Positions 1 through 64,000 of a stretch of DNA of 64,000 nucleotides are shown here, piece after piece. The position numbers were made by a program, and so were the translations under genes. This stretch comes from an uncultured Pseudomonadales bacterium (GTDB lineage: Bacteria; Patescibacteriota; Microgenomatia; UBA1400; PJMF01), in contig CAZSJW010000001.1 in the NCBI GenBank assembly GCA_964607285.1, forward strand, positions 2,514-66,513. Reading direction: 5' to 3'. Every line of letters begins with the position of its first letter. Position 1 is the stretch's first letter. Under the pieces are notes generated by a model. The model had not been told where the DNA came from. It ran no database searches and saw only the letters and a program-made list of their open reading frames with translations.

Positions 1-639
1 TCTGAAGTCAAAGAGTTTGAAGAGAAAGTTATCCAGATCTCCCGCGTTTCTAAAAAAACCAAGGGTGGAAACAAAGTTGGGTTTTCAGTTCTCATGGTTG
101 TTGGTGACAAAAAAGGCAATGTAGGCGTTGGCCTTGGAAAAGCACAAGATGTACTTTCAGCAATCAAAAAAGGCATTAAGAAAGCCAAAAAGAAGCTAAT
201 TGCAGTGCCGCTAGATGGTACCACCATTCCTTTCAGAGTAGATGTCAAAAAAGGTGCTGGCCGAGTACTTCTGATGCCTGCTCCAAAAGGTTCAGGTGTT
301 ATTGCGGGTGGACCTGTCAGAGCAGTCGTTGAGGCGGCTGGAGTGCGAGATATTTCGAGTAAAATTCTTGGTTCTTCCAATCAAGCATCTAGCGTGTATG
401 CCACATTTGAAGCGCTGAAACAAATTCGCACTATTGTGGAGATGAAAGGTCTAAAACTCAAATCTATTGCCGAAATTGAGGCTGAAGAAGCCAAGGTTGT
501 GCAAGAATTGCAAGAAAAAGCAAAAATGAAGTCTGAAGTGAAACAGGTTGAAGCAGTGAAGAGTGCAGCGGTTGCAAAACCAGCACCTAAAAAATCACTC
601 AACAAAAAAGGAGCTGTTCCAAAAGCAGCTGCTAAGTAA
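1..639 (+). CDS. rpsE: 30S ribosomal protein S5, 5' end off-window; carries a ~55-aa Lys/Ala/Glu-rich C-terminal tail
   Basis: Frame 1 is open from base 1 (SEVKEFEEKVIQISRVSKKTKGGN...), upstream of tracked ORF 94..639. S5 hallmarks GVGLGKAQDV..AIKKG and GSGVIAGGPVRAVVEAAGVRDI. Lies directly upstream of rplO-secY. Confidence 0.95.
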   Translation, partial: SEVKEFEEKVIQISRVSKKTKGGNKVGFSVLMVVGDKKGNVGVGLGKAQDVLSAIKKGIKKAKKKLIAVPLDGTTIPFRVDVKKGAGRVLLMPAPKGSGVIAGGPVRAVVEAAGVRDISSKILGSSNQASSVYATFEALKQIRTIVEMKGLKLKSIAEIEAEEAKVVQELQEKAKMKSEVKQVEAVKSAAVAKPAPKKSLNKKGAVPKAAAK

Positions 640-650
640 GGATACAACTC

Positions 651-1091
651 ATGTCAATTTTATCTAAACTATTTTCTACCACAACCAGAACTATGAAACG
701 ACGTGGTCGCGGAATTGGTTCAGGCAAAGGTGGACATACATCTGGCAGAGGTCAAAAAGGACAAAAATCCCGACAAGGTGCAAATGTGCCACTGTGGTTC
801 GAGGGTGGACAGTTGCCATTGATCAAACGCCTCCCTATGCTTCGTGGTAAGGGATTATTGAAACCACTAAACAAAACAGTGGAAGTTACACTATCTGAGT
901 TGAATGCACTCAATCTAGAAGAAGTTACCGTGGATAGTCTAAAACTCGCGCGGGTTATCGACAAACGTGCAAAAAACGCTAAAATCATTGCTACTGGTTC
1001 TTTGACAAGAGCAGTGAAAGTTACTGGCCTTCGTTCATCTGCTAAAGCAAAAGCAGCGATAGAACAAGCAGGTGGCTCTATACAAGACTGA
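651..1091 (+). CDS. rplO: 50S ribosomal protein L15
   Basis: Gly/Arg/Lys-rich N-terminus RRGRGIGSGKGGHTSGRGQKGQKSR typical of L15. Position between S5 and SecY. Ends in TGA. Confidence 0.95.
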   Translation: MSILSKLFSTTTRTMKRRGRGIGSGKGGHTSGRGQKGQKSRQGANVPLWFEGGQLPLIKRLPMLRGKGLLKPLNKTVEVTLSELNALNLEEVTVDSLKLARVIDKRAKNAKIIATGSLTRAVKVTGLRSSAKAKAAIEQAGGSIQD

Positions 1092-1127
1092 TAGTACAAA
1101 GCTCAAGGCACTACCTAAGGCTACAGA

Positions 1128-2411
1128 GTGAACAGAATTACAAACCTGTTTAAAACAGTGTTGAAGACGCGCGAACTGCGAAATAAACTGCTATTTACAG
1201 CGGCCATTTTTTTCATATTCCGATTATTTGCACATATCCCAGTCCCGTCTGTAGATGTTCTGCAACTGAGATCATTTCTCCAAGGTAGTCAGTTTTTAAG
1301 TCTACTCAATGTATTTTCAGGTGGTACGCTTCAAAACTTTTCAATTGTAGCTGTGGGGATAAACCCATACATTACCGCCACTATCGTTATGCAGCTTGCG
1401 GCGATGGTCATCCCAAGTCTCAAAGAGATGCAGAAAGATGGTGAAGCTGGCCGAGAGCGTGTCAATCAGTTCTCAAGACTTCTGTCTGTTCCACTGGCTG
1501 TTGGGCAGAGTATTTCTGTGTTAGTGTTGCTACGTTCTCAAGGTTTACTCCTAACCAGTGATCCACTATCAATTGTTGCAATGATATTTAGTTTAGTAGC
1601 GGGAGCTATGATACTCACTTGGCTTGGAGAGCTAGTTTCTCAATATGGTTTGGGAAATGGTATCTCAATGATTTTGCTAGGTGGTATTTTGAGCCAGATC
1701 CCTCAAGCATTTGCACAGATAGCACTAGTTTCCAGCAGTGATCAATTTTTAGTTCTGGCCACGTTTGCCATACTCTTTTTGCTTATCATCGCTATGGTTG
1801 TTTTTATGAACGAGGCTATTAGAAAAGTGACAATACAGTATGCACAGCGGCAGCGTGGGAGTCAGGTCTATGGTGGTCAGCAGACTCACTTGCCTATTAA
1901 GGTAAACGTAGCAGGCGTGATGCCAATAATTTTTGCTGTGTCTATTATGCTAGTACCGTCCTTTATAGCTCGGCTGTTAGTTGCGTCTGGTCAGGATTCT
2001 ATGATCAAGTTTGGTCAGGAATTGACTGTAGCCTTTTCGCAAACTTCTTTGTTATACATCGCAACCTATTTTGTCATTGTTTTTGGCTTCACCTTTTTCT
2101 CAGCACTACTGTTTTTCAATGCAGAAGATATCTCTAAAGAACTCAAGAAGTCGGGTGCGTTCTTGCCAGGGATTCGCCCCGGTGGTGCAACTAAGAAATT
2201 TCTTGAATACATAGTGACACGAGTCACTGTGGCAGGTGCATTGTTTCTGGGTGTGATAGCTGTTATGCCATCACTAGCACAACGATTTACAGACATTGGT
2301 TCATTAGCCGTAAGCGGTACAAGCGTATTAATTGTTGTTTCGGTCATTCTTGAAACCGCCAAGCAGATCGAAAGTATGTTGGTCGAACAAAATTACGATA
2401 AATATCTCTAG
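1128..2411 (+). CDS. secY: Preprotein translocase subunit SecY
   Basis: GTG start, 427 aa, about 10 hydrophobic segments. SecY-like stretches GINPYITATIVMQL and GLGNGISMIL. Canonical position after rplO. Confidence 0.95.
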   Translation: MNRITNLFKTVLKTRELRNKLLFTAAIFFIFRLFAHIPVPSVDVLQLRSFLQGSQFLSLLNVFSGGTLQNFSIVAVGINPYITATIVMQLAAMVIPSLKEMQKDGEAGRERVNQFSRLLSVPLAVGQSISVLVLLRSQGLLLTSDPLSIVAMIFSLVAGAMILTWLGELVSQYGLGNGISMILLGGILSQIPQAFAQIALVSSSDQFLVLATFAILFLLIIAMVVFMNEAIRKVTIQYAQRQRGSQVYGGQQTHLPIKVNVAGVMPIIFAVSIMLVPSFIARLLVASGQDSMIKFGQELTVAFSQTSLLYIATYFVIVFGFTFFSALLFFNAEDISKELKKSGAFLPGIRPGGATKKFLEYIVTRVTVAGALFLGVIAVMPSLAQRFTDIGSLAVSGTSVLIVVSVILETAKQIESMLVEQNYDKYL

Positions 2412-2453
2412 TGGCAGTCATAGAGCGGCGAGAGTCGCTACTCAAGGAGTTAT

Positions 2454-2990
2454 ATGAAACTCGTTCTTATCGGTATTCAGGGTGCAGGCAAGTCAACTCA
2501 AGGTAGCCTGCTTTCCGAAAAATACAACATTCCCTATCTTTCATCTGGTCACATCTTTCGTGAGATGGCAAAGGAGAAAACAAAGTTAGGTCGTTGGCTC
2601 AAAGAAACACTAAATTCAGGTGCACTAGTACCTGATGACACCACGTTAGAAGTTGTGCTTACCTATTTGGAGAAGCCTGAGTACGCAGGAGGCTATATTT
2701 TGGATGGTTTTCCTAGGACTGTCCCCCAAGCAGAGGCATTTAATGGTAGCATTGAAAAAGTTGTACTTATTGATGTCTCAGACAAAGAGGCCCTTTGGCG
2801 AATAGCGGGAAGAATTAGTGATCGTGAAGACGAAACACTACAGGCTATCCGAAATAGAATTGAGCTATTTCATGAAATGACTGAGCCAGTCGTCAAGTAC
2901 TACGAAAAAATTGGCAAACTTGCACGCATCAATGGTGAGCAAGAAGTAGATGGTGTGTTTGCTGATATCTGCAAATCTCTAGAAAAATAG
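2454..2990 (+). CDS. adk: Adenylate kinase (short-LID form, no Cys4 zinc knuckle)
   Basis: SD AAGGAG upstream. P-loop GIQGAGKST, SSGHIFR, ILDGFPRT motifs. Canonical secY-adk-map order. Confidence 0.9.
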   Translation: MKLVLIGIQGAGKSTQGSLLSEKYNIPYLSSGHIFREMAKEKTKLGRWLKETLNSGALVPDDTTLEVVLTYLEKPEYAGGYILDGFPRTVPQAEAFNGSIEKVVLIDVSDKEALWRIAGRISDREDETLQAIRNRIELFHEMTEPVVKYYEKIGKLARINGEQEVDGVFADICKSLEK

Positions 2991-3003
2991 GTCCAACAGA
3001 AGT

Positions 3004-3747
3004 ATGACTGACTCTGACACACAAAGAATTGCAGCCATGCGTGAAGGTGGTAAGCGTCTCGGTGTGGTCAAACATAGTCTAGAAGAGTTTACCCAGATTG
3101 GCATGTCTTTTGAGGAAATCGAGGCCGAAGCGCAGCGACTCATAGCTGAGGCTGGAGCTGTTCCAAACTTTTCACTTGTCCCTGGGTACCACTGGGCGAC
3201 ATGTATCATGCGAAATGATGAGCTTTGCCATGGAATACCAAAGGGCAAAACTGTGCGCGATAGTGACGTAGTCACTATCGATGTTGGTCTTTTGCATGAG
3301 GGATTCAATCTTGACACAACCACCACATTTATCGTGGGAAGTGCTGACAAAACTACTGCATCATTTGTAGCTAGAGGCAGAGAGATACTGGACGCAGCAA
3401 TTTTTCAGGCTGTGCTTGGGAACTCTGTCTATGATATTAGCAAGGAGATGGAGCGAGGACTGAATCGGTATGACTATGGAGTGGTATACCAACTCACAGG
3501 TCATGGCATTGGCACTCAGTTGCACATGGAGCCTAGCGTCCCTGTTTTTGCAGATTCATCTAGCAAAAAGCACAAACTTTTCCTAGGTCAGACACTAGCT
3601 ATAGAGGTAATGTACACTGCAGGTTCGCCAGAGTTGGTTGAGGATTCAGACGGTTGGACATATAGAACAAAAGATGGCTCACTTAGCGGCATGTTTGAGG
3701 AGACTGTGCTGGTCACAAAGGATGGGCCAGAAGTTTTGACAAAATAG
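3004..3747 (+). CDS. map: Methionine aminopeptidase type I
   Basis: 247 aa. MetAP-like blocks VVTIDVG, TGHGIGTQLHMEP, LAIEVMYT, FEETVLVT. Follows adk. Confidence 0.9.
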   Translation: MTDSDTQRIAAMREGGKRLGVVKHSLEEFTQIGMSFEEIEAEAQRLIAEAGAVPNFSLVPGYHWATCIMRNDELCHGIPKGKTVRDSDVVTIDVGLLHEGFNLDTTTTFIVGSADKTTASFVARGREILDAAIFQAVLGNSVYDISKEMERGLNRYDYGVVYQLTGHGIGTQLHMEPSVPVFADSSSKKHKLFLGQTLAIEVMYTAGSPELVEDSDGWTYRTKDGSLSGMFEETVLVTKDGPEVLTK

Positions 3748-3758
3748 GGTATACTACC

Positions 3759-4139
3759 TTGCAATTCACACATGAAGAGAATATGAATATGAACACGGAA
3801 CGCCTAGCTCGTTTTGAATTACCACAACCCCCAAGAGACGAGTGGGTTGCTAGACAGTATGTTAAGTACGGTCTTGGTGTTGATCCGTCACTTGAGAGAA
3901 TTGAGCCAGTTGCTACTGAGCTTCTAGCAAATCTAAGTACAGTATTGATTGGTGCAGAACTTGTACTTGGCAGACGAGTGGATGGTGACGTAAAGAAAGA
4001 GCCTGAGGTGTTGCCTTTACTTTTTGCTCGTGGACTTACTGGAAGAGAACGGTTTGGTTTGCTTTTGATGCTAAGAAGTATTGAAGAAGCAATTGCAGCA
4101 AAGCCTGAGACACAAGTTGACAATGGTACTGAAGAATAA
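3759..4139 (+). CDS. Hypothetical acidic protein inserted between map and infA
   Basis: 126-aa ORF with ordinary composition. The overlapping antisense ORF 3713..4192 is Ser-rich and looks like a shadow frame. No recognisable motif. The start could instead be one of the internal ATGs (MNMNTERL...). Confidence 0.5.
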   Translation: MQFTHEENMNMNTERLARFELPQPPRDEWVARQYVKYGLGVDPSLERIEPVATELLANLSTVLIGAELVLGRRVDGDVKKEPEVLPLLFARGLTGRERFGLLLMLRSIEEAIAAKPETQVDNGTEE

Positions 4140-4229
4140 GTTGTTTTTTTTTGATCAAGCTTCATTTTCGGAATAGAACCTACGCTTCTCACTTTTTCAG
4201 TTCATTTGCTAGCAGTAGTATGCAAAATA

Positions 4230-4238
4230 TGGTATAAT
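4230..4238 (+). promoter_or_regulatory. Extended -10 promoter element TGGTATAAT upstream of infA
   Basis: TG-n-TATAAT at 4230..4238, 9 nt before the infA ATG at 4248. Preceded by a T-rich run after the previous ORF. Confidence 0.4.
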
Positions 4239-4247
4239 ATAGGGTCT

Positions 4248-4577
4248 ATGGGTAAAGTCCAAGACCACAAGCGCTCGGCAAAAGCTAAGCGTCAAGTGGA
4301 CAACACCAGCCAGAAATCAGACCGCGATGATCGCTTCGAGGTCGAAGGTGTGGTGGAGGAGTGTTTGCCCAACACCATGTTCCGAGTCAAGATCACCGAC
4401 TCGACAGTCGAGCAAATGAAAGATCGTGTGCTCCTGGGTACATTAGTAGGCAAGATGCGGTTGTTTCGCATCCGAGTCATGCCTGGTGATCAAGTCAGAG
4501 GTTATGTATCTAAATATGACCTCAATAAGTGTAAAATTACCTTTAGATCAACGAAAAGTGGCTCGCAGTCAATTTAG
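4248..4577 (+). CDS. infA: Translation initiation factor IF-1 with ~25-aa basic N-terminal extension
   Basis: S1-like core LPNTMFRV...GKMR..RIRV.PGD.V...YDL.K..I.FR. ATG at 4248 is preferred over the tracked TTG at 4206, which would place the TATAAT box inside the CDS. Confidence 0.85.
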   Translation: MGKVQDHKRSAKAKRQVDNTSQKSDRDDRFEVEGVVEECLPNTMFRVKITDSTVEQMKDRVLLGTLVGKMRLFRIRVMPGDQVRGYVSKYDLNKCKITFRSTKSGSQSI

Positions 4578-4652
4578 TACTTTGCAATTTACCAGATCTG
4601 AGGTATATTTCACTTCTGTCCAAATCCCGCACGGAGCGGAAAGAAAACAATC

Positions 4653-4766
4653 ATGAAAGTAAGATCGTCAGTCAAAAAAATGTGCATTCACTGCAAAATG
4701 ATTAAACGCAGAGGTGTCTTGCGCGTTATTTGCCAAGACCCTAAGCATAAGCAACGTCAAGGATAA
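4653..4766 (+). CDS. rpmJ: 50S ribosomal protein L36 (too short to appear in the supplied ORF track)
   Basis: Hand translation gives [37 protein letters not shown], then TAA. CxxC...C...H zinc-ribbon pattern. Canonical slot between infA and rpsM. Confidence 0.9.
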
Positions 4767-4769
4767 CCT

Positions 4770-5180
4770 ATGCCTCGTATAGTTGGTGTCGACATTCCAG
4801 AACAAAAAAAAGTGTTTTACGCACTGCAGTCTATATTTGGTGTTGGTCCAAAGATTGCAGCAGATATCATTCGTGAGACTCAGATCAATGGTGATAAGCG
4901 CGCTCGTGAGTTGACGACAGATGAAGTAAACCGTATTCAAAGAGTGATTGAGAAGTTTTTAGTTGAAGGTGATCTTCGCCGTGATATTAATGATACTATT
5001 GATCGTTTGAAACGCATTCGCTCATACCGAGGTATGCGCCATGTAGCGCACTTACCAGCTCGTGGACAGAGAACTCGTTCTAACGGACGCACTGCCCGAG
5101 GTGGTGGCCGCCGCAGAACAGTTGGAGCTATGACAAAGGAAATGGCAGCAAAGCTTGACGCAGCCAAGACTACTAAGTAA
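4770..5180 (+). CDS. rpsM: 30S ribosomal protein S13
   Basis: MPRIVGVDIP..K.V..AL..I.GVG start and Arg-rich C-terminus GQRTRSNGRTARGG. Confidence 0.95.
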   Translation: MPRIVGVDIPEQKKVFYALQSIFGVGPKIAADIIRETQINGDKRARELTTDEVNRIQRVIEKFLVEGDLRRDINDTIDRLKRIRSYRGMRHVAHLPARGQRTRSNGRTARGGGRRRTVGAMTKEMAAKLDAAKTTK

Positions 5181-5190
5181 GAAACATCGT

Positions 5191-5589
5191 ATGGCACAAC
5201 AACGCAATAACACCGCACCACAGAAAAAGAATACTCGACTTGTATCTCGAGGCAGATTGTACGTTACCGCTACATTCAACAGTACACTTGCTAGTGTCAC
5301 CGATGAGCAGGGAAATGTACTTTGCTGGTCAACTGCAGGTGAGTCAGGATTTTCTGGTTCTAGAAAATCTACTCCGTATGCAGCAACAATCACTGTGGAG
5401 AACGCAATCAACAAAGCAAAAGCGTATGGTATGAGTCAGATGGACGTGTTCATTAAAGGTCCAGGTCCTGGACGTGATGTTACTCTACGAGTACTTCGCG
5501 CTCAAGGCATGAGAGTGACTATGATCGCAGACATGACTCCAAACCCACACAATGGTACACGGCCACGCAAGGCAAAGCATAACAAGTAA
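5191..5589 (+). CDS. rpsK: 30S ribosomal protein S11
   Basis: ATG at 5191 lies just after the rpsM stop; the tracked TTG at 5155 overlaps rpsM. S11 blocks GRLYVTATFNSTLASVTDEQGN and FSGSRKSTPYAA. Confidence 0.93.
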   Translation: MAQQRNNTAPQKKNTRLVSRGRLYVTATFNSTLASVTDEQGNVLCWSTAGESGFSGSRKSTPYAATITVENAINKAKAYGMSQMDVFIKGPGPGRDVTLRVLRAQGMRVTMIADMTPNPHNGTRPRKAKHNK

Positions 5590-5603
5590 GTAAGTGAGAA
5601 TAT

Positions 5604-6209
5604 ATGGCACGTTATACAGGACCAAAAAATAGATTAGCTCGCAAAGTGGGTGAAGACTTAGGACTTAAGTCAAACGCGCTTAAAGTTACGCGTCGTCTTA
5701 CTGTCGGCCCTGGTCAACATGGAGCAGCGAATCGCCGCAAGGTTTCTGACTACGGTGTGCAGCTTAAAGAAAAGCAAAAACTAAAGTACTTATATGGAAT
5801 CTTGGAGAAACAGCTTCGTCGTTTGTACGACAAGGCTACAAGTAATCCTACTGCAACTGGTGCAGCTCTCTTGAGTTTGCTTGAGAGAAGACTAGATAAT
5901 GTAGTGTATCGTCTTGGTTGGGCACCAACTCGTGCCTCTGCTAGACAGCTTGTCAACCACGGTCATGTGTTGGTAAATGGCAAGAAACTCGACATTTCTT
6001 CGTATCGAGTGCAGGTCAATGATGTCGTTTCACTCAAAGACTCTGGTTCAAAGATACCAGCAGTAGCAGACAGAATTAAAGATGAGTCTGCCTTACCAGG
6101 TTGGTTGGAGCGAAAGCACACGGTTGGAAAGATAAGTCGTTTACCTGAGAGAACTGACGTAACTGAAGTAATAACAGAACAATTAGTAGTAGAGTATTAC
6201 AGTCGATAG
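5604..6209 (+). CDS. rpsD: 30S ribosomal protein S4
   Basis: MARYTGPKNRLARKVG start, S4 domain RLDNVVYRLGWAPTRASARQLVNHGHVLVNG. Confidence 0.95.
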   Translation: MARYTGPKNRLARKVGEDLGLKSNALKVTRRLTVGPGQHGAANRRKVSDYGVQLKEKQKLKYLYGILEKQLRRLYDKATSNPTATGAALLSLLERRLDNVVYRLGWAPTRASARQLVNHGHVLVNGKKLDISSYRVQVNDVVSLKDSGSKIPAVADRIKDESALPGWLERKHTVGKISRLPERTDVTEVITEQLVVEYYSR

Positions 6210-6268
6210 ACTGAATCTGGAAACGGATTTTCCCGCCACCATGGGAAGAGATGAAACAAGGAGAATAT

Positions 6269-7216
6269 ATGGCACTAAATCTAGCACAATACCCAGGAAT
6301 GAACCCTTCATTCCAAATTACCAGTTCCTCTGCAACAGCCAGTAAGGCAAGCATTGCTTTAGAGCCGTTGGAGCAGGGATATGGTCATACGCTCGGCAAC
6401 GCTCTTCGACGGGTGATGTTAAGTTCATTACCAGGAAGTGCTCTTACTGTAGCTAGAATTGCAGGCGCAGATCATCAATTCTCAACAATTGCGGGAATGA
6501 CTGAAGACATATTGGAGCTTACCCTCAACTTAAAGCTAGTTCGCATCAAAGCAACCTCAGCAGCTGAGACGGGCACAATGCGTCTTACCGTAAAAGGACC
6601 CGCAACAGTTACAGCAGCTGACATTGAACCAACAGCTGGTTTCGAAGTAGTAAACGGTGAACAACACATAGCAACCTTGGCAAAAGGAGCTACTTTGGAC
6701 ATAGAGTTAGCAATTGAGTCTGGTGTCGGGTACTCAACAGCAAATGAGCGAGAGTCCGCAGGAATTGGAGAAATAGTACTAGATGCACTGTACTCACCAG
6801 TAGTAAAAGTTTCTTACCAAGTTGAAGCAACTCGTGTGGGCCGAAGAACTGACTACGATAAGCTAGTTCTTGATGTCCAGACTGACGGAAGCATTACTCC
6901 TCTTGAAGCAGTTCAGCAAGCAGCAATGATACTAGTTCGCCAGTTCGACCAAGTAGTTGAACCTGCACTAGTTGAAGAGCCAAAAATGGAAGTTGCACTC
7001 TCCCCAGAGGAAGCTGAAGTGCTTCGTCTGACTGTAGAGGAACTTGACTTACCAACTCGTATTGCAAACGCATTGCGAAAAGGTGGCTTCAAGACTGTTG
7101 GTGACTTAGTTGGTGTTCCTAGAAACACAGTCGCTAAAGTAAAAAACCTCGGTGGCAAAAGTGTAGTTGTGATTGAAGAAGCACTTGCTAAGAAAGGTGT
7201 TGAGCTAGGTAGTTAA
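6269..7216 (+). CDS. rpoA: DNA-directed RNA polymerase subunit alpha
   Basis: SD AAGGAG precedes the ATG at 6269. N-terminal domain LEPLEQGYGHTLGNALRRVMLSSLPG. C-terminal-domain helix-hairpin-helix LDLPTRIANALRKGGFKTVGDL. Confidence 0.93.
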   Translation: MALNLAQYPGMNPSFQITSSSATASKASIALEPLEQGYGHTLGNALRRVMLSSLPGSALTVARIAGADHQFSTIAGMTEDILELTLNLKLVRIKATSAAETGTMRLTVKGPATVTAADIEPTAGFEVVNGEQHIATLAKGATLDIELAIESGVGYSTANERESAGIGEIVLDALYSPVVKVSYQVEATRVGRRTDYDKLVLDVQTDGSITPLEAVQQAAMILVRQFDQVVEPALVEEPKMEVALSPEEAEVLRLTVEELDLPTRIANALRKGGFKTVGDLVGVPRNTVAKVKNLGGKSVVVIEEALAKKGVELGS

Positions 7217-7249
7217 GCTACAGCCAACCATTAGGAAAGAAAAAATTGT

Positions 7250-7702
7250 ATGAGACACAGAGTTAAAGTAAACAAGTTTAACCGTGACACCAAGCACAGA
7301 GAGTCTCTTTTCAAGAATCTCGTACGCTCTTTGGTGGAGCATGGTTCGATTACAACCACTGAACCAAAAGCAAAAGAAGTTAAACGTTTGGCTGATCGTT
7401 TGATAGGTAAAGCCAAAACAGATTCAGTACATATGCGTAGACAACTGCACGAGATATTCGGCAAGCGTGATGTGGTAAACACACTAGTGGACAGAATTGC
7501 TCCATTGTTTACGGATAGAGTGTCTGGTTTCACTACTTTGACTGCCGCAGGCACTCGCAGAGGTGATAATACACGAATGGTAGAGATTTCGCTGGTACTC
7601 AAACCCGAAGTTGCAGGGTTGAAAAATCCTTCACCATCGGTGGCAGCAGAAGTCAAGAAAGTGACTGCGAAACCAGCAGCGAAGTCAGTCAAGAAAGCCT
7701 AA
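7250..7702 (+). CDS. rplQ: 50S ribosomal protein L17 with Lys/Ala/Pro-rich C-terminal tail
   Basis: MRHRVKVNKFNRDTKHRESLFKNLVRSLVEHGSITTT is a canonical L17 N-terminus. Follows rpoA. Confidence 0.93.
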   Translation: MRHRVKVNKFNRDTKHRESLFKNLVRSLVEHGSITTTEPKAKEVKRLADRLIGKAKTDSVHMRRQLHEIFGKRDVVNTLVDRIAPLFTDRVSGFTTLTAAGTRRGDNTRMVEISLVLKPEVAGLKNPSPSVAAEVKKVTAKPAAKSVKKA

Positions 7703-7705
7703 ATA

Positions 7706-8149
7706 ATGCAAAAAACATACATGCAAAAAACAGCTGATGTGACCCGAGGATGGCACTTAGTTGATGCCGAGGATAAAATCCTAGGTGTGGTGGCTACAGA
7801 GATTGCTGTCAAGCTGATGGGTAAAGACAAAAAAGAGTACACACCACATATTGAGAGTGGTGACTATGTAGTTGTGATCAATGCTGCCAAAGTAGCAGTA
7901 ACAGGCAAAAAACGTGATCATAAAATGTATTACCGTCACTCTAACTACCCTGGTGGTTTGCGAGAAAAGACATTTGCTCAGCTCATAGAAACAAAGCCCG
8001 AGGACATTATCACCTTGGCAGTAAAAAATATGTTACCAAAAAACCGACTTCGTGATCCTCGTTTAGCTCGACTCAAAGTCTATGCTGACGACTCACACAA
8101 GCATCAAAGTCAACTCGGTGGTACTACCGAAGCAAGTACAAGCAAGTAA
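7706..8149 (+). CDS. rplM: 50S ribosomal protein L13
   Basis: W.LVDAEDKILG..AT.IA..L.GK.K..YTPH block. The start could be the second ATG at 7721. Confidence 0.93.
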   Translation: MQKTYMQKTADVTRGWHLVDAEDKILGVVATEIAVKLMGKDKKEYTPHIESGDYVVVINAAKVAVTGKKRDHKMYYRHSNYPGGLREKTFAQLIETKPEDIITLAVKNMLPKNRLRDPRLARLKVYADDSHKHQSQLGGTTEASTSK

Positions 8150-8169
8150 GTTACGCGAAACGAGATAGT

Positions 8170-8685
8170 ATGGCACTCAAGCTTAGTAAGAAAAACACTA
8201 AAGTTCAAAAAGTTGTAAAAAAAGCTACACCAGTAGCGCAAAAATCAACTCGTAGTTCTGGCGCAGTTCGCTCGCAGGTCACGCTCCCAACTGGCCAATA
8301 TACTGAGGGTGTAGGTCGCCGAAAGGTAGCAACTGCTCGTGTTCGTATTTACGAGGGTATGGGTGATTTTGTAGTCAATGGCCGTGTGGTGGGTGAGTAC
8401 TTTGCAACTGTTCCTTCTGCTACTCTTCGATATCTCCAAGCATTTGAAGTAACTGGTACCAAAGGCAAGTTTGCAGTTAGTGCAAAAGTGTCAGGCTCAG
8501 GTCCCTCAGCTCAATTGGATGCAGTCGTACATGGCTTATCTCGTGCGTTAGTAAAGTTCAATGGTGAATACCGTGGTTTGCTTAAAACAGCAGGCCTTCT
8601 GACTCGTGATGACCGCATGAAAGAGACTCGAAAAATCGGTATGGGTGGTAAAGCTCGCCGAAAACGACAGTCACCAAAGCGATAA
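8170..8685 (+). CDS. rpsI: 30S ribosomal protein S9 with ~40-aa basic N-terminal extension
   Basis: GVGRRKVATARVRI core and C-terminal RKIGMGGKARRKRQSPKR. Classical rplM-rpsI pair. Confidence 0.93.
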   Translation: MALKLSKKNTKVQKVVKKATPVAQKSTRSSGAVRSQVTLPTGQYTEGVGRRKVATARVRIYEGMGDFVVNGRVVGEYFATVPSATLRYLQAFEVTGTKGKFAVSAKVSGSGPSAQLDAVVHGLSRALVKFNGEYRGLLKTAGLLTRDDRMKETRKIGMGGKARRKRQSPKR

Positions 8686-8726
8686 GCTGAATTTATTTTT
8701 ACTTCGATTTTTTTCTTTGGGTCTTG

Positions 8727-9101
8727 CTAACTATTTTTTGTGGGGCTATTTGCATTTTTATAATAATTTGCCAGAAGCGTGAGTGTTGTTATGGTCGCTG
8801 ATGAAAGTGATAAAACAATACTATCTACAGACATCTGCGCTTCCATCAGCCCAGCCGTATGTAGTAAAAAAGTGATGAGCACAATAGCTAATTCTGGAGC
8901 AGTTGCTAACAGTATATTCAGTATCTCTTTGAGTATAGGTAATGGGTCGGTTGTTTTTTCAGAGGCATCCAGCAATTCCTGAACTAGAACTCCTTTTAAT
9001 AAACCAACAAGCATTGCAACAGAAATGGGAAGTTCAGTTAGGGCGGAAGTAGTTTGTTCTGAGGATTGAGTAAGTACTTCTGCAAGTAATGTAGACTGCA
9101 T
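8727..9101 (-). CDS. Hypothetical protein (weakly supported)
   Basis: 124-aa ORF downstream of the ABC array. No obvious SD and no recognised motif. Confidence 0.35.
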   Translation of the reverse strand: MQSTLLAEVLTQSSEQTTSALTELPISVAMLVGLLKGVLVQELLDASEKTTDPLPILKEILNILLATAPELAIVLITFLLHTAGLMEAQMSVDSIVLSLSSATITTLTLLANYYKNANSPTKNS

Positions 9102-9135
9102 GTTTGTTCGTCAATGAGCTATTTTCCAGAGTATA

Positions 9136-9936
9136 TCATCCCCCTGCCCCACTGTATTGTCTCAGAGCAAGTTTCCAAATAATCAAACTAAGACCTAGAA
9201 GTCCAATTCCCGCTAGTACGGTGCCAGCTATTGTGTATACATGGATTGAACCAAGTAGCACAGTTGTTGGAATAGTCACCATAAGTCCCACAGGCATAAC
9301 AAAGTACAGTATAGACCTGAGTGGCTCTTGATACACTGTGACTGGAAACTGTCCAAGCCTGATCAAGTCTCTGTATAACCAAATAACACCATCCACATCA
9401 ACAATAATGATGCCTGCTGCCATAACAAGAATATGCATTCCCAGCGCGATTAGATAGCCATTTGCCAAAAGTAACAGATACCACAAGATGCCGGAGAGTG
9501 ACAGGACAATGTCTAGCTTACTTACGATCCAGAGCGAAACTCCAACAACTGGTAGTAAGAAAAGTGCATCGTTAATATCAGGATGACCCATGAGTGCTCG
9601 AAACAAAGGGCTGATGGGTTTGCTCAGGTAGCTATCAAACCGTCCATCTCGGATTAGCGGGGAAAACATGTAGACACCACGAAATAACACCGCTGTGCTC
9701 ACATCTAAAAATTGATACGTGAGGAAGAATACTACAACTTGATCTGGGCTGTATCCTGCCATGCCTGCTTCTGATTTCCTCAGTACAAATAAAAACACTA
9801 GCATCATACAGAAGCGAACCGTTTTGCCAAAGAAAAATAAAGCGTTCGTCCAAGGAGATATAAATGTTTGTTGGAGTGCGTTGGAAGCAGTTGTGAACCA
9901 AATAAGCCAGTAGGTTTTTAGTCTCCGTAAAGTCAT
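9136..9936 (-). CDS. ABC-2-type transporter permease, type-B paralog 3
   Basis: About 6 TM segments. Mid-protein motif RDGRFDSYLSKPISP is shared with 11801..12592 and 13393..14193. C-terminal tail RQYSGAGG. ATG at 9936, 1 nt after the upstream stop, aligns best with the paralog N-termini; the tracked start is 9957. Confidence 0.8.
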   Translation of the reverse strand: MTLRRLKTYWLIWFTTASNALQQTFISPWTNALFFFGKTVRFCMMLVFLFVLRKSEAGMAGYSPDQVVVFFLTYQFLDVSTAVLFRGVYMFSPLIRDGRFDSYLSKPISPLFRALMGHPDINDALFLLPVVGVSLWIVSKLDIVLSLSGILWYLLLLANGYLIALGMHILVMAAGIIIVDVDGVIWLYRDLIRLGQFPVTVYQEPLRSILYFVMPVGLMVTIPTTVLLGSIHVYTIAGTVLAGIGLLGLSLIIWKLALRQYSGAGG

Positions 9937-9937
9937 G

Positions 9938-10729
9938 TTATTGTCCTGCAGCCGCATACTGCTTCATACCACGTCGCCATACGGTACGGATGACTATGGT
10001 GCCTATACAGAGCCAAGCTACAAAAATCACTGTATGTTGGAGCAGTGTGCTTGTGTCTAATTTTCCTAAGAAAAGCTGAGTTTGCACGAATGACAGGTAG
10101 GGCAAAGGAGTGAGAAACAGAATTGTTTGAATAGCTTCAGGTAAAATATCTAGAGGAAATAACTTCCCTGCGGTAAAATCAAGCATAATAAAGAATAGGA
10201 ATCGTGGTGCCCACGTTTCTGGACTCCAAAAGCCAATTGAGCCGAGAAGGGAAAGGATAATACCGTTTAAGTACACCGCACCTAGTGTCCAGAAACCAAA
10301 CAAGAGCAGTGTACTGCCCGAAGGTAGATGCAACGATGGAGTGAACATTGACCATAATAGTACAGACTCAGCAACTAAAAATAAGAAATTTTTAAGTTTG
10401 TCTGCAACCTCTTGGATAAAAAAATACCCAAATATACTCATAGGGCGAATTAGAATAATACTTAACCCTCCAGAATAGATAAACTCTGACATACCATGCA
10501 AACTGCTACTGAGTACAACACTTTGCAGGAGAGAGATAAGAAAAATGTATGTTATGGCACTCTCTTGTGTGTATCCTGCCACAGTAGTATCATTTCCAAG
10601 CAACAATGACCACACCGTGAGTGCCATGAATGTAGCCATGAAATTGCGAAATCGCCATAAGAGAACACTGGTGCGATACACAAAACCATTTTGCCAAGTA
10701 GTTGAGAAAAGTTGCAGGTACTTTTTCAT
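9938..10729 (-). CDS. ABC-2-type transporter permease, type-A paralog 3
   Basis: Multi-TM. Motifs GYTQESAITY and SGGLSIILIRPMS are shared with 12595..13377 and 14197..15036. Tail KQYAAAGQ. Confidence 0.8.
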   Translation of the reverse strand: MKKYLQLFSTTWQNGFVYRTSVLLWRFRNFMATFMALTVWSLLLGNDTTVAGYTQESAITYIFLISLLQSVVLSSSLHGMSEFIYSGGLSIILIRPMSIFGYFFIQEVADKLKNFLFLVAESVLLWSMFTPSLHLPSGSTLLLFGFWTLGAVYLNGIILSLLGSIGFWSPETWAPRFLFFIMLDFTAGKLFPLDILPEAIQTILFLTPLPYLSFVQTQLFLGKLDTSTLLQHTVIFVAWLCIGTIVIRTVWRRGMKQYAAAGQ

Positions 10730-10736
10730 TGGCTAC

Positions 10737-11759
10737 TTAGTTTGATTTTGGTTTTTTCGTGCTTTGTTTTTCAAACACCTCACGAATGATTGCTTCAATT
10801 GGTGGTTCCTCAATGTTCACGTCTTGCACTGGTAATTTATTGAGAATTTGCGCAGCAACTTTGGTGGCAGTTGCTCGGGGAACTAGAATGGTTGCCGTAT
10901 ATGCAGATCCATCTTCACTATGTTCTTTGACTTCACCAAACTGTTTGAGAGCAGAGCGAGTTACGGGTTCTGAAAAAGTAAACGACAAAATCTTATTCCG
11001 TGCAAAAGTATCGATGATTTTTTGCAGCTCACCATCAAATATTTTCTGACCACGGTCAATAATGATAGCGCGTTTGCACAGTTCTTTGACGTCTCCCATG
11101 TAGTGGCTGGTCAGGATAATTGTTGATCCAAACTCTTTGTTATACTGTTTTATAAAGTCTCGTAAGGTTTTTTGCATTACCACATCAAGTCCAATGGTTG
11201 GTTCATCCAAAAATAATACTTGTGGGTTATGGAGTAGTGCAGCTATAAGTTCACATTTCATACGTTGGCCTAAAGACAGTTTCCTCACTTGCACATCTAG
11301 AATTTCTGAAACATCTAGAAGGTCAACTAACGTACTCAGTGTTTTTTTGAACTGAGCCTCTGGTATCTCATAAATTGCTTTGTTGAGCAAAAATGTCTCC
11401 ATGGCGGGCAAGTCCCACCATAGTTGATTTTTTTGACCCATCACTAGTGCAAATTGTTTTTGAAATTCTGGTTTGCGATCCCAGGGGTTGTAGCCGAGTA
11501 CATTGACTGAACCTTCAGTCGGATACAGCAAGCCCGAAAGCATTTTGAGTGTTGTAGTTTTTCCCGCACCATTTTGGCCAATGAAACCAACAACTTCACC
11601 AGGTTGAATAGTGAAACTAACATCATCTACCGCTTTGACTTCGTGATACTCTCTATGCCAGAGCGACTTGAATGAACCAAGCAAGCCTGCTTCTTTATGA
11701 TAAACCTTGAAATATTTTTTGAGGTTTTGGATGGAGATGATGGGCGGTGTGTCTGACAT
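10737..11759 (-). CDS. ABC transporter ATP-binding protein (the only NBD in the cluster)
   Basis: Walker A GQNGAGKTT, signature LSLGQRMK, Walker B VLFLDEPTIGLD, H-loop TSHYM. About 100-aa C-terminal extra domain. Confidence 0.92.
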   Translation of the reverse strand: MSDTPPIISIQNLKKYFKVYHKEAGLLGSFKSLWHREYHEVKAVDDVSFTIQPGEVVGFIGQNGAGKTTTLKMLSGLLYPTEGSVNVLGYNPWDRKPEFQKQFALVMGQKNQLWWDLPAMETFLLNKAIYEIPEAQFKKTLSTLVDLLDVSEILDVQVRKLSLGQRMKCELIAALLHNPQVLFLDEPTIGLDVVMQKTLRDFIKQYNKEFGSTIILTSHYMGDVKELCKRAIIIDRGQKIFDGELQKIIDTFARNKILSFTFSEPVTRSALKQFGEVKEHSEDGSAYTATILVPRATATKVAAQILNKLPVQDVNIEEPPIEAIIREVFEKQSTKKPKSN

Positions 11760-11800
11760 ATGAGCTTCCTTGGATATATTGTACAGGATGTGCTAGTGTA

Positions 11801-12592
11801 TTAGGAGCTTACAGATGTATACGCTCTCAGCGCATACTTCCAGGCATATCGATGTAAGACATAAAAAATACAAAGTAAGACACACTCATAGAATACTAGC
11901 TGCCATGGTCTGTGTCCTAGCAGGAACAAGGTGGGGACATAGCCTAAGAATGCTACTGGGACGATAGCAATCAGCACGAACTGGAGTGATCCAGGAAAAA
12001 TGGAAATGGGATACTGTCCTGAGTCACTTGTTTTATCAAACAGTTCTAAAATCTGCTCAGCTCGAGTCATAACAAAGCCGAGTGTGGCGTACGTTGTCAA
12101 TGCAAAGTAGTGTACGAGCAAGCCTAACGAGACGACACAAAGTGCCAGCAGACTATTGGTGAGGCTGAGTTGCTCATGGACTTGTGATGCTTGATGTAGA
12201 AACAGTGCAATACAGAGGCCAAGCAGAGGAAGTTGGGTAAGGTCAGGTTTGCCCCAGGCTATGAAAAAAATAGGAGAAATTGGTTTGGTAAGATACTGGT
12301 CAACAACACCATGTCTGATTCCATCCCACAAGAATGATCGTAGGGCAACTATGTAGAGAATAAAGGCTATTGTGTACATGATGAAACACACACTGAGCAG
12401 CAGGGTGGACTCAGTCCGATTCCAGCTACCAAGTTCAGGTGCACGTTGGTACGCAAGTTGTTGCACCATGAATAACACGCCCATGTAGGCGGGCCCGTGT
12501 AGGAAGTGCACAAATGTATTCAGACGAAACGCAAGCAACACTTGCAGTCTTGTGAGAAATAACAGGTAATAAATATTGAGGTATCTCATCAT
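11801..12592 (-). CDS. ABC-2-type transporter permease, type-B paralog 2
   Basis: Multi-TM. Motif HGVVDQYLTKPISP. Tail RAYTSVSS. Confidence 0.8.
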   Translation of the reverse strand: MMRYLNIYYLLFLTRLQVLLAFRLNTFVHFLHGPAYMGVLFMVQQLAYQRAPELGSWNRTESTLLLSVCFIMYTIAFILYIVALRSFLWDGIRHGVVDQYLTKPISPIFFIAWGKPDLTQLPLLGLCIALFLHQASQVHEQLSLTNSLLALCVVSLGLLVHYFALTTYATLGFVMTRAEQILELFDKTSDSGQYPISIFPGSLQFVLIAIVPVAFLGYVPTLFLLGHRPWQLVFYECVLLCIFYVLHRYAWKYALRAYTSVSS

Positions 12593-12594
12593 AT

Positions 12595-13377
12595 CTAGAT
12601 TCCAGTTCCCTCATATTCCTGTATGCCCATACGCCAAAGCCATTGATTTCCAATATGCAGTACCACACCCCAGAGTGCTAGGGTACACAGACCGATAAGA
12701 CTTTCCTGTACAGTCAGTGCTCCTTGCAGGAGCCGTATTGGTGTTGAGGCTAAATGGGGGAAGGGTGTGAGAATAAGTATAGATTGTGCCCATTCAGGGA
12801 AGTAGTCAAAGGGTAGTAATAGCCCAGATAAAAAACGAAACAACACCGTCAAACCCCAGCGGACTGCAAAAATTTCAGTAAACCAAAATGCGCACACACT
12901 GATACTGCTGAGCAGTAAAAATGATACATAAAAAATAAGTGGAATATAGAGACTAAATAGTGCAAGTTGCAGTGACTCGGCATGAAATGAAAAACCAAAC
13001 ATATAAGCAAGGGGAACAAATGAAACAGCCTTCAACAGTGTGGCCAGCCCTGACTCGGCACCGATTTTGACCACATAAAACCAGTGTGGTGAAATTGGTT
13101 TAACTAAAAAACGAGATAAACCACCCTGCTTGATGTCTACTTCAATTTCATACGGGTGAAAGTTGCTGAGTGTGTAGAGAATTGCTGCACCAACAAAGTA
13201 GGTGATTGTTTCTGCTCTTGTGTAGCTGGCTGCAGGATTTGACTGCTCTACCGCCAACCATACCAGTGCAGTGAAGACAATCATGAGACTGTACTTTATC
13301 GTACTTAGCAGAAAATTAACCCGATACTCTAATGTATCTTGGATGGCAATTTTGGTAATCAAACCGTACACAGACAT
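12595..13377 (-). CDS. ABC-2-type transporter permease, type-A paralog 2
   Basis: Multi-TM. Motifs SYTRAETITY and QGGLSRFLVKPISP. Tail QEYEGTGI. Confidence 0.8.
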   Translation of the reverse strand: MSVYGLITKIAIQDTLEYRVNFLLSTIKYSLMIVFTALVWLAVEQSNPAASYTRAETITYFVGAAILYTLSNFHPYEIEVDIKQGGLSRFLVKPISPHWFYVVKIGAESGLATLLKAVSFVPLAYMFGFSFHAESLQLALFSLYIPLIFYVSFLLLSSISVCAFWFTEIFAVRWGLTVLFRFLSGLLLPFDYFPEWAQSILILTPFPHLASTPIRLLQGALTVQESLIGLCTLALWGVVLHIGNQWLWRMGIQEYEGTGI

Positions 13378-13392
13378 ACCAGGTATTGTAAA

Positions 13393-14193
13393 CTAACTCC
13401 CAGCACCCGCGTAGCGCAAGACGGAGTAGTGAAAAAATGTTCGTGCAGCAACAGTACTTACAATAGCAAAGGCCATAAAGTAGAGTAGCCAGTTGAGTTC
13501 CCATCTCCCAAGCAAGACTTCTGCGGGTATAGAACTCAGTAATCCAAATGGGAGTATTACAGTGAAGAGAAGTGCGCCCATTCCTTGATAGATACCACGA
13601 GGAACTTGAAACACTCTGCGTAGTCCTGGAATAATGTCGTTTATATTGTTGAGTCGCTCTACATAAAATGCCATTGTGGAAATTGCAAACCAAGTGTTGT
13701 AAATAATCAGCAGGCTGCATCCTAGTAGTGCAGTGTATGCTGCAATCGTTAGAAGACTTATAGGTACTCCAACTTTTTGTACACTCCACCACAAAATGCC
13801 CGCACCAATAATGAGTCGTGAGATCTGGGAATAGTTATTATCATGAATAGCCAGTAATAGTTGTGGATCCACAGGACGCAGTAAGAAGAGGTCAAAACTG
13901 CCATCAAATATGGATTGCGTGTACACACGCATTATTCTGTTAAAGAACGACCAGGTGAAGGAGTCTAGAATTGTGAATGTTGCTAACAGCACATATAACT
14001 CTGCGGTGTTCCACCCTGCAATAGTACCGTTGACTCGTAGCAGCAAGGCAAAAAAGAAAAAGTTGAACAGTGTCCATAGTATTGAAATAAAGGACCAAAA
14101 ATAAAAATTTGCTCTGTACTCAAACAGCAGCATCAGCCTGAGAGCGCGGAACTTCCAGAACAAATACCAGTAATAACTTACTCGGTTTTGCAT
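13393..14193 (-). CDS. ABC-2-type transporter permease, type-B paralog 1
   Basis: Multi-TM. Motif FDGSFDLFLLRPVDP. Tail LRYAGAGS. Confidence 0.8.
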   Translation of the reverse strand: MQNRVSYYWYLFWKFRALRLMLLFEYRANFYFWSFISILWTLFNFFFFALLLRVNGTIAGWNTAELYVLLATFTILDSFTWSFFNRIMRVYTQSIFDGSFDLFLLRPVDPQLLLAIHDNNYSQISRLIIGAGILWWSVQKVGVPISLLTIAAYTALLGCSLLIIYNTWFAISTMAFYVERLNNINDIIPGLRRVFQVPRGIYQGMGALLFTVILPFGLLSSIPAEVLLGRWELNWLLYFMAFAIVSTVAARTFFHYSVLRYAGAGS

Positions 14194-14196
14194 GGG

Positions 14197-15036
14197 TTAT
14201 CCTCCAGATGAAGCGTACTTGCGTACCCCGCTGCGCCAAAGTGCATCCACAGCAACCCCGAGTACCACCATTGTTGCTGCCAACATGAAAAGATCGCTAG
14301 ATTCAAGCACATATCTTCCTTGCAAGACACCTATGGGCACTGCATATAAAAACTTAAACGGGAGGAGGTTCGTGATTGTTCGCAGCCAATCAGGGAGAAA
14401 CTCCAAAGGCATGAGGGTGCCGCTGAGTATGGTGATACCTAGGAGTTTGAAGTGTTCCAGGCCTTGCGCCCCTTCAAACCAAAACGTTAGAAACGTGATC
14501 AGAATGCCAATGGCAAGTTGCATGAGGTATGCCACAAAAACAAGTGCTAGGAAACGGGCGAGAGTAATTAGTGAGATGGGTGGCAATGTAGTTCCTACTA
14601 CTTCTGCTGACCAATATATGAAAATAGAAAAAACTGGCAGAAACATACTGGCGTATAAAAGCTTACCGACTGTCTCACCCAAAACAATATCAGTCAGGTA
14701 GTAGTATGGCTTGGTGAAAAATCGATCAATTTGTCCCAAGCGAATTTCATCAGACCGCCAACCTTCAAAATGCACCTCAGTGAGGTTTGAGAGCAAGGCA
14801 CTGACTAGATAGTACGTGGTGATATCCGCTAACGTGTATCCATTAATGCTATTTTGGTCAGCATACAATTCCTGCCAGATGAGAAACAGGATAGCAAATG
14901 GCAAAAAACTCATGACAATCCAAATGGCCATTTCAGTGCGAAAAACCAAGACACGAGATATTTTGAAACGGACAATATGCAGATATCGCCAGATAGAGGC
15001 TAGAAAGCTGTGCTGAAGCGTACCAATGGCATGCAT
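14197..15036 (-). CDS. ABC-2-type transporter permease, type-A paralog 1
   Basis: Multi-TM. Motifs GYTLADITTY and LGQIDRFFTKPYY. Tail RKYASSGG. First gene of the seven-gene co-directional array. Confidence 0.8.
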   Translation of the reverse strand: MHAIGTLQHSFLASIWRYLHIVRFKISRVLVFRTEMAIWIVMSFLPFAILFLIWQELYADQNSINGYTLADITTYYLVSALLSNLTEVHFEGWRSDEIRLGQIDRFFTKPYYYLTDIVLGETVGKLLYASMFLPVFSIFIYWSAEVVGTTLPPISLITLARFLALVFVAYLMQLAIGILITFLTFWFEGAQGLEHFKLLGITILSGTLMPLEFLPDWLRTITNLLPFKFLYAVPIGVLQGRYVLESSDLFMLAATMVVLGVAVDALWRSGVRKYASSGG

Positions 15037-15040
15037 GGAG

Positions 15041-15316
15041 TTACCATACAGCTTTGCGAAGAGGTTTACCAGCTTTGAAGTTGACTACACGATGAGCTTT
15101 GATAACTTGGCGTTTCTTTTCATCACCAAATGGGACAACTTCTTTGTCATCGACTTCACCAACATACAGAGTGCCAAAGCCTGAGAGCACTACTTTCTCT
15201 CCTTTTTTGAGGGTTCTAGTCATTTCTTCGATTAAGGCATCTATTGCCTCTTCTGCAGCTCGCTTAGTGAGATGAGCTTTTTTTGCGACGATAGCGACCA
15301 ATTGTGATCTTGTCAT
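15041..15316 (-). CDS. hup: HU/IHF-family DNA-binding protein
   Basis: 91 aa. MTRSQLVAIVAKKAHLTKRAAEEAIDALIEEM..L..GEKV.L.GFG and a C-terminal beta-arm ...V.FKAGK.L. Contains a small insertion in the arm region. Confidence 0.85.
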   Translation of the reverse strand: MTRSQLVAIVAKKAHLTKRAAEEAIDALIEEMTRTLKKGEKVVLSGFGTLYVGEVDDKEVVPFGDEKKRQVIKAHRVVNFKAGKPLRKAVW

Positions 15317-15416
15317 AGGTGTCCTTTCAGATGCAGTACTAGTTTGAACTATTTGTTAGGTAGAGTACACAGTCTAATATATTAGCCTGCTAAGTCAAGT
15401 AGAAGATGTAGTGCTA

Positions 15417-15800
15417 CTAGAGATACTTGTATCGCCACAATAAAGCGAGGCTGGCACCGAGTGTGTCGTAGCATATGTCACGGGCTGTGGCTGTCCTGCC
15501 AGGTACAAGTGATTGATGGTACTCATCTGAGACAGCGTATACCATGGTCAGTAAAAATGGAATGAGCCATGCAGCGTGTGTTGTAGCATTTGGGTTTGTG
15601 AGGCGATGTGCTCTATGCAGCAAAAGGTATAAGACAGCATACACACCTACATGAGCCATTTTCTTAAAGAAAAACTCATAATTGGATGCTTGAAATGACG
15701 GTAAGGCTTGCTGGGAGGAGAGGAAAAAAATCAATCCTGCCCAACAAACAGGAGGTGCGTAGGCGATAGCCCATTGAAATGTTTGTTGTGCTAGTTTCAT
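15417..15800 (-). CDS. VanZ-like membrane protein
   Basis: 127 aa, 4 TM segments. Motifs K..H...Y and SDEYHQSLVPGRTATARDICYDTLGA are typical of the VanZ family. Confidence 0.7.
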   Translation of the reverse strand: MKLAQQTFQWAIAYAPPVCWAGLIFFLSSQQALPSFQASNYEFFFKKMAHVGVYAVLYLLLHRAHRLTNPNATTHAAWLIPFLLTMVYAVSDEYHQSLVPGRTATARDICYDTLGASLALLWRYKYL

Positions 15801-16969
15801 GTCGGGTACTTTGGAGGCTGTGTATATAGTACAGTTGCACCACCCATCAGCAAAAATCCACTACCCAGTATAGCACCCAGAACTGCACCTTGTGGGATAT
15901 TCCTTTGTCTATATTCTAGAGTTCGCATAGGTTCTGTATGTGCAGAGGTGGTACTTTCTGTGTACTGTTTGAAAAGTATGGGTAGTGCAAGTGGAGGCTT
16001 TTTTTTCTTTGCAGGGGAAAGTAAGGTTCCAGGTGTTGCGGTTGGTGAAGCTTCTATCGTATGAGTGGAAAGTGAGGGGCTGGGGGAGGGAACTGTTGGG
16101 CTTGCAGCTAGAATTGTAGTTTCTGTCTGCCATTCACCTTCGATCAGTAGCAATGGTTCTCCAATGGTGCATGACGTGTACTTCGCTGAGGCAAGCACGA
16201 CGCCTGAACTAGACAGCACGAATACAGTGTCTCCAGTATTATTGAGCATATCTGCAGTCCACTTGATTGAGCTTTCGGCAAGTGGTGGAAGTGACCCTGT
16301 AGTTTGTCTTTGGTTTTGTTGTTCATCTGTGATACGTATTGTGCTGAGATCAAGTATGGTTGTTCCTGTGTTGGTGATGGTGACGTACTCATCTGTATCT
16401 GTTGCAGGGCAAGGGAAAAGCTCGGATATAGAGATTTTTGCTGGTGACGCCGTAGGTGACGGTGTGGGTAGTAGTATAGGACTTGCACTGGGACTTGATG
16501 TCGGTTGCGGTGTTGGTTCACTCAGCATACTTAGGTATGTGCCAGGACTTGGTTCGCTGATTTGCCAAGTGTTTACTGTTCTGGCCCAACTTTTGGCTTG
16601 TTCACTTGCTGAGTAGCTAAATGAATCTGTGATGTCTATTGCAGGTGTGCGCAAGGTGACCCCATCTGCTGCGTTATTCAATTTTGGGTTTTCAAAGGTG
16701 AATACTTTTGTTTCTCCAGGGTTGAGTGTTATATGCAAGGTGAGTAGCAAACTGGGCGAGCTCAGTTCATCCCAGAGTTCCCAATTGGTTAGGTCTATTG
16801 CTTCTGCATCGGGGTTATGGAGCTCGATCCATTCAGGCTCACCACTTGCTGGGTTTGGATGTAGTTCAGTAATGAGGACAGAGGAAAAAACGGGTTTCGC
16901 TCCTGCTACCAAAGCCCAAGTGTAGAACAGGCAAGTCAACATGAAAAACCGAGATACAAACATCTTCAT
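15797..16969 (-). CDS. Surface protein with two lamin-tail-domain (LTD) repeats, Pro/Ser/Thr linkers and a C-terminal TM anchor
   Basis: Signal peptide. LTD1 begins VLITELHPNPASGEPEWIELHNP, LTD2 begins ISISELFPCPATDTDEYVTITNTG. PTPQPTSSPSASP linkers. C-terminal hydrophobic segment GAVLGAILGSGFLLMGGATVLY. Confidence 0.75.
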   Translation of the reverse strand: MKMFVSRFFMLTCLFYTWALVAGAKPVFSSVLITELHPNPASGEPEWIELHNPDAEAIDLTNWELWDELSSPSLLLTLHITLNPGETKVFTFENPKLNNAADGVTLRTPAIDITDSFSYSASEQAKSWARTVNTWQISEPSPGTYLSMLSEPTPQPTSSPSASPILLPTPSPTASPAKISISELFPCPATDTDEYVTITNTGTTILDLSTIRITDEQQNQRQTTGSLPPLAESSIKWTADMLNNTGDTVFVLSSSGVVLASAKYTSCTIGEPLLLIEGEWQTETTILAASPTVPSPSPSLSTHTIEASPTATPGTLLSPAKKKKPPLALPILFKQYTESTTSAHTEPMRTLEYRQRNIPQGAVLGAILGSGFLLMGGATVLYTQPPKYPT

Positions 16970-17021
16970 GTTGTATCACTTGAAACCTACATAACCCGTA
17001 GCTTTTTATGAGCAGAGTGAA

Positions 17022-20000
17022 CTAGGTTGCAGGTGAATTACTCTTAGGTGTTTTTTGTCTTTGTAGTAGCCCTGTGGCAACTAAAAAACTGCAGACTAAC
17101 AGTATCCAGATACCAATAAAGAGTAGTATTTGTGCATCGTGAATAACTATAATTGTAGTTACCCCCTCAGGTATGAACCATCCCTGTGCCCAATTATTGA
17201 CTGTAACTTCTGCTTTGATCTGCTGATGCTTGAGTACGCTTTGGAGAGCACTCCATACAGAAGTACCATCCCAGACATAGGCTCGCCAGCCAGGGTTCCT
17301 TGACTCATTGAGTGACATCACTCCATTTTCACCGTTCAGTTCAACCCAGTATGTACCAGTTCCCCAGCGTTTTATGGTGTTTACTGCCAGATTAGTGCTA
17401 TATAGCTGAGTATTTTTTGGGATAAGGGCAACTTGTGATAACCATTCAAACGAGGCAGGCATGGGTTGTATGGAGATCGCGTTCAACTCGTTTTGTGCTA
17501 GTTCTGTTCCGTACGATCTATTTTCAAAGTGCAGACTGTATTGAGAGATAGCCTGGTTTTTCCAATCAGGCACAGTTACCCACATATCAAACTCTTTGGA
17601 AGTCATAACGTGCTCAAAATCAACGCGGTTAGTGGCTAAGTTCTCCAAGTAGGCACGAATGTTTCGACCTGCATGATTTTTACCTGTAATGCGCAGCAGT
17701 GCAGGCGTTTGATTATTTGCGTGTGGAATGATGAAGCTATCACAGCCCGTTGCGCCACCACTGTTTTCATACAGCACAGAGTTGGCAGTCATAGTTTTAT
17801 TGCGAGAACCCCTATCAAACTCTGTACATGATGCAAACTTTGTTATGTGCAGTGAATCTAGTAAGTTACTGCTAGCAATGGTTGTAAGCACTAAAGTGGG
17901 TTGGTCTTGATCAAGGCGAACACTGGTGGTGGGGAGTTGTAGTTCATTCCAGATTGCAGAAGGTATAGTGGCAGTGTGTAAGTCACTGGACTCAATCAGG
18001 ATATGGGTAGCAGAGGGAGTTGCGATAGCTGTATCGAAGTAGTTGATGGTGATTTCCTCACCGTAGCGCAGCCCAGTTAGCGACACCGCTTGCTCTGAGT
18101 TTGCTTTAAGTTCTATCACTTGCCCGTTTAATTCAATAGTAAGTGCCTCAGGTGAAACAGCAAGTGGAACAGCTACGGATGGGAGTGTCGGGAACTCGAT
18201 ACTGGTATCTCCAGCTAAGACGCGCAGTGGTGTACTGAATGCTATCTTGAGCTCGGCATCTGAGTAAGCCAGTTTTGCAGTTTGGCTAAGATATTGGCCT
18301 TGAGTCAGCGGTGGGAAAGTGAGTTCGTACTGGCCTGAAAGCGTTTCGTGTGCCACAAACGAAGGCCCATTGGATGTGTTTGTGATAGGAATACTCTCTT
18401 GCTGCAAGTTAGCAAAAGGGTAGATGGTGTGTGGGATAGTCTCATCTGCCGTAATGGTATCAGTAGTGAGGAGAGTGCTGGGATCAAATCTAGAGTACAG
18501 AGAGTTTGCAGTGGTGTACGTAGCAGATTGCACCGCACTGACGGGTGCCACGGCAACAGATTTGTTTTGGTACAGGGAAATGCTTCCCAGCGTTCCCACT
18601 TTTTCAACACCAGGTAGCATAGCCAACATGGCTTGCAGTTCTGCCACAAAGAACACCTCTTTATTCGTGTTTGGCAAATATACTGAATCGTCCAGTAGTA
18701 CATGTGCAATGTTGTATTTCTGTAGCAATCTATCTAACTGATCTACATCCTGGTTGTACACCGCTCGCTGCATTTCCAATCGGTAGGTTTCATTAAAGGG
18801 ACTCCAGACGTCAAACGAACGCCCGAGAATAGGCTGATGCATGCCGTACCAGAGAAACCCAGAGCCTGTGTACCCTCTGTGTTCCATCCAACTGTGCATA
18901 TCCCAGCCTGTATAGGTGTAGATGGGAAACACAGCAACTCTCCCATATCTGGGCCGCTTGGCAAAGTACTCCATGACCTCTGTATACTCCTCAGGCAACT
19001 TGACTCGTGCTCCTTGATACAGGAAGTGGCCCTGCATACTTGGCCAGGATAACCAAAGTACGCAGAGTACGCACACTATGCCCGTTGTGTTGCGAGCTCG
19101 CGCTATTGTCTGTTGGGTAAGTCGCCTGGAGAAAAGTTCAAACAGCCCCGATATGCCTACCGCTGCCCAGAGTGATAGAAAAAGACTAGCAGACATAGAA
19201 AGCTTAGAGTAGGGAATTCTAAAGGCTTGATTAAGAATGGGTACAAAGCGAATGGCATCTGAAACATAGGTGAGAGGCCAAGTATCTGTGAGAAGTAGCA
19301 CGAAGGTACAAACAGCCGCGATTGCCAGCCCTGTGGCGGTGGCACTTCTCTTGCTGAGTCGAACTGCTCCCCACCCAACTCCCCATAGGCTGAGCAGGGC
19401 TATACTGTACCCAATCATGCGCACTACGGGTGACTCGAGGTGCTGCTTCCATGGAGTTAAAATTAATTCAAGAGGGCTGCCACTGTCAAATCTAGCTTGG
19501 TCATATGAGTCAAATAAGAACCCTTCAAGCAGAGACACCTCGGCTAAGTTGCCAGTAGCTCTTGTGGTGTAAATAAACTCTGTGGTGGTAATTTGATTAA
19601 GCTTTGCAAACAAGTAGTGATCACCTTGGGTGGCGGTGAAATAGGCAACGGGAGCCAGCCAGTAGGCGTTAGTGGCAAGTACTATCAATACCGCTAAAAG
19701 GCTGGTACGTACGGTCTCCCATCGTTTGGGGTGTATGAAGAACGCTGTACTGGCAGCACAACCTAAAAATAGCCCGTACGTGATAAAGAGTGGCGGAATA
19801 AAGCCAATAATGGAAAGGTAAAGATTGAGTAGGAAGAACACCACGAGTTTCCTGGTGGTTCGGTTTTCCAGTAATCCTACGAAACTCCAGAGTACCCATG
19901 GGAGCACTCCGTACATGACCGCAAAGGGCTCGAGTGCCACGTAAAATGTTTGAACAGTGCCTGGATGAAGTAAGTACAGCAGCGCGCCGATTGTCGCGGC

Positions 20001-20408
20001 CCAGGATTTAGTGTTCTGTTTGAGATTCAGCTGTTCTAGTGTTTGCGCAGTGAGGACGTATGCTCCAAGCACTCCGACTAGCAGCATGAGGTACATAAAT
20101 GCGTAGCGCAGGTACTGCAAAGGTATAAATAAACCAAGCACAGCTTGTGTTACAGCATGAAATAGTTGCGCAGAGTACCCATGCCCGCCAAGTAGTCCCA
20201 GTCCTTGGAAGCTTTGCCAGGCACCAGTTATTGAACGCTCAATGTTGAGTGCAGGGTTAAACTCACTGGCCATAGTATCCCAGCTGAGAAACCAGGTACC
20301 AAGTTCAGTATTAGTTAGGACAATTGCCAACCAGGCAACAAACACTACAACCACGCCCAAGTGTTTACTGAGCAAAGACTGGAATGAGCTTTTTAAGCCG
20401 TGCCACAT
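17022..20408 (-). CDS. 1128-aa polytopic membrane protein with a large extracytoplasmic region and C-terminal TM; GT-C-like glycosyltransferase candidate
   Basis: About 12 or more hydrophobic segments in the first ~480 aa, a long soluble region, and a final TM LLFIGIWILLVCSFLVATGLL. The architecture resembles large GT-C / DUF3367-type enzymes. Family assignment is not verified. Confidence 0.6.
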   Translation of the reverse strand: MWHGLKSSFQSLLSKHLGVVVVFVAWLAIVLTNTELGTWFLSWDTMASEFNPALNIERSITGAWQSFQGLGLLGGHGYSAQLFHAVTQAVLGLFIPLQYLRYAFMYLMLLVGVLGAYVLTAQTLEQLNLKQNTKSWAATIGALLYLLHPGTVQTFYVALEPFAVMYGVLPWVLWSFVGLLENRTTRKLVVFFLLNLYLSIIGFIPPLFITYGLFLGCAASTAFFIHPKRWETVRTSLLAVLIVLATNAYWLAPVAYFTATQGDHYLFAKLNQITTTEFIYTTRATGNLAEVSLLEGFLFDSYDQARFDSGSPLELILTPWKQHLESPVVRMIGYSIALLSLWGVGWGAVRLSKRSATATGLAIAAVCTFVLLLTDTWPLTYVSDAIRFVPILNQAFRIPYSKLSMSASLFLSLWAAVGISGLFELFSRRLTQQTIARARNTTGIVCVLCVLWLSWPSMQGHFLYQGARVKLPEEYTEVMEYFAKRPRYGRVAVFPIYTYTGWDMHSWMEHRGYTGSGFLWYGMHQPILGRSFDVWSPFNETYRLEMQRAVYNQDVDQLDRLLQKYNIAHVLLDDSVYLPNTNKEVFFVAELQAMLAMLPGVEKVGTLGSISLYQNKSVAVAPVSAVQSATYTTANSLYSRFDPSTLLTTDTITADETIPHTIYPFANLQQESIPITNTSNGPSFVAHETLSGQYELTFPPLTQGQYLSQTAKLAYSDAELKIAFSTPLRVLAGDTSIEFPTLPSVAVPLAVSPEALTIELNGQVIELKANSEQAVSLTGLRYGEEITINYFDTAIATPSATHILIESSDLHTATIPSAIWNELQLPTTSVRLDQDQPTLVLTTIASSNLLDSLHITKFASCTEFDRGSRNKTMTANSVLYENSGGATGCDSFIIPHANNQTPALLRITGKNHAGRNIRAYLENLATNRVDFEHVMTSKEFDMWVTVPDWKNQAISQYSLHFENRSYGTELAQNELNAISIQPMPASFEWLSQVALIPKNTQLYSTNLAVNTIKRWGTGTYWVELNGENGVMSLNESRNPGWRAYVWDGTSVWSALQSVLKHQQIKAEVTVNNWAQGWFIPEGVTTIIVIHDAQILLFIGIWILLVCSFLVATGLLQRQKTPKSNSPAT

Positions 20409-21720
20409 ACTGCCATTCTAGAGTGTTTCTGAGCGGGTTGGAAGTGTAGATGGTAGTGAGCTCTTCTTGCAGGCGCACTTCTGGTGATCGTTGCACAGCG
20501 AGGTCTTTAGCAAGGGCAGCAATTTTTCTGCGTACAGAAACTTTACCCAGTAGTCTGAGGTGCTCTACGAACGAGCGTTTGTTTCGCTTAAAGACCAACT
20601 TGTCTGTAGAGATTGCGTGTTTGGCTAGCAGCTCTTGGATATCACCACTCTGTAAATATGCACCTAAGTCTTTGGAAAGTATGAAGGGTACGCCGTAGGC
20701 AATACCTTCACCCCAGGATGCAGATGCACCAAGGATGCCACGGTATGGTAGTACTGCCATATCTGCAACAGCAAAGTAACGGCTGAGCTCTGCATCAGGA
20801 ATGAAGCCAGTCAGACGAATGTTTTTAGAGTGCACTGCAGCCTGACTGAGTGAGCGGTAGAACTGCTCATAGTGGGTTTTTCCCGTTTGGGATGGGGCTT
20901 TTCCCCCTGCCAAAATAAGATGCAGTTCTGCATCCCCCAACTGATCTGCAGCAATATCTCGAACTGCATTCACCAGCCAATCAACACCTTTGTATCGAGT
21001 CATGAAGCCGAAACAGACTAAGACTAAATCATTTGGTTTGAAACCCATTCTGGCTCTCCAGTAGCGGCGGCCCTTTAGATTTTTTGGGTACACCCAGAGA
21101 GGTGATACAACTAATTTTTGTTGTGCTACATATGGGGAGAGACGTTGGCGCATGCTGTCATCTAGACAAATAATTTGATCAAGACACATACCGAGTACTC
21201 GGTAGTACCAAGGCAAAAGTTTGGTTAGTGCCTGCATAGTTTTGCCAGTCTGCGAACGACCCAAGTGGCGAGCTAGAAAGCCAAAATTTGTGATCACATT
21301 ATGTGCAAAGTAACTGAGGAAGTATCCTGCACTTCTCAGAGCAAGATAAAAAGGAAGGGCAGCGGCCATCTGCAGCATGTTTCCACTGGTGTAAAACTCA
21401 GAGTGGATATGTAAATGTTTTGCTTTATTGAATAGTCTCAATGCTTGGGAGATCTGAAGGTACATTTTAGGAGACGCTGAAAAAACTGGCAGCACTAAGA
21501 CTCTGCCTCGCTCCAGAAGCTGTGGTTTGCGGTCATATTCCTGCTGAACTAAAACCACAAATCGCTGTTTTGTGCTGCGAGCGACAGTGCCAACAGTTTG
21601 CTGGGTGTACTTTGCTACACCATGATATGAGTGGGCAATGTTCTGGTAGGGGTACTTGGAAAGCACCAAGATCGTATCTGGCGAGTTGAATCGCGAAATG
21701 ATCTGTTTTGATAGTTTCAT
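20365..21720 (-). CDS. GT-B fold glycosyltransferase (family 1/4-like)
   Basis: C-terminal nucleotide-sugar-binding style block GFIPDAELSRYFAVADMAVLPYRGILGASASWGEGIAYGVPFILS. 44-nt overlap with the downstream membrane-protein gene. Confidence 0.7.
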   Translation of the reverse strand: MKLSKQIISRFNSPDTILVLSKYPYQNIAHSYHGVAKYTQQTVGTVARSTKQRFVVLVQQEYDRKPQLLERGRVLVLPVFSASPKMYLQISQALRLFNKAKHLHIHSEFYTSGNMLQMAAALPFYLALRSAGYFLSYFAHNVITNFGFLARHLGRSQTGKTMQALTKLLPWYYRVLGMCLDQIICLDDSMRQRLSPYVAQQKLVVSPLWVYPKNLKGRRYWRARMGFKPNDLVLVCFGFMTRYKGVDWLVNAVRDIAADQLGDAELHLILAGGKAPSQTGKTHYEQFYRSLSQAAVHSKNIRLTGFIPDAELSRYFAVADMAVLPYRGILGASASWGEGIAYGVPFILSKDLGAYLQSGDIQELLAKHAISTDKLVFKRNKRSFVEHLRLLGKVSVRRKIAALAKDLAVQRSPEVRLQEELTTIYTSNPLRNTLEWQYVARLKKLIPVFAQ

Positions 21721-21782
21721 GAAGACCTATAATATAACAAAATGGGGGAAAAGTCAAGGAAATTGGCTTGAAATGACTAGCT

Positions 21783-23432
21783 TCAGTCGTCTAACGAATA
21801 TGCTGCGAAAACATCTGTATAGACTGGTGATAGGTTGCCTTTAGGGTCGACAATCCAGAAGCCTCTACATTGATTTGCCTCTGGTTCAGGAACGGAGCAT
21901 TCGTTATCGAGGAGCTGCCAGTAGAAAACAAATGCCGCATGTGCTGCAAGAGCAGCAGCTGTGGCCTCTCTAACTAACTTTTTTGCGTCCTCGGGTGTGT
22001 AAGAACCTGGTCCATGAGGGACGCCTAGTTCACTGATAAACACCTTGGAGTGAGGAAAAGTTACTTGCAAGTACTCGAATGCACGGCTGAAGGCAGTTAA
22101 TCCCGCCTCAAGAATGGTGTCATAAGCAGAGTATCCGATATAGTCTGGTGTAAAGTCGAGTTGTGGAATAACTGCAGTGGCTGCTCTAACCTTCTCATAC
22201 CGAGCATCTTGCACACGGTTCACCTCAACTGAATGAGTAAGTTGTAACTGGGTGTTTGGATTCTGTGACTTGGCATCAGCGATAGCACGATGAATTGTGT
22301 TGAGATACTTGATGGCATTAGCGACTGCAAGCTCTGAAGCATCAAGCTCTCTTGCTGCCCAACCACCCTGAGCCTCAAGCATGTGCCAATCAAGTTCGTT
22401 AGGCGTCTGGATAATTATTTCTTTATCTAGATGACCATAGTTTCTTAGTAAATGTGAGACGAAGTCAAAAAACTCATTGTATGTGGACTGTAATTGCTGT
22501 TCAGTCAGGGGCTGATGAGAAATATTCCAAGCTGTGGCTGATTCTGGTAGTCCTGCTTCGGTAGTCACTACTAGGTGTTTTAGTTGGGGATGTTGGAATA
22601 CCCAGCCGAACTCAGAGGACTGAGCTACATCGAGAATAGTAACGCGCTCTGGGTCACTTGGACAAAAGCCAGTGAATTGATACACCCCATGTGGGTAGCG
22701 CGTCTTGTCAGGATGAGTGCCACAAATTACTCTGGGAGAAATTTCAACCTCTAGGGAAGAAAAGCCAAGCTGTGTAGCCATTTCTACCCCATCTGCGAGA
22801 AACTCTCTGCCAGTTTGTGGGTAAAGACCTGCAATGTGTGATACACCGATGCGCTCGTCTAGGTGCACAAGCTGTGGCTGAACTTCGCGAGTAAACTCGG
22901 CATCTGGTGAGTTGGTAGTTGGTGTTGCTTCGGGATCATGTGCGGTTGCAGGAGTGACTTGAGGTATGGGGGCACCTTCCTTCTTGCGCAGGCAAGCACT
23001 CAGTCCTAATAGCAGCATGCTAACGGTACAGGCAGATGTTTGTGTCAGGAAACGGCGTCTGGAGCGAGCCAGGAGCTTTTTGCGTTCTAAGATTTTTTGT
23101 TGCAGGGTAAGGCGATGTTGAATGGTGAGCAACATACTCCGTTCTACGGGTGTGTACTTTTTGGTTGCTTGGTTTGCAGAGTAAAGCTGCTCTTGAAGGT
23201 AAGATTGCAACAGTTCAAGTACCGAATAGTATTGATCTTTGTTAGCACTCGCGAGCCCGTCGGGAGTGATTGGCAAAAGTTGCTTGGCGCAGTTTATGAC
23301 ATCGGGAAATGAGAGCTTGCCGCTGGAAAGTTTTTGTAAGCTTTGGGGTAAGGTGTTGTTTTTAGCCGTTTCGGGGTGAGGCAGCTCTCGAGGCTGTTGG
23401 ACTGATTGTTCGGTATTTGTATAAAGAACCAT
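21783..23432 (-). CDS. Clan GH-A (GH5-like) glycoside hydrolase candidate with internal Tat-like/lipobox segment
   Basis: Beta-strand + NE (IIIQTPNELDW) and beta-strand + E (KVFISELGVPHG) about 125 aa apart, as for the acid/base and nucleophile of (beta/alpha)8 GH-A enzymes. SRRRFL followed by LLLGLSAC at residues 124-147. Alternative start ATG at 23135. Confidence 0.55.
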   Translation of the reverse strand: MVLYTNTEQSVQQPRELPHPETAKNNTLPQSLQKLSSGKLSFPDVINCAKQLLPITPDGLASANKDQYYSVLELLQSYLQEQLYSANQATKKYTPVERSMLLTIQHRLTLQQKILERKKLLARSRRRFLTQTSACTVSMLLLGLSACLRKKEGAPIPQVTPATAHDPEATPTTNSPDAEFTREVQPQLVHLDERIGVSHIAGLYPQTGREFLADGVEMATQLGFSSLEVEISPRVICGTHPDKTRYPHGVYQFTGFCPSDPERVTILDVAQSSEFGWVFQHPQLKHLVVTTEAGLPESATAWNISHQPLTEQQLQSTYNEFFDFVSHLLRNYGHLDKEIIIQTPNELDWHMLEAQGGWAARELDASELAVANAIKYLNTIHRAIADAKSQNPNTQLQLTHSVEVNRVQDARYEKVRAATAVIPQLDFTPDYIGYSAYDTILEAGLTAFSRAFEYLQVTFPHSKVFISELGVPHGPGSYTPEDAKKLVREATAAALAAHAAFVFYWQLLDNECSVPEPEANQCRGFWIVDPKGNLSPVYTDVFAAYSLDD

Positions 23433-23508
23433 GGTGTGGCTGATTATACGGTAAGGTAGTGGGTGTTTGCTGGGTTAGTTTGGTGCATGGAAGAGACTGA
23501 CTTGATAC

Positions 23509-23538
23509 AAAAAGCCCCTCTTGGGGGAGGGGCTTTTC
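23509..23538 (-). terminator. Intrinsic terminator downstream of 23563..24132
   Basis: Stem AGCCCCTC/GAGGGGCT flanked by an A-run on + (a U-run on the - strand). Confidence 0.7.
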
Positions 23539-23562
23539 GATGATTGTTGGTTTTGGGTGGGG

Positions 23563-24132
23563 TTAGGAGGACGGCTCGAACCAGAAGGTGGCACCTGTGT
23601 CCCACCCTCTCGCATAGTAGTCGTTGTAAGCCAGTTGCCAGCTAGGGTGAGTGTTTAGCTCACCTCCAACATCCACAACATGGTTTCCGCTGACATTCGG
23701 ACACGGATTTTCGTTCGGAATTTCTGAGTGAGGAGGCACTGGCCAAGCCACGCCACCTGTGCAGTATCCCGCGGGGGGTTGCATGGGGCCTGAAAACAGT
23801 ATCGGGAGAAAAATCACATTTGTGCCTCCCTGCATAGGCTCGAACCAGAAGGTGGCACCTGTGTCCCACCCTCTCGCATAGTAGTCGTTGTAAGCCAGTT
23901 GCCAGCTAGGGTGAGTGTTTAGCTCACCTCCAACATCCACAACATGGTTTCCGCTGACATTCGGACACGGATTTTCGTTCGGAATTTCTGAGTGAGGAGG
24001 CACTGGCCAAGCCACGCCACCTGTGCAGTATCCCGCGGGGGGGGTCACTGTTCCGCCCTGCCCATGCACAACAAGGGCAGTCAGCAGTGAAAAGAAAAAA
24101 ACAAGCATAGTCATTGTCAACTTGCGTTCCAT
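23563..24132 (-). CDS. Secreted protein consisting of a perfectly duplicated ~69-aa module
   Basis: Signal peptide MTMLVFFFSLLTALVVHG. The module PPAGYCTGGVAWPVPPHSEIPNENPCPNVSGNHVVDVGGELNTHPSWQLAYNDYYARGWDTGATFWFEP occurs twice. SD GGAGG upstream. Looks GC-richer than its surroundings. Confidence 0.85.
   Translation of the reverse strand: MERKLTMTMLVFFFSLLTALVVHGQGGTVTPPAGYCTGGVAWPVPPHSEIPNENPCPNVSGNHVVDVGGELNTHPSWQLAYNDYYARGWDTGATFWFEPMQGGTNVIFLPILFSGPMQPPAGYCTGGVAWPVPPHSEIPNENPCPNVSGNHVVDVGGELNTHPSWQLAYNDYYARGWDTGATFWFEPSS
23573..24042. repeat. Tandem direct repeat, period 264 bp, with 206 bp identical in both copies
   Basis: 23573..23778 is identical base for base to 23837..24042 (compared by eye). 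The copies end in G6 (23773..23778) and G8 (24037..24044) runs. Confidence 0.9.
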
Positions 24133-24417
24133 TCGTATCTACCTCCACTTACACCAGCCATCCCAATCCCCGAAGTGGGGCGGGTAGGCGTGGCGATCGA
24201 GCACTTTTCCAGAGAAAAGAACCCCATCACCACGCCCGAGGCGTGCGTTTGCGGGAGGTGCAACCATAGGAACGAGCCATAGGCAGCACAACTAATTCGA
24301 GTCGCAATATACCACTTGTTAACGAACAATCATCGAGAACTGGAGCGGAATGGTTCAGCAGGCAGCAATTGCCTGGAAACAGTCACGCGCCAGGGTGCCA
24401 ATCACTTGGCAGCGTGT

Positions 24418-24446
24418 ATTATACCCCTATAGACTTATAACGTCAA
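24418..24446 (-). promoter_or_regulatory. Sigma70-type promoter TTGACG-17-TATAAT driving the 23563..24132 gene through a ~280-nt leader
   Basis: On the - strand: TTGACG (24446..24441), 17-nt spacer, TATAAT (24423..24418). Confidence 0.6.
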
Positions 24447-24469
24447 TATTATAGGTTCATACATGCAGT

Positions 24470-24498
24470 TTGACTCCAGGCTAAATATGATGTAAAAT
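24470..24498 (+). promoter_or_regulatory. Sigma70-type promoter TTGACT-17-TAAAAT for 24528..24791
   Basis: TTGACT at 24470..24475, 17-nt spacer, TAAAAT at 24493..24498. SD GGAG about 7 nt before the ATG. Confidence 0.5.
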
Positions 24499-24527
24499 AA
24501 CCAAATAAGTATTGAAATGGAGATTAT

Positions 24528-24791
24528 ATGAAAATTGAAACTATGTCCACACCACTCGCTGCTTTATTTGTAGCTGTAGCTATCGCTGCAACCGCAGGTT
24601 TAGCTTACACTGCTGCTCAACAGCAGATGCGAAACCAAGCTGTGGAGAGTTGTTTCCGCGCTGGTATGGTGGAGTCTGTCCGCGAAGGCGAAGGAGAGAC
24701 TAAAGAGCTAAAAATCACTGAGCCAGTTCGTGAAATCTACACATACTGCTTGCAAGACAAGGGGTATACCTCTGTCATTCAGGGTAAGTAG
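24528..24791 (+). CDS. Small membrane-anchored/secreted protein
   Basis: 87 aa. N-terminal hydrophobic segment PLAALFVAVAIAATAGLAY, two Cys, own promoter and SD. Confidence 0.65.
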   Translation: MKIETMSTPLAALFVAVAIAATAGLAYTAAQQQMRNQAVESCFRAGMVESVREGEGETKELKITEPVREIYTYCLQDKGYTSVIQGK

Positions 24792-25708
24792 GTATCCCTG
24801 GGATCTAAAGTCGGATCAGTTTTTTCTAACACCACACTGAAGGGTGATGTCCCGCTGTAGTGTTTTGCGTCCATCATGGCGTATGCTTCTAGTTCGTACC
24901 CAGTAGTTAGATCCATAATTTGCTCGTACAGGGTATTAAATTTGCCTCGGAGGTATCTTAGTGGTAAAGCTAGAACCAAACTGATTGAGATTGCCCCTAA
25001 AGCCGAGGGGTTTGTAAGTGCTTGCTCAGCGATGGCAAAACCTGAGATAAATGCAGCTCCCGTGAAAGCCGCAAAGGTTTTGAGACGAAACTCTAAAATT
25101 CTACGATGAGCCTGTTTCATTTCTTTTGTTGGCCCTTTGACCCTTTGTATTAGATGTTGCCGTTCATGTCTCCACATTGCATCGAGAAGTTGTCGGAAAT
25201 ATTGGGGTTTATATTCCTCTGGTAAGTTTCTAGGAAAAAATAGTCGGTGTGTATGAGGCGTCCCTTTGGTAAACAGTGAATACAGAGATAGAATGTCAAA
25301 CTGCATTTTTGGTTCTGTTAGTAGCAACCGGTGATTCAATTTATCAACTTGATCTGCTGCAGACATTAGTATTGGTACGTCCAACTTTAGAATCTGGTTT
25401 GCGTGTTCAGTATCATTGGACATCACACCAGCTTTAATGCTGCGCACTAGCTCGGATTGATTTGTTTGGCTGCTAATGATCGGTACAAAGGTGTCCGAAA
25501 TCCGTTCCGCTTCAGCCTCTGATAGACCTTGTCGAATTGCTTCTGCTTTGAGGTCTGCTCTCATGCGTGCAGTATCGATTCTGATAATTGCATGTGCTTC
25601 GGAAATCTGTATACCAATCTCGTATACTCGATCCTTCAGGAGCTCAGTCACTTGCTTTTCAGAGATGTGTCGTTGTGTTGAGCCCTCACTTGGATTTTTT
25701 TCTGACAT
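24779..25708 (-). CDS. HExxH-motif membrane protein (intact paralog)
   Basis: 309 aa. Soluble N-domain, conserved LDAMWRHERQHL (HExxH), two hydrophobic segments, then ELEAYAMMDAKHY. Paralogous over its full length to 25748..26724. Confidence 0.8.
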   Translation of the reverse strand: MSEKNPSEGSTQRHISEKQVTELLKDRVYEIGIQISEAHAIIRIDTARMRADLKAEAIRQGLSEAEAERISDTFVPIISSQTNQSELVRSIKAGVMSNDTEHANQILKLDVPILMSAADQVDKLNHRLLLTEPKMQFDILSLYSLFTKGTPHTHRLFFPRNLPEEYKPQYFRQLLDAMWRHERQHLIQRVKGPTKEMKQAHRRILEFRLKTFAAFTGAAFISGFAIAEQALTNPSALGAISISLVLALPLRYLRGKFNTLYEQIMDLTTGYELEAYAMMDAKHYSGTSPFSVVLEKTDPTLDPRDTYLP

Positions 25709-25747
25709 ACTACAATGAGTATACAGGAAACCGTGGTAGTTAGAACT

Positions 25748-26724
25748 TTAACTAAAGTATTTTTTGTGAGGATCCATGTTCGGATCAGCTTTTTCAAGCC
25801 GAACAGTGAATGGTGAGTTGGCTCTGTGGTGTTCTGCAGTCATCATGGCGTAGGCCTCAATTTCTTCGTTACTTAGCAAGTTTAGCGCTCTGTCACTAAT
25901 CATACTCACAAGTATGCTAACTGGCATAGCTAGTCCAATTGAGACGTTTACACTTGGAGGTAGCTGAAGATTCAGCAAAGACAATCCAGTAGAAGCCCAA
26001 GAAAGAAACAAAGCACCTTTAAAGACGGAGCGCATTAGGTTAGCAATTTTACGATGTCTAATATGTGAATCTGTGATTCCCTTATCCTTCTCTGGCTTTA
26101 AGTATTGCACTAAATGCTCACGCTCGTGTCGCCACATCGCATCCAGTGCTTGCTTGATGTACTGAGTTTTCATTTCTGGAGGCAGCGTATCTTTGGGAAA
26201 AACCACACGAACAGAACTTAGTGCATGTTTGCTAAATAAGGAGTGTATGCTGATGATATCAGGACTTACTTTAGCCGAGCGTAGTTGAAATCGATGATTG
26301 AAACGAGTCTCTTTTCAAATGTTTCGAGTATCCCTTCCCAGTCAAATCCGAGCATTGAGCCAAGCTCAGCAACTTTTCTTACGAATGTCCCTTGGTCTTG
26401 CTCATTTTTTCCAGGTCTTCGTCTTTGATTAAAAAGTACAATATTGTCTCTACCAATTATTGGGAAAAAAAGTTTTGCTGCTAGTTCTGCCCTGGGCTCA
26501 GAAACCCCTTGCTGTATAGCATACTCGTAGAGATCCTGGCGCATCTTACCTGTATCTACTGAAATAGTTGCGATGTCATCATCAAAGGGTTGGATAAGCT
26601 CATACACTTGATCTTCACCCAGTTCCAGTAGTTCCTCATCTGTGATTTCCTGAGGTCTGACAGGAGCGATATCTAAAGTATTTGGATGTAAAGTATCTGT
26701 AGAATGTGTCTCATCGTAGTTCAT
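25748..26724 (-). pseudogene. Frameshifted paralog of 24779..25708 (tracked as two ORFs, 26266..26724 and 25748..26206)
   Basis: The N-ORF aligns to the N-half of the intact paralog and the C-ORF to the C-half (LDAMWRHEREHL, EIEAYAMMTAEHH). C-frame homology continues upstream of its ATG (NHRFQLRSAKVSPDIISIHSLF vs NHRLLLTEPKMQFDILSLYSLF). The frames switch near GAAAAG (26311..26316). Confidence 0.7.
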
Positions 26725-26841
26725 AGTTGTTTATCCCTATTGTTTGGGAACTATCCAGATACCAGCGTAGCATACGCAACAGAGCTTGAGAAGCCAACAC
26801 TGACTTGCGGAAACGGTGATAAATCAGCATACTGTGAGCAG

Positions 26842-28986
26842 ATGCCCAAATCAGTTCCACAGTTGCTCAGGAAATCACTTAGTTCCCTATTGTTTCACTT
26901 GCCTGTGATTGTGTTGGGCATGTTTTTAGCAGCGTGGTTTACATTCCCTGCTATCACCCAACTGCGAACACACTTCATCGGTGATGGTGGAGATAACTAC
27001 CAGTACGCAGGTTTTCAGTACCTAGTAGCTACTAACATCGATTCTGGCAAGTGGCCGTATGCTGCTTTGCAGAGTTGGTACTATCCAAATGGTTTTGAGT
27101 TTGCTCGTGGGTATGACAGTGTTTTGTCTACACTGGGTGGTGGGTTGTTGGTTTTGTTGACTAGGGATTTAGCCTATAGCTATAACTTAAGCATCCTCTT
27201 CTCCTTCCTTTTCAATTTTTTAGCAGCATACGCGCTGTATTGGAATCTGAGCCGCTCTCGGATGTGGGCAAGTGTGGGTGCGGTGCTGTTTGGTTTCTCG
27301 TTTTATGCACTCGCACGGGCGGGGGGGCATGCGAACTTGTTGCTGATTGGTGGGTTTCCCTTATTCCTTTTGAGTCTGCTGCAGTTGCTACGTAAACAAG
27401 AGTGGCGAGCGGTGCTTCTGTTGGGTTTGGCTAGTATTTTGCTAGTGTTTAGTTCTTTACAGTACGCGCTAATGGCAGTGGCAAGTTTATTGATCGGTAT
27501 ACCACTGGTTGCATTAGTGTATCCAGAAGCAATGGGGGCAGTGCTGTTCAAAAAAATACCAGCTGCGTTTTTGCAGTTAGCGGTCGTAGGATTGTTTGTG
27601 TGTGTGGTGGCTGCACCATTTGTTTGGCCATTTATCCATGCATATCAGGCACAGGATTTTTATCAGCGAGGCGAGTTCGACTTTAGTCCTCGTATGGTGG
27701 ATTTATTGCTGCCAAACCCATATTTTCCTGTTCCCTTGAGTTCGCTATTACCAGTTGTTCCTGGTACGGTGGGGATTGAACAGACGATTGCGCTTGGACC
27801 TGTATTTTTTGTGTTGATTGTTTTTTTGCTGTGGAGGTTTCGCAGGCAGCATGTAGTGGGCTTAGCGGGTTTGGTGCTCACGGTATTTGGCATTTTGGCA
27901 CTAGGCACGCGTAACCCTGAGACAGGCATCATCTTGCCTTACCACTTGCTGAGTTCGGTCTTCCCATTTTCGGCAATTCCTGAGGCTGGTCGGTTTGTGG
28001 TGGTTATGAATGTTGTAGGTGGGGCATTGATTGCATCATATGGCAAGAAGATTTTTCGAGGGCGGGCAGCTCGTGTGTCACTTGGGATGTTTGTCTTAGT
28101 TTTGCTCATTCTTGAACGGTCAAGTTGGGGCAAGTTCTTTCAGCTGCCAGTACCGAGTTTGGGGTTAGCGCAAGCAGTGCAGGCACAACCAGGTGCTGCA
28201 GTCTTGGAGCTGCCACTGTTTGAGCAGCGACAAAGTGTCTCACCTGTGTACTTCCACAAAGCTACCCTCACTGGAGAACCGCACTGGCTGGCGCATACTC
28301 CCCAGGCTATGGCTTTTTTGCAGGGTAATCCTGCGCTGGCGGGGTTGACGTGTTTTGATCGCACGCATTTGACAGGGACGGTGCCAGGGCAAGGTTTGAG
28401 CATTAGCACAGAGGAGCGCGCAGCCTTTTTCAAGTACCTCAAAACTGCAGGTGTTCAAACTGTGGTGATCCGCAGGGATGGAACGCTGTACTGGGATATG
28501 TGTCGTGAAACACTTGCACGGATTGATCAACTTTTCCCACAGTATCTTACTGCTGAAATCACTGCGCAGGGAGCACAGTCAGAGACGCAGATGTTTTGGA
28601 GTGGAGAGGCGTTCACTGGTGGGCTGTACTTCCCAAGTAGTGGAGCTTTAACTATTCATGGCTTTTCCTATATGCCCTATGATGAGCAACCAGAATTGAG
28701 GATTGATGGTCAACAGGTGTCTGCTGAGCAGTGGAGCTATGAAGTTTCAACGCATGAGAGCGGGGAGCGAATGGTCTTTGTTCGTACAGGCGCAGCTGGT
28801 GAGCGACACCAGGTATCTGCTGGAGCTACGCTGGAAACGACTATTGCTAAAACGCCGCAACACCGGGGGGTGCTGACACTTTGGTACACGTATGAGCCAG
28901 TGGGTGCTGAAGAGCTACAGCTACAGGATGGAGTAGTTACAAAAGTGTATGAGGAGTCGGCTGTGGAGGTGTGGCGGATTGAGTGA
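26842..28986 (+). CDS. 714-aa polytopic membrane protein, GT-C/YfhO-like candidate
   Basis: ATG at 26842 preferred, because the tracked start 26704 overlaps the divergent gene. At least 12 hydrophobic segments followed by a ~230-aa soluble C-terminal region. Family not verified. Confidence 0.7.
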   Translation: MPKSVPQLLRKSLSSLLFHLPVIVLGMFLAAWFTFPAITQLRTHFIGDGGDNYQYAGFQYLVATNIDSGKWPYAALQSWYYPNGFEFARGYDSVLSTLGGGLLVLLTRDLAYSYNLSILFSFLFNFLAAYALYWNLSRSRMWASVGAVLFGFSFYALARAGGHANLLLIGGFPLFLLSLLQLLRKQEWRAVLLLGLASILLVFSSLQYALMAVASLLIGIPLVALVYPEAMGAVLFKKIPAAFLQLAVVGLFVCVVAAPFVWPFIHAYQAQDFYQRGEFDFSPRMVDLLLPNPYFPVPLSSLLPVVPGTVGIEQTIALGPVFFVLIVFLLWRFRRQHVVGLAGLVLTVFGILALGTRNPETGIILPYHLLSSVFPFSAIPEAGRFVVVMNVVGGALIASYGKKIFRGRAARVSLGMFVLVLLILERSSWGKFFQLPVPSLGLAQAVQAQPGAAVLELPLFEQRQSVSPVYFHKATLTGEPHWLAHTPQAMAFLQGNPALAGLTCFDRTHLTGTVPGQGLSISTEERAAFFKYLKTAGVQTVVIRRDGTLYWDMCRETLARIDQLFPQYLTAEITAQGAQSETQMFWSGEAFTGGLYFPSSGALTIHGFSYMPYDEQPELRIDGQQVSAEQWSYEVSTHESGERMVFVRTGAAGERHQVSAGATLETTIAKTPQHRGVLTLWYTYEPVGAEELQLQDGVVTKVYEESAVEVWRIE

Positions 28987-29033
28987 GTGTGGTAGTATGT
29001 GATGAGTATAGTGTTTTGTGTAAAGGAGCAGAT

Positions 29034-29261
29034 ATGAACCAGTATAAGGAAATGTATTCAGCAACAATGCAGCGGCATGCTAATATGGTACTCAATGACT
29101 GGCTGATGAACCCAGAAACTCCGTTGGAGAAAATTCAAGAAGAAGAAGGTCAAATTAAATTAGCAATAGCCCGTGTTGAAAGAGGGGAAGTGACTTCTGA
29201 GCACAAAGTTGAGGAGTTGAAGCAGCGGTATACTGCTGTTTTGGGGGTGAATTGGAGTTAG
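29034..29261 (+). CDS. Small hypothetical protein
   Basis: 75 aa from the ATG at 29034, with SD AAAGGAG. The tracked upstream GTG extension overlaps the previous gene. Confidence 0.5.
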   Translation: MNQYKEMYSATMQRHANMVLNDWLMNPETPLEKIQEEEGQIKLAIARVERGEVTSEHKVEELKQRYTAVLGVNWS

Positions 29262-29314
29262 CTTTATTGTGTAGACTTGTGTGGCTTTAGCACTCATAGA
29301 TCAGAAATCGTAAC

Positions 29315-29397
29315 AAAAAACCCCCTCATCATTGCTGATGAGGGGGGCTAAACTACGGCTTCTACTGGTGTAGCGAGTGAGCCAGAACTACGAACTT
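29315..29397 (-). ncRNA. Candidate ~83-nt small RNA with its own promoter and intrinsic terminator
   Basis: On the - strand: TTGTCA (29431..29426), 16-nt spacer, TATAAT (29409..29404). About 50 nt of unique sequence follows, then an 11-bp GC-rich hairpin (29347..29321) and U6 (29320..29315). No ORF. Family unknown. Confidence 0.45.
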
Positions 29398-29525
29398 CTT
29401 AAAATTATACTAAATTTCTATTGCCTGACAATTAGTGAATTCCAGGCTCTAGTCAGTTGTGGAGGCGACCCCGCCATGGCGGGGCAAGCCAGAGTTCGTA
29501 GTTCTGGCTCTACACCGGTAGCGCC
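29357..29525. repeat. Long imperfect inverted repeat (arms ~39 and ~32 nt, 98-nt spacer)
   Basis: Left arm 29357..29395 (GGCTTCTACTGGTGTAGCGAGTGAGCCAGAACTACGAAC) pairs with right arm 29494..29525 (GTTCGTAGTTCTGGCTCTACACCGGTAGCGCC). The core of 17 bp is perfect. Confidence 0.85.
29404..29431 (-). promoter_or_regulatory. Sigma70-type promoter TTGTCA-16-TATAAT inside the loop of the 29357..29525 inverted repeat
   Basis: Read directly from the reverse complement of 29404..29431. Confidence 0.5.
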
Positions 29526-29904
29526 CCCACAGCTGACAGGTGTAGTGTATTTTCTGATCTTTACGCAAACTGTAGCGTTCTTGTTGCAGCAAGTGCTTTT
29601 GTGGCATGCACTGGTGTTTGATCTGTTGCAAACTTTTGGGTTTTCAACTTGGTGGTGATGTTATTACGCGGTTGTAGCAGAGCAGTTTAGCTTACTGGAA
29701 ATTGAAGGGTTGGTTGATAAAACAGTTTAACTAGCGTATGAGCGTTGTAGTTCATTTCAGCTATGATGGACATTTTGTGGTGTGGTGAGAATGTTGAGGA
29801 TTGGGATAAGATTAATAGTGGGTGTATTGGCAAAAAGGGGATTGTGGTGGAGGAAGTAAAGAAAAAGTTGAGATTGTAGAGGTTTTTGAGCATGATGAGG
29901 CAAT

Positions 29905-29934
29905 AAAAAGCCCGTCTTGGGGACGGGCTTTTCA
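29905..29934 (-). terminator. Intrinsic terminator downstream of 29951..30604
   Basis: Stem AGCCCGTC/GACGGGCT with a U-run on the - strand. Near-identical in design and sequence to the terminator at 23509..23538. Confidence 0.7.
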
Positions 29935-29950
29935 GTGAGTGTTATGGGGG

Positions 29951-30604
29951 CTACGGTGAGGAAAACAAAGCAATCTTGGTCACGAATTCCTGAAACCAGG
30001 TAGCACAAAGTACATTTCGCGACAAAGCTTGTTCAGCGTATGTCACACAATAACTTGTGCGTTGCTCTGATGTCAGGAGTTGCTCGGCTCGCTGGAATGC
30101 CCATGCGAGGTGTTCTGGCGTGATATAGGACTGGTGCGGGTTCAATCCCGCAGTAGCCAATCCATTCACACTTTCACACTGCACAACGAGGGGGTGACCC
30201 AGGGCCACGTTCCCCTCGTCTAATTTCCAAACGCTTCCGTTGACCCATCCCGTTCGGTCGGCCATAGCATCAACTTCTGCGCGTCCGTTGGCTTGGCACG
30301 CGCTGTGTGCATTTGCTGGGTTGGTCGAGCCGCCCCAGGGGCCGATAACCAGGACAGTGGCGTTTTCCAGGCATTGCCAATTGTCCTTGGTAGATGTGGT
30401 TACACCCGCTCCAGACTCGTTTGTACCCTGGTAAACCAGGGCGTCTTGACCTGTACAAACGCGTTCGGTAAACACCCCAGGTGTTCCTGGGGCGGGGTCA
30501 GGAGACCCCGATTGCGCCTGTGCGGCTGGCGCGACCGGTCCAAGCAGGACAACGGCTAAAATGGCACCCAAAATGAGGCCAAGGACGATTTGATAGCGCT
30601 TCAT
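29951..30604 (-). CDS. Secreted Cys-containing protein (217 aa)
   Basis: ATG at 30604 is preceded by AAGGAG. Signal peptide MKRYQIVLGLILGAILAVVLLGPVAPAAQA. Multiple Cys. Looks GC-richer than neighbours. The tracked 270-aa ORF has an unlikely N-extension. Confidence 0.8.
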   Translation of the reverse strand: MKRYQIVLGLILGAILAVVLLGPVAPAAQAQSGSPDPAPGTPGVFTERVCTGQDALVYQGTNESGAGVTTSTKDNWQCLENATVLVIGPWGGSTNPANAHSACQANGRAEVDAMADRTGWVNGSVWKLDEGNVALGHPLVVQCESVNGLATAGLNPHQSYITPEHLAWAFQRAEQLLTSEQRTSYCVTYAEQALSRNVLCATWFQEFVTKIALFSSP

Positions 30605-31289
30605 CGTTTTAAACTCCTTACTAGCGCAAACGTTAAATGACCTTTTCGTAGTCATCACGCCTATGCCTCTTTGCCATTTCTGGCAAGTCTGACATAGGAC
30701 CCTGCGCCCAAAGCACCTCGCTCGCTGCAACAAACTTGCAGACGGAACAAAGCCTTTAGCCACACGATCCTATGCCAAACATAGAGACAGTACGCTTTGA
30801 GGAGCACTGTATTTGGTAGCCGATGTGGTTTCCCACATCTTATTCCCACTTTTTAAAGAACAATCACTGGGCAAGGGTTGATGGTAGTCGAACGGCACAC
30901 GAGGTGACGCTCGAGCAGCTATCTAGCTTGCTCTTATCAGCAGTTATGCGAACAATCATTTGGCAGCAATTGCCAATGGTTTTTCGCGGTGAACCACTGG
31001 TATCAAGAAGAAACTTCTTGACACGTGTTTCAGTCCAAACTGGGGGGAGAGAAAGAAAGGGTGGACGGAAACAACTGTCAATAAGTCTGAGAGTCATGTC
31101 GTGCGTGGCCGCAACGTAAGTGCCATCAGGGGTGAAATTGATTCGAGCGATGGCAGAGCTCGAAGCTACATAAGGCATACGTATTACTAGATAGTACTAT
31201 AGCACAATTGGGCAGTGGTGTCAATGTTATGGGACTTTATCTTGTAGAGAATTTTTGTTAGAAAGAGAGTACTTTCTTCGGACACATAC

Positions 31290-32951
31290 ATGCAGTATCA
31301 TAGCTTTATGACAAACTTTGAATGGGAACCTGAGTGGGAAGATGAGGTGGAGCCAACACCTCCTGTTGTAATGACAAAACGACAGTTTTTACTGGATGCA
31401 GTCAGAACTGCAGCAGCAGTGGGTCTAGGTGCTGCTTTTGGTTACCCACTTGGCAGGTATGGGACTACTTCTCAAACGGAGCATCCAGACGCATCGGTAC
31501 CCCCTGTGGCTCAGGTTGATGCTCGTTTACAATCCTCATATCCTGAAACATATAGTTCGTACAAAGAGTATAGCTTTACCCCTCCAGAGAATATGCGGGC
31601 AGTGGCTGGCAATGGCAATTACGCACAGGAGGTGCAGCGCCGAGATCAGACGAACACGAGTGACAAGGGTATGTTTGACTCTGAACTGTTGAATACCCCA
31701 GATGGAGTGCCACATCAGCGCATTTTTTGCGAAGCCAAAAATAGAAAGACGGGGGAAGTAGAACGAGTACTTGTGTTGGATACTGATTGGTTCAGGGGTT
31801 TTCCTATCAGCATACAAAGAGCAAAGGTCTCACCAGACGGACGACTCATGCTGTTTTGGGGGACGCGGACCCTTGCAAGTATTGGTGGTGTGGATACAGT
31901 ACTACCAATACTAGAACCTAGTTCAAGTGATGATACACAGACACAAATCTGTATTGCCATGAAAATTTCTGATGCCCCTGCGCATACTCCTAAATTTACA
32001 ATACTAGGCAGTGATGCTACATATGCGTTTGACTCTCAGGGAGTGATTCATTCGCTAGAGACGACTCAATCATACACCATTGGTTTCTTTGGTGTACCAG
32101 AGCATAGAAATGAAGTAATACCAGCATTTTGTAAGCGGACAGCGCGAGATACTGTTTCTGGGTATTACGATCTTCAGTCTGAAGCGGGGACTACTTTTAC
32201 ATCAAAAGTTCAATTTGCTGAATCATTACTGCAGTCTACTCTGGGAGTTAGCAGTGAGTACAAGTTTGTTGGAGTGAGTACCCAGGTACCCCCAAGGCGA
32301 TTTTATGATCAACGGTTTGCAGTTTCGCCTGATGGGCTCGTTCTTGCAGTGAACACGAGGTCAGTCTTTTTCTTCGACCAGCAAACAGCAAGTTCAAAGT
32401 CGTCAGTGTCTTGTATTAGAAATTTGGGGTCAACTGGGAGCAATTCTGACTTTACCGTTGTGACAGCTTTCGATTACCCTGAAATTTTTGATCTTCGGGG
32501 AGCTGTCCAAGCGCAGGATGTTGAGTTGGTTGGAGTCCTTCCTGATGGAAAGTTTGTAGTTGCGTATGCGGTACAGAGACCGCTAGATGCTATGTACATG
32601 GGCACTGAAGTTCGCGCTTTAGGTGTTGTTACGCCTGTCCCTGTATGGGAACATCCCAATGGGTATACATTATCCTTAATTGTAATAGAAGGTGAAGTAG
32701 ATGCTGTGGTGCAGAAGGCTGGACATTTTGCTTTGACGCTTCGCAGTGGTGAAGTGGCACAGTTTCCAGAGAGTGCACTACAATCAGCACTAAAACCTGG
32801 ATCAATGTATTCGTTACACCCAGAAAAGGGTCCTAGTGCTCTGAAAAAAATTGGATACTTAGGTCTGGTCTTGCCCAGTTCTCCCAGTGAGGAAATGGCT
32901 CCCCCTGTTCCTAGACCTGCACCCAGGCGTTACTGGGAATCAGTAACATAG
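31290..32951 (+). CDS. Exported protein with PD40/beta-propeller-like SPDG repeats
   Basis: MTKRQFLLDAVRTAAAVGLGAAFG (Tat-like KR variant; alternative start 31371). Repeats VSPDGRLMLF, VSPDGLVLAV, LPDGKFVVAY. Confidence 0.75.
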   Translation: MQYHSFMTNFEWEPEWEDEVEPTPPVVMTKRQFLLDAVRTAAAVGLGAAFGYPLGRYGTTSQTEHPDASVPPVAQVDARLQSSYPETYSSYKEYSFTPPENMRAVAGNGNYAQEVQRRDQTNTSDKGMFDSELLNTPDGVPHQRIFCEAKNRKTGEVERVLVLDTDWFRGFPISIQRAKVSPDGRLMLFWGTRTLASIGGVDTVLPILEPSSSDDTQTQICIAMKISDAPAHTPKFTILGSDATYAFDSQGVIHSLETTQSYTIGFFGVPEHRNEVIPAFCKRTARDTVSGYYDLQSEAGTTFTSKVQFAESLLQSTLGVSSEYKFVGVSTQVPPRRFYDQRFAVSPDGLVLAVNTRSVFFFDQQTASSKSSVSCIRNLGSTGSNSDFTVVTAFDYPEIFDLRGAVQAQDVELVGVLPDGKFVVAYAVQRPLDAMYMGTEVRALGVVTPVPVWEHPNGYTLSLIVIEGEVDAVVQKAGHFALTLRSGEVAQFPESALQSALKPGSMYSLHPEKGPSALKKIGYLGLVLPSSPSEEMAPPVPRPAPRRYWESVT

Positions 32952-32954
32952 CAG

Positions 32955-34391
32955 TTACTCTCTGGTTTCACTTGGTTTGATTAACACACTGCCACCAGCG
33001 GGCATGCCGCCTTGGGCGAGTCGGCAAAGTTTGAGAAACTCTTCTGGAGTTTTGGCATTTCGCAACTCAGATGTATGCTGTGATATGTAGGTAAGTTCTA
33101 GTGCTCGCTGATTTCGGTCAATGTTGTTGAGTGGATGAGAAGGAATTGTGAGCCCAAGTGCTTGCACGATTAATTTGAGTTCTTGAGGAGCGGTACGAAA
33201 ATCGTCCGAGAGTTCCTCATATTCTTGCCATCCAGCGTTCAGCTTGTTGGACAACAGTACTGTCTGCATAGCTTCATCTGCGGTCATGTAGAGTAATTTT
33301 CCTACAATTTTAGGATTATGAGAGTGTTCCACTATCTCTAGGCGAAGAAGTGTCCCATGCGGTTGCAGGGCGTTGTTGTCATGCAACAAGCTGACCGCAA
33401 ATGTGCACTGAGGTTGGGATACGTCATCGGCATCTACTTTGGGTAGTTGTACCACTAGTTCAAGATGGGGCGCATCCACAGGTGTAGCTAAGCTCTCATC
33501 CGCACTTTCTCGTACCAAAAGTTTTTGAGTGAGAAGTTCGCAAAAATGGGCAATAGCACTGAGTCGGTGATGTTCTGCCACCAGATCGTACCCCTTATGC
33601 CAAACTTCATAAATGTTTTGCTGCACTTGATCTAGATCTTTGAGCAGGTTGTGTTGCACGAGGTGGACATACAAGGCTAGAAAGTTTTGTAGAAGCTGGG
33701 GTTCGCCCAGTACAATATTGCTTAATCGGGCATTTGCCTCTTTGTTTGTAACCACAATACAGTCACTTTCCTCAATGCCTTCACCTACACGGATGGAGTA
33801 TCCATAGCCACCTGGTAATGGTTCAAGGTAGGGTTGCTGGAGTTTTGCGTGTTCTAGTTTGGTTGGATCAAGCAAGTACTCTGAGGGGTCCATAAACGGT
33901 GAGTTTCTGTCCCAATCTAACTGGGCAGCCTGCATGAGCTGTGTGTTGAATCGGCGGAGCAGCTTTGCGGGCGAGTACTCGCTAGGTACGTTGCCATATT
34001 GGTTGAGTGCGTGTTTTCTGATTTTTTGCTCATCGCTTTGTGTGAGCAAGTGCGCCAAGATTGTCTGCAACTGATCGGGTTTGCCAGTTCTATACAGATC
34101 AGTTGCTGTCACAAGGTCAACATACATCGTGTAGACCCAAGGGTTTTCTGGAACGGTGACTTCAGATACGAGAGCGATGAGTGCCTGAGGCATAATGGAA
34201 TCAGATAGTTGCAGCACCTCTGTGACCAAGGCTGTGTAGACCTCAGATAGTGGGTAGTTTCTCCAGCGAACGTTTGGGTACAAGATACGCAGTGGTACAG
34301 GTATGACTTGTCGTAGTTCAGTAATGAGTCTCTTGCTCTCTGCTTCGGCTATGCGGTGGAAGAGTCCTTCTGGATTGGTGGATGGGTGCAT
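32955..34391 (-). CDS. Hypothetical cytoplasmic protein (478 aa)
   Basis: Long uninterrupted ORF with ordinary composition and no recognised motif. Convergent with 31290..32951, with a 3-nt gap. Confidence 0.75.
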   Translation of the reverse strand: MHPSTNPEGLFHRIAEAESKRLITELRQVIPVPLRILYPNVRWRNYPLSEVYTALVTEVLQLSDSIMPQALIALVSEVTVPENPWVYTMYVDLVTATDLYRTGKPDQLQTILAHLLTQSDEQKIRKHALNQYGNVPSEYSPAKLLRRFNTQLMQAAQLDWDRNSPFMDPSEYLLDPTKLEHAKLQQPYLEPLPGGYGYSIRVGEGIEESDCIVVTNKEANARLSNIVLGEPQLLQNFLALYVHLVQHNLLKDLDQVQQNIYEVWHKGYDLVAEHHRLSAIAHFCELLTQKLLVRESADESLATPVDAPHLELVVQLPKVDADDVSQPQCTFAVSLLHDNNALQPHGTLLRLEIVEHSHNPKIVGKLLYMTADEAMQTVLLSNKLNAGWQEYEELSDDFRTAPQELKLIVQALGLTIPSHPLNNIDRNQRALELTYISQHTSELRNAKTPEEFLKLCRLAQGGMPAGGSVLIKPSETRE

Positions 34392-34411
34392 GTGTAAGAT
34401 TTGTTAAAACT

Positions 34412-34439
34412 AAACAACCTCCAAGAATGGAGGTTGTTT
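34412..34439 (-). terminator. Intrinsic terminator after 34460..34807
   Basis: Hairpin AAACAACCTCC/GGAGGTTGTTT with a 6-nt loop (AAGAAT), followed by a U-rich run on the - strand. Confidence 0.6.
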
Positions 34440-34459
34440 CATGTTCGTATCAGTAGTAC

Positions 34460-34807
34460 TTAACTCAGTGAGCGTTTTAGTAAAAACGCACCTGCACCAG
34501 AGCCGATGCTGAATACAGCAGCAGCTGAGGTTTGGAAATCGAGAGCTGTGTCCACAGGAGTGTGCTTTTTACCGAGGACTTGGCCTTGGCGGAAAGTAAC
34601 TTTCTGTTTCTGCTCTGCTGATTGCTCACCTTTTGCTTTACATTCGGTTGTCTGACCGTATGCGCCAACCTTACATTCGAGTTCGATAGTTTGGTTTAGC
34701 TTCTGCTCTTGCTCTACAGTGTTGTTTGTAGCCTGGGCTTGGGTGGCAAATCCAGACATCACTAGTGCAGCAGTTGCGATTGCAAATGAGAGTTTTAGTA
34801 TGTTCAT
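34460..34807 (-). CDS. Small secreted protein with C-terminal hydrophobic anchor-like tail
   Basis: ATG at 34807. Signal peptide MNILKLSFAIATAALVMSGFATQAQA. C-terminus AAAVFSIGSGAGAFLLKRSLS (hydrophobic segment plus basic residues). Confidence 0.7.
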   Translation of the reverse strand: MNILKLSFAIATAALVMSGFATQAQATNNTVEQEQKLNQTIELECKVGAYGQTTECKAKGEQSAEQKQKVTFRQGQVLGKKHTPVDTALDFQTSAAAVFSIGSGAGAFLLKRSLS

Positions 34808-34920
34808 AAACGATCCTTTTAGATCTACTTGTATCGAGTAGATGGGATTGTACCGCAAGAATGTCTTATTGTCAATAGTTATAGGGTGTTTTGTGCGGAA
34901 GCGTTACAGATGAGCGTTTA

Positions 34921-36153
34921 TTAGTAATTGACGTGCAAGTAGAAGGTGCTGATGTCTGAGTCTTTGTGCTTTACCTTGACGTATCTGAGTTGGCCTCCTC
35001 CACAAGAAATGCTACCGCGGAATAGCTCACCGTCCTTGACTGCCTTCACCGTGTAGTCTTGAGATTTGCTGGCCATGTCAATGCCCGTATGTGGAGCACC
35101 ACCATAAGCTCGGCGAACACGAGCATAGTACGTCATCCCGTACCCCTGGTTTATTTTTGCAGGATCACTGAGCGGCCACTCCCAGTCTCCGCCGAAACCG
35201 AACGCACCATCTGGGTCATTGTTCCAAGCCGCTGAAATTGGTTTTAGGTATCCTGCAGGGTTATAGTTTACGCCGCCGCGAACAACTTCAAAATGCAAAT
35301 GGGTGCCATTTGAACAAGTTGATGCTCCTACAATAATAGAAGCAATTTTATCTCCTTGGGAGACATTTCCTACTTTAGACTCACTTCCTTTTCCAGCAAT
35401 GATAGATTGGATAGCGTTTAACTCAGCTAAGGTTTTCTCAAGCTCTGCCTGGTACTTTGCTTCGTTGTTGCGGGTTTCGGTAAGAAGAAACTGCTGCTCT
35501 TGTTTTTGTTTCCCTAAGGCTCCGCGCTCCACTTCGAGTTTAGTTTGTTTAGTTTGTACTTCAGTTTGTTTCTTTTCTTTTAAGGCTTTTTGATCGTCAT
35601 ACTCTATGCGTTGGCTTTCAGCTTTACCCATGGCAAGTGCTGTTTGTTGACCCGCTTCTGTGACATACTTATACTGTGAGACTAGATGATTAAATGAACC
35701 TGAGGATGCTAATAAGACTAATGGGGTGGTTTGGGCAGTTTTGTACTGACTGCGAATGCGATCAATCAGCACAGTGCTTAGGCGGTCCAGCGAAACGTTG
35801 AGACCACTGATGCGAGTAGTGAGTTCACGAATTTCTCTCTCCAGTTGCTCAATTTCAGTTTCCAGCTGGTTGATTTCCAGTTGCTGGATAGTGATTTTAC
35901 CGTTGATGATACTAATGGTATTAGTGAGGGTAACCTTTTGTGTTCCTATTTCTTGCAGTTTTGATTGCAAGCAGCTTTTTTTATCATCAATACACCGTAA
36001 GTATTCATCTTCGACCTGCAGGTTTTTATCACAAGCTATGGTGCCACAATCGTCTGCAGCGTACAGGGGGGTAGTACGAATTTGGAAAATAATACCAGCG
36101 CAAACGCCAATAGCGACTATGGCTGTAAAAAATTTGAGAAAAGTAGTGTGCAT
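34921..36153 (-). CDS. Coiled-coil M23 (LytM-type) metallopeptidase with permuted motif order; EnvC/PcsB-like partner of FtsEX
   Basis: N-terminal TM/signal, ~200-aa heptad-rich region, then GTHLHFEV (HxH) about 70 aa before PHTGID (HxxxD), ending in FYLHVNY. ATG at 36153 preferred over the TTG at 36201. Confidence 0.85.
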   Translation of the reverse strand: MHTTFLKFFTAIVAIGVCAGIIFQIRTTPLYAADDCGTIACDKNLQVEDEYLRCIDDKKSCLQSKLQEIGTQKVTLTNTISIINGKITIQQLEINQLETEIEQLEREIRELTTRISGLNVSLDRLSTVLIDRIRSQYKTAQTTPLVLLASSGSFNHLVSQYKYVTEAGQQTALAMGKAESQRIEYDDQKALKEKKQTEVQTKQTKLEVERGALGKQKQEQQFLLTETRNNEAKYQAELEKTLAELNAIQSIIAGKGSESKVGNVSQGDKIASIIVGASTCSNGTHLHFEVVRGGVNYNPAGYLKPISAAWNNDPDGAFGFGGDWEWPLSDPAKINQGYGMTYYARVRRAYGGAPHTGIDMASKSQDYTVKAVKDGELFRGSISCGGGQLRYVKVKHKDSDISTFYLHVNY

Positions 36154-36216
36154 GCGACAAGCATTACAGTACCAGAAATATGCTGTTTTGTCAGTCCACA
36201 ACTTGAGGAAGTGTCG

Positions 36217-37083
36217 CTATCTGAGATATCTGCGTACTGCTACTAAGCCTGCAATGCCACCTAGTATCATGCCCGCCCCATTGCCAATGCCGATTTGTGT
36301 AGCCAGAAACAAGGGAGGAACAGGGAGTACTGTAATTTCACCCAAAAATTCTTGTATCCATGGTGAGGCATAGAGAAGCATGGTGTACATGAGAGTCCAC
36401 CCCACAAGAGAACCTAGTATGCCGTATAGCATCCCTTCCCACACGAATGGGCTTTGGACATATCCTTTGGTTGCACCAATAATTCTCATGATGGTGATGG
36501 CCCTTCGTTGATTGGCTGCTTTGATTGCAATCAATACCATGACTGTGAGAAAAGAAATAACAGCTAGCACGCCAACAATGGCGAGTCCAATCGCCCGTAT
36601 AGATGAGGTCCAGCGATTGAGTGCGTCCACTATGTCTTGTTGGTACACAACATCTTCAACACCAGGTGTTTTTTCTAGGTCAGCTTTTATTTGAGGCAGA
36701 TCGGCGATTTTCACGGCTGAAACTTCGATGCTGGCGGGCAAAATGTCTGCAGTTACCAGCTCAAGGAGCAGAGGATCGTCTTTATTTTCTGCTTTGTACA
36801 ACTCAAGTGCTTCTTCTTGAGTTACCACTGTTGTGTCCTTCACGTAAGGCTTTTCTTGCATGGATGTGGCAAGTGTTGTGATATCAGTATCAGGTGTTTT
36901 TAGTTCAAAAAAAGCAATGATTTGTGGTCTAGCTTCAAAATACTGCAAGACTACATGTCCCCCCGTTACTACCAGCGAAAAAATATAGGCCACAAAAAAA
37001 GTCAGTGAAACCATCATGATTGAAACTAATGCCTGGTACGGCGTACGACGCATTGTGGTCAGTGCAGTAGACAGTGATTTCAT
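36217..37083 (-). CDS. ftsX: Cell division permease-like protein FtsX
   Basis: 288 aa. TM1, large extracellular loop, three C-terminal TMs with RIIGATKGYVQSPFVWEG. ATGA overlap with ftsE. Confidence 0.9.
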   Translation of the reverse strand: MKSLSTALTTMRRTPYQALVSIMMVSLTFFVAYIFSLVVTGGHVVLQYFEARPQIIAFFELKTPDTDITTLATSMQEKPYVKDTTVVTQEEALELYKAENKDDPLLLELVTADILPASIEVSAVKIADLPQIKADLEKTPGVEDVVYQQDIVDALNRWTSSIRAIGLAIVGVLAVISFLTVMVLIAIKAANQRRAITIMRIIGATKGYVQSPFVWEGMLYGILGSLVGWTLMYTMLLYASPWIQEFLGEITVLPVPPLFLATQIGIGNGAGMILGGIAGLVAVRRYLR

Positions 37084-38066
37084 GCCAGCTCCTCGTCATC
37101 TAAGCTCTCTACTTTCACTGTAACAAGAGTACTTTTTTTATCGGGATTTTTATCAGTTGTCTGTTGTTTTTTGTTACTGGATTTTTCTTTTTCTTCGCCT
37201 GACTTTGATTCTTCTTCATGCTCTGCAGACTTCGTGATTTTTTCTTTGGAGTCTGTTGATTCGGATTTTTTGCTACCAAACCAACGTGCAAAGAAGCTAG
37301 GTTTTTTTTCTTTGCTTTCGATCACTTTGCTAGTATCAATCTCTTTTTTCTCTTCAGCCTGAATTAGTTTTTTATTATTGGGAGATTTTGGGGGTTCAGA
37401 TGTATGTGTATCTAGAGTAATTTTACCATCTTCCAGATTGATTCGCCGTTTGTCTGCAAACAATGAAATGATATGCGGGTCGTGTGTAGCAAAAAGAATG
37501 GTAGTACCAAGTTTATTTATGGTGTGTAATAAATGAGCGATGTTGGTGGCGGTATCTCTATCAAGATTGCCTGTTGGTTCATCGGCGCAAATAACAGTAG
37601 GTGCTATTGCCAACGCTCGGGCAATACTAATTCGCTGTGCTTCACCACCAGATAATTGGCGAGGGAACACTTCTGATTTTCCAGTGAGTTGCACCAGTTT
37701 AAGCAAATCTGTCACCCGTTCTTCTATCTCACTTTGTGGCTTACCTATGATGTAGAGGGGAAGCGCAATGTTTTCCCAAACATTGAGTTCAGGTAATAGT
37801 CGGTAGTCTTGAAAGACCACGCCAATTTTACGACGATGGTGGTGAATTTCACGCTCGCGAATATCGGAGAGTGCTTTACCCTGGAACTCGATAGCCCCAC
37901 TTGTGGGTTCATACTCCCTGGTGAGCAGTCTCATGAGTGTAGTTTTGCCACTACCTGAAGGGCCAGTTATGAACACCATTTCACCTGGTTCTATAGAAAA
38001 GGAAACGTCAAAAACACCAGTAGAGTCGGGCAAAAAGGCTTTTGTGACTGAGCTAAACGTTATCAT
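37080..38066 (-). CDS. ftsE: Cell division ATP-binding protein FtsE with ~100-aa Lys/Glu/Ser-rich C-terminal extension
   Basis: Walker [10 protein letters not shown], signature LSGGEAQR, Walker [13 protein letters not shown], then the low-complexity tail [15 protein letters not shown]...[12 protein letters not shown]. Confidence 0.9.
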
Positions 38067-38108
38067 ACGAGCAGGTGTTGATTTCGTTTATCGCTGAGGA
38101 TAAACAGT

Positions 38109-38702
38109 TTACTCTTCGGTTGGTGCTGTACCAGATGGGTTGACCACTTCTACCTTGCCCACATCCATGAGCCAGCCAACTTTTTGGCCTTTGAAAGTTT
38201 CTCCCCATACTTTTACATCCATGCCGACAAGCTTATCCAAGTCTGTTACTGATGAAGTAAGGTACACCGTTTGTGAGTCTCCACCTGGGCGTAAGAGTTT
38301 GTGTGAGCCTTCTCCCGACAATCCACCCGCTTCGAGGTATCCTTCAGCACTGTCTTTAAAGACTTCAGCAGTACTGCCAAACACATCACCAGCTTTGACA
38401 CTATCACCAGCTACTTTTTGCATGGGTGAAGGACCTGTATCTGTGTCTCCCCCACCTGAGCGTGAAGCCGAGAGCTTGTTAGCCCCGAAACCAGTGGCAA
38501 CTCCTGCCACAATGGCTAGGACAGTGAGAACAACTAGTGGTGCTTTGGAGGGTTTTGGCATATGTGCTTCTCTAAATGCAGGGTCAGAAGATTGTTTTGT
38601 AAGGTCATTAGTATCTGACATGTGGGCAAGTGAGTCAACCTGTGAATGTGTGCCTGCTGTGGCAGTATCTACTGGTGTGTTAGTGAGGGATAGTTTGTGC
38701 AT
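38109..38702 (-). CDS. Single-pass membrane protein, hypothetical
   Basis: ATG at 38702; the tracked start 38774 abuts the prfB stop. One TM PLVVLTVLAIVAGVATGFGA. Gly/Asp-rich ectodomain. Confidence 0.7.
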   Translation of the reverse strand: MHKLSLTNTPVDTATAGTHSQVDSLAHMSDTNDLTKQSSDPAFREAHMPKPSKAPLVVLTVLAIVAGVATGFGANKLSASRSGGGDTDTGPSPMQKVAGDSVKAGDVFGSTAEVFKDSAEGYLEAGGLSGEGSHKLLRPGGDSQTVYLTSSVTDLDKLVGMDVKVWGETFKGQKVGWLMDVGKVEVVNPSGTAPTEE

Positions 38703-38774
38703 AGCTAGTCTCCGATACTCAGCATCCAGTATAGCATGATGCTGTGTGAACTGTGAGGTCGCAAAATTACACAA

Positions 38775-39875
38775 TTATGGGATATGTTGTAGTTCAGCTT
38801 GAATAAAACCATCCAGATCTCCATCAAGTACAGCATCTGTGTCGGAGCTCTCATGTTCAGTGCGTGTGTCTTTTACCAAATGGTATGGATGGAGTACGTA
38901 GTTTCTGATTTGTGTGCCCCAGCTCGCGTTGGTGTGTTGTCCTTTTTCTTTGCTGAGCTCTGCCTGAACTCTTTGTTCTTCTAACTGGGCTAGTTTTGCT
39001 TTTAGTTTTTTTAGTGCTCGTTCTTTGTTTTGTACTTGGCTACGCTCTTCACGGCAGCGCACTGAAATACCTGTCGGAATGTGGGTGAGTTCTACGGCTG
39101 TATTAACTTTATTTACATTTTGCCCTCCAGCTCCACCTGCACGTGAGAACTGCCAAGACAGGTCACTTTCTTTTAGGTCCACATCGGGTATGTCATCTTC
39201 AACAAGAGGAAGTATTTCTACTAGTGCAAATGAAGTTTGGCGCAGACTATCTGCATTAAAAGGACTCAGTCGTACTAGCCTGTGCGTTCCCGTTTCTCTT
39301 CGCAGGTAGCCGTAGGCATACGGGACAGTAACTTCATACTCTGCGGCTTTTATGCCAGCTTCCTCGCCGCGAGACTCGGAGACAAATGTATATTTCCATC
39401 CTTTACGTTCGAAGTAGCGAACATACATACGCCTCAGCATGTCAGCCCAATCCATGGCCTCAGTACCACCTTGACCCGAGTGAATGGAGACTATGGCTCC
39501 GAAACTGTCAAACTTGCCCGATAAATATTGCTGCAGTTCTAAGCTTGCCAATCGTTTCTCTAGTCGTTTTAGTGCTATTTCAAGCTCTGTTTGCAATTCA
39601 GGTTGTTCATCACTGAGTTCTGCCTGTAGCTCAACAAATGCTTGTACATCAGCAATTAGTTTTTGTGCTTCGCGGTACTGGTTGAGCAGTTCTGTGTCTA
39701 CAGACAACTTGCGCATGTGTGCTTGTGCGTCGGGATTAGACCAAAAATCAGGGAGTAGGGTAGCTTGCTCTTGAGCTGCAATTGATTCTTCCAACGGTTT
39801 GACTAACTCTGGTGTGACTAGTCTTTCAAACTGATCTGTAAGTTTGGCAATTGTGTCGCGAACATCAGGACTCAT
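38775..39875 (-). CDS. prfB: Peptide chain release factor 2, uninterrupted ORF
   Basis: SPF tripeptide (RLSPFNADS) and GGQ ([10 protein letters not shown]). ATG at 39875 ([12 protein letters not shown]) is the likely start. No in-frame UGA frameshift site. Confidence 0.9.
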
Positions 39876-39986
39876 GGAAGCGATTGTAGCACGAGATGTA
39901 GGTAAAGACTGAGATTCAATTTGCTTATTTGTGTGTGTAAAGCTACAATCCACACCTGGAACAAATACATCATACTGCGAATAAAT

Positions 39987-40367
39987 ATGTCAAGTAATTT
40001 AATTGAATTAGGGAGCAACAAGACCGAACGGTTGTTTTACCGAGTTGTACATGAGACGGGTTTGGATGTACGTCTTTCAACTTCCATTCGTTCACCAATA
40101 CCAGTAGAAGATAAACATGGGGAAATTAAAAAAACTGTCACCACTCCCGATTTTATTGTCGAGGATACAGTATCGCAAAAATGGATGTATGTTGAAGTCA
40201 CACAGGGCAGCGGGTCGTGGAGCTCAAAAGCCGCGCAAGAAAGAGTTGTGCAAGCTGCAGGAGTAGAGAATTATATTCAATTGACAGGTAGGCAGATAGA
40301 GCAACTGGTGGCGGAAGAAAAGGCAGAGCTAAGAAAACTTCTAATTATCGCTTTTTTTAATTGGTGA
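39987..40367 (+). CDS. Small hypothetical protein (possible PD-(D/E)XK-like core, weak)
   Basis: 126 aa from the ATG at 39987. TPDFIVED...MYVEVTQG vaguely resembles a restriction-endonuclease-fold motif, but the Lys is replaced. Confidence 0.55.
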
Positions 40368-41991
40368 TTGTGATGGATGTATTGCTAGGTGAGGTTCCCG
40401 ACTGTGGGGTGAAGATAACTGGATACCTGGCAAGCTCGGTATTTTCTGTGTGCACCAAAAATCTAACAGTAGTACTAGTTTGTTCAGGTACTTGGACCAA
40501 CATTCCATATTCTGTGAGCTCAGTTCCCGCATAAGTGGTAACTGTACGGGTAGATTGTGGAGTGGTTGTTGTCCCATCTATCGATACGCTATCGAGTTCC
40601 CAACCTGGTAGCACAAACAGCCGTTGAAAATTGCTGTACACACTGTCTCTAACAGAACTCCCTGTTTGAAGTTGCACATCACTTGGAGTGTTATTGTTTT
40701 GGATTGTCAAATCTACTGTAATTTGTTGAGTATGTTTGGAGATGGTAATGGCTCTACTGATTTCTCTATTAGCTTTATTAATTCCAACATTCGATTCGAT
40801 TAAAAATATTGGATTAGTTTGTGGCACGGTAGTAAGTTCTCCAGTCATCTGTAGCTGCTGTAATGATTCTTGCAGCTGCGAATTACTTGCAAACACTTGA
40901 ATTTCACGCAGCACTACTGCAGATCGAAACACCTGTGCCAACTCTAGCAACTGTTGGTTTGATAACGAGGCAGCACGCAGTTGCACTTGGACGAGCAATT
41001 GTTCGAGCAGATGTTTTTTTTGTATGCTGCCCGCAAAGAACTCTGCTCTTTCTGAACGCAGTGCAGTTCCGATGTTGTCTGCACTTATTTCAGTGGCATA
41101 GTCTGGAAGTTTGATTGGTCCAAGTATGGACATACTGCGTTCTGCAAGTGTGAGGTTTATTGTGGCAACGGTGTGAATATTCAATCGATTTCCCAGAGCA
41201 AAAAACTGTAAAATGTGCTGTGCACTGGTTGGAAAGTCTGGATCCCAGTTGGCATCGGGTAGGCGCAATCCTCGATTGTCACTGAGGTACTCTTTGACTC
41301 CAGGTGGGGCTTCCAGGTATCCAGTAAACTGACCATCCGCATCGTAAATGTCTTCTACAACCCACTCAGACACCTGTGCATCTTTTAGCGTGATCAGTAC
41401 ATACGAACCCATAAAGCCACCAGTTGCTCTTAGCTCGTCAGTGTTTTGTAAGAGGAGAAGTACGTGTCCGTCTGTATCGATAAGTTGATTTATGGCAGCA
41501 AGCGTAGTGGAAACACTCTTCGCAGAGGTTGCTGCATCTGGATAAATGCGTTCAAGTGCCTGAAGTGTACGTGGGTTTTTTTCTAAATTATTGGTCAATG
41601 CTGTTGTGTGCTCTTCCAATTTTTTTAGTTGGTCTTTGACTGGTCTGAAATCTATAGTACCTGTTGTTTGTTGAGCAAATAGTGAAGGTAACTGAGTAGC
41701 AATTTGTGTTGAGTAAATGGCTATTTCTGGTATGAGTCTGAGTGGAGCAAGGACGAAGTTGTCGCCAAGAGCTTTAGGTGCAATCAATCTAGCAAATGGC
41801 AACAGATTTTGAGTAGCTGTATGGATTTTCGAAATGTTTCTCTCATCCACAGCTTGCTGTAGCTGCCAAAGTTGCAAGGTAATATACAGAAAAGCAACTA
41901 GTATGCATGCTAGTAAAACATGTGCGCCATGCTTTACAATTCGGCGCACATGTTGAGCATTATTTGAGTGTAATTGTTGTGATTGTGTCAC
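40357..41991 (-). CDS. DUF4012-like membrane-anchored protein
   Basis: N-terminal TM. Block NTDELRATGGFMGSYVLITLKDAQV matches my recollection of the DUF4012 signature (E.R.TGG..G.Y). Not verified by search. Confidence 0.6.
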   Translation of the reverse strand: MTQSQQLHSNNAQHVRRIVKHGAHVLLACILVAFLYITLQLWQLQQAVDERNISKIHTATQNLLPFARLIAPKALGDNFVLAPLRLIPEIAIYSTQIATQLPSLFAQQTTGTIDFRPVKDQLKKLEEHTTALTNNLEKNPRTLQALERIYPDAATSAKSVSTTLAAINQLIDTDGHVLLLLQNTDELRATGGFMGSYVLITLKDAQVSEWVVEDIYDADGQFTGYLEAPPGVKEYLSDNRGLRLPDANWDPDFPTSAQHILQFFALGNRLNIHTVATINLTLAERSMSILGPIKLPDYATEISADNIGTALRSERAEFFAGSIQKKHLLEQLLVQVQLRAASLSNQQLLELAQVFRSAVVLREIQVFASNSQLQESLQQLQMTGELTTVPQTNPIFLIESNVGINKANREISRAITISKHTQQITVDLTIQNNNTPSDVQLQTGSSVRDSVYSNFQRLFVLPGWELDSVSIDGTTTTPQSTRTVTTYAGTELTEYGMLVQVPEQTSTTVRFLVHTENTELARYPVIFTPQSGTSPSNTSITITN

Positions 41992-42622
41992 CGACAGTAA
42001 TGTTCTCTAACACGTCCATACCAGAAAGTACTTTACCAAATACCGCATGTTTGCCATCTAGCCACGGGGTTGCCTCGTACGTTATGAAAAACTGACTGCC
42101 ACCAGTGTTAGCACCTGCATTTGCCATAGATAGAATACCTGGACCATTGTGGGTAAGGGTAGGGTCAAACTCATCAGCAATTGTGTATCCTGGTCCGCCA
42201 CTGCCCCACATGCCTTGTTTTGTAGCATCTTTTGTCAGCGGATCGCCAACTTGGGCCATAAAATCTGGTATTACTCGGTGGAAAACAATGCCATTGTAGT
42301 ATTTTTCAGATACTAAATTAACAAAGTTGGCTGTGGTGAGGGGTGCTTTATCTCGATACAGCTCTACAGTGATGCTACCTTTGCTTGTTTCGATTACTGC
42401 TTCGGTAGCTGCTATCTCTTTAAAATCTGCAAGTGTTTTCTGTGTCGGCATAGTTGGTTCCTCTTGATTTGCTACTGGATTTGTACTGATTGTATTAGAT
42501 TTTTGAGTACCAAGATCCACGTCATCAGTCGTGGTTTGTGTGGGGAGACACGCACTGAGTACGAGTGAAGCTGTGATCAAGCTGATACCTACTACTAAGG
42601 AGGTTTGGGATCTACTGAGCAT
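41960..42622 (-). CDS. Cyclophilin-type peptidyl-prolyl isomerase, lipoprotein
   Basis: Lipobox LVLSAC. Cyclophilin blocks YNGIVFHRVIPDFMAQVGDP and GILSMANAGANTGGSQFFIT. Confidence 0.88.
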   Translation of the reverse strand: MLSRSQTSLVVGISLITASLVLSACLPTQTTTDDVDLGTQKSNTISTNPVANQEEPTMPTQKTLADFKEIAATEAVIETSKGSITVELYRDKAPLTTANFVNLVSEKYYNGIVFHRVIPDFMAQVGDPLTKDATKQGMWGSGGPGYTIADEFDPTLTHNGPGILSMANAGANTGGSQFFITYEATPWLDGKHAVFGKVLSGMDVLENITVGDTITTITLK

Positions 42623-42658
42623 AGGTCACCATGCTACAATAGATCGGAGGATTTCGCA

Positions 42659-43387
42659 ATGAGTTTGACGATCACTTTGTTACACGGTTGGGCGGTAAGT
42701 CCCGAGAATCAGTCCAAGTGGGTACAGTTTCGGGCATGTTTGAAGAGAAAAGGCTTTGATACGCGATTTTTACCAATACCTGGACTTTCTTCACCACTAG
42801 ATACAGCATGGGGTTTACAAGAATATGTACTCTGGTTGCATGCGCAACTTAAACACGGTAAAAAAACCATTTTGTTAGGCCATTCTTTCGGTGGACAAAT
42901 CGTATCACGCTTTGCAGCTTTGTATCCAGAAAAAGTATCCGCAGTTATTTTAATTGATAGCGCTGGAATTCGTGATAGATCTATTGCTGTGGTGATAAAG
43001 AGGAGCGTATTCAAATGTATAGCAACTCTAGGAAAGAAATTGACAAACTCGCCACAACTTCGACACATCATCTACAAATTAGCCCGAGAAAAAGATTACT
43101 TTGAAGCGTCACCAGTGTTGCGTAGGACCATGGCAGCGGTGCTTGCAGATGAAGTTACCTCAGATTTGCCAAAGATTTCGGCACCTACCTGTATCATATG
43201 GGGGGAACACGATCGAGTCACCCCTCCCAAATTGGCTTATCAATTCAACGCCCTCATCCCCAACTCGCAACTACACATCATAACAGGTGCTCGGCACTCT
43301 CCTCAGTTTTCACATCCTACAACTGTTGCTGAGTATATTGTTGCTTTCTTACAAGCTGAGTTTCTTGTGCCTGGAGGCAAATCATGA
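42659..43387 (+). CDS. Alpha/beta-fold hydrolase
   Basis: SD GGAGGA before the ATG at 42659. HG oxyanion LLHGW, nucleophile elbow GHSFGG, C-terminal GARHSP His. Confidence 0.8.
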   Translation: MSLTITLLHGWAVSPENQSKWVQFRACLKRKGFDTRFLPIPGLSSPLDTAWGLQEYVLWLHAQLKHGKKTILLGHSFGGQIVSRFAALYPEKVSAVILIDSAGIRDRSIAVVIKRSVFKCIATLGKKLTNSPQLRHIIYKLAREKDYFEASPVLRRTMAAVLADEVTSDLPKISAPTCIIWGEHDRVTPPKLAYQFNALIPNSQLHIITGARHSPQFSHPTTVAEYIVAFLQAEFLVPGGKS

Positions 43388-44886
43388 ACTGGTTTGTCAT
43401 ATGTATCGCTACTATCTATGGTATTTCGGCTCTAGTCCGTTTGGTGCGGTGGGTGGCAATTTTACAGCAAAAGGAGTATAGATTTGATAGAGTTCGAGTT
43501 TTTTTATTGTCATCTGAAGGCAATGCAGAATTTCTACGCTTGCTTCCCTCAACTTCAGACTTTTCCAGGACAGGATTCAAGCGTCCAAAGTTGACGCAAA
43601 GAGCCATAGTCTCTGCCTTGCTCAGCTTTGGAGAGTTATTGACTCTAATTTTCACTCCAATTATTTGGTACCTCAGACTGGAGTACGTCGATTCAGTTGG
43701 TGCAATTTTGTTGCTAAGTATCTGGTTACTATTTATTTTAGTGAGTATTCCTTTGCTAGTATTATTGACTGCAGTGCCGACAAGTTTGGTTGCTCAGTAT
43801 CAGACTATGGTCATGTGCCGTTCAGCTGCCAAGCTACTGGACTTTCATACACCTTTAGTGATCGGAATAACAGGGAGTTATGGCAAATCGTCGACAAAAC
43901 AGCTACTAGCTCATGTGTTGAGCAAAAAGTACCGTGTTTTTGCCACACCTCGCTCATTTAATACTCGCTACTCTGTAGCACAAAGTATTGTCATAGGCTA
44001 TAGGGGTGAGGAAATTGTCATTCTAGAGTATGGAGCGTATGGTCCAGGTGAAATTCGCAAACTGGTATCTGACTTACCAGCAAACTGGGCAGTTATTACT
44101 GGCTTTGCACCACAACATTTGGGACTGTTTGGATCAGAGGATGCAATCCTGAGGGCGAAAGCCGAACTACTTGAAGCGTTACCGCCCGATGGTAAGGCAT
44201 TTGTAAATGGTGATGATAGTGGTGTGCAGAGAATTGTTTCTGTAGCTACTATTGAGCCATCTGTGCCTGTTTTGGAGTTTTCGGTTTATTCTGTTCCTGC
44301 TCTCAAGAAGACAAAGCTTTCAAGTAATGGTTCACTGGAGATTCCATATACAGGAAAGCTTATTACAACGAACTTAGTAGGTAAGCATTATGTACAAACT
44401 ATTGCAGGTGTTTGGGCTATTGCTGCTGAGCTAGGTATGAGTGAAAAAAGCATACTTTCTCAACTCAAAAGTTTTGTTCCCACCGATACATTTATGCAAA
44501 GGTATGTGACAAGAAATGCAGTAACAATTCTCGATGATGGTGGTACTAGTAATCCTAGAGGGTTTGCTGCAGCACTAGAAGTTCTGGAGCAACTGGAGTT
44601 CGCTCAAAAAATTCTCATAACTCCAGGCATTGTGGATTTAGGGAATCAGTCCAATTCCATTCATCTAGAACTTGCTAAGCAGGCATGGAGTGTGGGGGTG
44701 AGTGAGGTCTTGTATGTTGGTGAGAATGGCAAAGGCGAGTTTAGTACTGTTTTTAGTCCAAACAGAGTTTTATCTGAACGCTCAGCTGTGCAAACTGCAC
44801 TGACTACAATGCCATCGGGGTCGGTACTGTTGATTGAAGGTAGATTACCTGGCTGGTGTGAGGATATACTCAAACAGCTACTATGA
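43384..44886 (+). CDS. Mur-ligase-family (MurF-like) protein with ~145-aa N-terminal membrane domain
   Basis: 3-4 hydrophobic segments, then ATP site GITGSYGKSSTKQLLAHVL, EYGAYGPGEI, AVITGFAPQHLGLFGSEDAILRAKAELLEALPPDGKAFVNGDD. ATGA overlap with the upstream gene. Confidence 0.8.
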   Translation: MNWFVICIATIYGISALVRLVRWVAILQQKEYRFDRVRVFLLSSEGNAEFLRLLPSTSDFSRTGFKRPKLTQRAIVSALLSFGELLTLIFTPIIWYLRLEYVDSVGAILLLSIWLLFILVSIPLLVLLTAVPTSLVAQYQTMVMCRSAAKLLDFHTPLVIGITGSYGKSSTKQLLAHVLSKKYRVFATPRSFNTRYSVAQSIVIGYRGEEIVILEYGAYGPGEIRKLVSDLPANWAVITGFAPQHLGLFGSEDAILRAKAELLEALPPDGKAFVNGDDSGVQRIVSVATIEPSVPVLEFSVYSVPALKKTKLSSNGSLEIPYTGKLITTNLVGKHYVQTIAGVWAIAAELGMSEKSILSQLKSFVPTDTFMQRYVTRNAVTILDDGGTSNPRGFAAALEVLEQLEFAQKILITPGIVDLGNQSNSIHLELAKQAWSVGVSEVLYVGENGKGEFSTVFSPNRVLSERSAVQTALTTMPSGSVLLIEGRLPGWCEDILKQLL

Positions 44887-46157
44887 AACCGATATTCCTA
44901 AGTTTGGGTTCAAACTATTCACTTTCATATGCGTACACTGCGTTACTGCAACTAGTTCGCCCTAACCTGGCAGCACTCGCGCAAGCTGGTCGTGAAATCG
45001 AACAGCTCTTTGGTGGTCGCCCAGTATTTTACTACAAGGGCCGTGATGCTATTGAGCAGGCACTTCTAGCAATTCAACGAAAGCACACTCAAAAACTTAC
45101 AGTCTTTACTCAGGCAGCTAGTTGTTATGCAATTGAGGAAGCGATTACAAGAGCAGGAGCGCAACCAGTCTATGTGGATGTTGGCAAGCACAAGTTGAAC
45201 ATGACAGTAAAAACTTTGGAAGCCACCTATGTGCAGAGTGGTAGACCAAGGAATGCAGTCGTCATAGTGCAACACTTGTTGGGTTATCCTGCAGATATGG
45301 TTAGGCTACAAGAGTGGTGTCAGCAAAACTCTGTGCTTTTAATCGAAGATGTAGCGCAATCGTTTGGTGCACTGTCTAGTGAAAGTGCAATGGTTGGAAC
45401 ATATGGAGATGTTGTTGTTGGTTCATTTGGCCGTGATAAAGTGCTTGATTGTGTCAATGGAGGATTTACATTAGTGCGCAATCAAAAGTGTTCACCTCAA
45501 AGTAAAGAGCTTAAGAACCTTGTGAGTTCACGTCAGTTGTTTCTTAATTTACTGTATCCCGTTGTAACAGTATTAATCAGGAATTTGTATGGTTTTTTTG
45601 GCCTTGGAAGAGTGATCTTTTATATTGCTAAGCAAGTAGGTGTGCTTCGCTCTCCTATTCCATCACCGTTGCCAGTGAGCAGTGCCTTACCTGCGGAGTT
45701 TGGTCAGTTACTGAAAAATCAGATGAGTGATTTGTCCGCACAACTTGCACATCGCAGACAGATTGCACAAATGTACTTCTCACAACTGTCAGCATGGATT
45801 TCGGTACTGCATATTTCGGAGCGCATGTTGACAAAAGCAGCTTGTTTACGGGTCCCAGTGTTTGTTCCAGATGTTCACGCATTCATTCTTTTTTTGAGAT
45901 CCCACAATATTCATGGTAGTGATAGATGGTATAGGTCTGCTGTAGATATGGGCACATTTTCATTTCCCACTGTGTATCAGGCAGGAAGTTGTCCAAATGC
46001 TGAGTTTCTGACTAAGCATCTTTGTAATTTGCCAACACACAGAGCGATCAGTGTGGCTCAGGCTGAGGAATTGGCGCGTCTCACGAGATCATTCTTAAGC
46101 AGACCAGAAGTGCTTCTTTGGTATAAAGAAGCGTTGCAACAGGATATAGCACTATGA
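44883..46157 (+). CDS. DegT/DnrJ/EryC1/StrS-like PLP-dependent enzyme
   Basis: LIEDVAQSFGA and GSFGRDKVL (putative PLP Lys) blocks. Overlaps both neighbours by 4 nt. Confidence 0.65.
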   Translation: MKPIFLSLGSNYSLSYAYTALLQLVRPNLAALAQAGREIEQLFGGRPVFYYKGRDAIEQALLAIQRKHTQKLTVFTQAASCYAIEEAITRAGAQPVYVDVGKHKLNMTVKTLEATYVQSGRPRNAVVIVQHLLGYPADMVRLQEWCQQNSVLLIEDVAQSFGALSSESAMVGTYGDVVVGSFGRDKVLDCVNGGFTLVRNQKCSPQSKELKNLVSSRQLFLNLLYPVVTVLIRNLYGFFGLGRVIFYIAKQVGVLRSPIPSPLPVSSALPAEFGQLLKNQMSDLSAQLAHRRQIAQMYFSQLSAWISVLHISERMLTKAACLRVPVFVPDVHAFILFLRSHNIHGSDRWYRSAVDMGTFSFPTVYQAGSCPNAEFLTKHLCNLPTHRAISVAQAEELARLTRSFLSRPEVLLWYKEALQQDIAL

Positions 46158-47188
46158 CACCCACTGGACTAATTGTTGCCTTAGAAACTTCTCAAGATGT
46201 ATGGGAACAAGCAGTATCTCTCTTTCCAGAGGCAAATTTTTTGCAATCTTGGAACTGGGGTGTATTTGAAGAACGCTTAGGCAAACAAGTGTTTCGATTG
46301 AAAGTCACCCACGATGGTGTCTTTGTTGGATTATGCCAAGCGGTATATGAGCCTGCTCGACGTGGCTCGTATTTGGCGGTTGCAGGTGGACCACTTTGTG
46401 ATTGGGTACAATCCCCCCAAGTACTTGCAGAAATGATTTCAGAGTTGAAGCGGATAGGTAGGGAGTTGGGATGCGTTTTCATCAGACTACGTCCACAACA
46501 AATTAACTCGCCAGCAATTGTAGCTGTCGCAGAGCGTTTAGGTTTACACAAAGCACCTATGCATCTTACGGCTGATCTGACACTGCAGCTGGATTTGACT
46601 CAGACTCTCGAAGAAATACTGAGTGCAATGCGTAAAAATACTCGCGCAGCTATTAGAAAAGCAGAGAGTATGGGAATAACTGTAAACCAAACTATGGACC
46701 CTGCTGCAATTCATAATTTTTACACTGAGCAAGTACAAGTAGCTCGCCGACACAGGTTTGTACCCTTTACAGAAAAATTTCTCACAGAACAGTTCTCAGC
46801 GTTTGCACAAGATCATCAGGTAGCATTATTTCAGTCATATAGCGGTGCAGATCAGCTAGCTGCCGCGTTTGTTATATTTTACAACGGGGAAGCGGTGTAT
46901 CACTACGGTGTTTCAACCGAAGCAAATGCTAAGTTGCCTGGGAGTTATGCCTGCCAATGGGCGGCAATCCAAGAAGCAAAGCTGCGTGGATGTACGCGCT
47001 ATAACTTTTGGGGAATTGCTCCTGAAGAAGAAAGACAACATCGATTTGCAGGTGTTTCATTATTTAAGCGGGGTTTTGGCGGCCAGGAAGTAGCTTACTT
47101 ACCAGCAAGGGACATAGCACTGTCGTGGAAATACCAGGGTACGTATTGGTTTGAGAGAGTTCGCAGCAAGCTGAGGAAACTTGACTAA
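46154..47188 (+). CDS. FemAB/MurM-family peptidoglycan aminoacyltransferase-like protein
   Basis: FLQSWNWGVFEERLG, MRKNTRAAIRKAE, YHYGVSTE, QWAAIQEAKLRGCTRYNFWGI resemble FemX/MurM family blocks. Confidence 0.75.
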   Translation: MTPTGLIVALETSQDVWEQAVSLFPEANFLQSWNWGVFEERLGKQVFRLKVTHDGVFVGLCQAVYEPARRGSYLAVAGGPLCDWVQSPQVLAEMISELKRIGRELGCVFIRLRPQQINSPAIVAVAERLGLHKAPMHLTADLTLQLDLTQTLEEILSAMRKNTRAAIRKAESMGITVNQTMDPAAIHNFYTEQVQVARRHRFVPFTEKFLTEQFSAFAQDHQVALFQSYSGADQLAAAFVIFYNGEAVYHYGVSTEANAKLPGSYACQWAAIQEAKLRGCTRYNFWGIAPEEERQHRFAGVSLFKRGFGGQEVAYLPARDIALSWKYQGTYWFERVRSKLRKLD

Positions 47189-48592
47189 TTACATTCTCTC
47201 TATAGCATAGGTTTCTAAATACTTCATGAAAATTGCTGGTGAGTCTTCCAGGAAAAACTGTTGGAATTCTTGATATGTTTCAGTCCGTTCTTGTTGATTG
47301 AAGCTCTGCCTACCTTTTTCTAACAGATTGTCTATACGAATGTTTTTATAGCCCGTAAAATTTGTGCTCTGTTCAGAATGCCACAGAGCGTATTGATCTG
47401 GATCAGAAGGTGATTCTTGGCCAACAAGCAAGACCTCAAATGAGCTAACGTCAGGAAAACTCGCAATTCGCACTTGAACGGCTATGTCCAAATTGCCGCA
47501 ATCCGCCTTATTTTCTACTTTTGAGTCAGATTGACACGTAGTGACTGCCTTATCTCCGATTGCTTCCCACTGTGTTTTTATAGCCTCTGCCTGGGCTGCG
47601 AAGAGGGTCGTGGTAGTGAGTTCAAATTGCAATGGTTTTCCTGGAATTGGGTCCATCAGACGTTCAACTGCCCGATCAGGATCTTTGTCATAAGATTTTA
47701 TACTTTCTAAGTACGCCCAGGAGTCCACACTGATTGGTCCCAATGCTCGAACATCACTAGCGGGCTTATCCAGCGCATAGGCTAATCCTTGTCTAATATT
47801 TTTTTGAAATTGTGAGTTTCTAATGTTGAAAAAAACTGCTAGATATCGGTCTGTGTGGAGGGTTGGGGTAACAGAAACAGTAGGCCACTGAAAGATATCA
47901 TGTTTTCTCTGTAAGTCAGGAATTGCATCAATCTCTCCCATTTTAAATGCGGTAACAGCATCTTCTTCTGTCAGGTAAAAGCGGTATATGTGTCTTGTGT
48001 CAGGACCGTCTATTGTGATTTGTTTTAATTTTGTGCCTTGCGTACTGTAGTTGGTAATTTTATTTTCGCCTAAGCCAACTTTATTTTGCCTGGTGAAAAA
48101 CCAAAATCGTGGTTCTGAAACTGTGCGAAACACTGGCTGAGACACCAAAGTTGGAAATGGTGCGTATGCGTCTGGTAGTTTGAAAACAATGTCATTCGGA
48201 GTGAGAATTGTTTCAACGTCCTTGAAAGCGTACTGTAAATCAGAGGGTTCCAGTGGTTTTCCATCATTCCAAAACAGGTTCTGTTTGAGCACAAAGCGAT
48301 ATGTTTTTCCATCATTTTCTACTGTCCACCGCTCTGCAAGTGCAGGAACTGTGGAGCCATCAGGTTCAATAGTAGTTAGCCCAACACTGAGTCGATTTGT
48401 AATGACACTTGGCAATGTGTCCAAGGTATATTCACCAACTATGCCGATATACTTGCGCTGACCTTTTTCTAGATTTGAAACAAATGCGGGCAGGAATAAT
48501 GAAAAAAGAACAATTGCGCTAACAAGCGATAGAGTAAAAACTAAACCATGTTTTTTTATGTAAGCAGTAAGATACCAATAAAATTTACGCAT
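47189..48592 (-). CDS. ABC transporter substrate-binding protein, family 5 (peptide/nickel type), TM-anchored
   Basis: 467 aa, N-terminal TM. SBP_bac_5-like blocks ALAERWTVENDGKTYRFVLK and FTGYKNIRIDNLLEKGR. No cognate permease or ATPase nearby. Confidence 0.75.
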   Translation of the reverse strand: MRKFYWYLTAYIKKHGLVFTLSLVSAIVLFSLFLPAFVSNLEKGQRKYIGIVGEYTLDTLPSVITNRLSVGLTTIEPDGSTVPALAERWTVENDGKTYRFVLKQNLFWNDGKPLEPSDLQYAFKDVETILTPNDIVFKLPDAYAPFPTLVSQPVFRTVSEPRFWFFTRQNKVGLGENKITNYSTQGTKLKQITIDGPDTRHIYRFYLTEEDAVTAFKMGEIDAIPDLQRKHDIFQWPTVSVTPTLHTDRYLAVFFNIRNSQFQKNIRQGLAYALDKPASDVRALGPISVDSWAYLESIKSYDKDPDRAVERLMDPIPGKPLQFELTTTTLFAAQAEAIKTQWEAIGDKAVTTCQSDSKVENKADCGNLDIAVQVRIASFPDVSSFEVLLVGQESPSDPDQYALWHSEQSTNFTGYKNIRIDNLLEKGRQSFNQQERTETYQEFQQFFLEDSPAIFMKYLETYAIERM

Positions 48593-48624
48593 GATTACTC
48601 ACAAGTATAGTGCCAGCAATATGC

Positions 48625-48840
48625 TTAAAGCACTAATAAGCCAACTGAAGTCAAAGTAAACAAAAACACGCTTGCTATAGTTAGGTAGAACACAATTTTC
48701 TCTAATCCTCTTCGGGTGTGATAGGTTTCTCCACCACCGCCCGCACCAACTCCAAATCCACCGCCTTGAGACTGCAATAGAATAGTTGTGATGATAGAGA
48801 CTGCTAGTACAATGTGAACGATTAGTAATGCTGTATGCAT
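48625..48840 (-). CDS. secG: Preprotein translocase subunit SecG
   Basis: 71 aa, two TMs. LLQSQGGGFG Gly-rich loop typical of SecG. Confidence 0.85.
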   Translation of the reverse strand: MHTALLIVHIVLAVSIITTILLQSQGGGFGVGAGGGGETYHTRRGLEKIVFYLTIASVFLFTLTSVGLLVL

Positions 48841-48877
48841 AGTGTCATTTTATCATGAGCTGCGCCAGGTGAGCTAC

Positions 48878-50503
48878 CTAGTTTGCTACCTCTTGATTTC
48901 TAGTCTCACGAATGACTGTTACCGTAACTGTGCCTGGATAAGTCATTTTTTCCTTGATTTCATCACGGATTTTCAAGCTTAGTACTTTGACGTCATCATC
49001 TTTGGATTTTTCAGCTTCCAGAAGTACACGGACCTCTCTTCCTGCTTGGATTGCATATGCTTGTTTCACACTCTCGTACTTTGTAGCAATTTCTTCTAAC
49101 TGTTGCAGGCGTTTTACGTACTCATCATAGTTTTCATATCTTGCACCTGGCCTGGCACCTGAAATTGCGTCTGCAATGTATACAACCATTTGTTCTGGTC
49201 CAGTAAATGGCTCGTCTTCATGGTGCTGAGCGATACAGTCAATAACGGGCTGTGGAATATTGAAACGTTTGGCAATTTTTACCCCAAGTTCAACGTGACT
49301 ACCTTCTGCCTCATCTGACACCTTACCAATGTCATGGAGCAAGCAGCCAAGTTTGACGGTATTGACGTTTAGTTTAAGCTCACTAGCAAGTTTCATACCG
49401 ATCTTAGTTTCTTCTAGGGTATGTGCAATTAAATTTTGACCGTATGAAAAACGATATTTAAACTTACCGAGCATGCGCATGAGATCGACAGGTAGGTTGT
49501 AGACACCAACTTCATGACACAGTTTTTTGCCTTCCTCCATCATGACTTTACCAAGCTCCGATTCGACTTTTGCAACCACTTCTTCTATACGTGTAGGTTG
49601 AATTCGACCGTCTTTGACTAATCTCTCGAGTGAAATACGAGCAATTTCTCTGCGAACGGGATCAAAACATGAGAGACGGACCTCTGTGGGAGACATATCC
49701 AGATCAACATCTACACCCGTGCGATGTTCAAAAGCATTGATATTTCGACCAGATTTACCAATAATCTTACCTTTAGTATCCTCGGATGGCAGTGTGACCA
49801 CAGATACGGTGTACTCAGGGACATAGTCATTAGCACCATGTTTCATTGCATCTACAATTATGTCTTGGACTTTTTCAGCAGCTTCGGCTTTAGCTTCTTC
49901 TTCCTTTTGGCGAATGAACTGCGCCATCTCTTTGCTTAAGTTTTGCTCTAGGTTATCAAGGAGTAGCTGTTTGGCTTCATCCTTTGTGAATCCTGACACT
50001 TCCTCAAGTTTGTCGAGTGACTTTTGTTTAATTTCTTCAAGTTGTGCGCGGAGATCCCGAGCTTTTTCTCTTTCGGCATCTAGTGCTCTCTCTCGCTCAT
50101 CCATTTGGTTGAGGCGCTGATCAATCTTGTCGATTTTTGTCTCTAGGGAATTCTGTTGTGTTTCAAGTTGTCTGGTGAGCTCTCTTGTTTCACGCTCAGC
50201 TTTGCTGCGAATTGCCAATGCCTCAGCTTTAGCCTCTACAACAATTTCACGAGCTTTTGCTTGTGCTTCTTGTTCTTGTTTTTCTAACTTCTCTTGAGCG
50301 ATTTTTAGTTGCTGAAGTTGTTGTTGTGTGCGTCTTTTGTCTTTTTCAGGTCTGTGCTTACCTGCGTGTTTGGTTGGTTGTGCAGGTATTGGGGTAGCAC
50401 CAGGCTGTTTGGGGCGAACTACTCCTTGTACAACGGGTTTGGCACTGGTTCTTTTTGCAGGCTGCTGGCCAAATAAGTTTGATAAGTTGCTAAATAATGA
50501 CAT
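48878..50503 (-). CDS. rny: Ribonuclease Y (KH + HD domains) lacking an N-terminal TM helix
   Basis: ATG at 50503 with SD AGGAG. Coiled coil, KH GKIIGKSGRNI, HD LLHDIGK...HH, C-terminus GTVTVTVIRETR. Confidence 0.9.
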   Translation of the reverse strand: MSLFSNLSNLFGQQPAKRTSAKPVVQGVVRPKQPGATPIPAQPTKHAGKHRPEKDKRRTQQQLQQLKIAQEKLEKQEQEAQAKAREIVVEAKAEALAIRSKAERETRELTRQLETQQNSLETKIDKIDQRLNQMDERERALDAEREKARDLRAQLEEIKQKSLDKLEEVSGFTKDEAKQLLLDNLEQNLSKEMAQFIRQKEEEAKAEAAEKVQDIIVDAMKHGANDYVPEYTVSVVTLPSEDTKGKIIGKSGRNINAFEHRTGVDVDLDMSPTEVRLSCFDPVRREIARISLERLVKDGRIQPTRIEEVVAKVESELGKVMMEEGKKLCHEVGVYNLPVDLMRMLGKFKYRFSYGQNLIAHTLEETKIGMKLASELKLNVNTVKLGCLLHDIGKVSDEAEGSHVELGVKIAKRFNIPQPVIDCIAQHHEDEPFTGPEQMVVYIADAISGARPGARYENYDEYVKRLQQLEEIATKYESVKQAYAIQAGREVRVLLEAEKSKDDDVKVLSLKIRDEIKEKMTYPGTVTVTVIRETRNQEVAN

Positions 50504-50808
50504 GGTTCTCCTAACAGTGCTAACTTTGTATATACGAACACAAAGTAAAAACACAGCATTGACTATAAGCTGTCCAATTGGTACGAGAGGAGAAGTGTGC
50601 GCGGTATGCTACGTTTTCGGTAGTTCTCGCACATGGAGACTAACGAATTACGTGCGTAGCAAAAAATGAATAATATGTGTGCTACTGGTACGAGTCATAG
50701 TTTTTATATACTTGTATGTACGCTTGTTCGTTTTGTCTGGCCCTCCTCAAGAAAGCCATTCAGACATTGTCCACATTGTACTCGCTAAAGCTAGAAACGT
50801 CAATGTGA

Positions 50809-51879
50809 TTACACTTTGATTTGGTTTGTAGCTTTTACTGCGTCCCAGATCTGTTTTTGGATTTTCTTCAGAACATCTGTGTGTTCAGTTAGATATGCTT
50901 TTGTTGCTTCTCTACCTTGAGCCATGACTTCACCTTCGTACTTGTAGAAACTGCCACTTTTTTGGATGATGTTGTGCTGGCTACCGATATCTACAATGTC
51001 TCCAGTGAGTGAGATGCCATTGTCATCCATGTCAAACTCGGCCTCTTGGAATGGTGGTGCAACTTTGTTTTTCTTGACTTTGACTTTATGGCGACTACCT
51101 ACAATTTTGTCACCTTCCTGGATGTTGCCAATTTTTCTGACATCTAGGCGTTGTGAGGCATAAAACTTGAGAGCGTTACCCCCTGTGGTGGTTTCGGGAT
51201 TGCCAAACATAACACCAATTTTGTGGCGAATTTGGTTGGTGAAGATGACCAAAGTTTTTGTTCGGTTGATGGCGGCTGTAAGTTTTCGCATAGCCTGGGA
51301 CATAAGTCTAGCTTGGACACCCATTTGTGCATCGCCCATGTCACCTTCAATTTCTGATTTTGGCACTAGGGCTGCGACTGAGTCTATAACTACGATATCC
51401 ACTCCACCTGACCTTATGAGGGTTTCAGCTATTTCTAGCGCCTGTTCGCCGTAGTCAGGTTGAGAGATGAGGAGTTCCTCTAGTTTGACACCAATTTTGT
51501 GCGCGCGTTGTGGATCCAGTGCGTGTTCTACATCTACAAACGCTGCCACACCACCTTCTTTTTGGACATTTGCAATAGCGTGTAAGCAGAGTGTGGTTTT
51601 GCCTGATGCCTCTGGGCCATAAATCTCAATAATACGACCTTTTGGATAACCACCAACTCCTAGTGCAAGATCGATCGCAAGCGATCCACTTTGAATGACA
51701 GGCATAGATGCCATGTTTTTGAGTGACTCACCCATGCGCATGATTGAGCCTTTGCCGAAATCTTTTTCAATTTGCTGCATAGCAATATTCACTGCTTGTA
51801 GTCGGGCTGATTTCTCTGAATTTGGAGCACTGGCCTCTGGTGCAGTTGTTTTTTGATTTGGCTTTGCGGTTGCTATCAT
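50809..51879 (-). CDS. recA: Recombinase RecA
   Basis: ATG at 51879 with [21 protein letters not shown], Walker [49 protein letters not shown]. Confidence 0.95.
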
Positions 51880-52096
51880 ATGATGACCTCTTGCACTAAT
51901 TTGTACGAATATGTGACCATGTCTGGCTGTACAATACAGGATCGAACCAGCATCTGACAAGTGTCAGGTTTTGGGTTTTCTTCTCACTCTGTATTGCCAG
52001 AGTCTGCTGTGTACCTTGCGTATCACTGAGGGTATAATAGGGCTCGTTCCTGACAAAAACTGTAGAGTTTTCGAGGCAGTTTAGTGAGAAACAAAT

Positions 52097-52170
52097 CGGG
52101 GAGTAGTTCAGATGGCTAGAATGCTCGCATGGGGTGCGAGTGGTCGCAGGTTCGAGTCCTGTCTCCCCGA
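52097..52170 (+). tRNA. tRNA-Pro (anticodon GGG)
   Basis: Hand-folded cloverleaf. Acceptor CGGGGAG/CTCCCCG, D-arm with GG, anticodon stem CTCGC/GCGAG, loop AT-GGG-GT, 5-nt variable loop, T-arm GCAGG-TTCGAGT-CCTGT, discriminator A. CCA not encoded. Confidence 0.9.
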
Positions 52171-53831
52171 CATTCAAGGACAGAGGGTAGTTTTGCAATG
52201 GTTTCGAACTTAGGATTCCATTGGTGAGTCAATACTTTTTTGTCCTTTATAGTGAAGTTCAAAAAGACCATTCGAATGATACTGTCTGTTGCTAGGTGAT
52301 TATCGCTTGTTTTCAGAGTAGAAACGATGTTTTTGATAAAGTTCGAAAAGTCTGTGTAAGACATCACTTTTTCTTTGAGTAAAGATTGAGCATCAACTCG
52401 CTGGCTCTTTACCTGTGCCAGTTTAGCTTCTAATTGCTCGATTTCATCCCTGGCTTGGAGTATTTTTTCTCTTGCTACCTTGATTGACTTGTCATCACCC
52501 TCAAGTCTCACCACGATAAGCTGTTGGTCTGAAATAATTGTTTCCAGGTCGTTTATTTGTTTGGAAATAGAGCGTTGGTCGCTTTCCAACTCTTTGGCAG
52601 AGCTAACTAATTGGCGTTTGGCATCTGCCACGTACTGGTTGTAGGCTTTTTCGTCTATACCGATGCCACCTGCTAATACCTCATAAACATACTCAAAAAT
52701 AACTTTTGCCCTGATTTCTCGTAAACCCTTCACCTTGTGAGAATAACAACCGCCAGTGGAACACTTTATTCGTAGATAAGTGATAAGTGACTCTGGTTTA
52801 TTTTTATTGAGATATGTTGTCATCAGGTTACCGCAGTACCCACACACCACCATCTGGTCTAGCAGTGGAGTTGCTTTGTCCTGAGCCTTCTTATAGCCCC
52901 TTTTACCGTCCAGAATGTTTCGCAAGCGTAAGTAGTCCAGATATGACATCGCAGGTGTAAATAAGTGGTCGAACTTAGTCAGGTCAACCATATTTTTTCC
53001 ATACACGTAGTAGCCAGTATAGGAGGGGTCGAGAAACATTGCTGAGACGAGTTGTTTCGTCATCCTGGTTTTTTCGCCATTTTGACTGTAGTTGTTTTCA
53101 TTGAGGTACGATGCAATCACATCTTGTGATTTGCCTTCGATACCCATCTGAAACGCTTGCTGGATGAGTTCAAAGTTTTTCCCATCTTTACGTTGGCGTT
53201 TATTGATTACTTTGTAACCTCGCAGAGCCTTGTTGCCGATGGCTTTGCCTTCACCGATAATGTTTTCATTGCCTCTTGAAACGTTTATGGAGAGGTTATC
53301 ACTGTAGGCTTTGGCGAGTAGAAACTGTAAGCCAAGGGTCATCAGTCCATTCGGGTCACGCTGAAAAGAAAACTGTGGAAACTTGAGGTCTTTGATAATA
53401 CCTCGGTCGATTAGGTCAATAATCTCACCTGCATCCTTCATATTTCTCCCAAGGCGGTCTGGATGCCAGCAGATGATAGCGTTATACGATTTCTTAGACT
53501 TGATTTCGTCCATCATTTCTTCAAATACCTCACGGTTAGCCGATTTTCGGGCTGATTTTTCTTCCTTGAGAACATCTACCACCTTCAAACCCTCACGCTT
53601 GGCTAGAGCTTTACTGTCTTTGATTTGGTCTGGAATGGAGCGTTCTTGACGTTCTACTTGCTTGCCATCTTGGTTTTTCTTTTTACCCTTAGTAGATTTA
53701 CGAGCGTAAATGACATACACAGGTGGCTTGTCATCAGGGAGTGGTTTTCCCGCCTTTTCTAAGCGGTCAAAAACGATGCTTTGAGCTATTTCAAAGACTT
53801 GCTGTTTATATTCTGCATTGGTGTCTGGCAT
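52116..53831 (-). CDS. Large serine recombinase (phage-integrase type)
   Basis: N-terminal resolvase domain VIYARKSTKG...SIPDQ...DRLGRN. Recombinase domain. Zn-ribbon CGYCGN...KCSTGGC. Coiled coil. The last ~18 codons run antisense through the 3' part of tRNA-Pro. Confidence 0.88.
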   Translation of the reverse strand: MPDTNAEYKQQVFEIAQSIVFDRLEKAGKPLPDDKPPVYVIYARKSTKGKKKNQDGKQVERQERSIPDQIKDSKALAKREGLKVVDVLKEEKSARKSANREVFEEMMDEIKSKKSYNAIICWHPDRLGRNMKDAGEIIDLIDRGIIKDLKFPQFSFQRDPNGLMTLGLQFLLAKAYSDNLSINVSRGNENIIGEGKAIGNKALRGYKVINKRQRKDGKNFELIQQAFQMGIEGKSQDVIASYLNENNYSQNGEKTRMTKQLVSAMFLDPSYTGYYVYGKNMVDLTKFDHLFTPAMSYLDYLRLRNILDGKRGYKKAQDKATPLLDQMVVCGYCGNLMTTYLNKNKPESLITYLRIKCSTGGCYSHKVKGLREIRAKVIFEYVYEVLAGGIGIDEKAYNQYVADAKRQLVSSAKELESDQRSISKQINDLETIISDQQLIVVRLEGDDKSIKVAREKILQARDEIEQLEAKLAQVKSQRVDAQSLLKEKVMSYTDFSNFIKNIVSTLKTSDNHLATDSIIRMVFLNFTIKDKKVLTHQWNPKFETIAKLPSVLECRGDRTRTCDHSHPMRAF

Positions 53832-53881
53832 TATTTTTATCTCTTGAGTTATCTACCAGTATTATAGCTTTAGATACAAAA

Positions 53882-53904
53882 AGAGCCGAGGGTGAGTCGG
53901 CTCT
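53882..53904. terminator. Hairpin AGAGCCGA-N7-TCGGCTCT just upstream of the recombinase gene
   Basis: 8-bp perfect stem flanked by an A-run on the left and a T-rich run on the right. Could terminate in either direction. Confidence 0.4.
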
Positions 53905-54269
53905 TTACTTTGCTGTGTTCTAGCCTTTAGGATTTACTTGTCATTGACAGCAACCTTTTGTTTGACGCCTGGCTAAGCTTCATCTCTAAATCTGCATTTT
54001 GTTGCCAGTTTGTGCGGTCTTCAAAATTGATTGGCGCTAAAAGCTTATCAGAATATGCCTTAGCTTCTGGAGTTCTAACACCATCAACCACTGGCTCTTG
54101 ACCTGTTTCTTCAAAATATAATTGGTCTGCTCCAGAGGAAGGTTTTGATGACTTTGATCAAGCGGCTGCTCATTATCATTCTGTTGGGAACTTTATTGTT
54201 GTATTTGTTAATAGTTTCGATGACACGGATGTAGACTCATATGTTGCTTGCACAAGACTTCGACACGAA

Positions 54270-54863
54270 ATGAACCATGCGGGAAGCGTAGTTAAGCATC
54301 GAGCATATCCTAACGACCAGGGAGGGAAAGACTATAAACAGTATAGGGTTGGAGCGAGAATTGACCCAAAAGAACAGGGTGGTGCAGTACTTGGTCTGGT
54401 CTTTGATGAAGGACACCATTCGGTTGAGGATAAGCTTGACTCATTCTCATTTTCTAAATACAGAGGAATGGATCAATTTCTATCTGGCTTACCTGATTTG
54501 AATGAGGTCTTTCCAGGAGCTGATACTAAACTGAGAGGATTATTTTTAGATGCACTTATACGGAGCGAGGTAAGCCCTGATCAGATGCTCATAAGCTATC
54601 GCACAGTACACAGAGATGGTACTGCTTTTCATTTGCTAGATTATGCTGAAAGGTACACCGATTACGAAAAACTAATGGTGAAACTGTATACTAGCAATCC
54701 CAAACTGTACCAGTTAGCCGTGGACTGTATATATGGAGACAATATGATTGCTTTTGCCAAGGAGATCGATACAACATTTGGATCAGGTTATTTTCGAAGA
54801 TTAATGGAAGCAAAGGACAGACAAGCCGCCATCAAATTGTATGAAGAATTGGACACACTATGA
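54270..54863 (+). CDS. Hypothetical protein; annotated ATG sits inside an HEMNH (HExxH) motif
   Basis: 197-aa ORF. The same frame is open back to 54102 (..SYVACTRLRHEMNHAG..) without any ATG/GTG/TTG. Confidence 0.55.
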   Translation: MNHAGSVVKHRAYPNDQGGKDYKQYRVGARIDPKEQGGAVLGLVFDEGHHSVEDKLDSFSFSKYRGMDQFLSGLPDLNEVFPGADTKLRGLFLDALIRSEVSPDQMLISYRTVHRDGTAFHLLDYAERYTDYEKLMVKLYTSNPKLYQLAVDCIYGDNMIAFAKEIDTTFGSGYFRRLMEAKDRQAAIKLYEELDTL

Positions 54864-54972
54864 ACAAAAGTGAAGTACTAGCAATCAGCACAAGTTCCAA
54901 AATGGGTAATCAGATGGGTTCTATCGTGCTAAAATTAAACAGCAAAGATGCTAAATGCAGATCAGGTGATGT

Positions 54973-56376
54973 ATGGAAATTGCACAATTTCTTTTAGGTC
55001 ATGAGCAGGGTGGGAATGAAGAGATCTTCTTAAACAAGGTTGCAGCCATAACTGGCATTAAGCCTTTGAAACTCTCAGACAACCCTGCCTGGCTCGCCGA
55101 TACGTTTAAACAGTACTCCGATCGACTTAAGTGGAGAAAAAATAGAAATACTGATCACCAGTATATTCATGATGAAGGAATGCATCCTTGTGCATTTAGT
55201 CCTGTTTTGCCTAATAGTTTGTTGCGATCACATACTTTTGCAATTACGGAGCAAATGATAGCGTTTGTGGAAGTGTTTGAGGCGTATGTGCAAAGAGTAC
55301 CAACTATCACTGAACTAGAAATCATTGGACTGCTTAGCACTAAGGATACTGTTCAGTCAAAATTTTCCAACACAGCAATAAATGCCATAAATGCTTTGTA
55401 CTATTCGCTCCCCGATTCTTTTTCTGAAGAGAGTGGTTTGGCTTCAATGTTTACTAACAATCGAATCATTAATCGGGCAATAGGATCCTTTATTGATACG
55501 CATGTATCGGGTAATGCACTCAGCATTGGTGAGATTTGCTCTGGTCGAAGAGCTGCCAAGTGGACCGAGATTGCAAGTAAACTGCCCAATAAATCAGTCA
55601 GTATTCATCTTTCAGATTTTGTTGCACCAACACTTCCTGACCTTACGCAGGAATCTAATGTCACAGCAGTTACCTCTGAGCAGTATTCGCTTTTGGATGA
55701 ACTACCATTTTTACCTGACAGTGAAAAAAGAGATGTGCATTTAGCTACATATGGGTTTGATAGTGTTTGGTCAGAGCATGACGCTCGTTATCATAAACAG
55801 AATGGCAAATGGTATCGTGAATTTAGTAGAGTTAAGGTACTTGATACGCACCCGCGAAAAGACCAAATGATAGCAGCTCTGAGGACTGGTACTGCATTTC
55901 CTGGAATGCAACTATCTGATTTTGGCAGTGTGTTTGTTGAATCTGGCATAGAAGAGGTGGACATGAGTATGGAAGCTAATGGGTCGATAATTGCTGATGA
56001 ACTAGAAGACAGCTCACGAATTGAGCTAAGCTACCCTGGTGGTATGATCCATCACATACAGGCAGCATTTCAGCGGCAGCTTAAACAAGATGGTATCTTT
56101 ATCATTGGTGACACTGCAGCTATCAGCAATGGTGAGAGGTTTTCGACTAAACAAAGCTATGTGAGTGGCGTTGCAGCACGGTATAAAAGGGAAGACTATC
56201 TATTGGCAAAAAGAATCCTCGATGAATTTGGGTTCACTGCTGATATATATCCCCTCAATGATTTTGTGACTGGGGTGCTCGGTGAGGGCTGGAAATCAGA
56301 GGCAACTACAAATGAACATGATCTAATTACAGAATCACTCACTAGTGTAATAATGGTAGTGAAAAAAAAGAGTTAG
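54973..56376 (+). CDS. Hypothetical 467-aa protein (weak resemblance to class I SAM-methyltransferase fold)
   Basis: Long ORF. LSIGEICSGRRAAKW and IFIIGDTA loosely resemble methyltransferase motif I and post-I strands. Not verified. Confidence 0.6.
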   Translation: MEIAQFLLGHEQGGNEEIFLNKVAAITGIKPLKLSDNPAWLADTFKQYSDRLKWRKNRNTDHQYIHDEGMHPCAFSPVLPNSLLRSHTFAITEQMIAFVEVFEAYVQRVPTITELEIIGLLSTKDTVQSKFSNTAINAINALYYSLPDSFSEESGLASMFTNNRIINRAIGSFIDTHVSGNALSIGEICSGRRAAKWTEIASKLPNKSVSIHLSDFVAPTLPDLTQESNVTAVTSEQYSLLDELPFLPDSEKRDVHLATYGFDSVWSEHDARYHKQNGKWYREFSRVKVLDTHPRKDQMIAALRTGTAFPGMQLSDFGSVFVESGIEEVDMSMEANGSIIADELEDSSRIELSYPGGMIHHIQAAFQRQLKQDGIFIIGDTAAISNGERFSTKQSYVSGVAARYKREDYLLAKRILDEFGFTADIYPLNDFVTGVLGEGWKSEATTNEHDLITESLTSVIMVVKKKS

Positions 56377-56380
56377 CTAG

Positions 56381-56653
56381 TTAGTCTCGGAGCTCAAAAA
56401 AAAGGCCGTTGATAGTGAGACCGTTGGGATGCACTTGCAGAGTCCCTTTGTTGCCAGATCCAATCTGTTTTGTTCCGACAGATCCATTCTTTTCACCTCC
56501 ACAAAAAATGCTGCCCCCATACGGTAAGTGTTTCTTCAACTCTTTATCTATAATCTTTTGCTCTTCGTACTGCTTTTTATCTTCATTCCAGACGAATACC
56601 TTACTGCGTCCTCCAAACACTATCTCAGCAATTCTGGAACCAAGTTCTCCCAT
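56381..56653 (-). CDS. Hypothetical 90-aa protein
   Basis: ORF preceded by AAGGA and TATAGT/TATACT-like boxes. Convergent with 54973..56376, with a 4-nt gap. Confidence 0.5.
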   Translation of the reverse strand: MGELGSRIAEIVFGGRSKVFVWNEDKKQYEEQKIIDKELKKHLPYGGSIFCGGEKNGSVGTKQIGSGNKGTLQVHPNGLTINGLFFELRD

Positions 56654-56834
56654 ATGTATCCTTTAGTATACTATACTACTTACCACTCTTGCAGCACAAT
56701 AATTTCACAAGCAAAAAGTGGTGATTGTATACTCACATGAAATGGACAACTACCACTGCTCATTATGATTAAAGAAATACTTTTTGACATGTATGGGGTG
56801 ATTATTGATATCAGAAACTGATACAATCAAGACA

Positions 56835-57407
56835 ATGCAAGTAAGTAAGCTCAAGCCATGGCAAGTAGTTAGCACGAAGGTAGTCCACACAACTCCTTGG
56901 ATTGAAGTCGTTGAAGATCTTTGTAAAATTGATGCTACTTCTCTGACCTATACATATACTCGCAGAGTAGATGAAGGACCTTTGATTATTGCTGAGGCTG
57001 AGGATAACAAGATTTGGTTGGTTCGGCAGTATAGGCATGCTATCAAAAAAATTATATGGCAGTTTCCTGTAGAAGGAAAACTAGTTGCGGAATCCTGGGA
57101 AGCGGCTGCACAGCGAGGACTTGAGGAAGAACTTGGTTTACACGCTGACAGATTGGTAGAGTTGGGGACATTTTACCCAGACCCTGGTGGTTTGGAGCAA
57201 AAGTATAAGGCCTTTGTTGCTACAGGCCTGCATCCATCAACTGCTCAACACAGCGACCCTAACTTAGACGAAGTTGAACAGCTAGAGGCAGGTTGCTTTT
57301 CTTTGCAAGAAGTTGAGCAGCTGATAACTGAGGGAGAAATCTGTGATAACTGGACACTGTCGGGATTATTTTTGTATCGGCGATACCGTCATTCGCTAGG
57401 ATTGTGA
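56835..57407 (+). CDS. NUDIX hydrolase (ADP-ribose pyrophosphatase-like)
   Basis: Nudix box GKLVAESWEAAAQRGLEEELGL (G-x5-E-x7-REuxEExGu). ATG at 56835, or the tracked TTG at 56805. Confidence 0.85.
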   Translation: MQVSKLKPWQVVSTKVVHTTPWIEVVEDLCKIDATSLTYTYTRRVDEGPLIIAEAEDNKIWLVRQYRHAIKKIIWQFPVEGKLVAESWEAAAQRGLEEELGLHADRLVELGTFYPDPGGLEQKYKAFVATGLHPSTAQHSDPNLDEVEQLEAGCFSLQEVEQLITEGEICDNWTLSGLFLYRRYRHSLGL

Positions 57408-57413
57408 GTCACT

Positions 57414-57686
57414 ATGAAACCAATCGTTACAAGACCTGGTAGTTTTGGATCGAGAAAAGCTTCAGTGCCACGCCCGTCTTTCGGCCAAGCTCGTGCCGAC
57501 CAGATGCAGCAAAGAATGGACAAAGCATTCAAGGAACGAAGAACTTTGGCAGCAGCACAAATAGGCGCGCAGCAGACTAACAACGAGCCTTTACAACAAG
57601 CACTCGCTGTAAAGGAACGAATGACAGAGCATAAAATTGATCGACTGGTTGCAGAAATGCCAATATCGGGCAAATCAGAAGACTAA
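57414..57686 (+). CDS. Hypothetical 90-aa protein
   Basis: ORF starts 6 nt after the NUDIX stop. Gln/Ala-rich, no motif recognised. Confidence 0.5.
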   Translation: MKPIVTRPGSFGSRKASVPRPSFGQARADQMQQRMDKAFKERRTLAAAQIGAQQTNNEPLQQALAVKERMTEHKIDRLVAEMPISGKSED

Positions 57687-57742
57687 CATACCCTGTTTTC
57701 TCCAAATGTGCATCGTCACACCAATGGTATACTGGTGAACGT

Positions 57743-58909
57743 ATGTCAGATCAAACTATAAATTGTCCAAAATGTTCGACCGCAATCCCCCTGTCTCAAG
57801 CACTCACGGCACAGCTGGAGTCTCAGTTTGCAAAGCGGTTTGATGAGCAGTTAGTTACTGAAAAACGCAAGCTGTGGGCTCAAGCTATGCAGGCTGCTGA
57901 AAAAAAAGAACTAACGAGCAGAAAGGAGTTGGAAGAGCAACTTAAAGAAAAAGCTCAAAAATTGGAAGCAGCAGAAAAAGCTGAGCTGGAACTCAGAAAA
58001 AAATCGCGTGATATTGAGGAGCGAGAGCGAACATTTGATCTGGAACTGCAGCGAAAGCTTGATGCGGAGCGGACGCAATTGATCTCTAAAGCAAAACAAG
58101 AGGAAGCTACAGAGTTTACCAAAAAACTGATGGAGAAAGATACACAACTTGATAGCATGAAGAAGACAATCGAGGACCTCAAACGTAAGAGTGAGCAGGG
58201 ATCAATGCAAGTGCAGGGTGAGTCACTCGAACAGACATTGAAAGACCTTCTTAAAAATACCTTTCCTGCTGATGAAGTGTCTGATGTACCCACTGGAATA
58301 ACTGGTGCAGATTTAGTGCAACAGGTGCAAGGTAGGGTGGGTGCAAAAGTGGGCACAATTCTTTGGGAGTCCAAAAACACTAAAGCATTTAGTGAAGGTT
58401 GGTTGACAAAGCTAAAACAGGATCAGGGCAAAGTGAATGCTGAGATTGCAGTATTAGTTACGCAAGTCCTGCCGCCAGAAATTGCACCGTTTGGTGTAAA
58501 AAATGGAGTGTGGATAGTGGATGTGCAACATGCTGTACCAGTGGCAAGTATTTTGCGTATGCAGCTGATTGAGTTATTTAAGTTGGCTCGTTCCGTTGAA
58601 GGTCAAGATGAAAAGATGACTCAGTTGTACGGGTACTTAACTGGTCCACAGTTTAAAAATCGTGTTGAGAACATGGTAATTGCCTTCATGTCTATGCAAC
58701 AAGATTTAGCTGCAGAAAAGCGTGCATACCAGAAGCTTTGGGGAAAACGGGAAAAAGAACTGGAAAAATTGCTTGCACACACAGTGGGCATGTATGGTGA
58801 TTTTCAAGGAATTGTCGGTGGCTCACTGCCCACCATTCAGCAACTTGAACTTGCTTCTACTGATATGGACAGTGATCAACCGAGTTTACTTGGTAACGGA
58901 GAACTATAG
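57743..58909 (+). CDS. DUF2130-like protein: Zn-ribbon + coiled coil + PD-(D/E)XK-type nuclease core
   Basis: N-terminal INCPKCST. ~150-aa Lys/Glu coiled coil. C-terminal GADLVQQV...GTILWESKNTKAFSEGWLTKLKQDQ (D...ExK). Confidence 0.75.
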   Translation: MSDQTINCPKCSTAIPLSQALTAQLESQFAKRFDEQLVTEKRKLWAQAMQAAEKKELTSRKELEEQLKEKAQKLEAAEKAELELRKKSRDIEERERTFDLELQRKLDAERTQLISKAKQEEATEFTKKLMEKDTQLDSMKKTIEDLKRKSEQGSMQVQGESLEQTLKDLLKNTFPADEVSDVPTGITGADLVQQVQGRVGAKVGTILWESKNTKAFSEGWLTKLKQDQGKVNAEIAVLVTQVLPPEIAPFGVKNGVWIVDVQHAVPVASILRMQLIELFKLARSVEGQDEKMTQLYGYLTGPQFKNRVENMVIAFMSMQQDLAAEKRAYQKLWGKREKELEKLLAHTVGMYGDFQGIVGGSLPTIQQLELASTDMDSDQPSLLGNGEL

Positions 58910-58912
58910 CTG

Positions 58913-61900
58913 ATGTCAAGTAACTTTGCAGCAGAGTATGCCCGTCTCAATGCACAACAGCGGAAAGCTGTGGACACCTTAGAAGGTCCAGTCATGGTGA
59001 TAGCTGGCCCAGGTACTGGAAAGACCCAAGTACTGGCAATGCGAATTGGTCAGTTACTCAAGAAAACTGACATAGAGCCGCGAAACATTTTAGCTTTAAC
59101 GTTCACCGATGCTGCAGCTACGACAATGCGACATCGTTTAGCAACACACATTGGTTCAGCAGCATACAGCGTGCAGATTGCCACGTTCCACTCTTTTTGT
59201 AGCCAGGTGATCGCTGATCACCCCGAGTCATTTCCCTTTGAGCGAGACAGCTTACCACTAACAGAGCTTGAGAGATATGAACTGATAGGTGAGATTTTGA
59301 CAACTGAGCCACTGGAAGAGCTTCGTCCATTGAATAGACCATTGTTCTACAGTAAAGACTGTTTGCGGGCAATTTCTCAATTAAAACGTGAGTATGTATC
59401 TCCTGATGCACTTCGTTCAATGGTTGTTGCCGATCTTGATTTACTAGAACAAGGAATTCCAAAAGCAACAGTTGCACAGCGGCGAATTATTGAAAAACGA
59501 CTAAAAAAGCAGGAAGAACTTGCTCATGTATTTTCAAAGTATGAGGAGCGATTGCGGTCTGCACATAAAATTGATTTTGATGACATGATTAGCTTTGTTG
59601 TCACTGGATTTAAAAATGACCCAATGTTACTGCAGGAGTATCAGGAGCTGATTCACTATATTCTCGTTGATGAGTACCAAGACACAAATTCAGCACAGAA
59701 CGAGATAGTATCTTTGCTTGGTTCATATTGGGGTGAGCAGGCTAATGTATTTGTGGTTGGTGATCCTCATCAGTCAATCTTTCGGTTTCAGGGCGCGTCA
59801 ATGGAAAATATGTTTAGGTTTGCGGTCCAGTACCCAACTGCTGCAGTCGTGACACTGACTGACGGGTACCGTTGTGGGCAGCATATGTATAGTGCTGCAC
59901 ATGCGTTGGTTGCAGCTCAGGATTTACCAATGCCTTTTGAGCTTCAGCCGGGAGTCGCACAGGTACTTACTGATTCACTCTCAACACAGTTGCGCTCACA
60001 GGCAGCAAATCCAGGTATGGTTCGTTCTGTGCAGTTACCGACAAGCACAGCAGAGCAACTCTACATAGGGGAACAAATACAGCAACTTCACTCTGATGGT
60101 GTTCCACTATCACAGATAGCTGTTCTATACAGAACCAATGCAGAAGGCTTAGAGTTAGAGAACGTTCTTGGATCACTTGGTGTTCGCTATCAAATTGAGC
60201 GTGGCTCAAATGCTCTAGAAGTTCCGTTGATTACCCAGATTCTCAGCCTAATTTCTATGCTTTTTCATTTGCGCTCTGCACAAGATAGTGAGGCTTTTAC
60301 TGTGATGTGTTTTGACTGGATTGCAGTAGATAGATTGGCTGTGTATAAACTCACCCGTCAAGCTGCGATTGCTGGCAGATCACTTGTTTCTTTAGCGGAA
60401 CTTTCATGGGATGAGTTTCAATTACAACAAGCACAAGTGGATGTGGCTGAGCACCTTTCTGAAGCAGAGCATAGTTCGGTACACAGTTTAGTTGAGCAGT
60501 GGATTAGGTGGATCACAACTGAGCCAAGCATCCCATTTTCTCATTGGTTTAGTTTGGTACTTGAGCAAACGTCATTGATAGATTGGATTGTTGCCAGACC
60601 ACAGTCGCAAGAACTATTGAACGCTGTGCAAGGCATTTTTTCGCTCATACAAGATTCGGTAGCAAACGATCATTCGTTCAATTTAGGTGACTTCATTGCT
60701 ATGATTGACACTATGCAGGAGCACGGCATCGCAGTTCGTCAGGAAGATGTGCGTACGACAGCAGAAGCTGTGACTCTAAGCACTGCGCATAGTGCCAAGG
60801 GTAAACAGTGGCAGCATGTTTTTATATACAACTGTATTGACTCACATTGGGGAGGATCGAGAAGTGTAGATAAGTTGCCCCTACCAGAGCACATACTCAA
60901 ATATAGCGCTGTTGCAGACAAGTTAGCACAAGCCGAGGCAGATGATAGACGGTTGTTGTATGTTGCTATGACTCGTGCACGTAAGACATTGACCATCACT
61001 TATCCTGCGTTTGTCGTTTCACAAGGCAAACAGAAACCACAGTTGCCAAGTCGTTTTCTATCCCCTTTAGAAGACTATATTCAGTGTGTTTCAAACAAAG
61101 ATGTTACAGAATTTGGTGAAGCTGCTGAAGCAACAATACCTAAATTGCTTTTACCAAATCCAGCTATGTCCACTGCAGAGTCTATAGAAGCTGAACGCAG
61201 CTTTTTCTCGTATCTGGTCAGTACGTTCTCACTGTCTGTTTCAGCACTTAACCATTACTTAGCAGATCCCAAGCAGTTTAGGGATCAGGATTTGCTGCGC
61301 GTGCCTAGCATAAAAGATGCCTATTTTTCGTATGGTTCGGCTATGCACAAAGCCCTAGAACTTTGGCAGCGGCCGAAACTTTCAGGTGGTTTGCCAGCCT
61401 CCTTGCCAGTGGTCATGCAAGAATTTGATCGGGCTTTGGCAAAGGAAGTACTAACTGCTGATGAGTTTACTCGCAGACAAAAAAAGGGTCATCAAGTTTT
61501 GAGTGAATACCTTTCCCATGAAGAGGGTGCCCTTAGCCATGTGTTTAGTATTGAGCGGCGGTTTGGCTCGTTGCGTTCACCCGTATACCTGGATGATATA
61601 CCACTGAAAGGTCGAATTGATCGGATGGACTGGATTGACCAGCAAGCAAGTTTAGTAAGGGTTGTAGATTACAAAACGGGCAAACCAAAAACTGTTGGTC
61701 AAATCATGGCAACTGTAGAGTCGGTAGAACTATCTGAACGAGAGCGGTCATTGCCAGAAACAATTAGAGGCCCGATGATCCGTCAGTTGGTTTTCTATAA
61801 GTTACTTGCAAATTTGGATCCTAGTTTTCAGGGGACAGTCACCCATGGAAGGTTTATTTTTGTTGAACCAAACAAAAGCACTAGGACGCCATTCGTGGTT

Positions 61901-62005
61901 CGTGAGTTTGAGATCACAGACCAAGCTGTTGCCGATCTTAGCGCATTGATAAAAACTATCATGACTGAAGTGAGACAACTAGTTTTTTTAGACAAGGCAT
62001 CCTGA
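58913..62005 (+). CDS. UvrD/PcrA-type SF1 helicase fused to a C-terminal RecB-family PD-(D/E)XK nuclease
   Basis: Walker A AGPGTGKTQVL, ILVDEYQDTN, VGDPHQSIFRFQGA, TAHSAKGKQWQHVF, YVAMTRARKTL. C-terminal GRIDRMDW...VRVVDYKTGKP. Confidence 0.9.
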   Translation: MSSNFAAEYARLNAQQRKAVDTLEGPVMVIAGPGTGKTQVLAMRIGQLLKKTDIEPRNILALTFTDAAATTMRHRLATHIGSAAYSVQIATFHSFCSQVIADHPESFPFERDSLPLTELERYELIGEILTTEPLEELRPLNRPLFYSKDCLRAISQLKREYVSPDALRSMVVADLDLLEQGIPKATVAQRRIIEKRLKKQEELAHVFSKYEERLRSAHKIDFDDMISFVVTGFKNDPMLLQEYQELIHYILVDEYQDTNSAQNEIVSLLGSYWGEQANVFVVGDPHQSIFRFQGASMENMFRFAVQYPTAAVVTLTDGYRCGQHMYSAAHALVAAQDLPMPFELQPGVAQVLTDSLSTQLRSQAANPGMVRSVQLPTSTAEQLYIGEQIQQLHSDGVPLSQIAVLYRTNAEGLELENVLGSLGVRYQIERGSNALEVPLITQILSLISMLFHLRSAQDSEAFTVMCFDWIAVDRLAVYKLTRQAAIAGRSLVSLAELSWDEFQLQQAQVDVAEHLSEAEHSSVHSLVEQWIRWITTEPSIPFSHWFSLVLEQTSLIDWIVARPQSQELLNAVQGIFSLIQDSVANDHSFNLGDFIAMIDTMQEHGIAVRQEDVRTTAEAVTLSTAHSAKGKQWQHVFIYNCIDSHWGGSRSVDKLPLPEHILKYSAVADKLAQAEADDRRLLYVAMTRARKTLTITYPAFVVSQGKQKPQLPSRFLSPLEDYIQCVSNKDVTEFGEAAEATIPKLLLPNPAMSTAESIEAERSFFSYLVSTFSLSVSALNHYLADPKQFRDQDLLRVPSIKDAYFSYGSAMHKALELWQRPKLSGGLPASLPVVMQEFDRALAKEVLTADEFTRRQKKGHQVLSEYLSHEEGALSHVFSIERRFGSLRSPVYLDDIPLKGRIDRMDWIDQQASLVRVVDYKTGKPKTVGQIMATVESVELSERERSLPETIRGPMIRQLVFYKLLANLDPSFQGTVTHGRFIFVEPNKSTRTPFVVREFEITDQAVADLSALIKTIMTEVRQLVFLDKAS

Positions 62006-62006
62006 C

Positions 62007-63290
62007 ATGCTAGAACTAGACAAACTGCCTCTCAGAGATAAAAAAGTGCTTCGAGACACTATGGAGTTTTTTTTTGTTGAAAACACGGATGTTGTTGCAG
62101 CTATTTTACATGAGTTTTCACTTGCGGATGATGGGTTGGCTGAGTTTAGTGCTAAAGTGGAAGCTTTAGCTCGAAAATTGGTGTTGCTGTTAGGTTCTGA
62201 GCCGCAAGCAATCAAAACAGTTGAGTTTTTGCTTGCGCGAGACCTGAACCTTAGTGATTCAAGGCGAATTATTCTGTACTCCTTTCTGCTATTTTTTACA
62301 GGTGACGTACAGGAGGAAGACTTACCAAGTAGTACTGAAAATATCAACCAGGAATTTGATAAGAAACTATGGTTGTCAGGTTTTTTATCACAGAACAGTC
62401 AATTATCAGTGGCTGAGGTGCGAGTGGTGGAAGCATTTATTGAACATAGAGTAACTGTGAAGGTAATTAATGGAGTCAATGTATTACTGGTTACTGATGA
62501 TCATTCAAACTATGAGACTACGCAAAGAAATGAAAGTGCTTCTCAAGCAGTTGAAATTATACTTGGATCCCAAAACACAAGTGGGGTGCTTGTTGAATAT
62601 TTTCCTCAGGAGTTGAAAGAGAATGCAAGTAAGAATGTGCTTGTAAGAAATGCACTTAAAGGAATGCGTTCAGGTACCTTTGGGGCATTTTTAAAGAAAT
62701 ACCATGATTCTAGGTTTGAGAGTGCTGTTCCATATTTGGACCATGCTAATGCTGTAGGTAAACCAGTGTGGGTCGCTGACACAGCGAATAAAATTACTCA
62801 TGAATTGGCTGAAGTCCCTCTTTTGTACTCGTGGTGGGTTAGTGTTGCAGTGGTCGCATTAGCAGGGTGTCTATCACTGGCTCCATCGTCTCAGGAAATG
62901 CTAGAGGTTGAGAAGCTGCTTGAATTGCTTTCTGTGGCAAGTTCCGCAGCTGGGTATCTAGAACTTTTTTTTAAACCACTGTTTTTCAAATTGGATGACA
63001 TGATGCCCTGGTTTGAAGCTGTTTTTCTACAAGCAGATGATGCGCGACGCATTAGAGTAGCAAGAGCTATTGGTGTCTTGACAGCAGATCAGCAAGTTGG
63101 CTCTACGCTACTTGTGGTGTACCCCGATGCGCATTTGCGGCGAATACGTCACTATCTAGAGCATCCTGAGTTTGCTGCTTGGAAGGACAAAATATACAAA
63201 ACAGTTCTTTTCTGGTTAGATTATGAACTACGCACTTACAGATTCGATGCTCAACAAAACTTGTGGAACAAGAACACTCAAAAATTTTGA
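62007..63290 (+). CDS. Hypothetical 427-aa protein translationally coupled to the helicase-nuclease
   Basis: ATG 1 nt after the helicase stop. No recognised motif. One central hydrophobic stretch WWVSVAVVALAGCLSLA. Confidence 0.7.
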   Translation: MLELDKLPLRDKKVLRDTMEFFFVENTDVVAAILHEFSLADDGLAEFSAKVEALARKLVLLLGSEPQAIKTVEFLLARDLNLSDSRRIILYSFLLFFTGDVQEEDLPSSTENINQEFDKKLWLSGFLSQNSQLSVAEVRVVEAFIEHRVTVKVINGVNVLLVTDDHSNYETTQRNESASQAVEIILGSQNTSGVLVEYFPQELKENASKNVLVRNALKGMRSGTFGAFLKKYHDSRFESAVPYLDHANAVGKPVWVADTANKITHELAEVPLLYSWWVSVAVVALAGCLSLAPSSQEMLEVEKLLELLSVASSAAGYLELFFKPLFFKLDDMMPWFEAVFLQADDARRIRVARAIGVLTADQQVGSTLLVVYPDAHLRRIRHYLEHPEFAAWKDKIYKTVLFWLDYELRTYRFDAQQNLWNKNTQKF

Positions 63291-63302
63291 TAAGTAGCTT
63301 TA

Positions 63303-64000
63303 TTATTTCCATCGCTCTGTAGCAAAGTACACAGTGTCTTTGAACTCAGTCGAAACAGGGATACCTGTCCAGTGCGGATACCAGACTGCAAACGTGATTA
63401 AGATCAGAAGTACTAGTGCAACAGAAAGTTTACGCAGCTCAGGGTGTTTAAGCAAAACCCAACTCAAAATAATTGCCATGAGTGGTACAGCAGGGGCGTA
63501 GTGGTAGAAAAACATGATCCGAGGAGAGAGTTGCCAAGGTAGCCAGACGGCAAAGTAACTAGCAATCATCAGACCCATTGGTTGTATTGCTGAGTCCCGT
63601 ATGGCTCGTACTAATCGGGAAGCAGTGATTTGTTTTTTTTGCAACTTCTTTGTTACTTGTTTGAGAAGAGCTAGTGATGAAATTACCACTGCTGCTGCAC
63701 CTGCCCAAAATAGCATCGGATTGCCAAATGCATATATGTCTCCTCGCTTGCCATCTGCATACTGGACATGATACCAAGCTGGCCTCATGTTTGTTACCCA
63801 CTGCCATGGTCTTGACTGATACGGGTGTTCTGCTTTTAAATTTGTTTGGTACCAGTAGATTTGCTTGTGCATGTCAAAAAAATGCTGCAAATCTTTACCC
63901 TGCATGAACATGTGGCTGTAACTAAGTAGATACATTGTGAGAGGAATTATGGCCAAACAGAGAACTCTTGTGAGTATCCACTGCAGCCAGTATCCTGTTT
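63303..64000 (-). CDS. GT39/PMT-like phospholipid-carrier-dependent glycosyltransferase, C-terminal part (5' end off-window)
   Basis: The frame is open to the window edge. The EHPYQSRPWQWVTNMRPAWYH block is typical of PMT-family enzymes. C-terminal TMs. Confidence 0.75.
   Translation of the reverse strand, partial: TGYWLQWILTRVLCLAIIPLTMYLLSYSHMFMQGKDLQHFFDMHKQIYWYQTNLKAEHPYQSRPWQWVTNMRPAWYHVQYADGKRGDIYAFGNPMLFWAGAAAVVISSLALLKQVTKKLQKKQITASRLVRAIRDSAIQPMGLMIASYFAVWLPWQLSPRIMFFYHYAPAVPLMAIILSWVLLKHPELRKLSVALVLLILITFAVWYPHWTGIPVSTEFKDTVYFATERWK

Follow-up and report, generated by a model that had tools for sequence, protein, structure and literature searches.

What do the minus-strand genes at 24779-26724 of the window (the whole 64,000-nucleotide stretch of DNA that was analysed) encode, and does the HExxH motif that recurs in them mark a membrane metalloprotease? 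The segment contains three ORFs on the minus strand, of 309, 152 and 152 aa, rather than two. The 309-aa ORF at 24779-25708 (minus strand; protein P0001) is intact and is referred to as copy 1. In BLASTP comparisons, the 152-aa ORF at 26266-26724, which ends at the TAA at 26268-26266, matches the N-terminal part of copy 1 (E=5e-13, 40% identity), and the 152-aa ORF at 25748-26206, which begins with the GTG at 26206, matches its C-terminal half (E=4e-33, 39% identity). Since the two short ORFs match separate parts of copy 1, they represent two halves of one paralogue, copy 2, which spans 25748-26724 on the minus strand. The relationship is also visible in the DNA, with 73% identity over 95 nt (24801-24895 versus 25770-25864). 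The preliminary description had reported tandem paralogs at two minus-strand loci; the homology holds at both the protein and the DNA level, but the second locus is frame-broken and is not one gene. Among the family loci examined, a tandem pair is present in the window only.

The motif blocks named in that description are all found in both copies, on the minus strand. The LDAMWRHER(Q/E)HL block lies at 25151-25186 in copy 1 and at 26111-26146 in copy 2, and contains HERQH (25154-25168; H181-E182-x-x-H185, inside WRHERQHLIQ) and HEREH (26114-26128), respectively. A hydrophobic helical hairpin with K/R-rich flanks and a Pro-containing turn, indicated by hydropathy and by the AlphaFold helices, follows at 24941-25096 in copy 1 (approximately residues 205-256), and its counterpart in copy 2 occupies 25892-26038. 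Further downstream are the E(L/I)EA block (ELEA at 24884-24895, with E272, E274 and A275; EIEA at 25853-25864), a candidate "glutamate helix" that carries a putative third metal ligand, and the SPF.V.LEK block (SPFSVVLEK at 24821-24847; SPFTVRLEK at 25790-25816).

The reading frame of copy 2 breaks at CTAAAGTAAG (26265-26274, minus strand), and its C-half continues in the -1 frame (25748-26269), as seen by frame comparison. The same junction is present in Logan contig L001, an independent assembly from run SRR12762285 that is 100% identical to window positions 24013-26276. A design as two separate genes was considered and rejected because codons that are still conserved separate the stop from the following start and a single base restores the ORF. 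The frame of the C-half is open from approximately 26290 and its first possible start is the GTG at 26206, so that DIISIHSLFSK, encoded between the stop and this GTG, corresponds to DILSLYSLFTK in copy 1 and is conserved although it lies upstream of the start. The addition of one A to the AAA run of the break gives a single 325-codon ORF that aligns collinearly with copy 1 at 38% identity. Copy 2 is otherwise without defect, and every invariant residue of the family is intact.

Programmed -1 ribosomal frameshifting was likewise rejected. The site reads G CUA AAG UAA and holds no canonical slippery heptamer of the form X XXY YYZ. Folding of the 111 nt that follow is on a par with that of shuffled sequence (z = +0.66), and in P0007, the closest homologue elsewhere, the gene is an unbroken ORF of 310 aa. 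Slippage in the P site on A-AAG ahead of the stop, at a low level, is conceivable, though unsupported. Contig L001 stops 8 nt upstream of the junction, and an end so near the junction could reflect a variant in the population. Copy 2 is an old paralogue, most likely with a single recent one-base deletion: either the gene was inactivated recently and is now a pseudogene, or the consensus sequence is in error by one base.

The two copies belong to a family that is real, unannotated, previously undescribed and very rare. In a word-indexed search of 5.8 billion proteins, the copy 1 protein matched only itself. With copy 1 as the query, phmmer was run exhaustively over 1.84 billion cluster representatives and returned 11 proteins at an E-value of 0.001 or better, among them copy 1 itself and the C-half of copy 2. 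Four more members, all close relatives of P0014, came from a profile search; one of these is annotated as [quoted passage not shown]. A scan of JGI metagenomes added three further loci. Over all searches, 17 distinct sequences were gathered. Two scans of the 185,579 species representatives of GTDB revealed no relative, and the source genome was not matched there either. Neither the two copies nor any other family member matched Pfam, NCBIfam, PADLOC or PHROGs above noise, and the full-length family profile found no match among PDB sequences at E-values up to 10.

The window is chromosomal and carries SecY, RpoA, RecA, RNase Y, RF2, FtsEX and DUF4012. The RecA shares 90% identity with one labelled Candidatus Woesebacteria, and the next named matches are from Pacebacteria, Microgenomates and Patescibacteria. 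On present evidence, the family belongs to Microgenomates-type Patescibacteria (CPR bacteria), having been found so far only there and on unassigned metagenome contigs.

The members are 19-38% identical to copy 1, and pairwise identity falls to about 19%. Against this low identity, H181, E182, H185, Q188, E272, F290 and E295 (copy 1 numbering) are invariant in all 17 sequences, and A57, Q60, Q173 and W179 are listed as further invariant columns. R50, G61, R183, L186, I187, E274, A275 and P289 are nearly invariant, E274 being replaced by Asp in the L007 member only. The best-conserved part of the protein is the HExxH block, WRHERQHLIQ, in which W179, H181, E182, H185 and Q188 are all invariant; the two His residues and the Glu of HExxH recur in 17 of 17 sequences. 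Because no His downstream of HExxH is conserved in the family alignment, E272 is the only plausible third metal ligand. Loss of the His and Glu residues in orthologs had been named as a result that would speak against a zinc site, and the alignment shows all four of H181, E182, H185 and E272 retained throughout. Additionally, no family with HExxH in a non-catalytic context was matched in Pfam, NCBIfam, PADLOC, PHROGs or PDB sequences. Judged from the alignment, the joint conservation of HExxH and the downstream Glu is not due to chance.

The predicted architecture places these residues around the hairpin. AlphaFold models built from alignments of 11-15 sequences are of low to medium confidence (pLDDT 60 for the full length and 62.5 with the hairpin deleted), and the core blocks of the hairpin-deleted model reach pLDDT 78-94. 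The N-terminus is predicted to form a soluble α/β domain without a signal peptide, which consists of a β-hairpin (residues 28-45), two helices (46-59 and 64-73), a variable insert of low confidence (79-137), a strand (134-136) and a helix (139-148). The HExxH motif lies on a long amphipathic helix (164-191), which is followed by the two long helices of the hairpin (195-232 and 234-267), by the Glu helix with E272 in an E-x-E/D-A motif (270-277) and by a C-terminal β-strand (290-296, pLDDT approximately 80) in which the columns of P289, F290 and E295 are conserved. Copy 1 ends approximately 35 residues past the Glu helix.

A hydropathy scan of copy 1 reveals no hydrophobic segment before HExxH. 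Across the family, the only segments in this region are weak ones in P0007 (peak 1.34) and P0011 (peak 1.45), far short of a transmembrane helix. The two hydrophobic segments noted at the outset indeed separate HExxH from ExEA. Their Kyte-Doolittle peaks over 19 residues are 1.5-2.1 across members (1.47 and 1.64 in copy 1), which is borderline for a true transmembrane segment. The segments are also rich in Gly, Ala, Ser and Thr with occasional charged residues, and both features would suit a soluble protein, with the segments packed as a helical hairpin inside a globular domain and with HExxH either part of an ordinary cytoplasmic enzyme or on a conserved, non-catalytic helix. We regard this reading as very doubtful, as all members despite their low identity keep segments of approximately 20 residues that are flanked on the outside by K/R-rich stretches and joined by a short polar turn that usually contains Pro, and AlphaFold draws the hairpin as a long protrusion that is not packed into the core. 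The predicted arrangement fits a membrane hairpin, either transmembrane or re-entrant, with both ends inside (N-in/C-in). In the absence of a signal peptide, both putative active-site halves would therefore be cytoplasmic.

The order of HExxH, hydrophobic helical hairpin and Glu helix is that of the M48 protease HtpX and the M56 protease MecR1 (PMC6925264). Experimental mapping in MecR1 has placed a re-entrant hairpin between HELSH and EKVCD, and both of its ends are cytoplasmic (PMC6925264). BlaR1/MecR1 (MEROPS M56) shares with the family the layout of a gluzincin core with an amphipathic re-entrant hairpin between HExxH and the Glu motif. However, the M56 hairpin is shorter (about 31 residues), the Asp of the M56 ExxxD motif is missing in the family, and the three N-terminal transmembrane helices and the extracellular, C-terminal penicillin-binding sensor domain of M56 have no equivalent; no Pfam match to Peptidase_M56 was obtained for the family.

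HtpX (MEROPS M48B, Pfam Peptidase_M48) shares the cytoplasmic HExxH helix, the two hydrophobic helices and a Glu helix a few residues later, and E-x-x-A surrounds the Glu in both. In the E. coli HtpX sequence used here, of which residues 54-157 were checked against PDB 3cqb, the His-to-Glu spacing is 78 residues (H143 to E222), similar to the 86 of the copy 1 family. In contrast, the Asp of the M48 ExxAD motif is replaced by Y, F, Q, K, R or N in the family, and a soluble domain of approximately 150 residues stands where HtpX has two N-terminal transmembrane helices. The conserved C-terminal SPF...E strand is not known to have an M48 counterpart. Peptidase_M48 was not matched in Pfam or NCBIfam at E-values up to 10 or among PDB sequences, and hhalign of the family alignment against this E. 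coli HtpX sequence gives a probability of 0.4%. From its sequence, the family resembles M48 and M56 in layout and cannot be filed in either.

A third comparison is with the minigluzincins. Selecase (M. jannaschii MJ1213, PDB 4qhf) has a similar small core of β-sheet, backing helix, HExxH helix and C-terminal helix. Unlike the family, minigluzincins are soluble proteins of approximately 110 residues with no membrane hairpin. Their third ligand is a His (PMC6925264), whereas the family has no conserved downstream His.

In a structure search with the predicted model, approximately 13 of the top 60 matches are zincin-fold proteins, or 12 without 3cmn, a putative hydrolase that is presumably a zincin. 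The matches comprise M1 aminopeptidases (4wz9, 3qnf, 9cam), Spartan SprT (6mdx), EcxA (4l6t), M30 lugdulysin (7bb8), M49 DPP3 (5zum), YbeY (1tvi), M32 (1k9x), M13 PepO (9kn2, 4iuw) and the minigluzincin selecase (4qhf, 17% identity), aligned over 83-134 residues (97 for M32 1k9x). T-fold and SPFH proteins score about equally, which probably reflects the N-terminal α/β sandwich, and the HExxH motif itself may bias AlphaFold toward a zincin arrangement. The zincin fold is supported, not demonstrated, by these models, whose structural signal is consistent but weak. In a search of PDB sequences with the hairpin-deleted profile, the N-domain aligned with MurR/RpiR helix-turn-helix regions and with Fas death domains at E-values of 0.05-0.2; these matches were rejected as not significant, and a MurR/RpiR-like DNA-binding role was additionally rejected because the second helix of the family is acidic, unlike a DNA-recognition helix.

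The preliminary description had likened the proteins to a membrane-embedded gluzincin-like metalloprotease. The invariant HExxH and Glu residues and the M48/M56-like order of elements agree with this proposal, but searches of Pfam, NCBIfam and PDB sequences and the hhalign comparison with HtpX did not connect the proteins to any peptidase family by sequence or profile. We give about even chances to the reading that the family consists of new, fast-evolving, membrane-anchored, gluzincin-like hydrolases with a cytoplasmic active site. In such a protein, H181, H185 and E272 would bind one zinc ion and E182 would act as the general base. The hairpin would dip into or cross the membrane and then return, and by analogy with HtpX and MecR1/BlaR1 the return may bring the Glu helix to the HExxH helix on the cytoplasmic side, while the C-terminal strand would complete the sheet of the N-domain. 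Proteins or peptides located at the membrane on its cytoplasmic side would be the substrates.

The lack of any matched peptidase family is also what would be expected if the HExxH/Glu site binds metal in a protein that is not a peptidase, such as another membrane-surface hydrolase (acting, for example, on lipids or cell-wall precursors) or a metal-sensing or regulatory protein. The surroundings of the gene lend some weight to this: both in the window and at locus L002, the gene lies within or beside a cluster of glycosyltransferase and membrane-protein genes. In L002, P0007 directly follows an orthologue (77% identical) of the GT1 gene at 20365-21720 of the window. Copy 2 is flanked by a divergent gene for a polytopic membrane protein of 714 aa (26842-28986, plus strand; ORF open from 26704), and copy 1 by a convergent gene for an 87-aa protein with one N-terminal hydrophobic helix (24528-24791, plus strand), which shares 13 nt with the 3' end of copy 1. 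Neither protein matched a Pfam or NCBIfam family, and Pfam, NCBIfam and PDB sequence searches lend no support to the "GT-C-like" character first ascribed to the 714-aa protein; the same label for a 1128-aa membrane protein is without Pfam or PDB sequence support. A scan for promoters and terminators around the pair stays at the level of shuffled sequence. However, the link to a glycan cluster is not conserved at other loci, and the invariant Glu immediately after the first His is a hallmark of a catalytic rather than a structural zincin site. A non-peptidase metal site is therefore rather unlikely in our judgement.

The distribution of the family raises a further alternative, which is compatible with a zincin mechanism: the gene may be an accessory "conflict" gene of variable regions, whose zincin product is toxin-like or serves in defence or in symbiont-host interaction. 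This would explain the rarity of the family (about 17 known sequences and none in the GTDB representatives), its patchy distribution and fast divergence, and the local duplication and decay that are seen in the window, where one copy of the tandem pair is decayed. P0007 is only 34% identical to copy 2 (28.5% to copy 1), versus 77% for the adjacent GT1 genes, so that the family evolves much faster than the genes around it. Some members also adjoin transposases, BrnT/CopG or Fic genes, or a conjugation-type coupling protein that was judged by eye to be VirD4/TraG-like. Nevertheless, other members lie among housekeeping genes such as those for ATP synthase and ribosomal proteins, the PADLOC and PHROGs scans are without match, and the proteins have no secretion signal. 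Nor is there a conserved partner, such as an immunity protein, as none was found over the ten family loci compared. We thus consider a conflict gene unlikely.

If the gluzincin-like reading holds, the family would be an unannotated peptidase family with no Pfam, NCBIfam or PDB relative, represented by a handful of sequences in about 15 billion. Its practical value is otherwise modest, given a tiny family with no conserved genomic partners. The proteins would present a soluble zincin core interrupted by one membrane hairpin, simpler than HtpX, Ste24 and BlaR1, and could help to explain how a hairpin places the third zinc ligand in these medically relevant enzymes. A more tentative extension, which we hold as possible only, is that the family constitutes new gluzincins at the MEROPS level, confined to Microgenomates and fast-evolving, with the smallest natural form of the catalytic module of HExxH helix, membrane hairpin and Glu helix, which in M48 and M56 enzymes is built into larger membrane domains, either of independent origin or as a stripped-down, diverged relative of known enzymes. 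The proteomes of Patescibacteria/Microgenomates are largely uncharacterised, and such a family would serve as a minimal model of membrane-proximal zincins and might also represent a lineage-specific factor of the episymbiotic lifestyle.

A comparison of L002 (3-896 and 945-1877), a contig from a related organism, with positions 20365-21720 of the window reveals a difference in the neighbourhood of the glycosyltransferase gene GT1. In L002, P0007, a member of the family, lies directly downstream of the orthologue of the window GT1 (77% identical), whereas in the window this place is occupied by a 1128-aa polytopic membrane protein, the gene of which shares 44 nt with that of GT1.

Positions 24013-26276 of the window are identical to L001, an independent Logan contig from run SRR12762285. 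L001 ends 8 nt upstream of the frame break in copy 2 (26265-26274, minus strand), and this end may mark a population variant at the break. On the minus strand at 23563-24132, an ORF for a 189-aa signal-peptide protein carries a 206-nt direct repeat (23573-23778 and 23837-24042; 100% identity, 264-nt spacing), which encodes two identical modules of approximately 69 aa each (PPAGYCTGGVAWPVPPHSEIPNENPCP...) in the protein. The repeat is either an assembly artefact or a very recent duplication.

Mobile or accessory genes adjoin several family members on other contigs (L005, 90-1292; L008, 631-1875 and 3611-5137; L012, 81-1396). Among these neighbours, the transposase-like ORFs and the coupling protein of VirD4/TraG type are recognised by eye only, whereas precomputed Pfam hits identify the BrnT/CopG toxin-antitoxin genes and the Fic genes. 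In the window, the minus-strand ORF at 52116-53831 encodes a large serine recombinase and overlaps a tRNA-Pro(GGG) gene on the plus strand (52097-52171), and an integrated element may have its boundary in this region (52097-53831).

Six ABC-2 type permease paralogues and one ABC ATPase form a run on the minus strand at 9136-15036, after which a lamin-tail-domain protein is encoded at 15797-16969.

A Pfam search of the block of large proteins surrounding copies 1 and 2 returns zero matches. These proteins are encoded at 17022-20408, 21783-23432, 26704-28986, 31290-32951 and 32955-34391, and two of them are big polytopic membrane proteins. Blocks of large Pfam-less proteins are typical of uncharacterised CPR envelope loci.

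Follow-up and report, generated by a model that had tools for sequence, protein, structure and literature searches.

A candidate membrane-peptide gene with a predicted embedded antisense RNA unit and a long inverted repeat in a patescibacterial genome

General features of the locus

A locus in a Patescibacteria (CPR) genome probably contains an overlooked 60-codon membrane-peptide gene on the plus strand (ORF60), whose leader and first codons are occupied by a promoter-to-terminator small RNA (sRNA) unit and a long inverted repeat. The locus lies within a stretch of 64 000 nucleotides, referred to below as the window. Judged from its sequence, the sRNA is better read as a cis-antisense RNA directed against the ORF60 mRNA leader than as a free-standing trans-acting sRNA, because the distal arm of the repeat, a GC hairpin and part of the spacer between the arms are the initiation region and codons 1-17 of ORF60. 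The sequence elements and their statistical rarity, the coding-like properties of ORF60 and the absence of the surrounding cassette from relatives are direct observations, and a thermodynamic calculation predicts two folding states. We tentatively regard the locus as an orphan, lineage-specific small-gene cassette that could act as a type I toxin-antitoxin-like module, with presumed transcripts and presumed toxicity, an interpretation that we find plausible but short of probable.

The cassette covers about 960 bp (28987-29950) between the convergent 760-aa gene (plus strand) and 270/217-aa genes (minus strand). It comprises ORF75, the sRNA gene, ORF60 and a G-rich tail. The 760-aa neighbour was used as a synteny anchor for the comparison with relatives. 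In the nearest of these (L001), the orthologous flanking genes (49% and 53% identity) are only 111 nt apart and the cassette is absent. The segment is also absent from the more distant relatives examined, and no homologue of it was found in any database searched. Its GC content is 0.39-0.47, compared with about 0.5-0.59 in the flanks. This lower GC content, the Shine-Dalgarno (SD) motifs on both cassette ORFs and the canonical signals that are otherwise rare here suggest a self-contained acquired module. The sole variant (L027) comes from the same strain and carries one non-synonymous SNP in the distal arm, which breaks a pair and is uncompensated. Conservation with compensatory changes, the mark of a conserved trans-acting sRNA, was not found in the relatives examined.

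ORF75 (29034-29261, plus strand) codes for an orphan small protein and has the motif GGAG 5 nt before its ATG. Its codon-usage score is 0.244, a value reached by 0.4% of spurious ORFs. A full HMMER search (ORF92/75) against 1.84 billion representatives returned the self-match only. AlphaFold2 predicts three helices (pLDDT 68). Foldseek gave no match at E < 3 for this model, and Pfam, PHROGs and PADLOC assigned no family to ORF75 and had no match for the cassette ORFs or the neighbouring genes.

The G-rich, C-poor tail (29600-29900, plus strand) has a GC skew of up to +0.74 and includes a possible 38-codon ORF (29763-29879, plus strand; score 0.138, reached by 8.5% of spurious ORFs). A bidirectional terminator-like hairpin (29905-29933) ends the 270-aa gene on the minus strand and the cassette on the plus strand. 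This hairpin is identical at 27 of 30 positions to another at 23509-23538. No plus-strand terminator was found between ORF75 and 29933, and no plus-strand promoter matching at least 9 of 12 consensus positions was found between ORF75 and ORF60, so that co-transcription through the proximal arm of the repeat is the simplest reading. A weak plus-strand promoter, GTGAGC-17-TAAAAT, is present at 29377-29405, and its -10 box overlaps that of the sRNA.

The minus-strand RNA unit

The sequence-only reading of this DNA had proposed a minus-strand promoter, TTGTCA-16-TATAAT (29431-29404), followed by an 11-bp GC hairpin and U6. Both signals are present. The -35 box TTGTCA (29431-29426) and the -10 box TATAAT (29409-29404), separated by a 16-nt spacer, match the consensus at 11 of 12 positions. 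The 64 kb contain only four sites with this 11/12 score, compared with about 1.9 to be expected in shuffled sequence; every one of them lies on the minus strand, and the other three (at 34875, 31224 and 24446) each lie close upstream of a minus-strand ORF. The intrinsic terminator (29315-29346, minus strand), about 83 nt downstream, consists of the stem CCCCCTCATCA/TGATGAGGGGG (29346-29336 paired with 29331-29321; 11 bp, 7 GC), a 4-nt loop and a run of six T residues (U6 in the RNA, 29320-29315). Under strict criteria no other canonical intrinsic terminator is present anywhere on the minus strand of the window, and on the plus strand the same hairpin has no U-tract. By a rough estimate, the probability that any of the four promoters is followed by such a terminator at a distance of 150 nt or less is about 0.01. 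As both signals are rare in this genome and are correctly spaced, the promoter-to-terminator unit is the best-supported single element of the locus.

From the positions of the promoter and the terminator, transcription is predicted to start near 29397 and to end near 29315, giving an sRNA of about 83 nt (29315-29397, minus strand). Its first 14 nt are predicted to be single-stranded, and its fold has a z score of -3.65. The earlier statement that there is no ORF is right for the sRNA itself, whose approximately 83 nt hold no plausible ORF, and wrong for the locus, which carries ORF60 on the plus strand. The predicted sRNA is perfectly complementary to plus-strand positions 29315-29397. Its 5' half is antisense to the repeat arm in the plus-strand leader and is a sense copy of the distal arm. 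No outstanding trans target of the sRNA was found in the 64 kb.

The earlier reading had seen no tmRNA, RNase P or SRP motifs and had left room for a known class of non-coding RNA that it could not recognise; the Rfam scan finds no known family on either strand. Across the whole window (4227 models, gathering thresholds) only a tRNA-Pro at 52097 passes. At E <= 10 the best match in the interval 28900-30000 is PyrR, with 24.8 bits against a threshold of 54, and nothing credible was found there; the matches to PyrR, PyrG-leader, rdlD and NsiR1 are terminator-driven and far below threshold. Retrons, CRISPR/tracrRNA, TIGR-Tas, IS110 bridge RNA and IS605 omega-RNA were also considered and dropped, because the locus lacks a repeat array and the neighbouring genes include no recognisable reverse transcriptase, Cas protein, Nop-domain protein, recombinase or TnpB-like protein. 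An attenuator, in which leader and terminator would serve a minus-strand ORF of 45 codons (29297-29160), was rejected because the codon usage of this ORF is non-coding (-0.03) and because it is antisense to the much better ORF75.

The ORF60 mini-gene

ORF60 (29476-29658, plus strand; 60 codons, MAGQARVRSSGSTPVAPPQLTGVVYFLIFTQTVAFLLQQVLLWHALVFDLLQTFGFSTWW) is preceded by the SD sequence GGAGG (29461-29465), 10 nt before the ATG. In the window, GGAGG is found upstream of 0.6% of ATGs, and SD motifs are found upstream of six of 35 genes. The codon-usage score of ORF60 is 0.207, compared with 0.221 ± 0.09 for true genes, and is reached by 1.8% of spurious ORFs. The ORF is also called as a 60-aa gene in a public NCBI-derived annotation.

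The AlphaFold2 model has a helix at residues 18-53 (pLDDT 95-98) and a disordered N-terminus of 17 residues, which coincides with the distal arm of the repeat. The N-terminus is basic, and hydropathy reaches a maximum of 1.78 (19-residue window). ORF60 thus has the size and hydrophobicity of a type I toxin gene, with one long hydrophobic helix in 60 aa. Type I toxins are usually at most 60 aa long, and ORF60 stands at this upper limit. A database search for homologues (ORF93/60) matched the same locus only; the protein cluster has two members, both of which are this locus in two assemblies. No match was obtained in Pfam (even at E <= 10), PHROG or PADLOC, and the peptide belongs to no known toxin family.

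The inverted repeat and its predicted folding

The long imperfect inverted repeat noticed earlier is real and exceeds chance (18 + 12 bp, 96-nt spacer). Its main arms, 29379-29396 and 29493-29510, are 18 nt long, 100% complementary and 96 nt apart, and form the longest perfect inverted repeat in the window. They are extended by 12-nt arms (29362-29373 and 29510-29521) that are 92% complementary, with an offset due to a 6-nt bulge. On plus-strand RNA, the proximal arm (arm P, 29357-29397), which lies in the spacer between ORF75 and ORF60 and contains the bulge CGAGTG, pairs with the distal arm (arm D, 29492-29525), which corresponds to codons 6-17 of ORF60. The helices are 29379-29397/29492-29510 (19 bp), 29362-29372/29511-29521 (11 bp) and 29357-29359/29523-29525.

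The region 29290-29570, from after the ORF75 stop codon to codon 31 of ORF60, folds with z of about -8.2 on both strands. Folding energy is uninformative for strand assignment (-120.1 versus -117.1 kcal/mol). The earlier proposal that long minus-strand transcripts would fold through the repeat agrees with the equal stability on that strand, and it missed the possible role of the repeat in a plus-strand mRNA. In plus-strand RNA the pairs 29366/29517 and 29397/29492 are G.U wobbles; in minus-strand RNA they become A.C mismatches, and both asymmetries favour plus-strand RNA. The sRNA had further been proposed to pair in trans with the distal arm; this would apply to a minus-strand transcript and fails for the plus-strand mRNA, since the sRNA is a sense copy of that arm as it stands in the mRNA.

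The GC hairpin CCCCGCC-ATGG-CGGGG, also pointed out before, is located at 29468-29484. Its 6-bp stem (29469-29484, plus strand) carries the ORF60 start codon (ATG, 29476-29478) in the 4-nt loop region, and in both modelled states the unpaired probability is about 0 for the stem and about 1.0 for the AUG. Downstream, an anti-SD segment (29522-29537, plus strand) can pair with 29452-29467, SD included. The corresponding helices (29452-29462/29527-29537 and 29464-29467/29522-29525) are predicted when arm P is blocked or absent. In the predicted fold, blocking the sRNA-complementary stretch leads to the anti-SD helix, and the unpaired probabilities of G, G and A in the SD change from 0.14/0.42/0.71 to 0/0/1.0. 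The SD is still mostly paired in the fold modelled without the sRNA, with a mean unpaired probability of 0.25. The anti-SD helix may coexist with the repeat as a pseudoknot, a type of structure that the folding program cannot evaluate. An outer closing helix joins 29298-29307 to 29551-29560, and a further one joins 29267-29275 to 29560-29568; support for the outer helix is modest, because a 10-nt perfect repeat has a chance estimate of about 0.04. The sequestration of the initiation region and the long-distance pairing typical of toxin mRNAs are thus both found in silico, represented by the hairpin around the AUG, the stem between leader and ORF, and the anti-SD helix.

A possible mode of regulation

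The type I-like reading supposes that both RNAs are made and that arm P is included in the mRNA. The ORF60 message would be part of a transcript that starts upstream of arm P, probably together with ORF75. When the sRNA is absent, arm P would pair with arm D, about 100 nt downstream, and the SD would be partly open. Binding of the sRNA to arm P would be easiest on nascent RNA, before arm D is made. With arm P occupied, arm D would be released and the anti-SD helix could close the SD completely, and the sRNA:mRNA duplex of about 80 bp would be a substrate for RNase III. The net effect would be that the sRNA keeps the membrane peptide, presumably toxic, switched off. Such repression would be indirect, as 64 nt separate the end of the sRNA target from the SD downstream.

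The direction of regulation is itself a supposition. The leader:ORF stem could be an RNase III substrate in its own right, in which case the sRNA would be an activator rather than a repressor. The weak plus-strand promoter could also start the mRNA downstream of arm P and leave the sRNA without a target on it. ORF60 is single-copy and belongs to no known toxin family, and neither ORF60, ORF75 nor the RNA has a homologue in the databases searched, all of which counts against a type I module.

Alternative readings of the locus

A free-standing sRNA acting in trans, with ORF60 unexpressed or unrelated and the repeat serving minus-strand read-through only or being incidental, seems unlikely to us. 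It would account well for the promoter-terminator unit, the strongest feature of the locus, for the predicted unpaired 5' seed and for a fold that is just as stable on the minus strand. It is at odds with the independent coding evidence for ORF60, the G.U asymmetry in favour of the plus strand, the lack of conservation of the unit in relatives and the lack of an outstanding trans target in the 64 kb; moreover, no good minus-strand promoter for a long transcript is present upstream, and the 270-aa gene has its own terminator. The repeat could also work at the DNA level, its arms being paired operators that flank back-to-back promoters and are looped together by a regulator, possibly ORF75. The arms are about 114 bp apart centre to centre, roughly 11 helical turns and therefore in helical phase; they contain local palindromes such as GCCAGA-N9-TCTGGC and CTAC-N4-GTAG, the weak plus-strand -10 box overlaps that of the sRNA, and ORF75 is predicted to be small and helical. 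We nevertheless give this reading a small chance: no DNA-binding fold or family could be recognised in ORF75, 35 bp is an atypical length for an operator, and the anti-SD segment, the AUG hairpin and the G.U wobbles would be left unexplained. A MITE-like mobile element with the arms as terminal inverted repeats, which had been raised as an alternative, is extremely unlikely. Inverted arms of about 35 bp around about 100 bp, in a segment that relatives lack, do resemble such an element, but the copy search found no dispersed copies in the window or the databases. An 18-mer scan with the arms gave 20 matches in genome contigs, 16 in metagenome contigs and none in viral contigs, none of them with both arms and all at chance level, and the ORF60 cluster consists of one locus in two assemblies. 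As noted before, there is no target-site duplication: neither the inner flanks (ACGGCTT/CCCACAG) nor the outer flanks (CTCAT/TTACG) match. The segment missing from relatives, about 960 bp, is also far longer than the 165-bp repeat unit. Recurrent arm matches of 21-24 nt in Atopobiaceae lie inside a conserved membrane-protein gene, and two arm-like copies in L004 are part of an unrelated 320-bp tandem repeat.

The remaining alternatives start from a resemblance between the arms and the ribosomal protein gene rpsI. A segment of rpsI (8224-8272, plus strand) that covers codons 19-35, in the N-terminal extension of S9, shares 13 + 13 (+7) nt with the arms, with the reading frame preserved and the order of the pieces permuted. 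The matches, to rpsI 8224-8236 and 8250-8272, are exact 13-mers with a 20/23 extension, and the permuted copy shows a 3-nt junction microhomology. The extension is conserved except in this shared stretch, which is variable and species-specific. No other relationship of this kind turned up among 276 tiled queries, and one of 300 shuffles produced one, in a post hoc test on one genome. Among 4,232 predicted partners of arm P, the three that rank highest are rpsI windows, with z as low as -5.0. A regulator or mimic directed at rpsI could be imagined, in which one arm (arm P on plus-strand RNA or arm D on minus-strand RNA) would be the antisense of the S9 mRNA. The sRNA and codons 6-17 of ORF60, as sense copies, would compete with that mRNA for the arm, and the cassette would be coupled to ribosomal-protein synthesis. 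This is very unlikely in our judgement, as the two segments cannot both pair in a simple duplex because of their permuted order, the site lies 54-100 nt into the coding region and away from the ribosome-binding site, and arm P is predicted to be occupied intramolecularly. We accord an equally slim probability to the proposition that a rearranged copy of the species-specific rpsI stretch gave rise to the inverted repeat and that the repeat has a functional link to rpsI; the likeness could be one of origin alone. In another reading, an inverted duplication or a template switch would have carried a rearranged piece of rpsI into a young orphan insertion and left behind a non-functional or barely functional relic, with expression signals that are fortuitous or left over from a donor. 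The permuted arms with their microhomology, the restriction of the orphan segment to one lineage and the only known SNP, which breaks a pair and changes an amino acid, are in keeping with such a relic. We still hold it to be rather improbable, since an 11/12 promoter, the best terminator of the window, two gene-like ORFs preceded by SD motifs and nested helices centred on a start codon are hard to obtain by accident.

Significance and comparison with known systems

No sRNAs or type I modules of Patescibacteria/CPR are described in the papers retrieved by a full-text literature search, and for these organisms both kinds of element, small regulatory RNAs as well as type I toxin-antitoxin modules, seem to be essentially undescribed. 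If its transcripts exist, the cassette with its cis-antisense unit would be a compact and experimentally tractable example of an sRNA or type I-like system in this group; if they do not, it is an orphan curiosity of a single genome. The arms, apparently copied from rpsI, make a case for a new regulatory hairpin, and perhaps a small gene, assembled from pieces of an essential gene. Should the functional link to rpsI be true, a toxin-like cassette in a reduced CPR genome would sense or modulate a ribosomal-protein mRNA, and would be a bacterial equivalent of those regulatory hairpins that originate from an inverted duplication of the gene they target.

Such an origin is reported for plants, where microRNA genes are said (by Allen et al. 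in 2004) to arise by inverted duplication of target-gene sequence. As in those genes, both arms of the hairpin can apparently be traced to part of a different gene in the genome, here rpsI; they differ in being a permuted copy, and the domain of life and the processing machinery are different. The unit also resembles generic bacterial sRNA genes in its sigma-70-like promoter, body of about 50 nt, predicted unpaired 5' end and Rho-independent terminator. Unlike these, it is embedded antisense in the leader of another gene, is not conserved in the nearest relatives and has neither an Rfam family nor a standout trans target.

In the hok/sok, ldr/rdl and ibs/sib systems of Enterobacteria, the antisense promoter lies inside the leader of the toxin mRNA and is directed away from the toxin ORF, a long-range fold-back closes the mRNA, and the antisense RNA has 60-80 nt and a strong terminator. 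The leader-internal antisense promoter, the long-range fold-back and the short terminated antisense RNA are predicted for the present locus as well. No Pfam match to Hok/Gef, Ldr or Ibs was obtained, and the rdlD match in Rfam is weak (18 bits against a gathering score of 50) and covers the terminator only. In contrast to hok/sok, the leader lacks an overlapping ORF of the mok kind, and the fold-back joins the leader to the 5' codons rather than the 5' to the 3' end.

The aapA/IsoA type I loci of Helicobacter and Campylobacter form families that were found by architecture and not by sequence (PMC5416894, PMC6733600). In Helicobacter, a short antisense RNA is encoded opposite the toxin gene and RNase III clears the duplex, while mRNA folding and SD-sequestering hairpins control translation (PMC5416894, PMC6733600). 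The locus described here is similar in the antisense RNA predicted on the other strand of a small gene for a hydrophobic peptide, in its predicted layered mRNA folding, with long-distance pairing and local SD-sequestering hairpins, and in a duplex that would be a substrate for RNase III. It has no sequence or family relationship to aapA/IsoA, its ORF has 60 aa rather than 30 aa, and it is a single-copy locus seen in one genome. Its antisense site stops 64 nt before the SD and does not reach the translation-initiation region; in the predicted fold the early codons pair with this very target, and the sRNA would be the sense copy of these codons. If this is true, control of the peptide would depend on a three-way competition between the leader arm, the early codons of ORF60 and an sRNA that copies those codons in the sense orientation.

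A minus-strand promoter–terminator unit and a long inverted repeat

On the minus strand, the promoter TTGTCA-16-TATAAT (29431..29404) matches the consensus at 11 of 12 positions. The predicted transcript starts at 29397, 7 nt past the end of the -10 box, and about 50 nt further on there is a terminator (29346..29321) with an 11-bp stem, CCCCCTCATCA/TGATGAGGGGG, followed by T6. The interval delimits a predicted RNA of about 83 nt (29397 to 29315; hereafter the sRNA) that has no plausible ORF and whose first 14 nt are unpaired in the predicted fold. This unit had been described in the sequence-only reading and was found again at the same positions; the Rfam search proposed there found no known RNA family fitting the locus. 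The window contains four 11/12 promoter matches (about 1.9 expected), all on the minus strand, and the remaining three each lie close upstream of minus-strand ORFs. Under strict criteria, there are only three canonical intrinsic terminators in 128 kb (both strands summed), that of the sRNA being the only one on the minus strand. The chance of such a promoter and terminator adjoining is roughly 1 in 100.

The long imperfect inverted repeat reported earlier is also confirmed. It consists of a perfect inner part of 18 nt (29379–29396/29493–29510, 96 nt apart) and, beyond a 6-nt bulge, an outer part of 12 nt at 92% (29362–29373/29510–29521). The proximal arm is called P (29357–29397) and the distal arm D (29492–29525). 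The inner part is the longest perfect inverted repeat of the 64 kb, and for both strands the fold of 29290–29570 has a z near -8.2.

A probable small gene on the plus strand

The first interpretation, whose minus-strand unit stands, is supported in part; what it missed is a plus-strand Shine–Dalgarno (SD) motif, GGAGG (29461–29465), 10 nt upstream of the ATG (29476) of a 60-codon frame, ORF60 (29476–29658). This motif precedes just 0.6% of the ATGs in the window. The codon-usage score of ORF60 is 0.207 (0.221 ± 0.09 for true genes), a value reached by 1.8% of spurious open frames of like length, and NCBI-derived data annotate it as a 60-aa gene. AlphaFold2, run with no alignment, predicts residues 1–17 as disordered and a single helix at 18–53 (pLDDT 95–98); hydropathy reaches 1.78. 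Arm D corresponds to codons 6–17 and coincides with the disordered part. The GC hairpin CCCCGCC-AUGG-CGGGG, previously noted as such, carries the start codon in its loop (CCCCGCC-ATGG-CGGGG in DNA).

Upstream lies ORF75 (plus strand, 29034–29261, 75 codons), with GGAG 5 nt before its start and a codon score of 0.244, attained by 0.4% of spurious ORFs. Arm P is within the 214-nt spacer between the two frames, where no plus-strand promoter of 9/12 or better was found; nor is there a plus-strand terminator before the bidirectional hairpin at 29905–29933. SD motifs precede 6 of the 35 window genes; these motifs and canonical terminators, scarce window-wide, are concentrated in the segment 28987–29950 (the cassette).

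The hairpin at 29905–29933 and another bidirectional terminator-like hairpin at 23509–23538 are identical at 27 of 30 positions (AAAAAGCCCGTCTTGGGG-ACGGGCTTTTC and AAAAAGCCCCTCTTGGGGGAGGGGCTTTTC). The plus-strand tail 29600–29900 is rich in G and poor in C (GC skew up to +0.74) and includes a possible 38-codon ORF (29763–29879, MMDILWCGENVEDWDKINSGCIGKKGIVVEEVKKKLRL) of undecided coding status.

Genomic context

By its ribosomal protein S9 homologues, the organism belongs to the Patescibacteria. The cassette is flanked by convergent genes for proteins of 760 aa and 270/217 aa. In L001, the closest available relative, their orthologues (49% and 53% identity) are 111 nt apart. Because the segment is absent there and in more distant relatives, its approximately 960 bp are a lineage-specific gain. 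Its GC content is below that of the flanks, and database searches revealed no homologues of ORF75 or ORF60. A single further sequence was found: L027, from a metagenome assembly of the same locus. Over 1476 bp it shows one difference, T29495G in arm D, which replaces V7 of ORF60 by G, a non-synonymous change, and disrupts one pair of the stem without compensation.

About 430–590 nt upstream of the start of the gene for the secreted 270/217-aa protein lies an 11/12 promoter, TTGACA-17-TATAGT (31224–31196; window 30764–31224). In L001 (4340–4800), a comparable TTGACA...TATACT is accompanied by a long hairpin directly ahead of the start codon; these features point to a long leader in each of the two genomes. 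Elsewhere on the minus strand, a predicted secreted protein of 189 aa (23563–24132) contains, by eye, a long stretch starting PPAGYCTGGVAWPV twice in tandem, unchanged. At 24779–26724, a 309-aa protein resembles, again by eye, a fusion of, or parent to, two adjoining 152-aa ORFs; they have motifs such as DAMWRHER(Q/E)HL in common, and none of the three has a Pfam match.

Resemblance of the arms to rpsI

The arms have two exact 13-mers in common with codons 19–35 of rpsI, the ribosomal protein S9 gene (GCTACACCAGTAG, 8224–8236, and TCGTAGTTCTGGC, 8250–8262, both plus strand), and in one arm the match extends to 20/23. The two pieces are circularly permuted, with the junction at a GCT microhomology, and are read in the same frame (TPVA, RSSG in S9; RSSG, TPVA in ORF60). 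Such co-located matches were confined to the rpsI and cassette windows in a test of 276 tiled 690-nt queries, and 1 of 300 shuffles gave the rpsI–arm pattern. The N-terminal extension of S9 keeps its length throughout the clade; since the arm-like stretch is its variable part, and differs in relatives whose S9 is 90% and 87% identical, the copy is probably recent and species-specific. Arm P (plus strand) is antisense to rpsI, and rpsI windows are its top three predicted partners of 4232 in the window (z down to -5.0). The resemblance may mark only the origin of the hairpin, or it may reflect a regulatory link.

On the 3' side of rpsI, a 450-bp stretch (8686–9135) with a 124-codon minus-strand ORF (8727–9101) looks like another lineage-specific insertion; in four relatives (L028, L030, L033 and L034) the next gene, for an ABC-2 transporter, begins within a few bases of the rpsI stop.

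Predicted RNA folding

With arm P free, the minimum-energy fold pairs 29357–29397 with 29492–29525, enclosing the AUG hairpin and leaving the first bases of the SD partly open (modelled unpaired probabilities 0.14, 0.42 and 0.71). When the sRNA-complementary region 29315–29397 is blocked, or absent from an RNA that begins downstream of it, the model forms a 16-position plus-strand anti-SD helix (29452–29467 with 29522–29537) and the SD is fully paired. Complementarity of 29298–29307 and 29551–29560 would provide an outer helix closing the whole domain. The two imperfect repeat positions are G.U pairs in plus-strand RNA and A.C mismatches on the minus strand; this asymmetry (2/2) is weak evidence for use of the stem in mRNA. 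Owing to the inverted arrangement of the arms, the sRNA matches ORF60 codons 6–17 in sense and is antisense to arm P, for which it would therefore compete with those 5' codons.

Interpretation of the cassette

The reading that we tentatively favour is a type I toxin–antitoxin-like cassette, in which a gene for a small membrane peptide, its initiation region buried, is combined with a cis-antisense sRNA made from inside the ORF60 leader. We infer that both RNAs exist and that arm P belongs to the ORF60 message. Binding of the sRNA would free the anti-SD and form an RNase III substrate, and the peptide is presumably toxic. The direction of control is likewise putative, given that the long intramolecular stem may also be a target for cleavage, in which case the sRNA would be an activator.

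That the minus-strand unit is a free-standing sRNA to which ORF60 is irrelevant seems rather unlikely, and a young, essentially neutral product of inverted duplication somewhat less plausible still. Arms acting at the DNA level, as operators flanking back-to-back promoters, are unlikely, and we consider a hairpin or mimic directed at rpsI very unlikely. A MITE, named as an alternative in the sequence-only reading, is highly improbable: it lacks support, as no target-site duplication is present and no further copy turned up, exact-arm scans of genome, metagenome and viral collections having given single-arm matches only, at chance level.

The toxin–antitoxin-like reading rests on a single genome and predictions; it lends itself to clean tests, and regulation of this kind is unexplored in the phylum. 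The cassette may be best described as an orphan antisense sRNA and mini-gene of the type I toxin–antitoxin kind, with an unusual mimic topology. The predicted folding of the ORF60 mRNA is layered, as reported for the type I toxin mRNAs aapA1 and aapA3 (PMC5416894, PMC6733600).

Follow-up and report, generated by a model that had tools for sequence, protein, structure and literature searches.

Rho acts downstream of intrinsic terminators in E. coli and mycobacteria, as stated in a passage of 10.1101/2022.07.21.500918 that cites Wang et al. It also acts on pyrimidine-rich antisense RNA (PMC13323073), and a genome-wide purine bias of the coding strand renders antisense RNA rich in pyrimidines and sensitive to Rho (Dierksheide et al. 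2026, PMC13323073). The bias is mild and gene-wide in B. subtilis, where the coding strand is 54% purine (PMC13323073). The RUT definition used by RhoTermPredict is a 78-nt window with C/G >1 and a C every 11–13 nt, and a C/G of at least 3 is rare among its validated E. coli predictions. The stretch of DNA analyzed here, called the window throughout, is 64,000 nucleotides (64 kb) long and contains a tract that is far more G-depleted on the minus strand than described rut sites require. Our best reading of this tract, which we hold tentatively and at somewhat less than an even chance, is a rut-like fail-safe terminator that would guard a convergent operon from antisense read-through.

The tract spans 29772–29890 and was defined by base counts, a skew scan, and folding. 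Its 119 nt contain 45 G, 37 T, 36 A, and 1 C on the plus strand, with the single C at 29831. This recount agrees with the base composition given in the original prediction, and the less strict C depletion that was described back to about 29700 was also found, with 9 C in the 191 nt from 29700 to 29890. The milder zone (29700–29771, minus strand) is the upstream part of the gene relic described below. The minus-strand RNA of the tract is 38% C and 68% pyrimidine with one G in 119 nt, and the plus strand, which is the coding strand, is 68% purine. There are 29 YC dinucleotides on the minus strand of the tract compared to a window mean of 13.1 (sd 4.2). The tract is the longest run with no more than one C in the window; the next independent run is 67 nt at 28962–29028, and the longest run with no more than one G is 46 nt. 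The number of C per 119-nt segment averages 24.3 (sd 5.1) over the 64 kb, the lowest value of 1 belongs to the tract, and the next independent minima are 7 (at 28928) and 11. When both strands were scanned for maximal segments of C>G skew, the tract came first with a score of 25 compared to 17 and 14. The sliding-window skew check proposed for this locus thereby returned a unique tract, and similar tracts are not common within the window. A binomial estimate with C at 20% gave approximately 5e-11 per position, which excludes a chance origin. An independent assembly (L001, GCA_020049755.1) contains the same sequence with one mismatch elsewhere, and homologous tracts are present in other samples; therefore, the tract is not an assembly artefact. 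A tandem or dispersed repeat origin was rejected because TRF found no repeat and the tract occurs only once in the window. Rfam at the gathering threshold matched one tRNA and nothing else in the 64 kb, and with E values up to 10 it gave only chance-level, terminator-like matches between 28900 and 30050.

The second most C-poor stretch of the window, 28963–29028, has 1 C and consists of the last 24 nt of a 760-aa protein gene and a 42-nt spacer. Synonymous codons in this gene tail do not avoid C (P = 0.2–0.37). The plus strand as a whole has more G than C (15,318 versus 13,050) and more T than A throughout. The C fraction is about 0.18–0.21 in plus-strand genes and 0.21–0.28 in minus-strand genes. 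The strand composition of the whole window looks like a replication-strand skew.

The tract coincides with the end of a decayed plus-strand gene. A tblastn search with the 409-aa protein of a relative (L004) aligned amino acids 312–364 to 29581–29739 in frame 1 and amino acids 370–409 to 29754–29876 in frame 3 with a combined E of 2e-12. The relic (29590–29879, plus strand) corresponds to the last ~95 codons of the 409-aa gene. It has in-frame stops at 29656–29658 and 29728–29730 and a frameshift between 29739 and 29754. The tail at 29754–29876 is still open and ends with a TAG stop at 29877–29879. Collinear blastn blocks match 29313–29588 to L004 2398–2124 (85% identity) and 29590–29937 to L004 1151–806. 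These blocks meet at a clean deletion junction (29588–29590) where 972 nt of L004 (1152–2123) are missing, comprising 30 nt of 5' UTR and codons 1–314 of the 409-aa gene. The order of the 760-aa gene, the conserved spacer, the 409-aa gene, the terminator, and the 217-aa gene is kept between the window and L004. Homology in conserved synteny and the disabling lesions together identify 29590–29879 as a pseudogene, and by the same alignments the tract comprises the final ~36 codons of the inactivated gene and 11 nt of its 3' UTR. DNA identity between the relic and L004 is 67–77%; the last 20 codons are the best-kept portion at 82%, and the remainder is 67% identical, which indicates that the decay is recent relative to the species split. 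A word-index protein search with the 409-aa protein returned the L004 protein alone, and an exhaustive search found 361 remote homologues at E ≤ 1e-3. A family this widespread makes the intact 409-aa gene the ancestral state. In genome scans, an oddly composed apparent spacer can thus be the tail of a decayed gene.

The original prediction had considered a minus-strand ORF of 68 aa (29687–29893) to be the sole ORF of the interval. A plus-strand ORF at 29763–29879 was overlooked; it is the tail of the relic, is homologous to the intact 409-aa gene, and ends with KGIVVEEVKKKLRL before the stop codon, where the L004 counterpart ends with KGIVLEEVKKKLGL. The 68-aa ORF was rejected as a gene. Its start codon is not conserved, the ATG being ACA in L004, where there is no alternative in-frame start. 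It has no Shine-Dalgarno sequence and lies antisense to a frame with proven family homology. A long open frame on the minus strand is expected because only TAA can stop a frame in G-less sequence. The conservation check proposed for this ORF therefore exposed it as spurious.

A bidirectional intrinsic terminator adjoins the tract at 29901–29937. Its stem (29910–29916/29922–29928) is flanked by an A-tract and a T-tract, and UUUUUAUU follows the hairpin on the minus strand. The predicted folding energies are −20.1 kcal/mol on the minus strand and −19.9 kcal/mol on the plus strand (z −6.7 and −4.0), and no shuffled sequence equals them. The stem differs from its L004 counterpart by compensatory changes (GCCCGTC/GACGGGC versus GCCCCGC/GCGGGGC). 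A simple terminator scan of the window did not list the hairpin at 29910–29928. The folds and their covariation indicate that the hairpin is a bidirectional intrinsic terminator serving both the convergent 217-aa gene on the minus strand and the relic or operon on the plus strand. The 217-aa gene (29951–30604, minus strand) encodes a protein with a predicted signal peptide and has AAGGAG upstream. The tract begins ~12 nt past the U-tract of this gene's terminator on the minus strand, so the claim that it lies directly downstream of an intrinsic terminator stands, and a read-through transcript from the 217-aa gene would carry it. None of the three proteins (217, 760, and 409 aa) has a Pfam family, and neither do the remote homologues of the 409-aa protein. 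Most proteins around the locus are without a Pfam family; the genes of the window include SecY, RNase Y, DUF4012, FtsEX, and a Mur ligase.

Relatives were used to separate the effect of the gene from the effect of its position. The lineage had no match in a representative genome collection or in the JGI metagenome collection, and protein searches with the 217-aa and 760-aa proteins found homologues in two other lineages only. The 217-aa homologues are 56% identical, and their gene is always convergent with a C-free tail. In lineage B (L004, L008, and L009), an intact 409-aa gene lies between the 760-aa homologue and a convergent 216-aa gene. The homologous tail in L004 (843–958) spans 116 nt and has a single G on that strand, which is 1 C on the coding strand. 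The number of C per 60 nt is 8–21 along the L004 gene and falls to 1 and 0 at its end. The window and L004 tracts differ by 23 base substitutions and 5 gap columns with almost no C gained. The absence of C predates the inactivation of the gene and is not a by-product of the protein. Lineage C (L005 and L006) is without the 409-aa gene, and its counterpart of the 760-aa gene encodes 710 aa and stops 111 nt short of the convergent gene. The strand opposite this 710-aa tail includes one stretch of 76 nt with a single G and one of 105 nt with 3 G. There are 2 C in the last 60 coding nt of the L005 gene compared to 5 in the window orthologue and 10 in the L004 orthologue. The L005 substitutions are not simple C-to-T changes; examples are TCG/CCA to GAG and GCT/ACG to AAA. 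The tract is the most extreme 100-nt segment of the available sequence in all three lineages, with values of 1, 1, and 3 compared to next-lowest values of 4, 12, and 8. The check on conservation in relatives thus found a C-free or C-poor tail at this position in both other lineages. Two unrelated genes avoid C in their synonymous codons only where they adjoin the terminator, which ties the composition to this position in a comparison of three lineages that amount to two independent events in evolution. Among the final 120 nt of each window gene, the lowest C content was 13% and no gene end is comparable, which shows that a C-free tail is not a general design of convergent junctions here. These data point to selection on the sequence adjoining the shared bidirectional terminator.

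The contribution of the encoded protein was evaluated at the codon level. The number of C-containing codons per 36-codon in-frame window is 19.4 ± 3.4 with a minimum of 10 (16,118 windows from 48 window genes), and the relic tail has 2 per 36. Synonymous codon choice was tested over 36 codons with the amino acids fixed and each species' own codon usage. The resulting P values, which are post hoc and suggestive because the tails were chosen after inspection, were 6e-4 for the window relic (2 seen, 9.0 expected), 1.6e-4 for the L004 409-aa tail (3 seen, 10.2 expected), and 5e-4 for the L005 710-aa tail (6 seen, 12.3 expected), which adjoins the terminator in that lineage. The control tails of the 760-aa orthologues, which lie away from the terminator, gave P = 0.37 in the window and 0.29 in L004. 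The protein sequence is also affected. A KGI motif is invariant across the tails of the 409-aa family, which makes the tail a genuine part of the protein family. The position two residues after KGI is Pro in 6 of 7 aligned remote homologues and Glu in this lineage. The residues that require C (A, H, P, Q, and T) make up 11–28% of the homologue tails, 6% of the L004 tail, and 0% of the window tail. The original prediction had thought a codon effect unlikely to explain the skew, and this premise was too strong because the amino acid composition of the plus-strand tail supplies part of it. A pure amino acid or codon effect was ruled out: the synonymous-site tests oppose it, and the relic tail falls below every in-frame window of the 48 genes. 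A simple deamination bias is an unlikely source because T and A are nearly equal in the tract and the substitution patterns do not fit.

These results also bear on the idea that the tract has no present function and is the tail of a recently orphaned pseudogene that keeps its ancestral composition. The composition would then derive from an ancestral tail rich in acidic residues, Val, Lys, and Gly together with locally biased mutation, such as C loss on the strand displaced by R-loops where the two units converge. The gene has clearly been inactivated, and with 67% identity to L004 retained over the rest of the relic, inheritance is enough to account for the window copy. Amino acid composition by itself already makes the orthologous 760-aa tail poor in C. 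However, synonymous avoidance of C occurs in two unrelated intact genes only where they adjoin the terminator, the Pro conserved in the family was replaced, the L005 changes are not simple C-to-T transitions, and T is not enriched over A (37 versus 36). We consider this explanation unlikely.

The rut-like fail-safe terminator remains the best reading, and the avoidance of C tracking position rather than gene lends it comparative support. The minus-strand RNA would be the likeliest beneficiary of selection. If polymerase passed the hairpin of the 217-aa gene, ~120–190 nt of untranslated, G-free, C-rich, and structure-free RNA would be made. Such RNA would be a preferred loading substrate for the Rho hexamer, and Rho would release polymerase before it entered the convergent operon in the antisense direction. 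The host gene is dead in the window, yet the element would still be intact. The composition was compared to the RUT definition. The best 78 nt (29779–29856, minus strand) contain 34 C and 1 G, giving a C/G of 34, and the C spacing is present. The minimum free energy of the minus-strand RNA is 0 kcal/mol in the window, −1.3 kcal/mol in L004, and 0 kcal/mol in L005. Both the rut-like, C-rich, G-free composition and the unstructured minus-strand RNA that had been predicted were thus recovered. The RNA would be free of ribosomes because it lies downstream of the 217-aa stop codon and the hairpin.

Other data do not favor the rut-like reading. Scoring of pause sites covered the GG-N8-YG motif, which does not occur within 150 nt downstream (29771–29622, minus strand). 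A tblastn search with an approximate E. coli Rho query found no match in the 64-kb window or in the few contigs of the relatives. The need for a back-up is not obvious because the intrinsic terminator looks strong. The coding-strand purine content of the window genes is 51.5%, which is no sign of the strong Rho pressure reported in Bacilli. In all three lineages the tract also forms the final ~100 nt of the plus-strand operon mRNA just ahead of its terminator, so selection on either strand would fit the data.

Selection could instead act on the plus strand if the last ~100 nt of the operon mRNA before its own terminator must be C-free and rich in G, A, and U. Possible reasons include binding of a protein or a pyrimidine-rich sRNA, ribosome tethering through SD-like GGAGG, Rho avoidance on the sense RNA, and control of mRNA 3'-end stability. 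In that case the window copy would be a leftover whose role ended with the death of the gene. The position of the tract is consistent with this proposal: it ends 11–21 nt before the plus-strand terminator in all three lineages and includes the short 3' UTR. GGAGG-like motifs recur as GGTGGAGGAAG in the window, GTTGGAGGAGG in L004, and GGGAGGGA and GGGGGGAGGA in L005, and the last 20 codons are the best conserved DNA of the relic. Against these points, no known mechanism demands a C-free 3' end, the predicted folding of the RNA is no stronger than that of shuffled sequences (z −0.47), the G-quadruplex potential is weak, and such a 3' end occurs in no other window gene on either strand. We regard selection on the plus strand as rather unlikely.

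A plus-strand DNA or RNA G-quadruplex with a regulatory role was also evaluated, since the original prediction had pointed to such potential. The tract has many GG, GGG, and GGGG blocks and one two-tetrad motif at 29820–29847. A G-quadruplex call takes four runs of three or more G with short loops or a G4Hunter score of at least about 1.5. The tract has three runs of three or more G in 119 nt, contains no canonical motif even when loops of up to 12 nt are allowed, and peaks at a G4Hunter score of 1.28. The potential is therefore weak, and stronger sites exist elsewhere in the window, where G4Hunter reaches 2.12. Two-tetrad motifs number 78 over the two strands of the window, and L005 does not keep the G runs at the same positions. 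The G-run count and the G4Hunter score led us to reject the G-quadruplex as the main explanation, and a regulatory quadruplex here is extremely unlikely. The strongest G4Hunter signal of the window lies at 16059–16103 on the plus strand, inside the minus-strand gene 15797–16969.

The G-free, C-rich minus-strand RNA could also be a platform for a partner other than Rho. The partner could be a poly(C)-binding KH or cold-shock-type protein or a 3' exonuclease that enters at the tract and trims to the hairpin, or the RNA could be a CCUCC anti-SD-like sponge or regulator. The compositional and positional evidence is identical to that for the rut reading, CCUCC motifs occur in all three lineages, and an RNase Y with a KH domain is encoded in the window. 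However, CCUCC is expected by chance in a three-letter composition, no minus-strand promoter was seen between the terminator and the tract, and there is no specific evidence in favor of this partner role, which we judge to be very unlikely.

The conserved block on the other side of the deletion junction has features of its own. The non-coding segment 29313–29588 (minus strand; L004 2124–2398) is 276 nt with 85% identity, and the flanking proteins of the two species are only 56–64% identical. It is predicted to form a long hairpin with a consensus energy of about −98 kcal/mol. Every one of the 78 predicted pairs is retained in the two species, with compensatory double changes at 4 and single changes that preserve a wobble at 7. 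The core of the hairpin is a perfect 18-nt inverted repeat (29379–29396/29493–29510) with a further 12-nt arm (29362–29373/29510–29521), and L004 has a C-to-T change in one arm of the repeat and the matching G-to-A change in the other. A sigma-70-like promoter (TTGTCA-16-TATAAT, 29431..29404) is conserved in L004, and the block ends with a strong intrinsic terminator (29346..29321 plus T6). Transcription from this promoter to the terminator would yield an sRNA of ~85 nt, and species B carries a second copy of its last 49 nt with 100% identity (L002 9200–9248). Rfam had no match for 29313–29588. The block is probably a structured small RNA locus. Within it, 29455–29528 (minus strand) looks tRNA-like by eye: an acceptor-like helix of 7 bp (GGGGGCG/CGCCUCC) includes a G3.U70 pair, and the discriminator is A. 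A T-arm-like GCGGGUUCAACCCCCGU occurs in L004, and its place in the window is taken by another hairpin with compensated pairing. Neither ARAGORN nor Rfam called a tRNA in this segment.

Additional features were noted elsewhere in the window. A 75-aa ORF at 29035–29261 (plus strand) has a good Shine-Dalgarno sequence (AAAGGAG) and no Pfam match. It sits in a ~290-nt segment that is absent from L004, and the 42-nt spacer before it (28987–29028) is C-free. In L004, the hairpin follows 35 nt past the stop codon of the 760-aa homologue. The sole tRNA gene of the window is tRNA-Pro(GGG) at 52097–52171. Its 3' part overlaps the end of an opposite-strand gene for a 571-aa large serine recombinase (52116–53831; Resolvase and Recombinase), an overlap typical of a mobile element integrated at a tRNA gene.

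The unusual property of this locus is the near-total exclusion of one base over ~120 nt, antisense within the coding sequence of two unrelated proteins, that survives the loss of the host gene. A stronger formulation, which we consider improbable, is that a nucleotide constraint tied to position in the flank of a conserved secreted-protein gene terminator recodes two unrelated C-termini and outlives its host gene. Such a constraint may have removed every residue that requires C, including the family-conserved Pro, and kept more than 100 nt of one strand nearly free of a single base. Should the rut reading hold, the tract would be an unusually clean natural termination signal on the antisense strand of a coding region, with a visible cost to protein sequence and codon choice and with retention past the deletion of the gene. 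It would provide a short and almost ideal Rho substrate free of G, from an uncultivated lineage absent from reference genome sets, and a concrete case for Rho avoidance or recruitment shaping the composition of a coding strand. If Rho is not involved, a one-base exclusion over about 120 nt at a fixed position would be without a described mechanism. If the lineage has no Rho, or if the element acts on the plus strand or as DNA, it would represent a novel type of cis element whose defining feature is a missing nucleotide.

The G-less cassette is an artificial laboratory transcription template with no G in the transcript, and we know of no natural regulatory use for it. It is a compositional analogue only of the tract, whose minus-strand transcript would be nearly GTP-independent with one G per 119 nt. 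The locus resembles the bidirectional intrinsic terminators of convergent genes in its GC hairpin with A-tract and T-tract flanks, its two convergent units, and its compensatory stem changes; the terminator here is ordinary, whereas the adjoining C-free tract is the unusual part. The coding-strand purine bias (PMC13323073) shares with the tract a purine-rich coding strand, a C/U-rich antisense strand, and synonymous codons shaped by termination. However, the tract is an abrupt extreme confined to ~120 nt at the end of a single gene, in a window whose genes average 51.5% purine. The closest likeness is to fail-safe rut sites, which the tract matches in being predicted to be untranslated, C-rich, G-poor, unstructured, at least 78 nt long, and ~12 nt past a hairpin U-tract at a convergent junction where read-through yields antisense RNA. 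The tract is a single site in 64 kb and not a general feature, and it differs from described rut sites by lying antisense within a recoded protein-coding tail and by its more extreme composition, with a C/G of 34–45 and a near absence of G over 116–119 nt.

Follow-up and report, generated by a model that had tools for sequence, protein, structure and literature searches.

The operon at positions 42659-47188 of the plus strand opens with genes for an α/β-hydrolase and a Mur ligase and continues with those for a PLP enzyme of the DegT fold and a transferase of the FemAB type, which raises the question of what step in cell-wall synthesis such a set of enzymes could serve. It lies within a 64-kb stretch of DNA, the whole of which is referred to here as the window. 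The operon is the CPR version of a widespread, undescribed cell-wall module. The reading favored here, with a probability of roughly 0.6, is that it encodes the final cytoplasmic steps of peptidoglycan-precursor synthesis in their Patescibacteria form, with the ligase carrying out the MurF step while tethered to the membrane.

The ORF list places the four plus-strand frames at 42605/42659-43387, 43384-44886 (500 aa), 44883-46157 (424 aa) and 46154-47188 (344 aa). For the first of these the ATG at 42659 is preferred as the start because a GGAGGA precedes it by 7 nt and the length of homologs is 232-244 aa. All three junctions (TCATGAAC, CTATGAAA and CTATGACA) are ATGA stop/start overlaps of 4 nt, and the translational coupling put forward in the original prediction is accepted. 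The domains it assigned are likewise recovered by Pfam HMMs (Abhydrolase_1, 2.4e-22; Mur_ligase_M, 1.1e-25; DegT_DnrJ_EryC1, 1.9e-32; FemAB, 9.1e-32), Mur_ligase_C being weak on the window ligase (20.9 bits against a cutoff of 28.4), and the catalytic residues are kept in all four proteins. The flanks within the window contain FtsE, FtsX and an M23 peptidase, that is, division and wall-remodelling genes. Neither mraY nor other mur genes adjoin the operon, and apart from the ligase no mur, mraY or ddl gene was found within the 64-kb window.

The module centers on the second gene. Its larger part (43834-44886, plus strand), which comprises the central and C-terminal domains, is by HMM, sequence and fold a predicted MurF-type ATP-dependent amide ligase. 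The motifs GITGSYGKSSTK, EYGAYGPGEI and ITGFAPQHLGLFGS quoted earlier are all found in the translation, and the P-loop G161-K168, E215, H245, K259, D385 and N390 are conserved family-wide, K259 being what we take to be the carbamylated-lysine position of Mur ligases. The murF model TIGR01143 matches with 6.4e-54, aligning residues 155-485 to model positions 72-404. The C-terminal region is covered by this alignment, which runs up to position 404 of 418, as well as by the AF2 model and Foldseek, and precomputed PF02875 matches exist in many homologs. The score of 183.5 bits lies below the curated TIGR01143 cutoff of 288.6, as do the 224-263 bits of relatives. The best solved matches by sequence are MurF structures (3zl8, 1gg4 and 4cvk), and MurF accounts for all of the top 10 Foldseek hits (E~1e-21). 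The family has more than 4,400 database matches in many phyla, usually annotated as "MurF"; no published description of a ligase family with such a membrane domain was found in the literature, in agreement with the earlier view that no characterised system corresponds to this one.

The remainder of the ligase, aa 1-150 (43384-43833, plus strand), is a membrane domain of three predicted TM helices with a conserved loop. The N-terminal domain of MurF is absent from the window protein, as the TIGR01143 alignment begins only at model position 72 (protein residue 155), and in other family members it begins at positions 62-69. Three hydrophobic stretches (1-27, 73-97 and 99-139) occupy the first ~150 residues, and the AF2 model (pLDDT 92) has long helices at 2-29, 72-98 and 104-155; the exchange of the MurF N-domain for a membrane domain, as originally proposed, is thus borne out. 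Across the family the domain is conserved, with 3-5 helices. In 28 CPR members R22, W23, Q28-R33, R36, R67, P68, T71 and R73 are invariant, and Q28, Y32, R36, T71, R73 and A148 are conserved in 51 non-CPR members too, so that on residue conservation the domain is judged homologous between the two groups. The conserved loop consists of Q28, Y32, R36, K66-R67-P68, T71 and R73; with its basic and aromatic residues, this loop is probably exposed on the cytoplasmic side, next to the catalytic core. Pfam has no match to the domain, and an exhaustive phmmer search encountered it only N-terminally in proteins of ~470-520 aa; as far as such searches reach, it is exclusive to the ligase family.

The gene upstream encodes an α/β-fold serine hydrolase of 242 aa (42659-43387, plus strand). 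Of 82 loci, 75 contain its cluster, nearly always immediately 5' of the ligase, and across nearly all examined phyla the membrane ligase type has the hydrolase as an obligate companion. HGW 9-11, S76 (GHSxGG), D146-Y147, D185 and H213 are invariant in 76 family members; the window protein has a GxSxG-type nucleophile elbow, GHSFGG, at S76 and a Ser-Asp-His triad (S76/D185/H213). Among solved proteins it comes closest to the metagenomic carboxylesterase 5jd6 (3.8e-20). The hydrolase looks like an active serine esterase or peptidase, and one guess is that it would edit or recycle the precursor or a side-product.

The third gene (44883-46157, plus strand) encodes a DegT/DnrJ/EryC1-fold PLP-dependent enzyme of 424 aa belonging to a Patescibacteria-specific subfamily. 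It exceeds the Pfam cutoff (113.3 bits against 19.8) and falls far below the cutoffs of all curated equivalogs, the best being PseC (84 bits against 423). D156, S181, R184, K186 (SFGRDK) and L383-P384-T385(-H386) are invariant, which includes the PLP lysine K186 and the aspartate D156. The AF2 model (pLDDT 95) retrieves nucleotide-sugar aminotransferases as top Foldseek matches (4lc3, 4qgr, PglE and perosamine synthase). Helices 216-309 of the model fall outside the Pfam-matched region and may be a family-specific insertion. Among the 192 homologs found, all named ones are from Patescibacteria and none is a fusion. For 24 of the 120 listed homologs the longest contig equals in length that of a listed ligase homolog, which suggests that the two genes share a contig.

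The fourth gene (46154-47188, plus strand; 344 aa) encodes a predicted FemX/MurM-like aminoacyl-tRNA-dependent transferase of the FemAB family (Pfam FemAB, 110.8 bits against a cutoff of 24). Of the solved structures, S. aureus FemA (1lrz) and FemX (6snr) match it best. F304-K305 of the FKxGFGG motif, which aligns with the FKKGY motif of S. aureus FemA, is invariant among 13 CPR sequences, and R111 and R164 are invariant as well. The FemX model NF047883 gives 43 bits against a cutoff of 500, and the top NCBIfam match is the exopolysaccharide-associated PEP-CTERM FemAB family, far below cutoff. In CPR loci the gene is always 3' of the DegT-like gene. A FemAB-type 'pentaglycine bridge' protein has been reported for most OD1 genomes.

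The arrangement itself is informative. In a survey of 82 loci, the order hydrolase-ligase-DegT-FemAB was found in 17 loci spread over several classes of Patescibacteria, with a median intergenic distance of -4 at the hydrolase-ligase and ligase-DegT junctions, and three further Microgenomates contigs carry the same order. Since the same genes recur in the same order in these 17 loci, the arrangement is not due to chance; the original prediction had staked itself on co-occurrence in relatives, and the four genes do stay together throughout Patescibacteria. Outside Patescibacteria, Ddl (identified by NF002528 with 339 bits against a cutoff of 262) lies 3' of the ligase in 51 loci, and the two states, DegT/FemAB in 17 loci, all Patescibacteria, versus Ddl in 51, do not co-occur in the sample. 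Catalytic and C-domain residues are common to Ddl-linked and DegT-linked ligases, the sole systematic difference being position 427, where the CPR ligases retain the canonical MurF histidine. A neighbor-joining tree groups the ligases mostly by phylum and places the DegT/FemAB-linked CPR sequences all in one clade.

Several of these modules are associated with other genes of wall synthesis and division. For example, the Poribacteria order is RsmH-FtsL-FtsI-MurE-[hydrolase-ligase-Ddl]-MraY-MurD-FtsW-MurG-MurC, in which MurE, MraY, MurD, FtsW, MurG and MurC all exceed curated cutoffs; this dcw cluster has no second murF, and the membrane ligase is its sole fourth Mur ligase, occupying the murF slot between murE and mraY. 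In the Woesebacteria locus L066 the operon runs on as hydrolase-ligase-DegT-FemAB-MraY-FtsW-MurG-(223 aa)-FtsA-FtsZ. Likewise, MurA lies upstream of the module in Chloroflexota; in loci of Peribacteria and Altimarinota the operon has FtsA on its 3' side, and in Staskawiczbacteria it has a PBP on its 5' side. The cultured Pseudalkalibacillus has hydrolase-ligase-Ddl-Peptidase_M15-PBP outside any dcw cluster; this module looks accessory, and the ligase family is therefore not housekeeping everywhere.

The Ddl pairing in 51 loci, the murF slot in Poribacteria and the continuation of L066 into mraY-ftsW-murG are among the grounds for assigning the MurF step to the membrane ligase. The residues shared by Ddl-linked and DegT-linked ligases, the tree, the single murF per Parcubacteria genome, the division and wall-remodelling genes in the window flanks and the company of murF with a Fem-family gene in the vanI cluster add to them. 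By this assignment the ligase would activate the C-terminal carboxylate of a MurNAc-tripeptide with ATP and then add the terminal dipeptide. The three-helix membrane domain would keep it at the membrane beside MraY, and the conserved loop may replace the UDP-binding domain in holding the diphosphate end of the substrate, whose carrier would be UDP or undecaprenyl. The FemAB-like enzyme most likely transfers an amino acid from aminoacyl-tRNA onto the precursor, by analogy with FemX and MurM, and the DegT-like PLP aminotransferase probably makes or modifies an amine-bearing substrate for the fourth or the second gene product. We infer that the window ligase is the only MurF of the organism, but a canonical murF or a ddl could lie elsewhere in the genome. 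Some observations speak against the MurF step: the ligase falls short of the murF cutoff and is without the UDP-binding domain of canonical MurF, the operon lies away from mraY and mur genes in the window, and the Pseudalkalibacillus module looks accessory. The sugar-aminotransferase fold of the third enzyme is likewise left unexplained by this step, and a partner forming a keto-sugar is absent from the operon.

An alternative, close to the original prediction, is an accessory pathway apart from core peptidoglycan synthesis. In it the MurF-derived ligase would act with the Fem-type transferase to assemble a peptide on a membrane-bound glycan or polymer bearing a DegT-made amino sugar, with a normal MurF encoded elsewhere. 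The exchange of the UDP-binding domain for a membrane domain, the score below the murF cutoff and the Pseudalkalibacillus module agree with it, as do the amino sugars that are normal products of DegT-fold enzymes and the top, though far sub-cutoff, match of the FemAB-like protein to the PEP-CTERM exopolysaccharide family. It is, however, hard to reconcile with the tight and wide ligase-Ddl linkage, the murF slot in dcw clusters, the L066 gene order, a ligase tree that mostly tracks phyla and the single murF per genome listed among core genes in a published Parcubacteria survey. Moreover, neither the ORF list nor Pfam gives a glycosyltransferase, flippase or sugar dehydratase inside the operon. 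Such a pathway is quite unlikely, and accessory glycan decoration is probably not the role of the operon. The original prediction keeps its domains, membrane swap, coupling, cell-wall role and lack of a characterised match; on the Ddl and dcw-gene linkage, the tree and the one murF per genome, its dedicated extra pathway decorating a lipid-linked intermediate probably gives way to a plain MurF.

That the two gene arrangements do not co-occur in the sample could also mean that the DegT-like and FemAB-like enzymes jointly replace Ddl, whose place they occupy, and perhaps alanine racemase, supplying the dipeptide via aminoacyl-tRNA and PLP rather than an ATP-grasp enzyme. DhpH of dehydrophos biosynthesis, which has both a PLP domain and a FemX-like domain for tRNA-dependent peptide formation, counts in favor of this. 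Further, four loci within the CPR clade of ligases (L011, L028, L077 and L079) have a seryl-tRNA synthetase gene immediately 5' of the hydrolase, and two of them (L028 and L079) a class-II Asp/Lys/Asn-type synthetase upstream; the PDB matches include 9wqw, a FemAB-fold 'aminoacyl-tRNA-dependent peptide synthase'. Searches by tblastn and a Ddl HMM that covered the window and 22 CPR or CPR-like loci detected no Ddl, but it may sit beyond the ±10 kb examined per locus. Similarly, the 202-gene core of Parcubacteria includes murA, B, E, F and G and omits Ddl (COG1181) and Alr (COG0787), but the table is neutral because DegT (COG0399) and FemAB (COG2348) are missing as well. Against the replacement, the ligase C-domain residues identical in both groups fit an unchanged D-Ala-D-Ala substrate, whose formation from tRNA-borne L-amino acids would require an unknown epimerisation; the DegT-like fold resembles nucleotide-sugar aminotransferases rather than amino-acid enzymes; and L028 has two FemAB paralogs, as is typical of cross-bridge builders. 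Replacement of Ddl seems unlikely. A variant of the MurF step that differs in the substrate carrier alone has the ligase act after MraY, adding the dipeptide to undecaprenyl-diphospho-MurNAc-tripeptide (lipid I/II) as the normal route or as repair, with the hydrolase trimming aberrant stems. The missing UDP domain would suit this, and the basic residues of the putative cytoplasmic loop a diphosphate at the membrane surface; MurT (NCBIfam NF052464; PDB 7q8e), the sole Mur-ligase homolog named lipid II isoglutaminyl synthase, is among the fold matches. Yet the basic loop could bind the diphosphate of UDP equally well, the ligase precedes mraY in gene order as expected for an enzyme of a soluble substrate, and the membrane-domain motifs are retained in the L014 ligase despite loss of TM1. 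Action on lipid I/II is improbable. Patescibacteria might even dispense with the classical Ddl route, a FemAB-type, aminoacyl-tRNA-dependent peptide synthase and the DegT-fold enzyme making the terminal dipeptide for a membrane MurF that works on a lipid-linked precursor. This is very doubtful; if true, the final stage of precursor synthesis would be rewired and the stem might not end in D-Ala-D-Ala.

With the MurF step as the preferred reading, the operon may be set beside known systems. The ligase shares with canonical MurF the central ATPase domain, a putative C-terminal domain and, in relatives, the pairing with Ddl and the position between murE and mraY. It differs in that the UDP-binding N-domain (~70 residues) is swapped for a family-specific membrane domain of 3-5 helices, an α/β-hydrolase gene nearly always lies upstream and the CPR members are not paired with Ddl. 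MurT of the MurT/GatD system, a Mur-ligase homolog named for lipid II, is among the weaker sequence and fold matches; it is not known to have the canonical N-domain or to be an integral membrane protein. The operon has no GatD or glutaminase gene, the ligase no DUF1727 C-domain, and the window protein is much closer to the MurF model (183 bits) than to that of MurT (24.9 bits against a cutoff of 800).

The fourth protein resembles FemX, MurM and FemABX in its Pfam score above cutoff, FK catalytic motif and setting among peptidoglycan precursor genes; its identity to characterised members is low, and it has a constant DegT-like partner, which no characterised Fem system needs. That partner agrees with ArnB, PglE, PseC and perosamine synthase in fold, in the PLP-binding lysine and aspartate and in the C-terminal LPxH motif, but its gene has no sugar dehydratase or dehydrogenase partner and stands inside a peptidoglycan precursor operon.

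Van-type clusters with a murF and a Fem-family gene of their own are also comparable. Neither a D-Ala-D-Lac or D-Ala-D-Ser ligase nor VanX/Y, VanRS or VanH is encoded in the operon or its immediate flanks; there are no Ddl-family sequences anywhere in the window, and Peptidase_M15 (the VanX/VanY family) was seen only in the Pseudalkalibacillus version, whose module resembles Van clusters in bearing it together with a PBP. In the vanI cluster of Desulfitobacterium (vanX-murF-vanK-vanW-vanI), murF stands alongside a Fem-family gene and one for a ligase or peptidase of Ddl type (PMC4229326), which is the point of resemblance. A membrane domain or an α/β-hydrolase has not been reported for the vanI-cluster MurF, and both are present here. 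Rather than resembling an accessory resistance island, the CPR operon is conserved and largely tracks phylogeny.

The operon consists of four plus-strand genes, which encode an α/β-hydrolase (42659-43387; Abhydrolase_1, 2.4e-22), a Mur ligase (43384-44886; Mur_ligase_M, 1.1e-25), a DegT/DnrJ/EryC1 enzyme (44883-46157; HMM, 1.9e-32) and a FemAB-family protein (46154-47188; HMM, 9.1e-32), with an ATGA stop/start overlap at every junction. A GGAGGA box 7 nt 5' of the ATG at 42659 favours this codon as the start of the first gene. The original prediction of an overlapping operon of these four families was thus borne out in all its details by the ORFs, the junction sequences, the HMM scans and the AF2 helices. 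A promoter and terminator scan over 42300-47500 gave counts at or below the shuffled expectation. The window has a Microgenomates-type Patescibacteria aspect (ribosomal protein cluster, SecY, FtsEX, PrfB, RNase Y, and RecA), and besides the ligase of the operon no mur, mraY or ddl gene was seen within the window.

Judging by their conserved residues, all four products look catalytically competent. In the hydrolase, the HGW motif, S76 in GHSxGG, D185, and H213 are invariant across 76 sequences, and its closest solved relative is the metagenomic carboxylesterase 5jd6. The DegT-like enzyme retains D156, S181, K186 (SFGRDK), and a C-terminal LPTH motif, all of which are invariant; its AF2 model (pLDDT 95) resembles nucleotide-sugar aminotransferases, and the modelled helices 216-309, which lie outside the Pfam match, may be a family-specific insertion. 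Likewise, the Fem catalytic F-K motif (F304-K305) is kept in the FemAB-like protein.

The ligase combines a MurF core with an unusual N-terminus. Its best NCBIfam model is murF TIGR01143, with a score of 183 bits that is below the cutoff of 288.6, and the alignment begins only at model position 72. The first ~150 residues contain three hydrophobic stretches, and the confident AF2 model (pLDDT 92, pTM 0.88) has long helices at 2-29, 72-98, and 104-155 and, after them, a MurF-like core. The ten best PDB matches of this model by Foldseek are all MurF, which is likewise the best sequence match among solved structures. CapB/PgsB, cyanophycin synthetase, Mpl, MurT, and the pseudomurein ligases were also considered as the family of the ligase, and all scored far under MurF. 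The P-loop, E215, H245, K259, and D385/N390 show little or no variation; we take K259 to correspond to the lysine that is carbamylated in Mur ligases.

The N-terminal residues R22, W23, Q28-Q29-K30-E31-Y32-R33, R36, R67-P68, T71, and R73 are invariant in 28 members from the candidate phyla radiation (CPR), and, as read from the sequence, this region does more than anchor the enzyme. The positive-inside rule would place both the catalytic core and the basic loop (30-71) in the cytoplasm. The ligase of one Patescibacteria record (L014, 9962-11335) has lost TM1 and most of the hydrophobicity, yet both motifs (LQQEEYDLDR and VWTPKA) persist in it, which speaks for an independent role of the loop; the gene adjoins the hydrolase gene and is divergent from MraY-FtsW-MurG-FtsA.

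The family is large and widespread. The window ligase as query gave more than 1,000 matches; among the 120 matches listed, all were of 453-543 aa with 38-60% identity (the window protein itself aside), the named ones were all from Patescibacteria, and the existing labels were MurF, Mur ligase family protein or hypothetical. Among GTDB species genomes, a scan yielded 80 ligase loci, most of them outside Patescibacteria, in Clostridia and other Bacillota, Chloroflexota, Poribacteria, Bacteroidales, Melainabacteria, and the cultured Amedibacillus and Pseudalkalibacillus. Nearly all of the non-CPR ligases have 3-5 hydrophobic helices ahead of the P-loop, and Q28, Y32, R36, T71, R73, and A148 are common to CPR and non-CPR ligases; hence, the homology of the membrane domain extends through the whole family. 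A profile search with the non-CPR ligases retrieved more than 4,400 proteins, for which the RefSeq name is MurF. An exhaustive phmmer search with residues 1-150 found the domain only at the N-terminus of proteins of ~470-520 aa, the exceptions being fragments and two repeat-protein artefacts.

A neighbour-joining tree of the catalytic cores, built without support values, grouped the sequences mostly by phylum, a pattern that fits a vertically inherited core gene. The DegT/FemAB-linked CPR sequences formed one clade, sister to a clade with all the Ddl-linked (D-Ala-D-Ala ligase) sequences, and the L014 ligase fell in the non-CPR clade. Among the records of loci L006, L007, L011, L012, and L013 and of the protein homologs P0021 and P0039, some are named 'uncultured Pseudomonadales bacterium' despite plainly Patescibacteria gene content and ligase clade, and the record of locus L010 is named 'Methylococcaceae bacterium'; such names on these MAG records look like taxonomy mislabels.

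The gene neighbourhoods were surveyed by calling and clustering the ORFs of 82 loci, ±10 kb per locus. The α/β-hydrolase cluster was present in 75 of the 82, nearly always immediately 5' of the ligase, with a median gap of -4 nt in CPR versus 8 nt elsewhere. In 51 non-CPR loci the ligase is followed 3' by Ddl, a ~400-aa protein (NF002528, 339 bits; cutoff 262). Eight Poribacteria loci carry this trio within the division/cell-wall (dcw) cluster, in the order RsmH-FtsL-FtsI-MurE-[hydrolase-ligase-Ddl]-MraY-MurD-FtsW-MurG-MurC; in one of them (L022), MurE, MraY, MurD, FtsW, MurG, and MurC each exceed the curated cutoff and the locus has no other murF. In Chloroflexota, MurA lies close upstream of the module, and in Dysgonomonas the arrangement is hydrolase-ligase-Fic-Ddl. 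In L022 (11337-12545), L015 (11357-12583) and 51 other loci, the Ddl encoded beside the membrane MurF has ~390-420 aa, which is longer than a typical Ddl, and the HMM matches that of L015 in two stretches, suggesting an insertion.

In 17 Patescibacteria loci, whose records are titled as Pacebacteria, Colwellbacteria, Staskawiczbacteria, Paceibacterota, Peribacteria, Altimarinota, and Woesebacteria, the ligase is followed by the DegT-like and FemAB-like genes and not by Ddl. The four genes therefore do co-occur in relatives with their order kept, as the original prediction had implied. Mere conserved synteny was rejected as the cause of this linkage, as the flanks are wholly different in Peribacteria, Altimarinota, Parcubacteria, and Woesebacteria. 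In the Woesebacteria locus L066 the operon runs into MraY-FtsW-MurG-(223 aa)-FtsA-FtsZ, FtsA lies 3' of the operon in Peribacteria and Altimarinota, and a PBP lies 5' of it in Staskawiczbacteria. An ATP-grasp ORF just 5' of the L066 operon was considered as a cryptic Ddl and rejected for want of significant Ddl similarity; having no homolog in any other locus or the window, it is not a conserved partner.

Five further Microgenomates-type contigs carry the same four genes with the same flanks as the window. Moreover, 24 of the 120 DegT-like homologs listed match a listed ligase homolog in the length of the longest contig, which suggests shared contigs. The conserved 5' neighbourhood of this type (window 34921-38066; L001, L003, L088, and L089) comprises a peptidase-like gene of M23 or C39 type (M23 in the window), FtsX, FtsE, a ~190-220-aa unknown protein, PrfB, DUF4012, and a cyclophilin PPIase. 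Since several of these genes concern division or wall remodelling, the neighbourhood as a whole may form a cell-envelope supercluster.

The ligase is probably a membrane-anchored MurF and the sole MurF in these lineages. It would add the dipeptide to the peptidoglycan precursor, working on the cytoplasmic side of the membrane. The core table of a Parcubacteria survey has a single murF, with one locus tag per genome. The original prediction of a dedicated extra pathway on a lipid-linked intermediate was altered by the linkage to Ddl, the dcw position in Poribacteria and the run into MraY-FtsW-MurG in L066. The FemAB-like enzyme, most simply, is predicted to act as a FemX/MurM, adding an amino acid from an aminoacyl-tRNA; for most OD1 genomes, a 'pentaglycine bridge' protein is already reported. 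One locus in the survey has two FemAB paralogs, namely Staskawiczbacteria L028 (8235-13629); one of them separates the hydrolase from the ligase, the other comes after the DegT-like gene, and a 155-aa ORF intervenes.

The data leave room for the DegT-like and FemAB-like enzymes to supply the dipeptide in place of Ddl. The pair occupies the position of Ddl and never occurs together with it in this sample, and tblastn and an HMM built from 53 Ddl sequences detected no Ddl in either the window or the 22 CPR and CPR-like loci examined. Against such a replacement, the DegT-like fold is that of a sugar aminotransferase, dipeptide supply by FemAB/DegT poses a problem of stereochemistry, and the pocket of the ligase is unchanged. 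The catalytic and C-domain residues are alike in Ddl-linked and DegT/FemAB-linked ligases, and the only systematic difference, at position 427 (H vs N), gives no support for an altered substrate, the CPR group having the canonical MurF histidine; hence, the chemistry of the ligase is probably the same in both groups. Ddl and Alr are missing from the Parcubacteria core table, but so are DegT, FemAB, and the hydrolase, which leaves the table neutral on the matter. Four loci from the clade of CPR ligases (L011 754-1992; L028 4743-7485; L077 7863-9128; L079 3060-7528) have a seryl-tRNA synthetase gene immediately 5' of the hydrolase, which would suit the replacement, and in L028 and L079 a class-II Asp/Lys/Asn-type tRNA synthetase lies just ahead of it; these synthetases may hint at the aminoacyl-tRNA of the FemAB-like enzyme or merely reflect local synteny.

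The substrate of the membrane MurF may be either lipid-linked or UDP-linked. The loss of the UDP-binding domain and an analogy with MurT would point to a lipid carrier, whereas neither the order of the genes nor L014, with its lost TM1, favours it.

Further features of the window lie outside the operon. At 9136-15036, six successive minus-strand genes code for polytopic membrane paralogs of ~260-280 aa, with an ABC ATPase gene (10737-11759) among them; by their translations and a Pfam ABC2_membrane_6 match of an edge gene in the related locus L001, they are read as an unusually expanded set of ABC-2-type permeases. Two very large polytopic membrane proteins of 1128 and 760 aa (17022-20408 and 26704-28986), without a Pfam match, lie on either side of a GT1 glycosyltransferase (20365-21720); they resemble uncharacterised machinery for envelope glycans. 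A secreted-looking protein of 189 aa (23563-24132) has two near-identical ~70-residue repeats (PPAGYCTGGVAWPVPPHSEIPNENPCPNVSGNHVVDVGGELNTHPSWQLAYNDYYARGWDTGATFWFEP) and no Pfam match. A tRNA-Pro gene (52097-52171, plus strand) overlaps by ~55 nt with the 3' end of a large serine recombinase gene (52116-53831, minus strand; Resolvase and Recombinase domains), which is followed by several ORFs without a Pfam match. In relatives (L003), a short ORF alone separates RecA from DUF2130 and a UvrD-like helicase; hence, the ~5.6 kb stretch (52097-57407) looks like a small element integrated at the tRNA gene.

The components are members of known families, and together they probably serve peptidoglycan precursor synthesis. 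MurF is an essential and well-studied antibiotic target, and the textbook view is of a soluble three-domain enzyme. If the reading as a membrane MurF is true, the last cytoplasmic precursor step has a second, membrane-tethered form, which annotation pipelines tag as plain "MurF". Attention is due to the wider ligase family more than to the window locus: in this large, phylogenetically broad family the UDP-binding domain has been swapped for a conserved membrane domain, with an α/β-hydrolase nearly always alongside. Among the recovered loci, the hydrolase-ligase core is common to CPR, Chloroflexota, Bacillota, Bacteroidales, Poribacteria, and a few other lineages, which makes it a candidate synteny marker in the study of CPR ancestry. 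To our knowledge, the cell-wall chemistry of Patescibacteria is essentially unknown, and the DegT-like and FemAB-like genes at the place of Ddl offer a testable lead on how CPR stem peptides are finished, branched or given an unconventional end. No account of a membrane-anchored MurF, its hydrolase partnership or the CPR operon was found in the searchable literature, and the family is unmentioned in a survey of Mur ligase chimeras (PMC10214165) and one of Mur-domain families (PMC11915815).

The ligase family is not housekeeping in every lineage. For example, the cultured Bacillaceae member Pseudalkalibacillus sp. SCS-8 (CP143541.1; L086 9232-15965) carries hydrolase-ligase-Ddl (404 aa)-Peptidase_M15 (VanX/VanY family)-class B PBP away from any dcw cluster. 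This module looks like a self-contained, van-like accessory set for alternative precursor synthesis and cross-linking, possibly related to glycopeptide or β-lactam tolerance. A published precedent for murF lying with a Fem-family gene is the vanI cluster (vanX-murF-vanK-vanW-vanI; PMC4229326).
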